Shown: piece after piece, positions 1 through 64,000 of the stretch | Numbering within the stretch: position 1 is the stretch's first letter | How the letters are laid out: the number at the start of each line of letters is the position of its first letter | From: Neocallimastix sp. 'constans' | Taxonomy: Eukaryota | Direction: 5' to 3' | NCBI GenBank assembly: GCA_050613775.1 | Contig: JBODTK010000010.1 | Span: 620,001 to 684,000, forward strand | DNA: 64,000 bases | The notes under the pieces: generated by a model | Databases searched by the model: none | The model's input: only the letters and a program-made list of their open reading frames with translations | What the model was told of the DNA's origin: nothing | Position numbers and translations under genes: made by a program

Positions 1-581
1 CTTTTTTACTAGGATAGAGATATGGAAGGCAGAGAAATCAATCAAGGCTAAGGCTTATAAAAAAAAATTTTTTTTGAGAAAACTAGAGAGTATCTAAAAC
101 TCAACTATAAGTAATCTTGAATTTAGCATTAGCTTCCGATGGGTACTTCATGCCAGATGTGGATAATAAATTCGATGCTCGTGTTGCCAAAGCTGCAAAA
201 ATGATTGAAGAAAACTGTCCAGAAAGGTGACCTTACTGTTATAGAAAAAAAAAAATAGTAATCTTCGATTGGAAAAACATTGGTTTTCTAAATGCTATCT
301 TTTCCATGAATTTTTGAATAAAATATTTTGAAGGATTATTGAAGATCATTATATAAAGTAAAAAAAATTTTTTTTTTTATTATGTCTATATTTTTTGTGT
401 CCAATATCAAATAGTAATGTAAACACTGTTATCACAGATGTGAATGATCTAGAATCAAGTACATATTCTAATAATAGTAGCGTAGTATATAATATTAATA
501 ATAATAAATAATAGAAATAATATTGCTAATAATAGTAGTATTAGTGATAGTGAAAATAGAAATATGAATATTAATATTAGT

Positions 582-735
582 ATTGGTGAAAATAGTAATA
601 TCGTTACTTCTAATGTAGTGAATCGTTCAATTGGGGAAATTAATAATATCGTTACTTCTAATGTAGTGAATCGTTCAATTGGTGAAAATAATAATATCGT
701 TACTTCTAATGTAGTGAATCGTTCAATTGGTGAAA
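582..735 (+). repeat. 48-bp tandem repeat, 3 copies plus a partial
   Basis: Unit TTGG(T/G)GAAA..AATAATATCGTTACTTCTAATGTAGTGAATCGTTCAA. It explains the repetitive 60-aa ORF 564-746. Confidence 0.9.
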
Positions 736-1420
736 AATCATGCTAATTTAAGTGATTTTCTGAATAACGAATGTGCAAAAATATATGTGACGTGGTACCG
801 ATTAGGTAGCCTTCCTTCTTGGTGGAAGAGATGCTGAAAATATTGATTTAAATTAATAAAAAGAAAATGGGAAATTTTGTTTAAGAAACCCAAATTATTT
901 CTGGTGATCATTCAAAAAAAAAAAAAAAAAAAAAAAAAAAACGTTATTCTTGGTGCGATCTGCGGCTCTCTTTTTCAGAAATTATGCCTAGGGCTAGTAC
1001 TCGATGAGGGGTTACTATTCCGAAAGTATAAACGTAAACTAACCAGGAGCGTCAACGTTGAATATACAGTAAAACATGGCTAGTAGGAACCAATGCCCTC
1101 TTCAGGAGAAGACCATAATTTCTTTCAGATCGTCAATTCAAACCCTAATCCATAAGGAAGTGAGGTTCGTTGCATATGAACTTTTTTTTTTTTTTTTTCT
1201 GAATTTATTTACACATTTTATTTTTGAATATTACCTTTTTTTTTTTTTAATTTCACATTACTATTTCAAATATTACTATGTTCAAATTGGATAAATAATA
1301 TTTATATTTTATATTAATTTCTTTTTTTTTTTTTTTTTTTTTTTTTTTGTTATAAAAAAAAATTCATGTAATTAATAAATGACTAAATAAATAAAGATTA
1401 AAATTCGCAACAACTGCAGC

Positions 1421-1484
<64 letters not shown>

Positions 1485-1711
1485 TAAATACGGATTTAAT
1501 TAAAAAAAAAAAAATCGTTATAGTTATCATTTGGTAATAAAAATTTCTTTTCGATGTACATTGTCATCATCCTTATTTGTTTCATCACCCTTACTCATAA
1601 TAAGGATGGATGATGAAGAAACCGAACTTTTTTCTGAGATATCTTTTTTCTTAAGTTCTTTTTCTTTCCATGATTTTAAACATTAAATTTTTAATAAAAT
1701 TTTATTAATGT

Positions 1712-1822
<111 letters not shown>

Positions 1823-2165
1823 ATGAGATATATTTAATTTATATTTTGAAAATAGTAAATATATAATTATATAATATCAATTTATAATTTTAGATAAGCC
1901 TGGCTATAATAGCTCAATTCGTACAAAAAATAATTTTATTTAAACTTTATTTATTATAAAATTTATTATTTATTAAAATAATAAATTGATTTACACTAAA
2001 ATGAAAATTTTTCTTTTGTTTACTTTTTTATTTATTTAAAATACCATTTTGTGAATATAACTTCTTCTTGTTATATTTAAAAATAAAATTCCTTTTTAAA
2101 CTTCTTTTAAAAAAATCTTTTTTTTTTTTTTTTAAAATAAAATTATTAATTTTATCGTATTTATA

Positions 2166-2219
<54 letters not shown>

Positions 2220-2599
2220 TATTATTATTATTTTATAACACCTTCTGTTTGTTTTCTTTTATTGGAAAAGGGCTTTTTAATAATTTAATATTATATTTTA
2301 AAGGCTAAATTAATTTAACTAATAACTATCTAATTAAAATAAAATAATATAAAATAAGATTCGGAAATATGTAATAGAAATTTTTATATTTCGTACGAAA
2401 AATGAATTTTGTATTTTGATGAAAGGAATTTTAGTTTGAAAATCTAACATATAATATTTATGGTTCTCTTCAATGAGACTCTTAATATGATAAAATATGA
2501 AGCTCAGATTTAATATTTTATAATATATATTTTATTTAATAAAAAAAAAAATATTTTTATTTAATAAAGAAGAAACATTTTTCTAAATAATAATAATAA

Positions 2600-2870
2600 T
2601 ATTTTATATTAATTTTATTTAGAGCATAATGTGTAGCTTAAATTTTTTATTTAACTATATTTTTTAACAATATGTATTAATATTGATAATCATTAATAAA
2701 CTAATAATAAAATATATATATATATATATAGAATTATATTAATTATATTTAGAGAATAATGTGTAGCTTAAATTTTTTATTTAACTATATATTTTAACAA
2801 AATTTATTAAAATTGACAATCATTAATAAACTAATAATAATAATATATATATATATATATATATATAATT
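2600..2870. repeat. ~130-bp imperfect tandem duplication
   Basis: AGAG(C/A)ATAATGTGTAGCTTAAATTTTTATTTAACTATAT...CATTAATAAACTAATAATAA starts at about 2621 and about 2751. Confidence 0.85.
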
Positions 2871-3558
2871 AATTCGATTATAAGAAAAATAATAGAAAGG
2901 TCCAAGCTTTATACTATTCTAAAAAAAAAAAAAAATTATTATTTTATTTAACAATAGATATCATAAATTATGGTTATTAAAAAGATTTTTTTTAAAAATA
3001 TACTTTGAAATTAACATAGATTAAGATCTTTTAAAAAAAAAAATTTTTTTTTAGTATATAAATGGGATACTTTTTTTTAAAAAAAAAAAAAATTAAAAAA
3101 AAAAAAAGACCTTTCTTTTATTTTTCCTATAATCCAATTAATTCCGTTTATATATATATATTTGTTTGTATGTTTTTGATACATATATATATGTATATTC
3201 ACTTTTCAAAAAGAAATTCTTTAAAAAAAAAAAAAAAAAAAAAAATAAAAAGATAAAAAGTGTCACATACATATATATAAAATAGGAAGATCTTCTAATT
3301 ATTAAATCAATAGTATTTATAAAAATTTTTTGAAGAAAAAAAAAAAAAAAAAAACAATTATACATTATATTTATTAAATTATCCCATTTATAATTCAATA
3401 ATACAAAATAATTTAAAAGATAATATATAATACATACATTATAACATTATAGATTATTATTATTATTATTATTTTTTTAATCTATTAATTGAAATATTAT
3501 ATACATATAAATATATATGGTATAGTAGCCATTGACCGTTTTAGGAAAAGTGTTAATT

Positions 3559-4018
3559 GAAAGATTGGTAAACTATATCTAAAATAGGGAGAAATCACAA
3601 GAAATTCTGATGGAGGATCGTAGCGGTTCTATCATACAAATTGATCATCAAAATTTGAGTAGAGGGGGGTGAAAGACTAATCTAATCGAATCGTCGAGTA
3701 GTAATTGATTCCTTTTTTTCTTGAAAGTTTCCCTATCAGGATAGCAGAAATTCAATCAGTTTTTTTTTTTTATTTTTTATTTTATGAGGTTTTAAGTAAA
3801 TGATGAGAAATCTTTAAAACTAAGATAGTCTTAAGCTTCTTAACATATTTTTTTCAAAAAAAAAAAATATGAGAATTGATTCACAAACTTTTTTTAACTA
3901 TGTTTAACTTTTTTTTTTTTTTTTTTTTTTGAAACTTTGGCATTTAAATGAGAATTTCTTATGGGCTATTTTTTGATAAAGTAGAATTGATAATGAGGGA
4001 TGAAAACTGATTGTGAGG

Positions 4019-4061
<43 letters not shown>

Positions 4062-4156
4062 CCAGGGAAATATACGCTTATTTTAGACACTATAAAAGGA
4101 AAAGTGTTAGTTCATCCTGACAGTAAGAAAGAGTAACCACAAAAAAGTCCAAGAAT
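3559..4156 (+). pseudogene. Degenerate fragment of eukaryotic LSU (25S/28S) rRNA gene
   Basis: Collinear matches to conserved LSU motifs recalled from memory: GAAAGATTGGTAAACTAT (GAAAGATGGTGAACTAT), TGGAGGATCGTAGCGGTTCT (TGGAGGCTCGTAGCGGTTCT), GAAAGACTAAT..CGAA, AAGTTTCCCTATCAGGATAGCAG, TTTATGAGGT, GGGCTATTTTTTGATAAAGTAGAA (GGGCCATTTTTGGTAAGCAGAA), GTGTTAGTTCATCCTGACAG. Many GC>AT changes and homopolymer expansions. Confidence 0.9.
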
Positions 4157-4179
4157 GATGAGAAATCAATGAAATACCG

Positions 4180-4217
<38 letters not shown>

Positions 4218-4851
4218 ACTTGCTTACCTCTCCTTCTTCTCTCCCCCTTCAAATTAGTAATGAAAACTTCCATTTCTATAATCATCTCATCACATCCGAG
4301 TGGATAAAGAATGTATTATTAGTTATTAGTTAATAATTTTATTTTAAAAAAAAAAAAAATAAATAAATTAAAAGTGTTTAAATGTTTAAATAAATAAACA
4401 AATAAATAAATAAAAAGTTAAATAAAATTGAAAAAAAAAAAAAATAAAATAAAATAAAATAAAAATAAAAATAAAATATAAGTTATAAAAAATAATTTTT
4501 AAACATTAAATTAAATCCATATCATGTATATATATGTATATATATATTAACTTTGACCTATATTTCAAAATTTTAAAATGATAATGTTTAATTAATATAA
4601 TAATACGTCTATCATGTATTGTTTAATGTATTATTATATTAATTAAAGTTTGATATTAAATACATATCTTTGCAATGATTTCTATTTTAATTTTTAATAT
4701 GATGGTTAAATATTTATTAAAGTTAAATATAACTTGCCATGTTAACTACCATAAAATAGATTATTGGTTAGATACTAAATTTTAGCCATTATTAATAATA
4801 TTATTATTTAAATAGTAAAAATAAAATAAAATAAAATAAAAAAATAAATAA

Positions 4852-4887
<36 letters not shown>

Positions 4888-4983
4888 AAGATAGGATAGT
4901 TTATTTATTTATAGGAAGATTGAAGTAGTCACAACACTTCAGTATGCTTTCACATTGGTAGATAAATATCCTTGATGAACGGC

Positions 4984-5014
<31 letters not shown>

Positions 5015-5429
5015 AAAAGTGAACCAAATAGAGGAAAAGAACAAATTATTATAAATAAAAAATATAAGTATAATTTATATCTTTTAAAATTAAATATCAT
5101 AATATTTTATTGTTATTTTAACAAAAAAAAAAAAAAAAAATTATTTTTTTATTATTTTATCAAAAATATTGAAGTATAGTTGTATATCTGAAAAATGAGG
5201 CTTATTAAAATTTTAATAAATAAATTAATAAATAAATTAAAAAAATTATATAAATTAATAAATAAATAAATAAATAATTTTTTATTTATATTTAATTATT
5301 TATTATTTATTTTTATTATTATTTTTAATCTTTTATTCTTTTATTATAAATAAATAATTAATTATTATTAAGTCTATTTGTTATAAAGTAATTAAGAAAA
5401 ATGATGCAGTTCTAAACCTGATTATAATT

Positions 5430-5547
5430 TATTTATTTATTTATTTATATATAATTGTATTAAAAATATTAAAAAATTTATGGCGTTAAATTACAATAAT
5501 ATGAACGCCATATTACGAAATGTAGCTTTCCAAAATACACCACATCC
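5430..5547. mobile_element. Isolated MULE-type terminus (remnant)
   Basis: ATAATTGTATTAA..TTTATGGCGTTAA...AATACACCACATCC resembles the MULE end at 35537-35646 (...TTTATGGCGTTAAC...AATGCACCACATTC). No partner end or TSD found. Confidence 0.55.
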
Positions 5548-6349
5548 TAAAATATTATTTTTTTATTATTTCAACAAAAAAATATTAAAATATATCTTTA
5601 CCGAAATGTTAGTAATTTCTCACTAAAATATATTTTTCAATTAAGATTATTACAGAATAATGTCAAAGCCATTATAATAATAAAAATATAGAAAATAAAA
5701 TAAATATATATATAAAATAAGAAAATATATATTATATAAAAAATATAATATTTATATAAATAAAATATAAAATATAAAATATAAAATATAAAATATAAAA
5801 TATAAAATATAAAATATAAAATATAAAATATAAAAATATAAATATAAATATAAAAAATAAAAAATAAAAAATAAAAAATAAAGAAAAAAATTAAAATATA
5901 GTATGAATTAAGTATATAAAAAGTTTAAAAAAAAAAAAAAAAAAAAAAAAAGAAAAATAAAAAAATATAAAAATTTTATGTATTATATAATTTATATATA
6001 TTTTTTTTTTTACACAACACAATGAATATGAATAATTAAAAAATTTATATTATATTTTTTACACAATGAATAGAAATAATTAAAAAAATTATATATTATA
6101 TATATTTTTTTTTACACAATAATGAACATGAATAATTTAAAATTTTAAATTAGCAAAATAGCAAAAATATATTTATACAGAAAATATATATATAAACTTT
6201 AATTTATAAAAAAAAATGTCTAAATTAAAAAAATTTTTTTTTTTTTTTTTTGAATTAAAACACTGTAGATGTAGATATTTTGAAAAAAAATATCTATAAT
6301 TTATATATATTATAATAAATATATATATATATAAAATAAATAAAAAAAT

Positions 6350-6591
6350 TTTTTTTTCATGGCTAATTATAAAAAAAAAAAAATAAAATAAAAAAAAAGC
6401 ATAAAAAAAAAAGCAAAAAAAGTTGCTATGAAGTAATAAATAAAATAAGATAAAATTTAAAGTTCTTTTCATTTATCTATGCATAGTATTGTCTTATATT
6501 TTAATATAATCTATAGATATATATACATAATTATTATCAAAACAAAATAATTAAAATTCAAAAATTATAAAATGAAAATAGTACAGCATTG

Positions 6592-6622
<31 letters not shown>

Positions 6623-6705
6623 TAAAATATATATAGTATAATATTAATTATATATATAAAAAAAAAATAAAAAATAAAAAAATAAAAAGAAATAGTATAG
6701 CACAG

Positions 6706-6753
<48 letters not shown>

Positions 6754-7168
6754 ATAAAATATATATAATACAATATTAATTATATATATATATATATAAA
6801 AGTAGTATAGTATATCTATTAATCACAATAATATTAATGTTAAATATACAATAAAAGTCATATATAAAAAAAAATCTATTAATAATAATTAATATTTTTA
6901 TGTAAATATTTTTTTTATTTATTTTAATCAAGAGAAATATAAAAATTGAATTTTTTTTTATGGTTAATTATAAAAAAATAAAAAAAAAAAAAAAAAGCAA
7001 AAAAAGTTGCTATAAAGTAATAAATAAAATAAGATAAAATTTAAAGTTCTTTTTTATTTATCTATGCATATAATATTGTCTTATATTTTAATTTAATCTA
7101 TAGATATATACATAATTATTATCAAAACAAAATAATTAAAAACCATGAAATAAAATAGTATATCATAG

Positions 7169-7204
<36 letters not shown>

Positions 7205-7445
7205 TGAAATATATATAATATAATATTAATTATATATACAAAATAATAAAAAAAATAAAATGTAATTGTAGTATAATATTAATTATATATATATATATAT
7301 AAGAAAAAAAAAAATAGTATAGTACATCTATTAATCACAACAATATAAATACTAAATATATAATTAAAAACTATTAAGAATAAATAAAAAAAATTTTTAA
7401 ATCAATTACCATTTAAAAACCATAAAATAAAATAGTATAGCATAG

Positions 7446-7479
<34 letters not shown>

Positions 7480-7685
7480 TAAAATATATATAATATAATA
7501 TTAATTATATATACAAAATAATAAAAAAAATAAAATGTAATTATAGTATAATATTAATTATATATATATATAAGAAAAAAAAAATAGTATAGTACATCTA
7601 TTAATCACAACAATATAAATACTAAATATATAATTAAAAACTATTAAGAATAAATAAAAAAAATATTTTTAAATCAATTACCATT
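6350..7685. repeat. Complex AT-rich local duplications (about 6350-6560 with 6950-7140; about 7140-7412 with 7418-7685)
   Basis: Repeated anchors AAAAAGTTGCTAT..AAGTAATAAAT, TTTATCTATGCATA and GTATAGTACATCTATTAATCACAACAAT...AATCAATTACCATTT. Confidence 0.85.
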
Positions 7686-8467
7686 TTGCATTTTATACGA
7701 AATATAATAAATATATCATAAGCTTTATCAAAGTTCATATTTTAATAAATAAATAATAAGAAAAAAAATAACACTTTCATACTAATTTTTAGAAATATTA
7801 CTTTTTATTTTATTTTTTATTTTATTTTTTATTTTTTATTTTTTATTTTTTATTTTTTATTTATTTTATTTTATTTTATTTTTTTTTTTTTTTTTTGATA
7901 GTAAAAAAAATGGTGTTGTTTGTTTGTTTTTTGATGAATGCCTGTGTATTTTATAATGAATTATATATATTACAATGATAATTTTGAAAAAATATTAAGA
8001 TAATAGTCTTTTCATCATAAATAAAAAATTAGATTTTATAAAAAAAAATAACGACAATATTTTTTTTTTTTTTTATTTTAAAATTATTTGTTTATGTTTA
8101 TTTATAAATTAAGAAAGTATTTGCATATAAATACTTCTCTTTTGTATTTATAATTTTATTAAATTATATGCTATTAAATATTAAAATAATTAAATATGAA
8201 TAAATAATATTAATACAACAATATTAAAATAATTAAATATGAATAAATAATATTAATACAACAATAAATATTTTAAAAAAATTTAAATCTAAAAAAAAAA
8301 AAAATTTAAACTTCTCATGTCCTTTCATTGACAAAATTTTTTTCCCTTTATATTCTTCATTTCAAAGATTTCTATCTATACTTTTTTTTTCCTTTTCCTT
8401 TTTCACTTTATTTTTATAATTTTCTTATTTTTCTGTTTTCGTTTTAGTCTATTTTTTTTCTTCCATT

Positions 8468-8499
<32 letters not shown>

Positions 8500-8751
8500 G
8501 GTTTTTTATGTTTTATATTTATATATATAATAATTTATGGGTATTTTTTCTTGGATTCAACTTTTCTTTTTAATTTTTTCTTACTTATAAAAGAATTAAA
8601 AAAAAAAAATAAAAAATTAAAACCATTTTAATAAATATATTTATACATTATTTACATAACTAATAGTAAATAAATAAATAATAATATATCTTTTTTTTTT
8701 TTAATTTTCCCCCAAAAAAAAAGATATTAATATAAAAATAAATTCTCATGG

Positions 8752-9512
8752 TTAATATTCATCATCTTCATCATCACTATCACTGGACCAGTACCAATGG
8801 CTAGAATTTTCATTTCCTTCTGAATACATTCTTGAAGATTTATTTACATTATTTGAACCATTTTCATATTCCATATTATCCTTTTCACTTAATGGGGTTA
8901 AGACTTGCTTTTCCTGTGTTTGTTTACTTATATCTTGATTATGGAATGTTTGAATATAGTAACGTGGTCTTTTTTGAGTTGTTATCAATTTACTACTTTC
9001 TTTTGGTGGCGATGAATATATAGACAATGTCACTTGTTGATTTGTACTACTATCGTTCGTTGAAGTTAAATCACTAATAGAACCATTACTTGAACTTGTT
9101 GTACTACTGAAACTTCCATTTCCAACTAATTCATTATTATTGTTTTGAATCTTCATATTCACTCTTAACCACGGTGATACAAATTTTGAATTATTTATTG
9201 AATGTTTTCCTTGATAATATTTTGTTTTATAAAAACTATGACTATGAAATGGGCTCCGGTTTTTGAATTCTAGGGTATAATTATTTACATTAAGAGTAGT
9301 AGTCTTCTTTTTTAAGTCGTTCAAACGACATTCATTACAACAATATAAATACTATATAAAAAAAATTAAAAATATTTAAAAACAAAAAAATATTAGTAAC
9401 TTATATATCTTTATTTTTATAATTTAAATTATAATTTTTCTTTTTAAAAAATTTATATATTAACCTCACTTCGTTTTCCACAATTAATACACCAATTTAA
9501 GAAGAAATCCAT
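8752..9512 (-). CDS. Ecl1-family-like (life-span regulatory factor, Cys4 motif) protein, 215 aa, two exons: 9512-9465 and 9351-8752
   Basis: Exon 1 ATG gives MDFFLNWCINCGKRSE. A 113-nt phase-0 intron has a GTTAAT donor, TACTAAT branch site (~9398-9392) and TATAG acceptor. Exon 2 starts YLYCCNECRLND, in frame with ORF 8752-9324. The F..WCxxCxK...LYCxxxCRxxD pattern followed by a Ser-rich tail fits fungal Ecl1 proteins. Confidence 0.8.
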
Positions 9513-11824
9513 TTTTCAAAAAATAAAAATAATAAATATATTATATTTGATAGTAAACGATATTTATAAGAAGTATTTGAATTTGGTATATAAATAAATT
9601 AAATAAAAATTGTTTTTTTTAAAAAAATATAAAATAAATAATTATCTACAATGTATATATTGAATAAATTCTTTTTTTTTTTTTTAAATAAATATTAGAG
9701 TATTGTATTCATGATAAATTCTTTTAATTGTATTAATTTTCTATATATAATCTATTATATATATGTTATAAATTTTGTTTTTTTCTTGTATATAAATAAA
9801 TAATGGTTACAGAAAATAATAAACTCTTTTTTTCATAATAAATAAAAATTATTTTATTATTTCTATATTCCAATACTTATTTCATGTATTGATAATATTT
9901 AAATTTCCAAAAATTAATAAATAATAAATAATACATGAAAATTTTTTAAAACAAGAAAAAAAAAGTTCTTTTTATATTATTTGAAATTTTCCATAATTTT
10001 TTAAAAATAAAATTTACTAAGAGTAAAAAATAAAAAGTTTAATTAATAATAATCAAAATATAAATAATAATAATTAAGTGAATATATATATAATAAATAA
10101 ATAAATAAATTTATACAATTGAAAAATATAATAAATAATATTATCAGTTATTATACAATCAATAATTAATTCTTTAATAAAATATATATATTTAATATAT
10201 TGTTAATATAATATATTATTTAATTTTTTTATCTAATAATAAACTAATGAAATTTTCTTATATTAGCTAATAACGATGAAGTTCTATATATTAATTAATT
10301 TTTCATTTATTAATTTATTTAATTTATTGCTTGATCATTCATATAATTTAATTGATTTTTACTTAATTCTTTTTCCCTCTTCATTGTTTCAATATATATA
10401 TATATTTTATTTTTAGAATATTAATTATCTCTACTCAATATTTTAAGATATATCTTTTTGAAAAAAAAAAAAATAAATAATATTAATTATATCTTTTAAA
10501 CTTTTTCTTAATATTTTATTATCAATTTTTTCCCTTGAAAATGTATATATAGATTATAATTTATTTTCAAATAAAAATATAAAAATACTTTTAATACTCA
10601 AAATGATGAATTTTAACGTAATTGTTTACAATTTATTTACAATATACTAAACATATATTATATTAATATAATATTATATTGATTTTTTATGAAATTAATT
10701 ATTTATTAAATACATTAACAAGAAAAAAAAACATATGTGTATTATATATAATTTTTTAAAAAAAAATTTTTTTATTATTAAAATATATAATATAGATAAT
10801 TTTTAAAAAAATATATTTTTTATTATTAAGCATATATTTTTTTATGCTTATAATAAACAAACTTCCAAAATAAAAAAAACTTTATTTAATAATATATTAA
10901 TTATATGCACAATTATACTCATTTAGTATAATATTATATATTAAATATAATATATAAATAAATTATAAAAAATACATTATTATAATTTTATTATATATAA
11001 ATTAATTAATAATATAGAAATAGATATAATAAATTAATTAATATTACTGAATAAAATGTTTATTCTATATTAACAAAAAAAAACTTTCAAATAGGAATAG
11101 TATACTAATAGATTGAATCAATAATATATATATTATAAAACTATTAATTAAGTTATAATCATAAATGGAAAATATTCATTATTGACAATTATTTTTTGTA
11201 TTTTGTTTTTATTTAATAATAAAATAGGATTACATTATATATTAAAATTCATTATTTATTATATTAATAATATAATATCATGAATTTATAAATATTTATA
11301 TGATTAGATTAAATATTTTTTCATTAATTTATTTTTATTGTATTTTAATATATATTACTAATATATTTATTAAATATTACTAATACAAATAATTTTCATC
11401 CAAAAAAAAACTAAAAAAATGATATTTAATTTTTTTATAATTTAATATAATATGAAATATATTATCATTCATATTAATTTATATAGTAATGTAATATCGT
11501 AAAGATTAAACAAAATCTTAATAAATAGTAAAATCATTTATATATATTAATTACTTTAATATATAATTAAATTATTATAGTAACATATAATATAAATTTT
11601 AATAACTAATATAAAATATATTAGTGTTATATAAGATTATAATATTAAAATATTGTTATAATATAATAATAATAAATTACAAATAATAAAATTAAATTGC
11701 TAATTTATACTAATATAATAAATAACACTAACACTTATTTTTTGTTACTATATTAAATGGATTATAAATTAAATGTAATTCACATATATTAATTGAATAT
11801 ATTATCAAAATATGTTAATAAGTT

Positions 11825-11859
<35 letters not shown>

Positions 11860-13249
11860 TTCACTTTATGTATTTATATTATAATGATTGAAAATTTTAT
11901 ATAAAAATTTATATATATATATTTATAATAAAAATAAATAAATAATAATGATAATAATAATAATAATAATAATAAAACGAATATTGTTAATTAGAATTAA
12001 AGTTTTAATGTTTTATCATTAACCTTAACTTTATAGAAAAGAATCTTTTGAAAAATTTATCCATTCTTTCAAGAAAAGAAAAGATGGATGGAAAATAAAG
12101 CATATAATACATATAATGTAAGGGTAAAAATAGTGACCTATTTTTTTTAAAAAAAAAAAAAAAAAAGGAAAAATAACTTTATTAGTTCATTTAATTAATA
12201 ATTTGTTTATGTATTATTATTACAATTATTTATAAAAAAAAATTAATATATTATTATCATTTATCAATTTTTTTTTTTAATTCTAATAATATTCAAATTC
12301 AAAATTCAAAATCATCAATTATACTTATTATTCAAAGTATCCAATTATATAATTAAATTATATTATAAGAAATAATAATTGGTCTTTTTTTTTTTTTTTT
12401 TTTAATTTTTTTAATGATTTACTATATATTTAAAAATAATAATAATAATTTTCCTAATTTTTTAATTAAAATATTAAAAATAAAATATATTTAAAAAAAA
12501 AACATTAATAATTTTCCTTTTTAAATAAAATATTAAAAATAAAATAACTTTTAATAATAATAAAACCATGATTATAATTATGTTTAATATTATGTAATTT
12601 TTATATTCATCAAATATATATTAATGTTATTTGAATAAATTGAATAATTAATAATATTATTAGTATAAAGTATTAATTAACAAATACTTTATAATTCATA
12701 TTTATTTTTTTTTTTTTTTTGTATTAATTTTTTCTTCAAAAAAATTTTTATTTCACTAATTTATCAATTTTAAATAATTGTTAACTTGAAAAAAAAAAAT
12801 AAATAAAAATAGGATTTTAACAAAGTTACTTGAGTATATAAATATTAAATTAATAAATAATATATATAGAAAGAATACTTTAATAAAAAATTAAACAAAC
12901 ATAGAAAATAAATATATTTCAACTAATTCAAACTAAAAATAAGCTAAATTATTTATTTTAATTTTATTTCAACTAATTCAAACTAAAAATAAGCTAAATT
13001 ATTTATTTTAATTAAATTATAATAATAAAATAATAATTTAGTTAATCTTTATTACTAATAAAACAAATAAACAAATATTTATCTTTATTAATAATAATTT
13101 TATTTTTTTTTTTATTTTTTTATTTTTATTTTATTTTTTTATTTTTTTTATTATTATTTTTAATGATAAAATTTTCAATTCACATAATTTTAAAACAATA
13201 ATTTTTTATTAATACTTTTATTTTTATAATACTTTTTTCGATGATGAAA

Positions 13250-13500
13250 GAGTAAAATAAAATAAGATAAAATAAATAGTGAAATATTATAAAATATTAA
13301 AGTATTAATAAAAAAAATAAAATAATATAAATAGTTTAAATATAAATGTAAAGTACAGATTGAATAAAATAAAATAGATAGTTTAAATATGAATATAAAG
13401 TACATATTGAATAAAATAAAATAAAATAAATACTTTAAATATGAATATGAAGTATAGATTGAATAAAATAAAATAAAATAAATAGTGAAGTAATATAAAA
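13250..13500. repeat. Remnant of the MULE-associated ~47-bp minisatellite
   Basis: Units AAATAGTTTAAATAT.AAT.TAAAGTACAGATTGAATAAAATAAAAT, the same family as 24197-25970 and 44040-45200. Confidence 0.75.
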
Positions 13501-15240
13501 AGAGTAATGCAATTATAAAAATTAAAATAAAATAACACGAAAGTAATGTTAAAACTTTAATAATTATATATTCGTCATTTTAATTAAGATTTGAATATAT
13601 TTGGGTAAAATTAAAAAATATATAAACTAAAAAAATAAATAATTAAAAATTTTTAAATAAAAACTAATTACAAAATAAATGTAATATACTATATTAATTC
13701 TATTGTTTTTAATATATTAATATTATATGATTTATTATATGATATGATTTGTATTCCAAATAAAAAAATTAGAAATTTTATAATATATTAACGATATAAT
13801 TAACAATATTTGTCGAAATTATTAAAATATAATTTGCAATTTTATATATATCAAAGTACTATATGTAATATATTATAATATTTACTAAATATGATACGTA
13901 ATATATAAAAAAAAATTTATAAAAATTTTATTTCTATATATTATTTTAGTATTAAATCATTTAATATGTAGTATACAAAGATTTAAATAATATGCTGAAA
14001 GTTGTTGAGATTGGTTCATAATAATTTTTTATTTAAAAGTATGCTTATATTTATTTATAACCACATTTTCTAGTTAAAATTACTTTTGTAATTTAGGATA
14101 TTATTAAAGTTATTATTGTTTTTATGAAAGGATACTATTATTTTTATTATTACTACTATTATTATTAGTAGTAGTACTAAACAATTATTATTTATAACTC
14201 TATTATTAATATTATTAATATAAACAATATATATATTATTGTAATTATAATTATTGAAATTTGCATAAAACATATATATATAAAAAAAAATTGAGTATAG
14301 AATAATTTCATCATTTATAAATTATAAAATAAATACCATTAACATTCAAAAAAAAAAAAAATACTAAAATCTTCATAATGACTATAAAAATTATGACTTT
14401 AAGACAAAATTATTACATTCTTTTGTACAATGGTAGAAGTAATGATGCGATGTAAAAGAATAATGTTAATAATAAAATAAATTTAAATAATAAATTTATC
14501 ATAATTTTTTATTTGCACCAAATGTAAATGATGCTAAAATTAAAAAAAAAAAAAATTAGCTTGTTCAATTTTTTTTATTATAATCATCAGTATAATTTAT
14601 TTAAATTATTTAATAATTTTTTTTTTGGTTGTTACTAGTACAATTTATAAATTACAGAGTAAGCACTAGCTAAAACACTTTTTATTGTTTCATAATTAAA
14701 ATTATTGAAAATTATATTAGGGTTAGATTATATTATTTTATATTAGACCTATAATAGTATAGTATTTATTTTATCATTTAAATATTTAAAAAAATTTTTT
14801 TATATTATTATTATTATTATTATTTTATTTTTAATAAATTATTACATATATTTTATATATATTTTTTCCAATATTTTATATAAAACTCAAATATATATAC
14901 CTTCAAAAGAATATAATATATTTGATAGCAATACAATATGATGAACGGATTAATCAAAAATAATTAAAATTTTTTAATTAAATTAATTTTATATATTTAT
15001 ATATTTATACATTTATATATTTATATATTTATATATTTATTTTAAGGTAACAAATTAAATATTAAATAAATACCGCATCAATTTAAAGACTTTTTTTTTC
15101 TTTAATTTCAAAAAAACCTTTTTGTTATTTCAAATATAATACTTTATATTATAATATATTTTATTAATAAAACTCTCTAACTTCTTTTCTTCTTTCCCAT
15201 AATTCAATTTTTTTTTATAAGTATATATTATTATACCAAT

Positions 15241-15478
15241 ATAAATAAATATAAATATAAATATAAATATAAATATAAATAAATATAAATATAAATATAA
15301 ATATAAATATAAATATAAATATAAATATAAATATAAATATAAATATAAATATAAATATAAATATAAATATAAATATAAATATAAATATAAATATAAATAT
15401 AAATATAAATATAAATATAAATATATATAAATATAAATATAAATATAAATATAAATATAAATATAAATATAAATATAA
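15241..15478. repeat. (ATATAA)n microsatellite
   Basis: Hexamer run. It accounts for the YI/YL ORF 15130-15483. Confidence 0.95.
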
Positions 15479-18129
15479 TTCAAATAAGTATTTGTTTATT
15501 TATATTTGTTATATACAATAATATATCCTATATATTGATATGGATATCTTTTAAAATATATTATTATATTAATATAAAAATACTTTTAATTATACAAGAG
15601 TATAATATCATTCTTTGTTTTATTATCTACTTATATTTAATAATATATAGGAACAACCTCAGTAATTCTCTTACAGATCAAGTGCTTTTAGTTCTAGTAA
15701 TTATATAGTCAAGCAATAGGAATTTTATTAAATTTAAAAAAAAATAGGATTTACTCTGTGGTTCAAAAAGTTATTGTATATGAAAAAGTAATAAGATAAA
15801 AAAAAAATTTTTTTTTTAATTTTTTAGCAATATTATCTTTTTTTTTATATTTTAATTAATAAACTGCATAGTTTCAATAAAACATAATATATCAAAGTCT
15901 AAATAAAATATATTATAATCTATATTATTAATTACATTGTATAATATAAACTATATTAATATAAAATATATATATATGCTTGATATAATATATTAAAAAA
16001 CTGATGATATAAAAAAATGTCAAAAAAAAATTTTTTTGTTGTACAATAATCATACAATTTTTATATATAAATAATATATTACATTCAATTAATATACATT
16101 TACCAAAAAAAAAAAAATTAAGACTTTTTTTTTTATATGATTAGATATTAATATCATGATATAATAACTAGTAATCATATTAATTATAATAATATATAAG
16201 TAATAAATAATATATTAAGATATCTTTTTAGAATGATTATTCTTCAAAAATTTATTATCAATTATACTATCTAAATTAGAGTAAGGATTGGTGATAAATT
16301 AAATAATTTTAGGTATATAGGTATATAGTTATGAATAAATAATTTAAGTTTGTACATGCTTTTTTTTTTTTTTTTTTTTTTTTTAGTTTAGTTAAATTAT
16401 CATGTACTAATTATATAATCGCAATAATTGTAATAATCATAATATTAAGCTTTTTTGTTAATTGTGGCATAAGAATATTTTACCAATAGTACGGCTTGTT
16501 ACTTGTTACTTTAATTAAAAAAAAAAAGGTCATAATATTAATAAATTATATGATACTTTTATTAATATATAGTTTTATTTTCATTAAAAAATTTTTTTTT
16601 CATTTGAAAAAGTAATATATTATATTTTAATTGATGTATTTATTATATATTATTGTAGTATTGTAAATTAAAAAAATCAACATTTAATTGGATATATGAA
16701 TTATCTAAAATACATTTTAGTAATTTAAATAGTTAATTCATTTATAATAATGAATTAACATTTGTATAAAAATTAATTTAATTCCACTTTTCTAATTTTA
16801 AAAACTCTACACAAAATGAATTTGTAAATCTATAATATATTATTTATTAATTAATTATAAATTTATAATTGATAATAAATATTTATCTAAAAAAAATTAA
16901 CCTTTAAATTATTAATAGAAAATAATAATTCATAGTTTTATTATTGTTATATATTAATAGGATAATTTTTAATGGTGCTAATTTAAAGTGGAACAGATTA
17001 TAAAATGGTTCTTTTTAATTAGTTGGTGTACTGTGGTTGGTAAAAAAAATAAATAAAAAAATAAAAGCTTATAAAACATAATTTTTTAAATATTAATTAT
17101 TATTATTTTTAATTATATACTTATGTACTAAAATATATTAAATACATTTAATCATTGTCTAAACTGATAAATAAATTATATATATTTGTATATTAATACT
17201 TTATTATTATTAGTATTATTATTATTATTCAACATTTTCGGTCCCTTTTCAAGTGGATTTAGATTTTGTAAATTAATAAATATCTTTTATTTTATTAACA
17301 CAATTTATCTTTCTAATAATATTTCTTTAATTATTAAAAATGTTTATATACTATTTATAATTATTATTATTTTTTTTTAATAATCTTTCAATAATTTGAT
17401 TCTAGACTATTTATAATTTCCTAATATAGTTTTTTTTTTTTAAACATTTTAGTAAATAAAATTTATATAAATTTTTATAACTAATCAAGCCACACACATA
17501 TTCTGCTATATATATTTCTTTTTAGGGAAAATGAAATTAATAAAAGAATTTGCTAAGAAAGAAAAAAAAAGAAAATTAAAAAAAAAATTTTTTTTTTTAT
17601 TTTAATTAATTATATTAATTTTTTTTTTTTTTTTTTTTTTAAAAATTAAGGAATAAAAGAGATAATTAGGAAAAAAAAAAAAAAAGATTGGTATTTTAAA
17701 GCAATTTGTATGTAGTACAAATCTAGAAATAATAAAGAACAAAAAAATATATATTTATATATAATAAAATTAAATATTTATATTAAATGGAATTTATATT
17801 AAATAATATTAAAGTTTTATATACTGTAGATTAATATATTAGCTAAACTTAATAAATAATAAATTATAATAATATAATTATACTTTTCAGCAAAATGAAA
17901 TAATAGTTATAATAATGCAAATATTAATCAAAATTTTTAGACTTAAAAAAATTTAGTAGAATTAAAATTTGTTATTTCGATTTAAATAGCAAATCATCCA
18001 ACTTTATATTTATTAAAAAGAAAAAAAAAATGCCTATAATTTTCCTTTGAAAAATATTATTTTTTAATATTATAATATTTAATATGTGTTATGCCTCAAA
18101 TCTAAATTTTCTATAATCCTTTTTTTTTT

Positions 18130-18352
18130 TTATTTTTTAAAAAAAAATTATTATATTAATATATAATAATTTTTGATTAATGATTTTTTTTTATTTTTAA
18201 AAAAAATTATTATATTAATATATAATAATTTTTGATTAATGATTTTTTTTTATTTTTAAAAAAAATTATTATATTAATATATAATAATTTTTGATTAATG
18301 ATTTTTTTTATTTTTAAAAAAATTATATTAATATATAATAATTTTTGATTAA
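18130..18352. repeat. ~59-bp tandem repeat, about 4 copies
   Basis: TTATTTTTAAAAAAAAATTATTATATTAATATATAATAATTTTTGATTAATGATTTTT repeated. Confidence 0.85.
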
Positions 18353-19754
18353 ATGATAATCTTTATCTATGTATGATTTAGTAATTATCATAATTATTTG
18401 TTTATCATCATAATATTAATAAATTTATTCTTAATTACTTATTACCTATTTACTATTAGTTATTTACATATTCAATGTTAATTAATAATTCTTATTAGTT
18501 ATTACTTTTTTTTTTTTTTAGTTTATTATTATTATAAATTATTATTTATTATTAATTTTTTTTTTTTTGATTATTTATTGTTTATTATTAGTAATAGTCT
18601 TATTTACTAATGTTTTATATTACTATTTGTAGTTCGTTGTTTTTGATATGGTTAATTATTGTAATAAATATGAAAATTATTCTTATTATAAAACTATAAA
18701 ATCTTATTACTTTATGAACAAAATTGTCTCATTGATTTGCAACAAAATTTAATTTTTTAGATAGATATGTTATATCCACTGTTTTATCCATTTATTATGA
18801 CTTGTAATATTAATAAAAATTTCATAATTATAAAAATAAAGAAAATTGGAAAATTAGAACAAAAAAGAAAATATTTTTTTTACTTTAACAATTTTAATTA
18901 AAAAGCTTAAATTTATATAAAATACATATTAATAAAGTATAGTTTAAAAAAAATGAAATTAAATAATATTAGATAAAGTTAATAATTAATAGTTTGTAAA
19001 TTTTTTTTTATTTTTTTATGTTTTTACATTATGTAAAACAAATAGAAGATATTTTTTTTTTAATTTTTTTTTTTGCAATAATTAATTAATGATTAGAAAA
19101 CAAAAAAACAAAAAAACAAAAAAACAAAAAAAAAAACAACATTATAAATTTTAAATAAAATATTATAATTATTATTATCTGTTTTTTTTTTTTTTATAGA
19201 ATGTGAATTATTCAGATTTTAACTTTTTTTTTTTTAACTTATTTTTGGCAAATCATCTATTTGATAATGGAATGTCCTCAAACAAATTTCAGTCTTTCAA
19301 TAACCAATAATTTGTAATTCTGATTTAATTTAATTTTTTTTTTTTTTTTTATAATCTATTTATTTATTTATTTGTTATATATATATATTTTTTAATATTC
19401 AATTTTTAAATTATTTTATCTTATACAAAAAAAAAAAGATTCTAGTTCAAGACCATTTTAATCAAACAATTTCAGACATTTTCGTTAAAGTATTACAAAA
19501 AAATAAATATATAAATAATAAATATTAAATAAAAAATAATAAATATTAAATAATAAATAATAAATAATAAATAATTGTTAGAATATGTGAAACATATGAA
19601 ATAAGTAACATATAAAGTATGTTTAATAAATGTTAAACATATTAATACATATAATAATATGTTAAATGTAAAAGTCACAATGTGAAAATATTAATACATA
19701 TATTAATATGTTAAATGTAAAAGTCTCAATGTGAAAATATTAATACATGTAAAT

Positions 19755-20118
19755 GAATCTAGTGTATTTCGTAATTGTGCATTTCGCAATATGGCGTGTT
19801 TTTCGTATGTGGCTTGTTTTTTAATATTTAAATAAATAATAATTAAATATCTAATATTAAATAAATAATAATTAAATAAATAATAAATTTTCTTTTTTAT
19901 ATATATAATATATTAATATTCAATTGTAAAAATAATTTTTTATAAACAAAAAATAATTTTTTATAATTCTATTTTAATAAAATTTAAAATAATAATTATT
20001 TATATATTTATGATTGTATAGAATATCTTAAATTCTATGGCTTTATTTTAAAATTTATATAAGCCACATTTCAAAATGCACAATTGCGAAATGCGCTATT
20101 GCGAAGTACATGATCCCC
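19755..20118. mobile_element. MULE-family MITE (364 bp)
   Basis: Imperfect TIRs: GAATCTAGTGTATTTCGTAATTGTGCATTTCGCAAT versus reverse-complemented right end GGGGATCATGTACTTCGCAATAGCGCATTTCGCAAT. Flanks CATGTAAAT / TATGTAAAT give an 8/9 TSD match. Confidence 0.8.
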
Positions 20119-21239
20119 TATGTAAATTCATTTTAGTTTAAATTTTTAGTTCATTTATTAAAAAACTCAAAATAACCCATAATCATAATTTAATAAAGTT
20201 AACATATAAATCCCAAATTTTTAATAATAATAAATAATAAATAATAATAATTAATAATAATAATAACTAATAATAAATATTAATAATAAATAATAAATAA
20301 TATTAATTTATTTATTTATTATTTATTATTTATTTATTTTTTTTATAAATTATTAATTATTATTTTTTATTATTCATTACTTATTACTATTTTTTTATTG
20401 TATTATTTTATTTTTTTATTTATTATTTATTACTTTTTATTTATTATTTATTATTAATTAATATTATTATTAATTATTATTATTTATTATTTATTATTTA
20501 TTATTTATTAACTTTACAAAATTATGATCATGGGTTATTAAAAAACTCAAAATAACCTCATGGGTTATTTTGAGTTTTTTAATAAGTAATAAGTAATAAA
20601 TAATAAATAATAAATAATAATAAGTAATAAATAATTAAAAATAATAATTAATAATTAATAAAAAAATAAATAAATAATAAATAATTGAATAATTAATAAT
20701 ATATAATAAATAATAAGTAATAAATAATAAATAATAAGTAATAAATAATAAATAATAAGTAATAATAAATAATAATAAATGAATAACACACTTAAATTTA
20801 TGATTAATAAATTTTGATGTTGTTTATTTATTTTTGATTATTAGGAATTATAACTCTTCTTGTTTATATTACAGTGAGCATTTTAACTATTCATCATTTA
20901 TGGCACATTATATTCATATGGGGAGAGCGCGTTTCGGAACCGCACGTGAATAGATATAAGCCACATGATTTTTGAGATGGCGTATTATATATAAAATTTT
21001 TTATATAAATAAATAATTAAATAATAATTAAATAAATATTTTATTTTATAATAATTTCATAATTTAATATATATTTGATAATAAAAAATAAAAATATAAA
21101 AAAATAAAAAAATAAAAAAAATAAAAAAATAAAAAAATAAAAAAAATAAAAAAATAAAAAAAATTAAAAATAAAAAAAAAATAAAAAAAATAAAAAAGAT
21201 TAAAAAAATAAAATACAAAAAAAATAAAATAAAATATTT

Positions 21240-21790
21240 TCATTTTTATTTATATTTATAACTGTAATTTTTTATTATATAAATAAATAAATAAATAAAT
21301 AAATAATAATTAAATAAATATTTTTTTTTATAATAAAAAAATAAAATAAAAAAAAGAAAAGATAAATATTTTTTTAGTAATTTTCTTGAAATAAAATATT
21401 TTATTAGTAATTTTCTTGAAATAAAATAAAATATTTTCATATTTATTTATATTTATAACTGTAATTTTTTATTATATAAATAAATAATAATTAAATAAAT
21501 ATTTTATTTTATAATGAAAAAATAAAATAAAAAAAAGAAAAGATAAATATTTTTTTAGTAATTTTCTTGAAATAAAATATTTTATTAGTAATTTTCTTGA
21601 AATAAAATAAAATATTTTCATATTTATTTATATTTATAACTGTAATTTTTTATTATATAAATAAATAATAATTAAATAAATATTTTATTTTATAATGAAA
21701 AAATAAAATAAAAAAAAAAAGATAAATATTTTTTTAATAATTTTCTTGAAATAAAATAAAATATTTTTATATTTATAATTGTAATTTTTA
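21240..21790. repeat. ~180-197-bp tandem repeat (3 copies) upstream of the transposase
   Basis: TTATTTATATTTATAACTGTAATTTTT at about 21246, 21445 and 21626, with internal AATTTTCTTGAAATAAAAT subrepeats. Confidence 0.85.
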
Positions 21791-21871
21791 AAAAAAATTG
21801 AAAATACATATTAAATAAAAAATAAAAAATAAATATTTTCATATTTATTAATATTTATATTAAAAATTTTG

Positions 21872-23320
21872 ATGGAGGGAAATCTAAAAATTGATATAAG
21901 TGAAACAAATCGAGGAAAAGAGCAAATAATTATAGATCGAAAATTTAAATATAATTTTTCAAAATTAAAAAAAGATAATACAAAAATATATAGATGTACA
22001 GAATATAAAACATTAAATAAATGTAAGTCTTTTATTATTTTAAATGATAATAAAGAGGTTTTAAATTATGATTCTTCACATAATCATCCTAGTAATGAAA
22101 TTAATGCATCCAAATCATTAATAAAACATAAAATTAAAGATGAAATAAAAAAAAGTTTGATTCCTTCTGATATAAAATCAAAACGCATATTTGATAAAAT
22201 TTCTCAAGAAATAGGATATATATGCCCTGAATATAAAACAATTAAGTCCCAAATAACAAGATATAAAAACAAACAATTATTTCCTAATGTAAAAACATTT
22301 GATGAAGTTCCTAATGTATCTGAATATTATAAAACAATAAGAGGTGAATACTTTATGATATTCAAAAATTCTAATATAATAATTTTTCAATCACCATTCC
22401 AAGCAAAATTATTTATGGAGAATAAACATATATTTGCTGATGGTACATTTTTAATAGCTCCAACTAATAGTTATCAAGTATTCATTACCAGAACTTATGT
22501 TACAGAATTAAATTGTTTTTACACTACTTCCATGTCAATATTAAAAAACAAAGAACAAACAACTTACGAAATATTATTTAATGAAATAAAAAAAAATATA
22601 ATTAAATATAATGCAAATATTAATTTCTCAGAAAAAATTTTTCATTGTGATTTTGAAAAAGGAATATCTAATGCAGTGGAAAATATTTTTCCCAATATAA
22701 ATATTAAATATTGTTTTTGGCATTATAAAAGATTATTAATGACAAAAAAAAATAAATTATGTTACAAGGAAGTGAAAGATCATAATATTTTAAATACTTA
22801 TTATAAAGCGATTTCTAATTTATGTTTTATTAATATTGAATACATACCTGATATTTTTAATAAAATTAAAAATACATGCATGAGATATAAATCTACCTGT
22901 TCCCAATTTTTGAATTTTTTAGATTATTTTGAGAAAACATTTCTAAATATCTATAATATAAAATATTGGAATTATTACAATAATATAGACCACATAACAA
23001 ATAATGCTTCAGAATCTTATAACAGTTATTTAAAAAATTTATTTGTAAAAAAGCCTTCATTTTATAAATTAATATATACAATACAATTTGAAGAATCCAA
23101 ATCTTACTATGATTACCATATGAGAATTAAAGGAATTTGGAGAAAAAAGAGCAGAATATCAGAAAGGGTCGATGACATTAATATTTTAGTTGAATATTAT
23201 AAAAATATGGAAGCCGAATTAAAAAATATTGGATGTAGTAAAAATGATATCATCGAAAATTGGTTTAATTGTTTAATTAGATTGAATAATGAAATCATTA
23301 ATTTTAATAAAACAAAATAA
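21872..23320 (+). CDS. Mutator-like (MULE) DDE transposase with N-terminal FLYWCH-like Zn finger, intact, 482 aa
   Basis: YRC..C..HNH finger; catalytic motifs FADGTF, HCDFE, CFWH, TNNASESYN. The first ATG is at 21872 (the ORF track starts at a TTG). Confidence 0.92.
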   Translation: MEGNLKIDISETNRGKEQIIIDRKFKYNFSKLKKDNTKIYRCTEYKTLNKCKSFIILNDNKEVLNYDSSHNHPSNEINASKSLIKHKIKDEIKKSLIPSDIKSKRIFDKISQEIGYICPEYKTIKSQITRYKNKQLFPNVKTFDEVPNVSEYYKTIRGEYFMIFKNSNIIIFQSPFQAKLFMENKHIFADGTFLIAPTNSYQVFITRTYVTELNCFYTTSMSILKNKEQTTYEILFNEIKKNIIKYNANINFSEKIFHCDFEKGISNAVENIFPNINIKYCFWHYKRLLMTKKNKLCYKEVKDHNILNTYYKAISNLCFINIEYIPDIFNKIKNTCMRYKSTCSQFLNFLDYFEKTFLNIYNIKYWNYYNNIDHITNNASESYNSYLKNLFVKKPSFYKLIYTIQFEESKSYYDYHMRIKGIWRKKSRISERVDDINILVEYYKNMEAELKNIGCSKNDIIENWFNCLIRLNNEIINFNKTK

Positions 23321-24139
23321 AAATAATTATTAAAATCCTTTCAAAATCATAATTACAATTAATTGAAAATTAAATTTTTTTATTTAATAAGAAATTCAAT
23401 ATTTAAATTTATTTAATATTTATTGATAGGGTTAGCTTAAAAATATTAAAAAAAAATTTTTTTTATAAATTTATTTTAAATATTTTTTACTTAATTAAAT
23501 ATTATTAAATAAAATTAAAAGATGTCTTTATTATTATATATTAGTATTATAAAATATTAAAAATATGAATGTATTGCATTTCTCATTATTTTTATTTTAT
23601 ATTGTAGTAAATTAATAAATAAATAAATAATTTTTATAAAATAAACCAATTATTAAATTAATATATTTTTTAAAAATATATTTAATGTATATTTCATATT
23701 TTTAATAAATATTCAAATATACATTTTAAATATATATAATGATATTTAAGTATTATAATACTTATAAAAGAAAATAATTAATATTTTAAATTATTTCTAT
23801 CAGGCTTTCTAAAAAAACTTTACTATTTGTAAAAATAGTAATGCTCTTTTTGTTAGTTTATTAGATTTGTATAATATAAATATCTAAAATAATTTATTTA
23901 TTATTTAATAGAAATTTATGTTTAAAAATGTTATTGTTATTATTACTATTACTAAAAAAAAGTTTTAATTTAATATTTATAATTAAATTTTCAAATAATC
24001 TTTCCTTATCAAGTTAAATATAATGCTCCTGAGTAAAAAAGATTTTCGTATTATATAAAATTTATTTAAAATATTAGATAAAAAAATATTAAAAAGGAAA
24101 TAAGAATTTTAAAAAGAATATTTTAAAAATAAAATGAAA

Positions 24140-27100
24140 AAAATATAGAATGTAATAATATAGAAGTATAAGTATATAAAATAAAATAAAATAAAATAAA
24201 TAGTTGAAATATAAATATAAAGTACAAATTGAATAAAATAAAATAAATAGTTGAAATATAAATATGAAATACAGAATGAATAAAATAAAATAAATAGTTG
24301 AAATATAAATATGAAGTACAGATTGAATAAAATAAAATAAAATATATAGTTGAAATATAAATATAAAGTACAGATTGAATAAAATAAAATAAATAGTTGA
24401 AATATAAATATGAAGTACAGAATGAATAAAATAAAATAAATAGTTGAAATATAAATATAAAGTACAGGATGAATAAAATAAAATAAATAGTTGAAATATA
24501 AATATGAAGTACAGATTGAATAAAATAAAATAAATAGTTGAAATATAAATATGAAGTACAGAATGAATAAAATAAAATTAATAGTTGAAATATAAATATA
24601 AAGTACAGATTGAATAAAATAAAATAAAATAAATAGTTGAAATATAAATATGAAGTACAGAATGAATAAAATAAAATTAATAGTTGAAATATAAATATAA
24701 AGTACAGATTGAATAAAATAAAATAAAATAAATAGTTGAAATAAAAATATGAAGTACAGATTGAATAAAATAAAATAAATAGTTGAAATATAAACATAAA
24801 GTACAGGATGAATAAAATAAAATAAATAGTTGAAATATAAATATAAAGTACAGGATGAATAAAATAAAATTAATAGTTGAAATATAAATATAAAGTACAG
24901 ATTGAATAAAATAAAATAAAATAAATAGTTGAAATATAAATATGAAGTACAGAATGAATAAAATAAAATTAATAGTTGAAATATAAATATAAAGTACAGA
25001 TTGAATAAAATAAAATAAAATAAATAGTTGAAATATAAATATAAAGTACAAATTGAATAAAATAAAATAAATAGTTGAAATATAAATATGAAATACAGAA
25101 TGAATAAAATAAAATAAATAGTTGAAATATAAATATGAAGTACAGATTGAATAAAATAAAATAAAATATATAGTTGAAATATAAATATAAAGTACAGATT
25201 GAATAAAATAAAATAAATAGTTGAAATATAAATATGAAGTACAGAATGAATAAAATAAAATAAATAGTTGAAATATAAATTATAAAGTACAGGATGAATA
25301 AAATAAAATAAATAGTTGAAATATAAATATGAAGTACAGATTGAATAAAATAAAATAAATAGTTGAAATATAAATATGAAGTACAGAATGAATAAAATAA
25401 AATAAATAGTTGAAATATAAATATAAAGTACAGGATGAATAAAATAAAATAAATAGTTGAAATATAAATATGAAGTACAGATTGAATAAAATAAAATAAA
25501 TAGTTGAAATATAAATATGAAGTACAGAATGAATAAAATAAAATAAATAGTTGAAATATAAATATAAAGTACAGATTGAATAAAATAAAATAAATAGTTG
25601 AAATATAAATATGAAGTACAGAATGAATAAAATAAAATAAATAGTTGAAATATAAATATAAAGTACAGGATGAATAAAATAAAATTAATAGTTGAAATAT
25701 AAATATAAAGTACAGATTGAATAAAATAAAATAAAATAAATAGTTGAAATAAAAATATGAAGTACAGATTGAATAAAATAAAATAAATAGTTGAAATATA
25801 AATATAAAGTACAGGATGAATAAAATAAAATTAATAGTTGAAATATAAATATAAAGTACAGATTGAATAAAATAAAATAAATAGTTGAAATATAAATATG
25901 AAATACAGAATGAATAAAATAAAATAAATAGTTGAAATATAAATATGAAGTACAGATTGAATAAAATAAAATAAAATAAAATAAAATAAAATAAAATAAA
26001 ATAAAATAAAATAAAATAAAATAAAATAAAATAAAATAAAATAAAATAAAATAAAATAAAATAAAATAAAATAAAATAAAATAAAATAAAATAAAATAAA
26101 ATAAAATAAAATAAAATAAAATGAATAAATATTGAAATATAAATATGAAGTACAGATTGAATAAAATAAAATAAAATAAAATAAAATAAAATAAAATAAA
26201 ATAAAATAAAATAAAATAAAATAAAATAAAATAAAATAAAATAAAATAAAATAAAATAAAATAAAATAAAATAAAATAAAATAAAATAAAATAAAATAAA
26301 ATAAAATAAAATAAAATAAAATAAAATAAAAGAAATAAAATAAAATAAAATAAAATAAAATAAAATAAAATAAAAGAAATAAAATAAAATAAATAGTGAA
26401 GTAATATTAAAGAATAAAGTATTAATAAAAATAAAATAAAATAAAATAAATAGTGAAGTAATATTAAAGAATAAAGTATTAATAAAAATAAAATAAAATA
26501 AAATAAAATAAAAGAAATAAAATAAAATAAATAGTGAAGTAATATAAAGGAATAAAGTATTAATAAAAATAAAATAAAATAAAATAAAATAAAATAAAAT
26601 AAAATAAAAATAAAATAAAATAAAATAAAATAAAATAAAATAAAATAAAATAAAATAAAATAAAATAAAATAAAATAAAATAAAATAAAATAAAATAAAA
26701 TAAAATAAAATAAAATAAAATAAAATAAAATAAAATAAAATAAAAATAAAATAAAATAAAATAAAATAAAATAAAATAAAATAAAATAAAATAAATAAAA
26801 TAAAATAAAATAAAATAAAATAAAATAAAATAAAATAAAATAAAATAAAATAAAATAAAATAAAATAAAATAAATAAAATAAAATAAATAAATAAAATAA
26901 AATAAAATAAAATAAAATAAAATAAAATAAAATAAAATAAAATAAAATAGTGAAGTAATATAAAGGAATAAAGTATTAATAAAAATAAAATAAAATAAAA
27001 TAAAATAAAATAAAATAAAATAAAATAAAATAAAAAAATTATTTGAATTATAATAAAAATACAAGTATTAATAAAAATAAAATAAAATAAAACAAAATAA

Positions 27101-27210
27101 ATATTTGAATTATAATAAAAATACAAGTACTAATAAAATAAAATAAATATGTGAATTATAATAAATTGCAAGTATCAATCGAAATAAAATAAAATAAAAT
27201 AAAATAAAAT
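24140..27210. repeat. 47/52-bp minisatellite (roughly 35-40 units, 24197-25970) grading into (TAAAA)n with interspersed variant units
   Basis: Unit AAATAGTTGAAATATAAATAT(G/A)AAGTACAG(AT/AA/GA)TGAATAAAATAAAAT. No unique spacers. Confidence 0.95.
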
Positions 27211-27825
27211 AAATATGCAGTGAAATAATAATATATAATATGATAAAATAAAATAAATAAGATATTGATATGAAATTAATATAAAAACTGAATTTAGCAA
27301 CAAATAAATTATATAATAAATAAATGATATAGCATATTCATATATATTAACATGAATTTTATTATAATTTTTACAGTATTTTAAATTAATGTAAATTATT
27401 ATATTTCCATATAATAAACAAACTTTATAATTAGAAAATAGTATAAAAAGAAATATTATTAAATATTATTATTAAATAATTAAATGAATAAATTAATAAA
27501 TAAATAAAAATTTTCAGAATATGGCGAATGTAAATCATTATTTTTTTTGAAATATATCACATTTTAAATATTTTTAATAATTATTTTTTCAAAGAAATTA
27601 TATGTGCCATTTTATTTTAATATTTAAATATTATATTCATAAATAAAAATTTATAAAAAAAATAATATAAGCCACATTCCGAAATGAAAATTTATGTAAA
27701 AATATTTAAAGCCACATTCCGAAACGCACCACCCCCGCATTACGCCAATTTTCACGTGATATAAATAAATATGTGGCTATTGCTATATTATGCTACATAA
27801 TATTATTTTATTGTATTATTTTGTT

Positions 27826-28191
27826 GGGAGAGTAGCATTTCCCCAAATTGCATTTCGCCAGGTTGCATTTCGCCAAGTGGCGTAGTATTAAAATGTTGCA
27901 TTTCCCCAAGTTGCTTTTCGCCAGGTTGCATTTCGACAAGTAGAGTATTGATATAAATAAATGAATAAATAAATAAATATTAATTCAAAATATATTTTTT
28001 TTAAAATTGTTTTTATGTGATATTAATAATATTTAATTTTATTTATTGATTTATTTATTTATTTAATAATTTTCAATTTGGCGAATTGCAACTTGGCGAA
28101 ATGCCACATTTTTTTAATACGCCACATGCTTTCAAAAAAATTAGCGAAATGCAATCTGGCGAAATGCAATTTGGCGAAATGCCCCACACCC
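27826..28191. mobile_element. MULE-family MITE (366 bp) with perfect 9-bp TSD
   Basis: ~50-bp TIRs built from GCATTTCGCCA repeats (GGGAGAGTAGCATTTCCCCAAATTGCATTTCGCCAG versus GGGTGTGGGGCATTTCGCCAAATTGCATTTCGCCAG). TATTTTGTT at 27817-27825 and 28192-28200. Confidence 0.93.
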
Positions 28192-28555
28192 TATTTTGTT
28201 ATTTCAACTTTTAAATTAATTATTAAGTGAATAATTAAATAAATCATTTAATGGTTAGATTTTATGATTTTAATTCTTTTATTTAAATGCTATTAATAAA
28301 AGAATTATATAAAAATATAAATTTTATTAAAGATATAAATGTTTTTAATATTAATTCTTTTATTTAAATGTTATTAAAAAAAAATAATAATTATAATGAT
28401 ATAATGATAAATTATTAATTATACATTGTATTTGAATATTTATTTATACTGTATAAATTTAATTAAGCTTTATAAATTAAATTTTTGAATGACAGAATTC
28501 TGATTATTTCGTTTGGTCATTTCTCATTTCTTAATTATTTATTATGAAGTAATAT

Positions 28556-29940
28556 TTATATTATTTTATTTAAATCAGTTAAACAATCAAACCACAAATT
28601 AATAATGTTATTTCTAATACATTTAGCATCAATTAATTTGGCTTCAATATTTTTGTAGCGTTCAATTAAGACACTGATTTCATTATTTTTATTTATTGCT
28701 CTTTTTTTTATTTTACAAATTCCTCTTAATTTTCTTTGATAATCATTATATGATAAATGTTCAAGTTCATTTAATTTATCTATTAATTCATAAAAAGATG
28801 GTTTGTTGGAAATAAATTATTTAAATAATTATTGAGTAATTCTGAGGTATTGTTTGTTATATGTTCCATATTATTATTATTATAGTAATTCCAAATTTTC
28901 ATATCATAACCAACTAAATATGTTTCATAAAAATATTCTAAAAATTTTAAAAATTTGACGATAATTATTTTTAATGGATTTAATTTTAATTATAACATAA
29001 ATATCAAATATGTATTCAGGATTTATAAATGGTAAATTTGAAATAGCTTTATAATAAATAAATATATTATTATCATTTTTTACTTCATTATAGCATAATT
29101 TATTTTTTTTTTAATTTCTAGTGATTTTTTATAATGTTAAATGCAATATTTAATATTTGTATTAGGAAACATTGTTTTTTTGACGCTTTAGATATGCCCT
29201 TTTCAAAATCACAATGCAAATTTTTTGGTTCAATTATAATATTATTGTTACATGTATTAGCATTTTTTTATAATTTTTCAAATAATATTTTATATGTTCC
29301 TTGTTCTTTATTTTTTAATATTGCAAAAGAAGTAGTGTAAAAACTATCTAATTCTTTACCATAAGTTCTTGTAATAAATATTTGATAACTAAATTTAGGG
29401 ACAATAAAAACTGTACCATCAACAAATATATCATCATTATATTCCCTAAATAACTTTGTTTGAAAAGGGGATTGAAAAATTATTAAATTAGAATTTTTGA
29501 ATATCATAAAATTTCCACCTCGCTTTGTTTTATAATATTCAGATTCACTTGGAATTTCAGCAAATGTTGTTGCATCGGATGATAGTATTTTATTAAAATT
29601 TCTTGTTATTTGGAATTTAATTGAATTATATTCTGTACATATAAGTCCTATTTCTTTAGAAATTTTATTATATAGGGGTTTTATTTTTACACCAAAAAGA
29701 ATTAAACTTTTTTCATTTCCATCTTTTAATTTTATGTTTCATTATAAATAGAGATACATCGTATTCTTTTTCAGGATGATTATGTGAACTATCATAATTT
29801 AATATTTCTTTCTTATCATTTAAAATAATAAAAGATTTACATTTATTTATTTTTTTTTTATATTCGGTATATTTATTAACTTTATAGAATTATCTTTTCA
29901 TGTATATGAAAAATTAAATTTATATTTTTTATTAATAATT
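28556..29940 (-). pseudogene. MULE transposase pseudogene (5'-truncated, with stops and frameshifts)
   Basis: The fragment MIFKNSNLIIFQSPFQTKLFREYNDDIFVDGT.. is nearly identical to ORF 45700. The C-terminus ..LWFDCLTDLNKII* resembles MULE A ..WFNCLIRLN. Confidence 0.9.
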
Positions 29941-29941
29941 T

Positions 29942-41151: not shown

Positions 41152-41457
41152 TAAATAATAATATATAATAATAAATAATAATATATAATAATATATAATA
41201 ATATATAATGATATATAATAATATATAATAATATATAATAATATATAATGATATATAATAATATATAATAAATAATAATAACAGGACAATTAAAAATATA
41301 ATATCATATTAAAGATTCTTTTTTTTTTTTTTTTTAAAAAAAAAAAAATAATAAAATGATAACATAAAAGATTAAATTAAAACACATATATATTTAAATG
41401 GATAATCAATACATACACAAATGGATGATACATTAAATATTATAAAACTTAAGAATT

Positions 41458-41841
41458 AAATAAATAATAAATAATAAATAATAAATAATAAATAATAAAT
41501 AATAAATAATAAATAATAAATAATAAATAATAAATAATAAATAATAAATAATAAATAATAAATAATAAATAATAAATAATAAATAATAAATAATAAATAA
41601 TAAATAATAAATAATAAATAATAAATAATAAATAATAAATAATAAATAATAAATAATAAATAATAAATAATAAATAATAAATAATAAATAATAAATAATA
41701 AATAATAAATAATAAATAATAAATAATAAATAATAAATAATAAATAATAAATAATAAATAATAAATAATAAATAATAAATAATAAATAATAAATAATAAA
41801 TAATAAATAATAAATAATAAATAATAAATAATAAATAATAA
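41458..41841. repeat. (AATAAAT)n heptamer microsatellite
   Basis: Near-perfect run of about 55 units. Confidence 0.95.
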
Positions 41842-42446
41842 GGTGTATTTTTTGAATTTAACTTGATTTTTCTTAATATTATAAACCTAATTACAAAAGA
41901 ATTTTTCTTTTAATTAAAATATAATAATAATATAATAATAATATATATAATTAATAATAGTAAGAAGAAAATTCAATTATTCTATTAATTAAAATTGTAA
42001 ATAAAATGTATTACAGAGTAATACTACTACATTTGGCAAAATTTTAAATTATATTTTTTTGTAATATATAATTTTGAGGTAAATGGAAAATATAATCAAG
42101 AATTTTTGTATCTATGATTTTTACTCATTTAATTACTGTTCTTTAATAATTTAATATATATGTTTTATTTTATTCTACTACATTACATAGATTTTTACAT
42201 TTCATGCATCTTTCATTTATTATATATATATAATAATCAATTAAGAGAAAAAATTAAAATAAACATATATTTTTACATTCAATTATTATAAAATTTATAT
42301 AGAATACATTCACTTTATTAATTGCTTGATTTTTTTTTTTTTTTTTTTTTTAATTTTAATGAAATAAAAAAAAATAATAAATACACAAAAAAAAAGATAA
42401 ATTATCTAAAATATATATATATTTATTTTTTTTTTATTTTTTTTTC

Positions 42447-42460
42447 TAATAATAATAATA

Positions 42461-42501
<41 letters not shown>

Positions 42502-42569
42502 TAATAATAATAATATAATAATAATAATAATAATAATATAATAATAATAATAATATAATAATAATAATA

Positions 42570-42610
<41 letters not shown>
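42447..42610. repeat. (AAT)n microsatellite
   Basis: Imperfect trinucleotide run. Confidence 0.95.
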
Positions 42611-44039
42611 TTTTTTTAGAAGAATAATAATTAAAAAAAAATTCATAAAATTATCTAGTTGTTTCTAATATAATTTTATTTTATAGTTTTATATTTGTTT
42701 AATGTAGTATATATATAAATTATAATTTAAACATAAAATGATATAAATTTTTATTATCATATATAATAAAATATTAAAATAAAATATATGATAAAGTACG
42801 AAGTTTAGGTTCGGTTCTGTTAAGGTTTATTCTTTATTTGGGGGATATAATTTATATGTTTTTTAAAATTATTTTATTTAAATTTGATTTATTTAGAAGA
42901 ATTACATTTACTTATCATTATTAAAAATGTAAACTAACATTTATTCCTAAAATTAATATTTATTTTCATATTTTGATCTCAAGAATTACTATATTCTACT
43001 ATTTCTTATTCTTGGACAAAGAAATAAAACTATTTCTAAGTATTTTTTTAGAAATATTCTTATTAGAACTGAGATTTTAATCTACTTTTATAATATATTT
43101 TATTAATTAAGATTGTTATTTTTTTTTTTTTTGATTAATTGTATAACTTGTAAGTATACGTACATCATACATGCGCCATAATACATTTACATAACAATAC
43201 ATATTTAATTATTTAATACATTAATAATATTATATTCTAAGTTATAACTAACTATAATATAGTATCACAATATTAAACTTTATTTCTAACATATTTTTCT
43301 CTTTAAAATTATTTACTATAATAAAGTTTTCCTTTATTAAAGTATAAATATTAATTTACTTTCATTAATGCTTAAATTAAATAATAAAAATATATAAATT
43401 AATTTCTAATATAAATACAATAAAAACTAGATTAATACATAAATTTATGCTTTCACTACATTTCTTAATTAACATAAATTTATTATTAATTAGAGTTTTT
43501 ATTTCTATTTCATATCATATATTAATTATAAAATTCACATCATTATGTACAATAAAATAGTTTTGGAAGTGTATTCTCTTCCCTGTCTAAAAAAAAAAAA
43601 AAAAATGTACAATAAAATATAGCCATAATATTAATTTAAAATTTATTTTAAACTTTAATTTATAAAATATTTTTTTTTATATAAATATCTGAGTATAAAT
43701 AAAATATTTTTTTATAAATGAAAGTGTATTGGACTTTATGCGGCTTATATAATAATATATGTTTCAAAATGTTTTATTTGTATAAAGTTCTCTATGATAT
43801 AAAATGAAAATAAAAACTTTAATTATTAATAAATTATTTTATTAATAATTACATAAAAATGAATGTGGTTCATTTCGCCAATTTTTAAAATACAAATTTT
43901 CAATACGCCATTTATTTTAATAGCTTGTAAAATTTTTTGTTAACGCCATAAAAAATTATAATACAATTAATTTTAAAATAAATAAATGTATAAATTAATA
44001 AATAAATAGATAAATAAATAAAGAATATAATAATAAAAA

Positions 44040-45210
44040 TATATAAATAGTAGAATATGAATATAAAGTACAGATTGAATAAAATAAAATAATATAAAAT
44101 AAAATAAAATAAATAGTAGAATATGAATATAAAATACATATTTAATAAAATAAAATAAAATAAATAGTAGAATATGAATATAAAGTACATATTTAATAAA
44201 ATAAAATAAAATAAATAGTAGAATATGAATATAAAGTACATATTTAATAAAATAAAATAAAATAAATAGTAGAATATGAATATAAAGTACATATTTAATA
44301 AAATAAAATAAAATAAATAGTAGAATATGAATATAAAGTACATATTTAATAAAATAAAATAAAATAAATAGTAGAATATGAATATAAAGTACATATTTAA
44401 TAAAATAAAATAAAATAAATAGTAGAATATGAATATAAAGTACATATTTAATAAAATAAAATAAAATAAATAGTAGAATATGAATATAAAGTACATATTT
44501 AATAAAATAAAATAAAATAAATAGTAGAATATGAATATAAAGTACATATTTAATAAAATAAAATAAAATAAATAGAAGAATATGAATATAAAGTACATAT
44601 TTAATAAAATAAAATAAAATAAAATAAATAGTAGAATATGAATATAAAGTACATATTTAATAAAATAAAATAAAATAAAATAAATAGTAGAATATGAATA
44701 TAAAGTACATATTTAATAAAATAAAATAAAATAAAATAAATAGTAGAATGTGAATATAAATTACAGATTGAATAAAATAAAATAAAATAAAATAAAATAA
44801 AATAAAATAAAATAAAATAAAATAAAATAAAATAAAATAAAATAAAATAAAATAAAATAAAATAAAATAAAATAAAATAAAATAAAATAAAATAAAATAA
44901 AATAAAATAAAATAAAATAAAATAAAATAAATAGTAGAATATAAGTATAAAGTACAGATTGAATAAAATAAAATAAAATAAATAGTAGAATATGAATATA
45001 AAGTACATATTTAATAAAATAAAATAAAATAAAATAAATAGTAGAATGTGAATATAAATTACAGATTGAATAAAATAAAATAAAATAAAATAAAATAAAA
45101 TAAAATAAAATAAAATAAAATAAAATAAAATAAAATAAAATAAAATAAATAGTAGAATATTAAAAGTAGAATATTAAAAATAAAGTACAGATTGAATAAA
45201 ATAAAATAAG
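44040..45210. repeat. 51-bp minisatellite plus (TAAAA)n inside MULE C
   Basis: Unit AAATAGTAGAATATGAATATAAAGTACATATTTAATAAAATAAAATAAAAT. Confidence 0.93.
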
Positions 45211-46434
45211 TATCTAATATAAAATAAAATAAAATAAAATAAATATCTATTATTAATTTTTATTAAAGAATATTAAAGATCAATGTTTTTGAAATGAAAA
45301 TTTTTTACATTTTTATTATATTCAATTAATGATGTAGTTTAATATTATTGGTAGTTAATAATCTCATTAAATATAAATGATTTTTTGCTTTCTAACATAT
45401 ATAATTAATTAAAACATTTTATTTTTAAAAATAAATTGTCTTTAATATTCTTTAATAAAAAAAAATAATAAATATTTATTTTATTATATATACTTGTACT
45501 TTTATAATATTACATTTAATATTCATTTTATTTTATATACTTGTACTTATATTATTACATTCATTATTTATTTATTTATTTATTTATTTTACAAATAATT
45601 GAAAAACTAATTTTTCAAAATTAATATTAAGAATAATATTGGATAATTAATATAATAATTATAATTATATAATTAAAAAATATTTATAAAAATATAGAAA
45701 TGGAAGAAAATTTAATTATTGATATAAGTGAATCCAACAAAGGAAAAGAACAAATTATTATTAATAAAAAATATAAATTTAATTTTTCATATAAAAGAAA
45801 AGATAATTCCAAAGTGTATAAATGTACAGAATATAAAAAAATAAATAAACGTAAATCTTTTATTATTTTAAATGATAAGAAAGAAATATTAAATTATGAT
45901 AGTTCACATAATCATCCTGAAAATGAATACGATGTATCCCTATCTATAATGAAACATAAAATTAAAGATGGAATTGAAAAAAGTTCAATTCCTTTTGGTA
46001 TAAAAATAAAACCCCTATATAATAAAATTTCTAAAGAAATGGGACTTATATGTCCAGAATATAATTCAATTAAATCCCAAATATCAAGAAATTTAAATAA
46101 AAAACTACCATCCAATGTAACAACATTTGCTGAAATTCCAAGTGAATATGAATATTATAAAACAAAGCGAGGTGAAAATTTTATGATATTCAAAAATTCT
46201 AATTTAATAATTTTTCAATCCTCTTTTCAAGCAAAATTATTTAGGGAATATAATGATGATATATTTGTTGATGGTACATTTTTTATTGTCCCTAAATTTA
46301 GTTATCAAGTATTTATTACAAGAACTTATGCTAAAGAATTAGATAGTTTTTACACTACTTCTTTTGCAATATTAAAAAATAAAGAACAAGAAACATATAA
46401 AATGTTATTTGAAAAATTGAAAAAAAATGCTAAT

Positions 46435-46953
46435 TGTAACGAATTATAGAGTTAGTAAAATTGTTGTTGTAGTCTGGTGGTAATACACCATGACAATGAA
46501 GCCGAACTTCTTAGGTTCGACTCACACCCTTTCCCAATCTAAATTATTTTTAGTTAATTAATTAAATTATTGTAGAAAGTTCTAGAGTTTCTTTGGTTAA
46601 TATTATATAACTAAGTGAAACTAGAAAGTTCTATTTTAATAATTATTTTATCATTTTTCTATAAGATTCATTTTCTAGAAAGAAAACTTAATTTTTCGAA
46701 CTTTCGTTAATCTTAACTTTTTCCGAAACTGTTTTTCCGAAAAAGTATAAATAAGCGTGAATTTCTCAATAAAAAATAATTTTTCTTTGTGCTTTTATTA
46801 ACTAGTTAAAAGTAATTCGAAATATTACAATAATTAATTAATAATAAAAAATAATAATAAATTTTTATATTTTAATAAAAATATTAATAAAACAAATTTT
46901 TTAAGAAAACGAATTACTTATTAGTGTAGACCTATTGGGTGTAAACCGTTACA
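46435..46953 (+). mobile_element. Solo LTR, family L1 (519 bp), TSD CTAAT
   Basis: TGTAACG...CGTTACA termini. CTAAT at 46430-46434 and 46954-46958. TATAAATA at ~46746 and AATAAA at ~46768 suggest + is the sense strand. Confidence 0.92.
46463..46551 (+). promoter_or_regulatory. tRNA-like type-2 Pol III promoter in LTR L1: A box 46470-46480, B box 46514-46523, T5 at 46547-46551
   Basis: TAGTCTGGTGG and GGTTCGACTC are 44 nt apart, as T8 to G53 in an intronless tRNA. The T and acceptor stems do not pair, so this is not a tRNA gene. Confidence 0.75.
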
Positions 46954-47379
46954 CTAATACATGTAACAATAATATTAGAATTGAACCAAAAAATTTGCAT
47001 TGTGATTTTGAAAGGGCCATATCTAAAGCAGCAAAAACAATATTTCCTAATACAAATATTAAATATTGCATTTGGCATTATAAAAAATCACTAGAAATTA
47101 AAAAAAATAAATTATGCTATAATGAAGTAAAAAATAATAATAATATATTTATTTATTATAAAGCTATTTCAAATTTACCATTTATAAATCCTGAATACAT
47201 ATTTGATATTTACGTTATAATTAAAATTAAATCCATTAAAAATAATTATTGTCAATTTTTAAAATTTTTAGAATATTTTTATAAAACATATTTAATTGAT
47301 TATGATATGAAAATTTGGAATTATTATAATAATATGGAACATATAACAAACAATGCCTCAGAATCACTCAATAATTATT

Positions 47380-47885
47380 TGTAACGGTTTACACCCAATA
47401 GGTCTACACTAATAAGTAATTCGTTTTCTTAAAAAATTTGTTTTATTAATATTTTTTATTAAAATATAAAATTTATTATTATTTTTTATTATTAATTAGT
47501 TATTGTAATATTTCGAATTACTTTTAACTAGTTAATAAAAGCACCAAGAAAAAATATTTTTTTGTTGAGAAATTCACGCTTATTTATACTTTTTCGGAAA
47601 AACAGTTTCGGAAAAAGTTAAGATTAACGAAAGTTCGAAAAATTAAGTTTTCTTTCTAGAAAATGAATCTTATAGAAAAATGATAAAATAATTATTAAAA
47701 TAGAACTTTCTAGTTTCACTTAGTTATATAATATTAACCAAAGAAACTCTAGAACTTTCTACAATAATTTAATTAATTAACTAAAAATAATTTAGATTGG
47801 GAAAGGGTGTGAGTCGAACCTAAGAAGTTCGGCTTCATTGTCATGGCGTATTACCACCAGACTACAACAACAATTTTACTAACTC
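47380..47885 (-). mobile_element. Second L1 LTR, inverted, interrupted 14 nt from its far end by the stacked insertions
   Basis: Reverse complement of 46449-46953 with few differences. The terminal TATAATTCGTTACA is missing. Left flank TTATT. Confidence 0.93.
47811..47864 (-). promoter_or_regulatory. Pol III A box (47864-47854) and B box (47820-47811) in the inverted L1 copy
   Basis: CCACCAGACTA and GAGTCGAACC on +; the same motifs as 46470-46523. Confidence 0.75.
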
Positions 47886-48381
47886 TGATAAGAATGTACT
47901 AAATAATGCATTCTTAATTAAATCTACGATTTATTTCTAATACATTATGTGTACATTATTATTTTTGTACTTTAATAAATTTTTAAATCCAAAGATCAAA
48001 AATTAAATCAAAAATTATATTAAACTTTATATTTTTATATTAAATCTTATATTAATAGTAATATTTTTATATATTTAAAACTTATATTAGCAATATTAAT
48101 AATAAATCTTATTTTTTTTATATTAATAATGAAAATTTATATTAATAATATTTTTATATATTGATAATTAAAAATTTATATATTATATTTTAACTTTTTA
48201 TTATAAAATTTTATATCGAAATGTTTTATTTTATATTGAAAAATATTTTATTTTATTAAAAACCTTTATATTAGAATAGTATTTTTATTTTTATTTGAAT
48301 ATTTTAACAGATTGTAATAAAAATTATAGCCAATTAAATAAATTCTTATTAGTAATATTTTAGATATTTTTAAATAAATAA

Positions 48382-48433
<52 letters not shown>

Positions 48434-48737
48434 TTTTATTAATATTATAAATGTATTTTATTTATATTGTTATAATTAAATTTTATATAATTAATTATAA
48501 AAATCAATTTAAATTTAATAGTTTTTTAAAAAAAAAATAAATAAAATGTAATTTAGTGGCAAGAACAACTTTTATGCCTTGAAAAAAAGTATAAATAGTT
48601 GTAAATTTTGCTACTAATTTTTAAATATCATCAAATAAAATCAAATAAATTTATAAATAAAAATAATAAATAAATAAATAAAATTTGTGTTTCCTTACTT
48701 TATTTTTATTTAATTCTCTAAAACCTTAACATTTATA

Positions 48738-48755
48738 TGGTGGAGATATCGGGGA
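48738..48755 (+). promoter_or_regulatory. G1 primer-binding site, tRNA-Ala 3' end type
   Basis: TGGTGGAGATATCGGGGA, compared with the recalled complement of the tRNA-Ala 3' end TGGTGGAGATGCCGGGGA; 6 nt after the LTR. Confidence 0.8.
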
Positions 48756-49755
48756 ATTAAATAGAAATAATAGTAAATAACATAGATTTTTTTTTAATTT
48801 TTTTTTTATTTTATATTGATAAACAAGTAAGTCGTTAATCCTTTGATTAACCCATGGCGCTTGTTTGATATATATATATAAAAAAAATTTTTTTTAAATA
48901 AGTAAAATTAAGATTCTAAAAAAACAAATTTTGTAAAATTATAACAAGGAGCGGATAGAGCTCATACACAGTGTATTCTCAGATAGCAACAAATTAACTC
49001 TATTCATAGTAGGTTATTGAATAGTAGTTAATTTGGAGATTAATTGGAAAGTAGACGAAGGTATTTGGTTACCGACCCGGTAATAATAGTTCAACCTTCA
49101 ACGTTTCAACACACGAAGGTGCGGGTACTTTCCAAGCACTGGCGAATAAGGAGCTTACGTCACCGAAGGCGTAAGATTGTTTTTTTTATATAATTTTTTT
49201 TACTTTTCTTTGTGCTAGTTATAAGGCACTTTATTATATAAAGTATCAGACTTTGGCTAACTTCGCCATTTAAATTTTTTTTATTTTTTTTTATTACTGG
49301 TACTTTATTTGTTATATAATTCCTGTAATAGAATCTTAATTTACTTTGAAAATATTGTGTTTTTAGTTAATTTTTATTAGTTAATAAAAATATTATTGAA
49401 TACTTTTAAAATTTTTTTATTCCGTACATAGATTATCGGATTAAGTTTATCCTACATAGTAATTGGGCTAGTGGGCTCTGAACTGCTATATTTTATATTG
49501 AATATAGTAATCGTGGCACACGCGTGGCATGACACCATTAGGTAAGCTGCACGTCAGACAGTGTGTACTATCAGATTGTACGACAATAAAGATTATTTTT
49601 TTTTGTATTTAATAATTATAATTAATTAATAATTTTATTAGCTATAACAATACAATATTTATCGTTTAAAAAGAAAAATTTTTGAAAGGTGAAAATAACA
49701 AATAAAACTTTGCTTCTAAATTTATTACTACAAATATACTAAATTACAAAATTCA

Positions 49756-50110
49756 AGTGGTCGATAAAGATTTCGAACTTAAAATTATTCCATTAAGTTG
49801 TCGATAAAGATTTCGAACTTAAAATTATTCCATTAAGTTGTCGATAAAGATTTCGAACTTAAAATTATTCTATTAAGTTGTCGATAAAGATTTCGAACTT
49901 AAAATTATTCTATTAAGTTGTCGATAAAGATTTCGAACTTAAAATTATTCTATTAAGTTGTCGATAAAGACTTCGAACTTAAAATTATTCTATTAAGTTG
50001 TCGATAAAGATTTCGAACTTAAAATTATTCTTAATAAAGTAGTCGAAAAGAACCTCGTGCTTTATAATTTCTACTAAGTTGTCGATAAGGATTTCGAGCT
50101 TATATCTACT
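49756..50110 (+). repeat. 40-bp tandem repeat (7 copies plus 2 degenerate) in the G1 leader
   Basis: AAGTTGTCGATAAAGATTTCGAACTTAAAATTATTC(C/T)ATT. TCGATAAAGA recurs at 49761, 49801 ... 50001. Confidence 0.95.
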
Positions 50111-50259
50111 AAAGAAAGCAAATAAAATTATTATTTTCAAAAGTTACTAAAATATATTGTTTTAAAAATTGATTCGATATTAAATTACCTATTAAATTAC
50201 ATTTTGAAAGTTGGATTTCCCAAATTTATTTGTATTTAATCACCTCATATTTAGACAAA

Positions 50260-51171
50260 ATGTCCAAAGAAATAACTTTGAGCTTTAAAGAATTGAAAAA
50301 AGAATTGAGAGATATTGTGAAACTTAGCAAGGACAATTTAGATATTAAGTCCTGGGCTACTGAATTGAAACTTTGGATCAAGATACAAGGTATCACAGAT
50401 CCAGAAACAATATTTAATGCTTGTTTACTTACCAGCTCTGGTGAAGTACAACGCGTTATTGAAGATTTGGGAGAAGATAGTGATGATGAAAGTGATGATT
50501 CATCAGATGAAGAAGAAGAACATGATGAAGAAGAAAATGTTGATGATGATATTAAATTTCCTTCTCTTGGAAAAATTATTTCAAGTCTTGAAAATTTTTA
50601 CGGTATTAAAGAAGACCAAAATTTACTTCTTAAAGAACTTCGTGCAATGCGAATTAAAAGAAACGAAAAGATTAAAGACTTTAATGTAAGATATAGAACT
50701 TTGTACACTAAACTTGATAAAAAGAGAAGAAAGCGCATTGGTGTACTAGATTATATTGACTCTATTCAAAATAATTATGAAGCCTGGAAGAAATTATCCC
50801 TTAAAGATGATATAAGTATGGAGAAAGCTTTCAAAATTGCCGAGAAAGTAGATAGACTTTCTGTAAGGAACAATAATATTAATACCTATAATGTTAATAA
50901 TTCCCAGCATAATCAAAATAATCAAAACAGTACTACTTCAAGACTTTATCCTAAAAGAAGAAACGAAACTTTCCAAACAAGTCAAACAAATAATAAACTG
51001 AAACCTCAAGATATTATAGAAGAATCAACCCAGAAAATGAGAAATTTATCTGTTAAAACTTGCTTCTTCTGTAAGGAAGAAGGTCATTACTCATACTATT
51101 GCCCTCAATTAAATAAGATTATGGAAAAAAATAAAAAAGAAATATATTCCAAAAAGTCTTTAAACTTCTAA
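50260..51171 (+). CDS. Gypsy G1 Gag
   Basis: First ATG at 50260; capsid-like RNEKIKDFNVRY; CCHC CFFCKEEGHYSYYC. Confidence 0.92.
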   Translation: MSKEITLSFKELKKELRDIVKLSKDNLDIKSWATELKLWIKIQGITDPETIFNACLLTSSGEVQRVIEDLGEDSDDESDDSSDEEEEHDEEENVDDDIKFPSLGKIISSLENFYGIKEDQNLLLKELRAMRIKRNEKIKDFNVRYRTLYTKLDKKRRKRIGVLDYIDSIQNNYEAWKKLSLKDDISMEKAFKIAEKVDRLSVRNNNINTYNVNNSQHNQNNQNSTTSRLYPKRRNETFQTSQTNNKLKPQDIIEESTQKMRNLSVKTCFFCKEEGHYSYYCPQLNKIMEKNKKEIYSKKSLNF

Positions 51172-51211
51172 ATGGGAGCAGAAGCACTCCCAATGACAAA
51201 ACAATAGCTTC
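51159..51211 (+). promoter_or_regulatory. -1 programmed ribosomal frameshift signal (T TTA AAC plus H-type pseudoknot)
   Basis: The heptamer is in gag phase and the -1 frame is open into pol. Stems TGGGAG/CTCCCA and GAAGC/GCTTC. Confidence 0.85.
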
Positions 51212-54200
51212 ATTAAATAATTTACAAAATAATACTTTTACCAAGAATACCCCAATTGATAATAATTCCTTTAATAAAGAATCTGAAGAATCTGATTTTA
51301 GTGACACAACTGAAAGTGAGGATAATATCATTATAAATGCTATAAAAAGAAAAATGAATGATAATAACAGCGAAAAGGAAGAAAATAATTCCAAGAAAGT
51401 ACATAAAAGTTTAAAAGATAATCCACGTCCTTTCGCAACTCCTGCTTTAAGAAAGAAGAAAGAAAATGAGCTACATAATAAACCAAATAAAGTTTATAAA
51501 AATCAAATACTTCCTTCAATTTTAACTCAACCAAATATTAACAAAGAAAAACAAAAAGAAAAGGAATTAAGAAAAATAACAAGAGTAAGAGAAAGTAAAG
51601 AAGAAAACAACAATTATTCATCAAAAGGAAAGGAAAAAGTTGAATCTGAAGATATACTCGTAATCGATAATGAAATAGAAGATCTAGAAATGAATAAAGA
51701 TAATCAACAAAATAAAACTAATACTTTGGAAAAATTAATTTCAACAAAAACTAAAGAAACTAATAATGGAAATACTCAGTTAGTAAAAAGGAATATTAAA
51801 ATGATGAATAATAAAGAACCTTACAATATTATGGATGATTTAAATAATCTTAAATCCAGTATTACGATAGGTCAACTCTTGAATGCATGTCCGAAAATTC
51901 GTTCACAACTAACTCAAGGTTTAAAGTTAGAAAAATCTAAAATAATTGGAACTGTAGACAATGTAATAGCACGAACTTTATTAGTAAATAACTATGATCA
52001 TAGCTACATAAGTAAAAGTAATGAAGTAGCCGAAGAAGACTTAGCAATGGTTGATGCAAGTGTTGACGGAGTACTAGGAAAACTTTTAATTGATTCTTGT
52101 AGTAACCTAAGCATCGTTACTAAGCAGTATTTTGATAAATTACCTGGTGAATATGAAACAGTTGGAAAAAGTCGTGGAAGAATCCAACTAGCAACACAAG
52201 ATGAAGAATACTCGGAAGGAATTATTGTTCGATTACCAGTAAAAATTAATAATTATGAATTTAATGCGGACTTTAGAATTATTGAGAAAGAAGACTCTTT
52301 TTATGATATGTTAATAAACTTTAAAACTCAAATTGATCATTGTTTATTTATTCATCCGACCTTAAACAGTTTATGTAAACTTTTGTCAGAAAGTGAATAC
52401 GAAGAAATAGCTAAAATAAATAATCAATATTATGATGAAGAAAGTATAATTTGCACTATTAGAAAAGTTAAAGAAACGAATAATGAAAAGGAAATTATAA
52501 AGGAATTAACTCCAATGGAATTTATTGAGAGTGATGAATTTTTAAGTACCTTAAATAAAGATTATAAAGAACAAATTATTAAAATTCTCAAAGAAATGAT
52601 TGACATAGTTGCCACTTCAACAGAAGAACTAACTCCTTCTAAACTTTCACCACATAAGATCCGTTTAAAAGCAAATTCAAAGCCAGTAAAATTAAGAAGT
52701 TATAGGTTAACTAAATTAAAATCAGATATCTTAAAAGAAGAACTTACAAAACTTATTAAGAAAGGATTGATAGAACCATCCTGTTCAGAATGGTCATCTC
52801 CAGTAGTACTTATTCTAAAACACAATGGAAAGTGGCGCTTGTGCATTGACTACCGAAAAGTCAATGATATGACAGAAAAAGATTCTTATTCAGTTCCATA
52901 TATAGATGAAATTTTTGATAGTCTCGGAGGAGCTAAAATATTTACAACTCTTGATTTATTTTCTGGTTTTCACCAAATCTTAATGGATGAAGAAAGCGTA
53001 GAAGTAACCACTTTCACTACTAAGTTTGGAAATTATCAATTTAAGGTTATGCCTTTTGGACTTACTGGAGCTCCCTCAACCTTCCAAAGAGAAATGAATA
53101 AAATTTTATTCCCTTTTATTGGTGAATTTGTTTACGTATTTATTGATGATGTTTTGATCTATTCAAAAAGTATCGAAGAACATTTAATTCATATTAAACA
53201 AGTATTAGAAGTATTTAAAGAAAACAAGTTAAAAATTAATATTGAAAAGTGCCATTTTCTTCAAACTGAAGTTGATGTATTAGGTCACAAACTTACTACT
53301 AAAGGATTAAGTCCCATGGAAAGTAAAATAACAGCTATTAAGAAGTGGGAAGCCCCTTCATCAATTCATGAATTAAGATCATTTCTAGGAGCAGTAGGAT
53401 ATTATCGTGACTTTATTCCTAAATATGCTCAAATTACCTCACCTTTATGTAAATTATTGAAAAAGAATACTAAATATGAATGGAATAAAGAACAACAAGA
53501 AAGCTTTGAACTCCTAAAAGAAAAATTAATCAATGCACCTATTCTAAAATTTCCGTCATTTGACAAACCTTTTATCATTAGAACTGATGCTTCGTATAAT
53601 GGAATTGGTGGAGTTCTTTTACAAAAAGAAGAAGAAACCGGTAAGGAGCATCCAATACACTTTATAAGTAGAAGTTTAAAGAAAGCTGAAAAGAATTATG
53701 GTATTACCGATTTGGAAGGAACCGCTTTGTTTTACTGTATGACTAAATTTAAATCTTATATTGAAGGAAATCCACTACCTACAACTATTTACACAGATCA
53801 TAAACCATTAGTTGGTTTATTTAAGAATAAAGAACCTTTGAATGCAAGGCAAACAAGATGGTGTCTAACCGCTAGTATGCTTGGAATTAATATAAAATAT
53901 GAATCAGGCAAAAAGAATGTGTTAGCTGATGCTCTTTCAAGAATGAAAAGTAAGGAAGAGAGAAAGATATTATTAACAAAAATTACTGATGGAAATAATG
54001 AAGAATTATTATCTAAAGTTATAAAGGAATTTATTAATGAAAAGTTTACTGTTATTGATGGTGAAGATTACTTTATCGACAATGGAAATTATAGAAAATT
54101 AATAACGGACGAAAATGAAAGGTTTAAATTAATTTTAGAAGCTCATAATATTGGCCACGAAGGATATTACAAAACATATCAAAGACTTAAGAAAAACTTT

Positions 54201-55169
54201 TATTGGAATCATATGATTAAAGATATCAAAAGAATTGTTAGTAATTGTGAAAAATGCCAGTTAAATCGTCCTCAACCATATCCAGAACCAACCGAAAACC
54301 ATCCAACTAAAGTGGAGGGTCCCTTTGTGCATTTAGGATTAGATATTATAGGACCGTTACCAAAAACAAGAAATAATAATCAATATATTATAGTAACTGT
54401 TGATTACTTTACCAAATGGGTTGAAGCCGAACCCACTGAAAACATAACTTCCTCTGATATAATTAAATTTTTAATAAACGTTTTTGCAAGACATGGTGTA
54501 CCTCAAGTTATTACTACTGATAATGGAGTCCAATTCACTTCTGATATGACTAAAATCTTTCTTGATCTTTATGATGTATATGTTAAATTTGTAGCTACTT
54601 ACCACCCTGAATCAAATGGCCTTACTGAAAATCGAAATAAAGAAATTGGAAAATTACTCCGTTTATTAGGAAGGAAAAATCAAGATTGGGATGAAGTTTT
54701 ACCTTCTGCTTTATGGGCACTTCGAACTACCAAAAATACAGCTACTGGACATTCTAGTTTTGAATTAGTATATGGAAGAGAAGACCAACAGCCTTATGAT
54801 ATAGCCATAAGAACAATTGAAAATGCAGGTAAATCATATGATGAAATCTTAATGGAAAAATTTGTTCGTCATTATCAATGGACTAGAGAAGCATGCGAAA
54901 ATGTGAAGAATGCTAACAAGTATTGGGCAACAAGACGAGAAGAACAAATAAGTATGAAAAAAGGAAAAGAATTAAAGGCTGGTGATCTTGTTCTTGTTAG
55001 AAACTTTAGCCGCACTAAGCTAGAACCATATTACAATGGACCATTTAAAATTTTAAAAATTCAATTCAACACGGCAACCCTAATCGATCAGAAGACTGGA
55101 AAGCAACTCGATAGGAATGTTCACTTTAAAAATTTAGTAAAGTTTAACTCCGCTTACAGAGAAGCTTGA
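51159..55169 (+). CDS. Gypsy G1 Pol (PR-RT-RNase H-IN), probably expressed as a Gag-Pol fusion
   Basis: The frame is open from 51159. Protease LIDSCS, RT FIDD, RNase H TDAS, integrase H..GH..CEKC, LDIIGP/TDNG/NGLTE, C-terminal GPF motif. No chromodomain visible. Confidence 0.95.
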   Translation, partial: FKLLNGSRSTPNDKTIASLNNLQNNTFTKNTPIDNNSFNKESEESDFSDTTESEDNIIINAIKRKMNDNNSEKEENNSKKVHKSLKDNPRPFATPALRKKKENELHNKPNKVYKNQILPSILTQPNINKEKQKEKELRKITRVRESKEENNNYSSKGKEKVESEDILVIDNEIEDLEMNKDNQQNKTNTLEKLISTKTKETNNGNTQLVKRNIKMMNNKEPYNIMDDLNNLKSSITIGQLLNACPKIRSQLTQGLKLEKSKIIGTVDNVIARTLLVNNYDHSYISKSNEVAEEDLAMVDASVDGVLGKLLIDSCSNLSIVTKQYFDKLPGEYETVGKSRGRIQLATQDEEYSEGIIVRLPVKINNYEFNADFRIIEKEDSFYDMLINFKTQIDHCLFIHPTLNSLCKLLSESEYEEIAKINNQYYDEESIICTIRKVKETNNEKEIIKELTPMEFIESDEFLSTLNKDYKEQIIKILKEMIDIVATSTEELTPSKLSPHKIRLKANSKPVKLRSYRLTKLKSDILKEELTKLIKKGLIEPSCSEWSSPVVLILKHNGKWRLCIDYRKVNDMTEKDSYSVPYIDEIFDSLGGAKIFTTLDLFSGFHQILMDEESVEVTTFTTKFGNYQFKVMPFGLTGAPSTFQREMNKILFPFIGEFVYVFIDDVLIYSKSIEEHLIHIKQVLEVFKENKLKINIEKCHFLQTEVDVLGHKLTTKGLSPMESKITAIKKWEAPSSIHELRSFLGAVGYYRDFIPKYAQITSPLCKLLKKNTKYEWNKEQQESFELLKEKLINAPILKFPSFDKPFIIRTDASYNGIGGVLLQKEEETGKEHPIHFISRSLKKAEKNYGITDLEGTALFYCMTKFKSYIEGNPLPTTIYTDHKPLVGLFKNKEPLNARQTRWCLTASMLGINIKYESGKKNVLADALSRMKSKEERKILLTKITDGNNEELLSKVIKEFINEKFTVIDGEDYFIDNGNYRKLITDENERFKLILEAHNIGHEGYYKTYQRLKKNFYWNHMIKDIKRIVSNCEKCQLNRPQPYPEPTENHPTKVEGPFVHLGLDIIGPLPKTRNNNQYIIVTVDYFTKWVEAEPTENITSSDIIKFLINVFARHGVPQVITTDNGVQFTSDMTKIFLDLYDVYVKFVATYHPESNGLTENRNKEIGKLLRLLGRKNQDWDEVLPSALWALRTTKNTATGHSSFELVYGREDQQPYDIAIRTIENAGKSYDEILMEKFVRHYQWTREACENVKNANKYWATRREEQISMKKGKELKAGDLVLVRNFSRTKLEPYYNGPFKILKIQFNTATLIDQKTGKQLDRNVHFKNLVKFNSAYREA

Positions 55170-55683
55170 GTCTTCGTCGGGGCATCTTGATAAGAATGTA
55201 CTAAATAATGCATTCTTAATTAAATCTACGATTTATTTCTAATACATTATGTGTACATTATTATTTTTGTACTTTAATAAATTTTTAAATCCAAAGATCA
55301 AAAATTAAATCAAAAATTATATTAAACTTTATATTTTTATATTAAATCTTATATTAATAGTAATATTTTTATATATTTAAAACTTATATTAGCAATATTA
55401 ATAATAAATCTTATTTTTTTTATATTAATAATGAAAATTTATATTAATAATATTTTTATATATTGATAATTAAAAATTTATATATTATATTTTAACTTTT
55501 TATTATAAAATTTTATATCGAAATGTTTTATTTTATATTGAAAAATATTTTATTTTATTAAAAACCTTTATATTAGAATAGTATTTTTATTTTTATTTGA
55601 ATATTTTAACAGATTGTAATAAAAATTATAGCCAATTAAATAAATTCTTATTAGTAATATTTTAGATATTTTTAAATAAATAA

Positions 55684-55735
<52 letters not shown>

Positions 55736-56038
55736 TTTTATTAATATTATAAATGTATTTTATTTATATTGTTATAATTAAATTTTATATAATTAATTAT
55801 AAAAATCAATTTAAATTTAATAGTTTTTTAAAAAAAAAAATAAATAAAATGTAATTTAGTGGCAAGAACAACTTTTATGCCTTGAAAAAAAGTATAAATA
55901 GTTGTAAATTTTGCTACTAATTTTTAAATATCATCAAATAAAATCAAATAAATTTATAAATAAAAATAATAAATAAATAAATAAAATTTGTGTTTCCTTA
56001 CTTTATTTTTATTTAATTCTCTAAAACCTTAACAACTC

Positions 56039-58329
56039 TGATACGTGACCACTATAAATATGATATTTAGGTAGATTCTTTAGGTTAAAGAAATACTTAA
56101 ATATTATTGGTCAATAATAATTTTATAATAATATATATAATTTTAGAATAATAATTATTAAACGGAGAATTCTTTTATTTATAAGTTTATACTTATGATA
56201 AATTAATTCATATAAATAGCTATTTTATATTTTATTTTAGTATAGTTAAAAAGAGATATTATATATATTTGAGATAATTAATTATAATATTTATATAAGA
56301 GAGTAATAATAATAATTTATGTAATAATTAATAATTAATAATAAATAAAGAGAACATTAAAAAGATATATTTATTACTTTATTTTATATTATTGTATGTG
56401 TTATTTCTAATTAATATTAGAATATATTATTTTGTCATAATTCCTTATTGTCATTGCCCATAAATAAATATTAATTTAGATACATAAATAAAATACCGTA
56501 TCAAATTTGGTGGAGAATCCGGGCGTGACAATAGCAAAATAATATGAAAATAATATTAATAAAATAATACATCTACATAATAAATATATAATAAATATTA
56601 TTTAGTATATATATAAAAAGAATTTAATTAGTTTAAATTAGTTATTAATAATTATAATAGTAATAGTTATAATAATATTAAATTGAATTAGAAAATTGTA
56701 ATAAAAAATATATATAAGAATAAATAAAATTTTTAAAGATGAATGTTTTTAAGATATTAAGTACGTTACCATTATTAGAAAATTATAATAATGATATCAA
56801 TAAATGGATAGAAGAATTAACCGAGTCATTTGAATTATGGGATATAAAAGAACAAGAAAGAAGATTTATTTTATGTAAAGAATGTGTAAATAAAGAAATT
56901 AGGTATGTTCTTGATGAATTAAAGGAAGAAAAGAATCAGGTTCCTAGCTTAAAAGAAATAAAAATAGCCTTAGAAGAATATCTAGAAATAACACCAAGCG
57001 TGAAATATTGGAACTTAATTAATTTGAAAATTAATTCAAATGAATCAATTAGTAATTTTAATTATAAATACTTAAGAAAATATAATGATATTGATAATAA
57101 TATAAAGAAATTAATTACTGTTAATAATTATGTTAATTCAATTAAGTCTAGAATATATCCTTGTTTAAGAATATTAGAAGAAGAAATCGAAGATATAAAC
57201 GAAGCTCTCAAGTATGCAGAAAAAGTTGAAAGAATTGAAAAGAAATTAAATTTAAATTTAAATAATATTTATAAGAATAATAATCAAAAATGGAATAATA
57301 ATAATTTCAAAATGAATAAATTAAATAGTAATATAAACAATAAGAATAATAAAATTATGTGCTTTAGATGCTATGAGTTAGGTCATAAAGCTGTTAATTG
57401 TAGACACACATTTAAAGAATTAGCGGAATTAGAAAGAACTGGAATTTTGGAAATAAATAAAAGAAGAAATTTTATACCTGGAATCCATAATAATTATAAT
57501 TATAAATTTAATTTATATGATAGAAATAAAAACTATAATAATTATTATCGTAGAAATTATAATTTAAATAGTAATATTACTGAAAATTATCATAATATGA
57601 CTAGTTTTGGTAAAAAGCATAATGTGAATAGAGAAATTTATAGAAATAATTATAATTTAAATAATAATTTTGGTAATAATAATTATAATAATTTAAATAA
57701 TTATCTATATAAAAGTAATTATGATTTAAATAAAAATTTTGGTACCAATAACAATAACAGTAATTTAAATGAGAATATAAATAAAATAAAATGTAGAATC
57801 AGCAATAATCAGGGTATAAATTATAATAAGCAAGGAAATAAAGATGTTAATATTGGAAATGAAATTAATTTCAACAATAATTTAAATACTAATTGTGTAG
57901 AAAATACGTTTAATTCAAATATAAATAATATTCAGGATAATATAATTGGAAATAATATAAATAAAAACAATAATGGATATAGTAGAAACATAAATTCATT
58001 AGGAAATAATAATAGTTTTAATAATAACAATACTAATAACAATACTAATTATACAAATAACGAAAATAAAAATGTTAATAATGTTATTGAAATAAATTAT
58101 AATAAAAACAATAATAACAATAATAACAGTAATAATAATAATAATCATAAAAAAAAAAAAAAAAAAAATAACAATAGAAAAAAAAATAAATAAATAAATA
58201 ATTTAATTATGATGAAGTATTAATAAATAAATAATTATATATATATAACAATAATTTAAATTAAATTAATTCGAAATTTCAAGATTTCGAATTTCAAAAA
58301 TTAAAATAATCATTAATTCAAAAATTTAA

Positions 58330-58370
<41 letters not shown>

Positions 58371-58935
58371 CCAATAATTAAATTTTAATAAACAAAAAAA
58401 AAAAAAAAAAATTTTATTATATTATTATTGAGACTTCAGGGGACGAAGTCTAATTTAAGTGGGGGCGTCTTGATACGTGACCACTATAAATATGATATTT
58501 AGGTAGATTCTTTAGGTTAAAGAAATACTTAAATATTATTGGTCAATAATAATTTTATAATAATATATATAATTTTAGAATAATAATTATTAAACGGAGA
58601 ATTCTTTTATTTATAAGTTTATACTTATGATAAATTAATTCATATAAATAGCTATTTTATATTTTATTTTAGTATAGTTAAAAAGAGATATTATATATAT
58701 TTGAGATAATTAATTATAATATTTATATAAGAGAGTAATAATAATAATTTATGTAATAATTAATAATTAATAATAAATAAAGAGAACATTAAAAAGATAT
58801 ATTTATTACTTTATTTTATATTATTGTATGTGTTATTTCTAATTAATATTAGAATATATTATTTTGTCATAATTCCTTATTGTCATTGCCCATAAATAAA
58901 TATTAATTTAGATACATAAATAAAATACCGTATCA
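56039..58935 (+). mobile_element. Non-autonomous gag-only Gypsy-type element G2; LTRs 56039-56503 and 58471-58935 (465 bp); TSD ACTC
   Basis: TGATACG..CGTATCA LTRs, identical by eye. PBS TGGTGGAGAATCCGGGC (56508-56524, tRNA-Ala type) and GGGGGCGTCT before the 3' LTR. No pol. Confidence 0.93.
56739..58193 (+). CDS. G2 Gag-like protein with CCHC knuckle and Asn-rich tail
   Basis: Aligns by eye with G1 Gag (DINKW/DIKSW, NESISNFNYKY/NEKIKDFNVRY, AEKVERI/AEKVDRL); CFRCYELGHKAVNC. Confidence 0.88.
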   Translation: MNVFKILSTLPLLENYNNDINKWIEELTESFELWDIKEQERRFILCKECVNKEIRYVLDELKEEKNQVPSLKEIKIALEEYLEITPSVKYWNLINLKINSNESISNFNYKYLRKYNDIDNNIKKLITVNNYVNSIKSRIYPCLRILEEEIEDINEALKYAEKVERIEKKLNLNLNNIYKNNNQKWNNNNFKMNKLNSNINNKNNKIMCFRCYELGHKAVNCRHTFKELAELERTGILEINKRRNFIPGIHNNYNYKFNLYDRNKNYNNYYRRNYNLNSNITENYHNMTSFGKKHNVNREIYRNNYNLNNNFGNNNYNNLNNYLYKSNYDLNKNFGTNNNNSNLNENINKIKCRISNNQGINYNKQGNKDVNIGNEINFNNNLNTNCVENTFNSNINNIQDNIIGNNINKNNNGYSRNINSLGNNNSFNNNNTNNNTNYTNNENKNVNNVIEINYNKNNNNNNNSNNNNNHKKKKKKNNNRKKNK

Positions 58936-58989
58936 ACTCTGGTAAAGAATGAATTAATAACCTTTATTTTATTATTAATAATTCTTTAC

Positions 58990-60561
58990 TGTCAAAGTTT
59001 TTAGATAATTTGGTCTTAACGATTAGGTCAAGATGCCAAATTATAGTAATTTATTAATAATTAAATTTTATTCTTATTTAAAACATATTGTTATTAGTAA
59101 ATTTTATAATTAAGTTTTTATCTAAAATATAAATTTTATTTAATCTTAATAATATTTTATTACATTATTATTTTATATAATTATTACTATAATTTAAATT
59201 ACAATAATCCTACAAAGGATTAATCAAAGAATTTAAACATGTATTTATATAAAATAATTAATTATTAAAATATTAATTATTAATATGAATATGTAAATAA
59301 TATTAATATAAGTTTGATATTGATAATATAAAGTTAGATAATAATATAAATATTTAATATAAATAAAATATAAGAATTAAATATTGCTAAATATTATAAT
59401 TTATAATTAAAATATAATATGTAGAAATTAATTTAATATGACAATCACGTGTTTACATTATTTAATATATATTAAATTCAATATGTTAATAATATTTAGT
59501 AATTAGTTGGCCTAGACTAATTCCTAAATATTTTAATAAAGTTAATTTAATAATAATTATTATATTATTATTATTTATTAATATTGAAATTCAAATAACT
59601 GAATTATCGAAATTGAAATTGAATTGAAATTCAGTTATTATCTTAACAATGCCCTTCCACAAAAATCGGATTCCAGACGATTTGTGTAACATTGTTAAAA
59701 AAAATTTTGTTAAGTTATTAAAAAAAAATTTTTTAATTTTTTAAAGTTAATTAGGAATTAAAAGGTCACTTGAATCTTTAGGAGAAGACCTTTTAAGTGA
59801 CAATTTCATGAAATTTGAAATTTGTCAAAATTTGTTAAAATTAAAATTTTATTATAAAATTCAATGTTTTTAAATATGATGGTACCAACATTATTATATA
59901 TTTCCTTGTAAAATTTTGAAATTGAAATTTTGAAATTTAATTGAAATTAACATTTCAATTTTTACCATTAACTTTGAAATTATTGAAAATTTTAAAAATA
60001 TAGTAAATAATAAATATATTAAAACTTAAAATTACTATTAAATAGTTGAATACATAATTTTTATTAAATTTTGAAATTTCGTAATGTGAAATTTTTAAAT
60101 GTCGAAATTTGAAATTATAAAATTTATAATTTCTATTTTTCTAAATTTTGAAATTGTAATTGAAAATTTATCAATTTAACTATTGAATATATCATAATAT
60201 TCAATTTAGTTTATTATTAACGATAATAATTATGTAAGCGTCCTTATCATAATTATTTTATTATCAAAGAATATTATAGAGAAAAGCGTCCTTTTCAATA
60301 TAATATTAAACAAATTTTGATTGATCTATTTGGAAATGTTGAAAATGTTAAGATTATAAATTATACTTTATTATTAAATTTTAACTAGTATTAATTTAAT
60401 AACTATATAAATCTTAAAATTTTAATTATAGCTCTTGTAGAGAATATTAATTAAATGTAAAAGAAGGGAAAAGTTGATTGTTTTCAACTGTTTAATTATA
60501 ATATAATTAAGGTTTTTGATTTTAAAGAATAATTATTAATCCCAAATATTGATTCCTACTG

Positions 60562-60629
<68 letters not shown>

Positions 60630-60682
60630 GAATTGTTTTTGTATTTATTGTAATTAAATATATAATTTTATTAAATATAACT

Positions 60683-60726
<44 letters not shown>

Positions 60727-62363
60727 CATTATAAAAAAAACAATATAACTGTAAAGATTTGGATATTTAAATTAAAGAAATAGAAATTTTAGTTTGATAT
60801 AATTATTTATCATAGAATACAAAAAATGTAAATTATAATTGAATATATCTTTAGTGCAGTATTAATTAAAATAGTAAGTCAATTCTTTGAACTGAATGAA
60901 TTTTTTATTCCCATTACTGGTGGGGAAAAATCAGATTCATGTGAATTTGCTCTTATTCCTCTTTTAATTTGAAAAAAAATAAATATTAATTTTTGAAAAG
61001 AAAATACTGCAACTAATAGATTTGGATTGAATTTATTATATGTATTTTTATTATATGATTTCTTTAATTTTAATTTTGGTTTAGTTTTCATTTTATTATT
61101 TCCACTAACTTTATTAGACTTTATTTTTTCTTTTTTGTGATTGCTACCTTTAATTGTATTTGATTCTTCGTTAGAGTCATTTTTACTGTGTCTTGTAGTT
61201 TCTTCGTAGGATTCCTTGTCAGGAAGTTCAGATTTTGTGATGAGATTTATGTCATTTTTATTAATTAATTCATTATTATTTTTATTAATGTTGTTTTCAT
61301 TAATATTAGCTTCTTTCTGTCTTTTATTAGAAATTTCTTCTTTTAAAAATATCATGGACTTATCAACCTGTTCAAAATTAGAAATGTTCTGATTAATTTG
61401 TAATATTAATCTTTCAATTTGATATAAAGCTAACTTAGCACTTCTGAAGTCTATTGATCCGTTTAGCATTGATTTTGTTACAACAACTTTCTGAGAGTAG
61501 ACGACCTGTTTTGCTTTGTTCATCTCTGATATCTTCGATTTTATTTCCTTCTTCATCTTGTGAATAAATTCATTATATTCTTCAATTGTAACAAATTCTT
61601 CTTTTGGTAGCTTTAATATATTATTACTTGTTAATGATATATTAGGATCGGATCTAATTGTTGTGGACATCTTGAGGTAATCGATAGATTATTGGTAGGA
61701 TTATTGTCAAAGTTTTTAGATAATTTGGTCTTAACGATTAGGTCAAGATGCCAAATTATAGTAATTTATTAATAATTAAATTTTATTCTTATTTAAAACA
61801 TATTGTTATTAGTAAATTTTATAATTAAGTTTTTATCTAAAATATAAATTTTATTTAATCTTAATAATATTTTATTACATTATTATTTTATATAATTATT
61901 ACTATAATTTAAATTACAATAATCCTACAAAGGATTAATCAAAGAATTTAAACATGTATTTATATAAAATAATTAATTATTAAAATATTAATTATTAATA
62001 TGAATATGTAAATAATATTAATATAAGTTTGATATTGATAATATAAAGTTAGATAATAATATAAATATTTAATATAAATAAAATATAAGAATTAAATATT
62101 GCTAAATATTATAATTTATAATTAAAATATAATATGTAGAAATTAATTTAATATGACAATCACGTGTTTACATTATTTAATATATATTAAATTCAATATG
62201 TTAATAATATTTAGTAATTAGTTGGCCTAGACTAATTCCTAAATATTTTAATAAAGTTAATTTAATAATAATTATTATATTATTATTATTTATTAATATT
62301 GAAATTCAAATAACTGAATTATCGAAATTGAAATTGAATTGAAATTCAGTTATTATCTTAACA
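58990..62363 (-). mobile_element. Non-autonomous LTR element nested in G3; LTRs 58990-59648 and 61705-62363 (659 bp); TSD TTTAC
   Basis: TG..CA direct repeats. TTTAC at 58985-58989 and 62364-62368. Purine tract GTGGAAGGGCAT on - before the 3' LTR. No RT. Confidence 0.93.
60879..61670 (-). CDS. Coiled-coil-like, Lys/Asn-rich ORF of the nested LTR element (function unknown)
   Basis: ATG about 35 nt after the 5' LTR, 263 aa. No recognisable Gag knuckle or enzyme motifs. Confidence 0.6.
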   Translation of the reverse strand: MSTTIRSDPNISLTSNNILKLPKEEFVTIEEYNEFIHKMKKEIKSKISEMNKAKQVVYSQKVVVTKSMLNGSIDFRSAKLALYQIERLILQINQNISNFEQVDKSMIFLKEEISNKRQKEANINENNINKNNNELINKNDINLITKSELPDKESYEETTRHSKNDSNEESNTIKGSNHKKEKIKSNKVSGNNKMKTKPKLKLKKSYNKNTYNKFNPNLLVAVFSFQKLIFIFFQIKRGIRANSHESDFSPPVMGIKNSFSSKN

Positions 62364-63349
62364 TTTACTAAATTGTACTTTCCTATATTCTTCATAACCT
62401 AAACCTCATTGTAAATTTAATTTATTTTGATATAAATTAATTTTAATTTGTAAATAATGTAAATAAATTTTAATTAATCACTTTATTGTTATATTATTAA
62501 ATATATGTATATATTAAAATACAATTGTAAATATTAAAATTATACTTTTAAGATACTAAATTATTAAAACTATTAATTAAATATTATTATAAAAATTATT
62601 ATAAAATTATTAAAATTATTAATTAAATATTATTCTAAAAATTATTATAAATTATTAATATTATAAAATTATTAAAATTATTAAATATTATTATAAAAAT
62701 TTATATATTATAACTATTAAATATTATTATAAAATTATTAAGATTATTAATTAAATTTATTATTAAAAATTATTATTAAAAATTTTACTTATTATAAAAA
62801 TTATTATTTAAATATTATCAAATTTATTAATTAAATATTATAAAAATTTTATTTTATTTTGAAAATAATTACAAGTATTATTTAAAATAATTAAAGATTA
62901 TTAAATTTATTATATTAATCTTTAAAAACAATTTATTTAACTTAAAAATATCAAAGAAAATAGTAAAAACTATTTTCTATATATTTATTTTATAATTATT
63001 TTTAATTAAATTATATTTGAATATTATATTATTATATTTATAAAAATTAAAACAAAAATGAATTATTGATATAAAATTAATTCAATAATTCTATAAAATT
63101 ACTTAAATTATAAACAATTAATTATACTTTAAATTTATAAAAAAATATAAATATTGTAACAATTTCTTAAAAAAAATTAAATATGTGTACTTTAAATAAA
63201 AAGTTTTATATTAATAAAAAAAAAATAAATAAATAACTTTTAAAAAAAGAATTTTTTTTTTTTTTTATTTAAAATCAAAGCAGGGTAATACCCGTCCCCC
63301 CCTGCTTGATTTTAAATATCTAAGTGTCAACCCCGAGTCTACCAACTCT

Positions 63350-64000
63350 TGTTACGATACAAATAATAAATAAAAAATAAATAAAAAATTAAATAAACTA
63401 TTAAGATTAATTAATAAATAAATAAGAATAAATACTAAAGTATTAAAATATATAATAAGGAAATTAAATAATGTATAAATAATTAAATTATTTAAAATAA
63501 TGTATTAATTGTATTTATTTAATATTGTAATAGTAAACAATTAGATATTTTATTATAAATAATTAAAATTATATTTATTATTATTTTATATTTTTATTAT
63601 AAAATTTTTATTATACTTTATTATATTTTTATTATTATCTTATATTAAATATTATATTAAAATTATATTTTATTATATTTTATTATTATAAAATTATTAT
63701 ATTTTTGTTATTATATTTTTATTATATTTTATATTTTTATTTTTATTTTTACTCCAATCAAATAAATGTTTTAATGATATAAAAAGAACAAAGTAAAACA
63801 ATACTTTAGTTCTTCCTCTTCTTTCAACTTTATTTTTATATTTTTCTTTTAATTTTTCAAGAATGAAATAGTAAATATTTAGTATTAGTATTAATAAATA
63901 ATTAAATAAATAATTATATAAAATTAAATTGTTCTCTAGTTTAATTGATTAGTTTTGTTTTTGTGTTTTATTATAGTTAAAGATAAAAATAATTTTGGTT
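63350..64000. mobile_element. Probable start of a fourth LTR-type insertion (G4), running off the window
   Basis: After ACTC+T the expected L1 remainder ATAATTCGTTACA is replaced by TGTTACG.. and unrelated AT-rich sequence. Confidence 0.55.

What the first reader, a model, noticed from the sequence alone, without database searches (positions are those of the whole stretch)
47882..64000. The stack may be a polarised chronological record of insertions
If the site is set by distance from the A/B boxes, each new element lands next to the promoter and pushes older ones away, as spacers do at a CRISPR leader. The visible states fit: G1 is intact, G2 is complete, and G3 is reduced to a probable solo LTR that has itself been invaded. 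G1 and G2 share orientation, diverging from the Pol III unit. G1 and G2 cannot be ranked by LTR identity because both pairs are essentially identical.
Basis: inference. Interest (0 to 1): 0.7.

Follow-up and report, generated by a model that had tools for sequence, protein, structure and literature searches.

The report
Retrotransposons stacked at a mobile promoter
In a gut-fungus genome, four different jumping genes sit nose-to-tail at one insertion site beside a tRNA-like promoter that is itself carried by another jumping element; they likely arrived one after another with the newest nearest the promoter, as shown for tRNA-targeting elements elsewhere, but that order is untested here.

Summary
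The stack is real. Three gypsy-type LTR elements (G1 intact; G2 gag-only; G3 a probable solo LTR holding a nested element X) and the start of a probable fourth (G4) are joined by the same 4-bp target duplication, ACTC. The site lies 11-14 nt upstream of a tRNA-like A/B-box unit inside a Helenus-like LTR (P), and an empty copy of the site lies 0.9 kb away. Relatives place the window in anaerobic gut fungi (Neocallimastix). Polarity is a good mechanistic inference: the geometry matches Ty3/Tj1, only the proximal junction has a B box, and Dictyostelium TRE5-A has been shown to insert between a tRNA gene and an older copy. It is not shown here. All LTR pairs (G1, G2, X) have zero substitutions, the four identical duplications carry no order, and one decayed member lying last among three gives a likelihood ratio of at most 3. 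G2 is not complete: it lacks pol. No second stack or allele could be obtained. The polarity principle is known. What my searches did not find described is a multi-family stack at a mobile, multicopy Pol III-type LTR.

The parts
45700..47379 (+). MULE transposase copy, host of both P insertions
   Evidence: Pfam FLYWCH and MULE; the 94%-identical copy at 28823-29939 is uninterrupted at both sites
46435..46953 (+). P1: 519-bp solo LTR (TG...CA, 5-bp TSD CTAAT) with A/B boxes near its 5' end; EMPTY copy of the target site
47380..47885 (-). P2: second P LTR, inverted, 98.2% identical to P1; interrupted by the stack 14 nt from its 5' terminus (the rest would lie beyond the window)
47811..47820 (-). 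B box (GGTTCGACTC)
   Evidence: the 10-nt form occurs only in P1 and P2 in the window
47854..47864 (-). A-box-like motif, +1 G at 47871; has G where the published consensus has A at position 7
   Evidence: consensus from PMC5391098
47882..47885 (+). Target duplication ACTC, junction J1 (promoter-proximal)
47886..56034 (+). G1: intact gypsy-type element; LTRs 47886-48731 and 55188-56034; gag 50260-51171; pol 51135-55169 in the -1 frame with a TTTAAAC heptamer shared with relatives; no chromodomain detected
56035..56038 (+). ACTC, junction J2
56039..58935 (+). G2: gag-only (non-autonomous) element of the same clade; LTRs 56039-56503 and 58471-58935 identical; ORF 56739-58193
58936..58939 (+). 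ACTC, junction J3
58940..63344 (.). G3: probable solo LTR of 1026 bp (58940-58989 plus 62369-63344)
58990..62363 (-). X: unrelated non-autonomous LTR element nested in G3; LTRs 659/659 identical; 5-bp TSD TTTAC; one 263-aa ORF
63345..63349 (+). ACTC plus T, junction J4 (one base offset)
63350..64000 (+). G4: probable LTR of a fourth element, cut by the window end
   Evidence: its start matches the LTR start of relative L011; no similarity to the other LTRs

Best explanation
Four LTR retrotransposons of one gypsy clade sit at a single duplicated 4-bp site just upstream of a tRNA-like promoter inside a mobile LTR, and they likely inserted one at a time, guided by the Pol III transcription factors predicted to bind that promoter, so that the newest would lie nearest the promoter (inferred order G4, G3, G2, G1). 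Shown: the repeated use of one site, its position 11-14 nt upstream of the +1 G, and the absence of a B box at the other junctions. Inferred: (1) P's A/B boxes bind TFIIIC and so position TFIIIB; (2) the G1-clade integrase is tethered to that complex as in Ty3; (3) each insertion restores ACTC on the promoter side and leaves the internal promoter intact, so the next insertion lands at J1 and pushes earlier ones outward; (4) G2 is moved in trans by a G1-like pol. The record would be lossy, because LTR-LTR recombination deletes members and exchange between stacks could reshuffle them.
For: Four ACTC junctions and an empty P1 site. The LTRs share no detectable sequence, so homologous recombination or concatemers cannot explain the joins. 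ACTC-type words alone do not suffice: of 20 AACTCT in the window, 4 are junctions, 1 is the empty P1 site and 15 are other places. The A+B pattern occurs 2 times in the window (P1, P2) and 0 times in 100 Markov shuffles; the pattern was written from P, so this overstates significance. A B box in a given 30-nt span has p about 6e-4. An exact B box lies near 1 of 4 junctions. The distance fits Tj1 and Ty3. New-between-promoter-and-old insertion was shown experimentally for TRE5-A, which also targets A/B boxes lacking a tRNA gene. All members share clade-type termini, PPT or PBS with gut-fungal relatives. The only visibly reduced member is the most distal of the three whole ones.
Against: No age ranking is possible: 0 substitutions in the LTR pairs of G1, G2 and X, with 95% upper bounds of 0.35%, 0.65% and 0.46%. 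No second stack or allele was seen. P1, an almost identical target, is empty. The A box departs from the published consensus at position 7, and a second, stringent A-box match starts immediately at the site. G1's integrase lacks the chromodomain that acts as the ruler in Ty3 and makes a 4-bp TSD rather than 5 bp. Three insertions at the same base, with no scatter, suggest a sequence preference as well. Single G1-LTR variants lie on contigs about 3 times deeper than the P contigs in run X9 (5608 and 7075 against 1931-2026; depth is no copy number), so G1 probably has targets other than P, and whether these are Pol III genes is unknown.
Confidence: 0.62

Rival explanations
1. Unpolarised hotspot: the integrases recognise a local sequence or structure (A-ACTC-T next to an LTR end) that is recreated at every junction, so new elements can enter at any junction and position says nothing about age.
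For: Every junction reads A-ACTC-T because LTRs end in CA and begin with T. There is no scatter among G1-G3. In Drosophila, P-element tandems form by double insertion at preferred target sequences. The Pol III promoter's activity is untested.
Against: 15 other AACTCT words in the window are not insertion junctions. The first insertion fell at the Ty3/Tj1-like distance from an A/B unit, p about 6e-4 for the B box alone. Four non-homologous LTR families would all need the same preference.
Confidence: 0.2
2. Pol III-guided insertion, but the present order has been scrambled or assembled by recombination or gene conversion among the many copies of P, G1 and G2, so this stack is not a faithful chronology.
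For: P, G1, G2 and X are multicopy. G3 shows that LTR recombination acts here. P1 and P2 share a base (47719) that no laid contig carried in 4 of 4 runs, which hints at local copying or conversion.
Against: The junction words are all the P-type ACTC; exchange with stacks at other Pol III genes would bring in other 4-mers. Nothing in the window shows a chimeric LTR (both pairs identical).
Confidence: 0.12
3. Reverse polarity: something on the distal side (P's LTR terminus or the last element's end) sets the site, so the stack grows outward and G1 is the oldest.
For: LTR identity does not exclude it.
Against: No exact B box lies within 150 nt on either side of J2-J4. The sister MULE copy, which stands in for the distal host sequence, has no B box. 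The intact element is proximal and the solo LTR distal.
Confidence: 0.06

Closest known systems
TRE5-A tandems at Dictyostelium tRNA genes (PMC5391098, passages)
   Same: Fixed distance from an A/B-box promoter; a new copy inserts between the tRNA gene and the resident copy (46 bp upstream of LysCUU-2; 91 of 98 occupied genes re-targeted); A/B boxes without a tRNA gene are also targets.
   Different: TRE5-A is a non-LTR element inserting about 47 bp upstream, in same-family tandems; here there are several LTR families at -11 to -14, in a mobile LTR.
Ty3 (S. cerevisiae), Tj1 (S. japonicus), DGLT-A (Dictyostelium) (PMC5911963, 10.1101/2021.07.27.453949, PMC4600332, PMC5006619; passages)
   Same: Gypsy-type pol order; insertion next to a Pol III start. 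G1's integrase aligns to Ty3 residues 1108-1444 (E 1e-22). Like DGLT-A it has no chromodomain.
   Different: TSD 4 bp against 5 bp for Ty3 and Tj1; no Ty3-type chromodomain; divergent from the Pol III unit, whereas Tj1 is co-directional; Pol III targeting is not shown genome-wide for this clade.
Helenus / TRIMp3 (PMC10886601; abstract, passages, sections 3.5, Discussion, figures and tables)
   Same: An LTR holding a tRNA-like A/B-box sequence that does not fold as a tRNA; fungal copies and solo LTRs have 5-bp TSDs.
   Different: Only solo or partial P LTRs were seen, so the internal PBS/PPT is untested; the 519-bp LTR also has a TATA-like word shared with G1; the paper's Table 1 lists no chytrid-like gut fungus and the sections read do not describe Helenus as an insertion target.
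Double insertion of TEs at one target site in Drosophila (10.1101/158386, passages)
   Same: Head-to-tail elements separated by the preserved TSD.
   Different: Same-family dimers, driven by target sequence, with no stated polarity.
CRISPR leader-end spacer acquisition, integron attI (recalled, no call)
   Same: A regenerated site next to a fixed protein-bound landmark gives newest-first order.
   Different: An analogy only: no shared machinery and no host function shown.

Membership tests
Ty3/gypsy LTR retrotransposon (G1) | LTRs TG...CA, PBS, PPT, TSD, pol order PR-RT-RH-IN | tested here: met
Pol III-targeting gypsy elements (Ty3/Tj1/DGLT-A type) | Insertion within about 5-30 nt upstream of the +1 of an A/B-box unit | tested here: met
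   TSD at -11 to -14; one locus only
Pol III-targeting gypsy elements (Ty3/Tj1/DGLT-A type) | Most copies in the genome lie at Pol III genes | not testable with these tools
   no genome; relatives' contigs are collapsed and lack flanks, 0 tRNA genes in the 19 of 77 loci scanned
Ty3 proper | 5-bp TSD | tested here: not met
   4-bp ACTC for G1-G3; Ty3 5 bp
Ty3 proper | C-terminal chromodomain of integrase | tested here: not met
   no Pfam chromo hit; G1 ends 7 residues after the part aligned to Ty3 residue 1444 of 1547
Pol III-targeting gypsy elements (Ty3/Tj1/DGLT-A type) | Integrase contact with TFIIIB/TFIIIC | not testable with these tools
Helenus/TRIMp3 (P) | tRNA-like A and B boxes inside the LTR, no functional cloverleaf | tested here: met
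   GGTTC and YGG present, TRGCY only partly; ARAGORN 0, Rfam 0 at gathering and 2 chance hits, fold z -0.9 to -1.6
Helenus/TRIMp3 (P) | 5-bp TSD in fungi | tested here: met
   CTAAT around P1, confirmed against the empty MULE copy
Helenus/TRIMp3 (P) | Short non-coding interior with PBS and PPT; total 311-1263 bp | not testable with these tools
   only a solo LTR and a partial LTR are in the window; no P relative found
Polarised chronological array | A single regenerated entry site next to a fixed landmark | tested here: met
   exact B box at 1 of 4 junctions; landmark function inferred
Polarised chronological array | Age increases with distance from the landmark | tested here: inconclusive
   0 substitutions in all LTR pairs; state order gives a likelihood ratio of at most 3
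Polarised chronological array | Polymorphic members are proximal across strains and stacks | not testable with these tools
   searches gave no second allele or stack

The most novel reading that the evidence does not exclude
P is a self-propagating landing pad: a Helenus-like LTR family of perhaps tens of near-identical copies that plants Pol III promoters around the genome, each collecting a leader-polarised, multi-family array of one gut-fungal gypsy clade. The arrays would be a readable stratigraphy of retrotransposon bursts below the resolution of LTR clocks, and a case of one retroelement family parasitising the promoter of another.
Probability: 0.3. Interest if true: 0.72.

Novelty: new variant of a known kind. 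Interest (0 to 1): 0.45.

Why it matters
If the order is chronological and such stacks are common, they would rank retrotransposon families in time where LTR divergence is zero, and would serve as strain markers in anaerobic gut fungi. It would also extend Pol III-guided integration to an early-diverging fungal lineage, through an integrase without Ty3's chromodomain. A site-specific integrase system could be useful in fungi that have few genetic tools. The ordering principle itself is already established for TRE5-A.

Tried and rejected
Own genome: none held. tRNA or Rfam identity for the Pol III unit: ARAGORN 0 genes, Rfam 0 at gathering, 2 chance matches, unremarkable folding; a true tRNA gene was rejected. 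Other P copies: viral contigs 0; metagenome contigs 1 hit, L001, with no blastn similarity to the window, rejected as chance; 5 of 5 MAG handles gave only short AT-rich matches outside the A/B head. G1 relatives with flanks: 0 loci; 4 distant loci; 73 loci, of which 12 (L006-L016, L062) are AT-rich gut-fungal-type contigs with collapsed LTRs and no host flanks. I examined 19 of 77 loci and 17 loci; the rest are distant (29-43% identity) and were not read. Reads: (4 of 24 listed runs, P2-G1 junction) listed only the PPT-side loose end at 47886 and hid 772 further loose ends, so neighbours of the site could not be counted, meant to count joints between all stack members, returned no data. Order from junction sequence: rejected, because proximal and distal entry both give the observed ACTC/ACTCT pattern. 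Order from LTR identity: no resolution. The non-standard protease motif (DSC) as damage in G1: rejected, since relatives share it. G2's lack of pol as a family trait: 4 of 13 aligned cluster members extend to G2 residue 450 or beyond, but an autonomous relative also has a long gag (457-aa frame), so this is unresolved. Literature searches that found no description of this system: (listings and abstract starts only); PMC3317150 was not held. Supplements were not read; Helenus Table S1 may bear on P's novelty.
Full report
Setting. The window is about 17% G+C and consists mostly of transposons and simple repeats. G1 pol has close relatives in gut metagenomes and in Orpinomyces sp.. G2's gag is 89-99% identical to 13 aligned members of a 101-member cluster named from Neocallimastix species, and X's ORF is 99% identical to Neocallimastix proteins. 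The host is therefore an anaerobic gut fungus. No whole genome is held.

Anatomy. A MULE transposase copy is interrupted twice by a 519-bp LTR, P, in opposite orientations. P1 (46435-46953) is a solo LTR with TSD CTAAT, confirmed against an uninterrupted sister MULE. P2 (47380-47885) is 98.2% identical to P1 and is cut 14 nt from its 5' end by the stack. The stack reads ACTC-G1-ACTC-G2-ACTC-G3-ACTC-T-G4, and P1 shows the empty site. G1 is intact, with open gag and pol, a -1 frameshift heptamer shared with relatives, and a protease motif shared with relatives. G2 has identical LTRs, a PBS, a PPT and gag but no pol, apart from a remnant of the integrase end. G1 and G2 share a PBS word, which I recall as tRNA-Ala type, and their gags are distantly related (22%, E 4e-5). 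G3 is a 1026-bp TG...CA unit without ORF, PBS or repeat, so probably a solo LTR, with X inside. G4 begins with the same 8 bases as the LTR of relative L011, and G3's and G2's ends resemble those of L011, L096 and L014. All four therefore look like one clade, yet their LTRs have no blastn similarity to each other.

Is it repeated insertion? Yes. The same 4-mer at three further junctions has a chance of about 2e-9. Non-homologous LTRs exclude shared-LTR tandems, and a preserved TSD between elements is the signature of double insertion at one site (10.1101/158386, passages).

What sets the site? P carries, on its sense strand, a +1 G (47871), an A-box-like word (47864-47854), an exact B box (47820-47811) and a T5 run (47787-47783). 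It is not a tRNA but resembles the tRNA-like promoter in Helenus LTRs (PMC10886601; abstract, section 3.5, Discussion, tables), a lead that came from earlier notes. The TSD lies at -11 to -14. The Tj1 tRNA rows seen lie at -5 to -11 (PMC4600332, passages). Ty3 integrates at -6 to -2 from a start site about 10 nt upstream of the mature end. Against this reading: the A box has G at the consensus A of position 7, a stringent A-box match begins right at the site (41 such matches in the window), G1 lacks Ty3's chromodomain, and the TSD is 4 bp.

Does polarity follow? If a Pol III complex sets the site, yes. An exact B box lies within 150 nt of J1 only (1 of 4 junctions; the others have at best 2 mismatches), and the six B-box words in the window include none near J2-J4. 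The internal promoter survives each insertion and ACTC is restored at J1. The same behaviour was shown experimentally for TRE5-A, which inserted 46 bp upstream of a tRNA gene already carrying a copy, re-targeted 91 of 98 occupied genes, and also used A/B boxes with no tRNA gene (PMC5391098, passages). The idea is therefore sound and not new in principle.

Is it shown here? No. The LTR pairs of G1, G2 and X have no substitutions (upper bounds 0.35-0.65%). The TSD copies are identical, and entry at a proximal or a distal junction gives the same letters, including G4's one-base offset. One reduced member lying last among three is expected one time in three by chance. G3's invasion by X is itself recent. 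P2 differs from P1 at 5 substitutions and 3 gaps. In run X1 three of those P2 alleles are carried by 24-47% of the laid depth and one (47847) by 0.6%; the fifth lies in a stretch the tool skipped. P2 thus looks young, and the whole stack probably formed within a window too short for these clocks.

Copy-number hints (4 of 24 listed runs laid; the tool warns that depth is no copy number). P lies on single contigs of depth 1931-2026 in X9 and 829-1101 in X6, against about 36-48 and 18-25 for the shallowest contigs shown, which suggests some tens of near-identical copies. Single G1-LTR variants reach 5608-7075 in X9. G1 probably outnumbers P and must have other targets; whether these are tRNA genes is unknown. 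P1 being empty while P2 holds at least four insertions has a chance of 1 in 8 if the two were equal targets, so it is not decisive.

What remains open. No second stack, allele or flank was obtained, so neither genome-wide Pol III targeting nor the age gradient has been tested.

Verdict. The chronological reading is likely (about 0.6) by mechanism and precedent, not by data from this locus. Seven literature searches (listings only) found no account of Pol III-targeted retrotransposons in gut fungi or of a Helenus-like LTR acting as a landing pad; the library lacks most subscription journals. I rate it a new variant of a known kind, interest 0.45.

Noticed in passing
window 58990-62363 (-): X has no TGG-type PBS; the 10 nt after its 5' LTR are complementary to position 436 of its own LTR, which suggests Tf1-like self-priming (label recalled; self-priming mentioned). 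Its ORF has no Pfam hit but belongs to a 39-member cluster.
   Followed up: partly
window 30265-35483 (-): Intact copia element with identical 260-bp LTRs, TSD TATAT, an LTR end that is not CA, and a non-TGG PBS that looks like an internal tRNA-Lys half-primer site (recalled), inserted in a second MULE copy.
   Followed up: partly
window 47719 and the matching base of P1: P1 and P2 share a C where all laid depth in 4 of 4 runs shows T: sister copies, local hopping or conversion, or none of the runs is the source strain.
   Followed up: no
window 46741, 47593, 48585, 55888: The P and G1 LTRs share a 13-nt TATA-like word, so P may have a Pol II promoter as well as A/B boxes.
   Followed up: no
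window 46435-47885: Two P LTRs inserted 426 bp apart in inverted orientation in the same MULE copy, forming a long inverted repeat.
   Followed up: partly
L006-L016, L062: Several rumen bacterial and archaeal MAGs in the genome collection contain gut-fungal-type gypsy contigs (up to 13 matches in one MAG), most likely binning contamination.
   Followed up: partly
window 49755-50102: 8.7 copies of a 40-bp unit in G1's 5' untranslated region.
   Followed up: no
window 63270-63320: GC-rich hairpin near one end of G3; G3's orientation is unresolved.
   Followed up: no
window 36724-37551 and 39600-40421: Duplicated gene for a roughly 205-aa protein with an N-terminal hydrophobic helix and no Pfam hit, 93.5% identical copies.
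   Followed up: no
window 21833-23320: An uninterrupted MULE transposase ORF of about 480 aa, a candidate autonomous copy.
   Followed up: no
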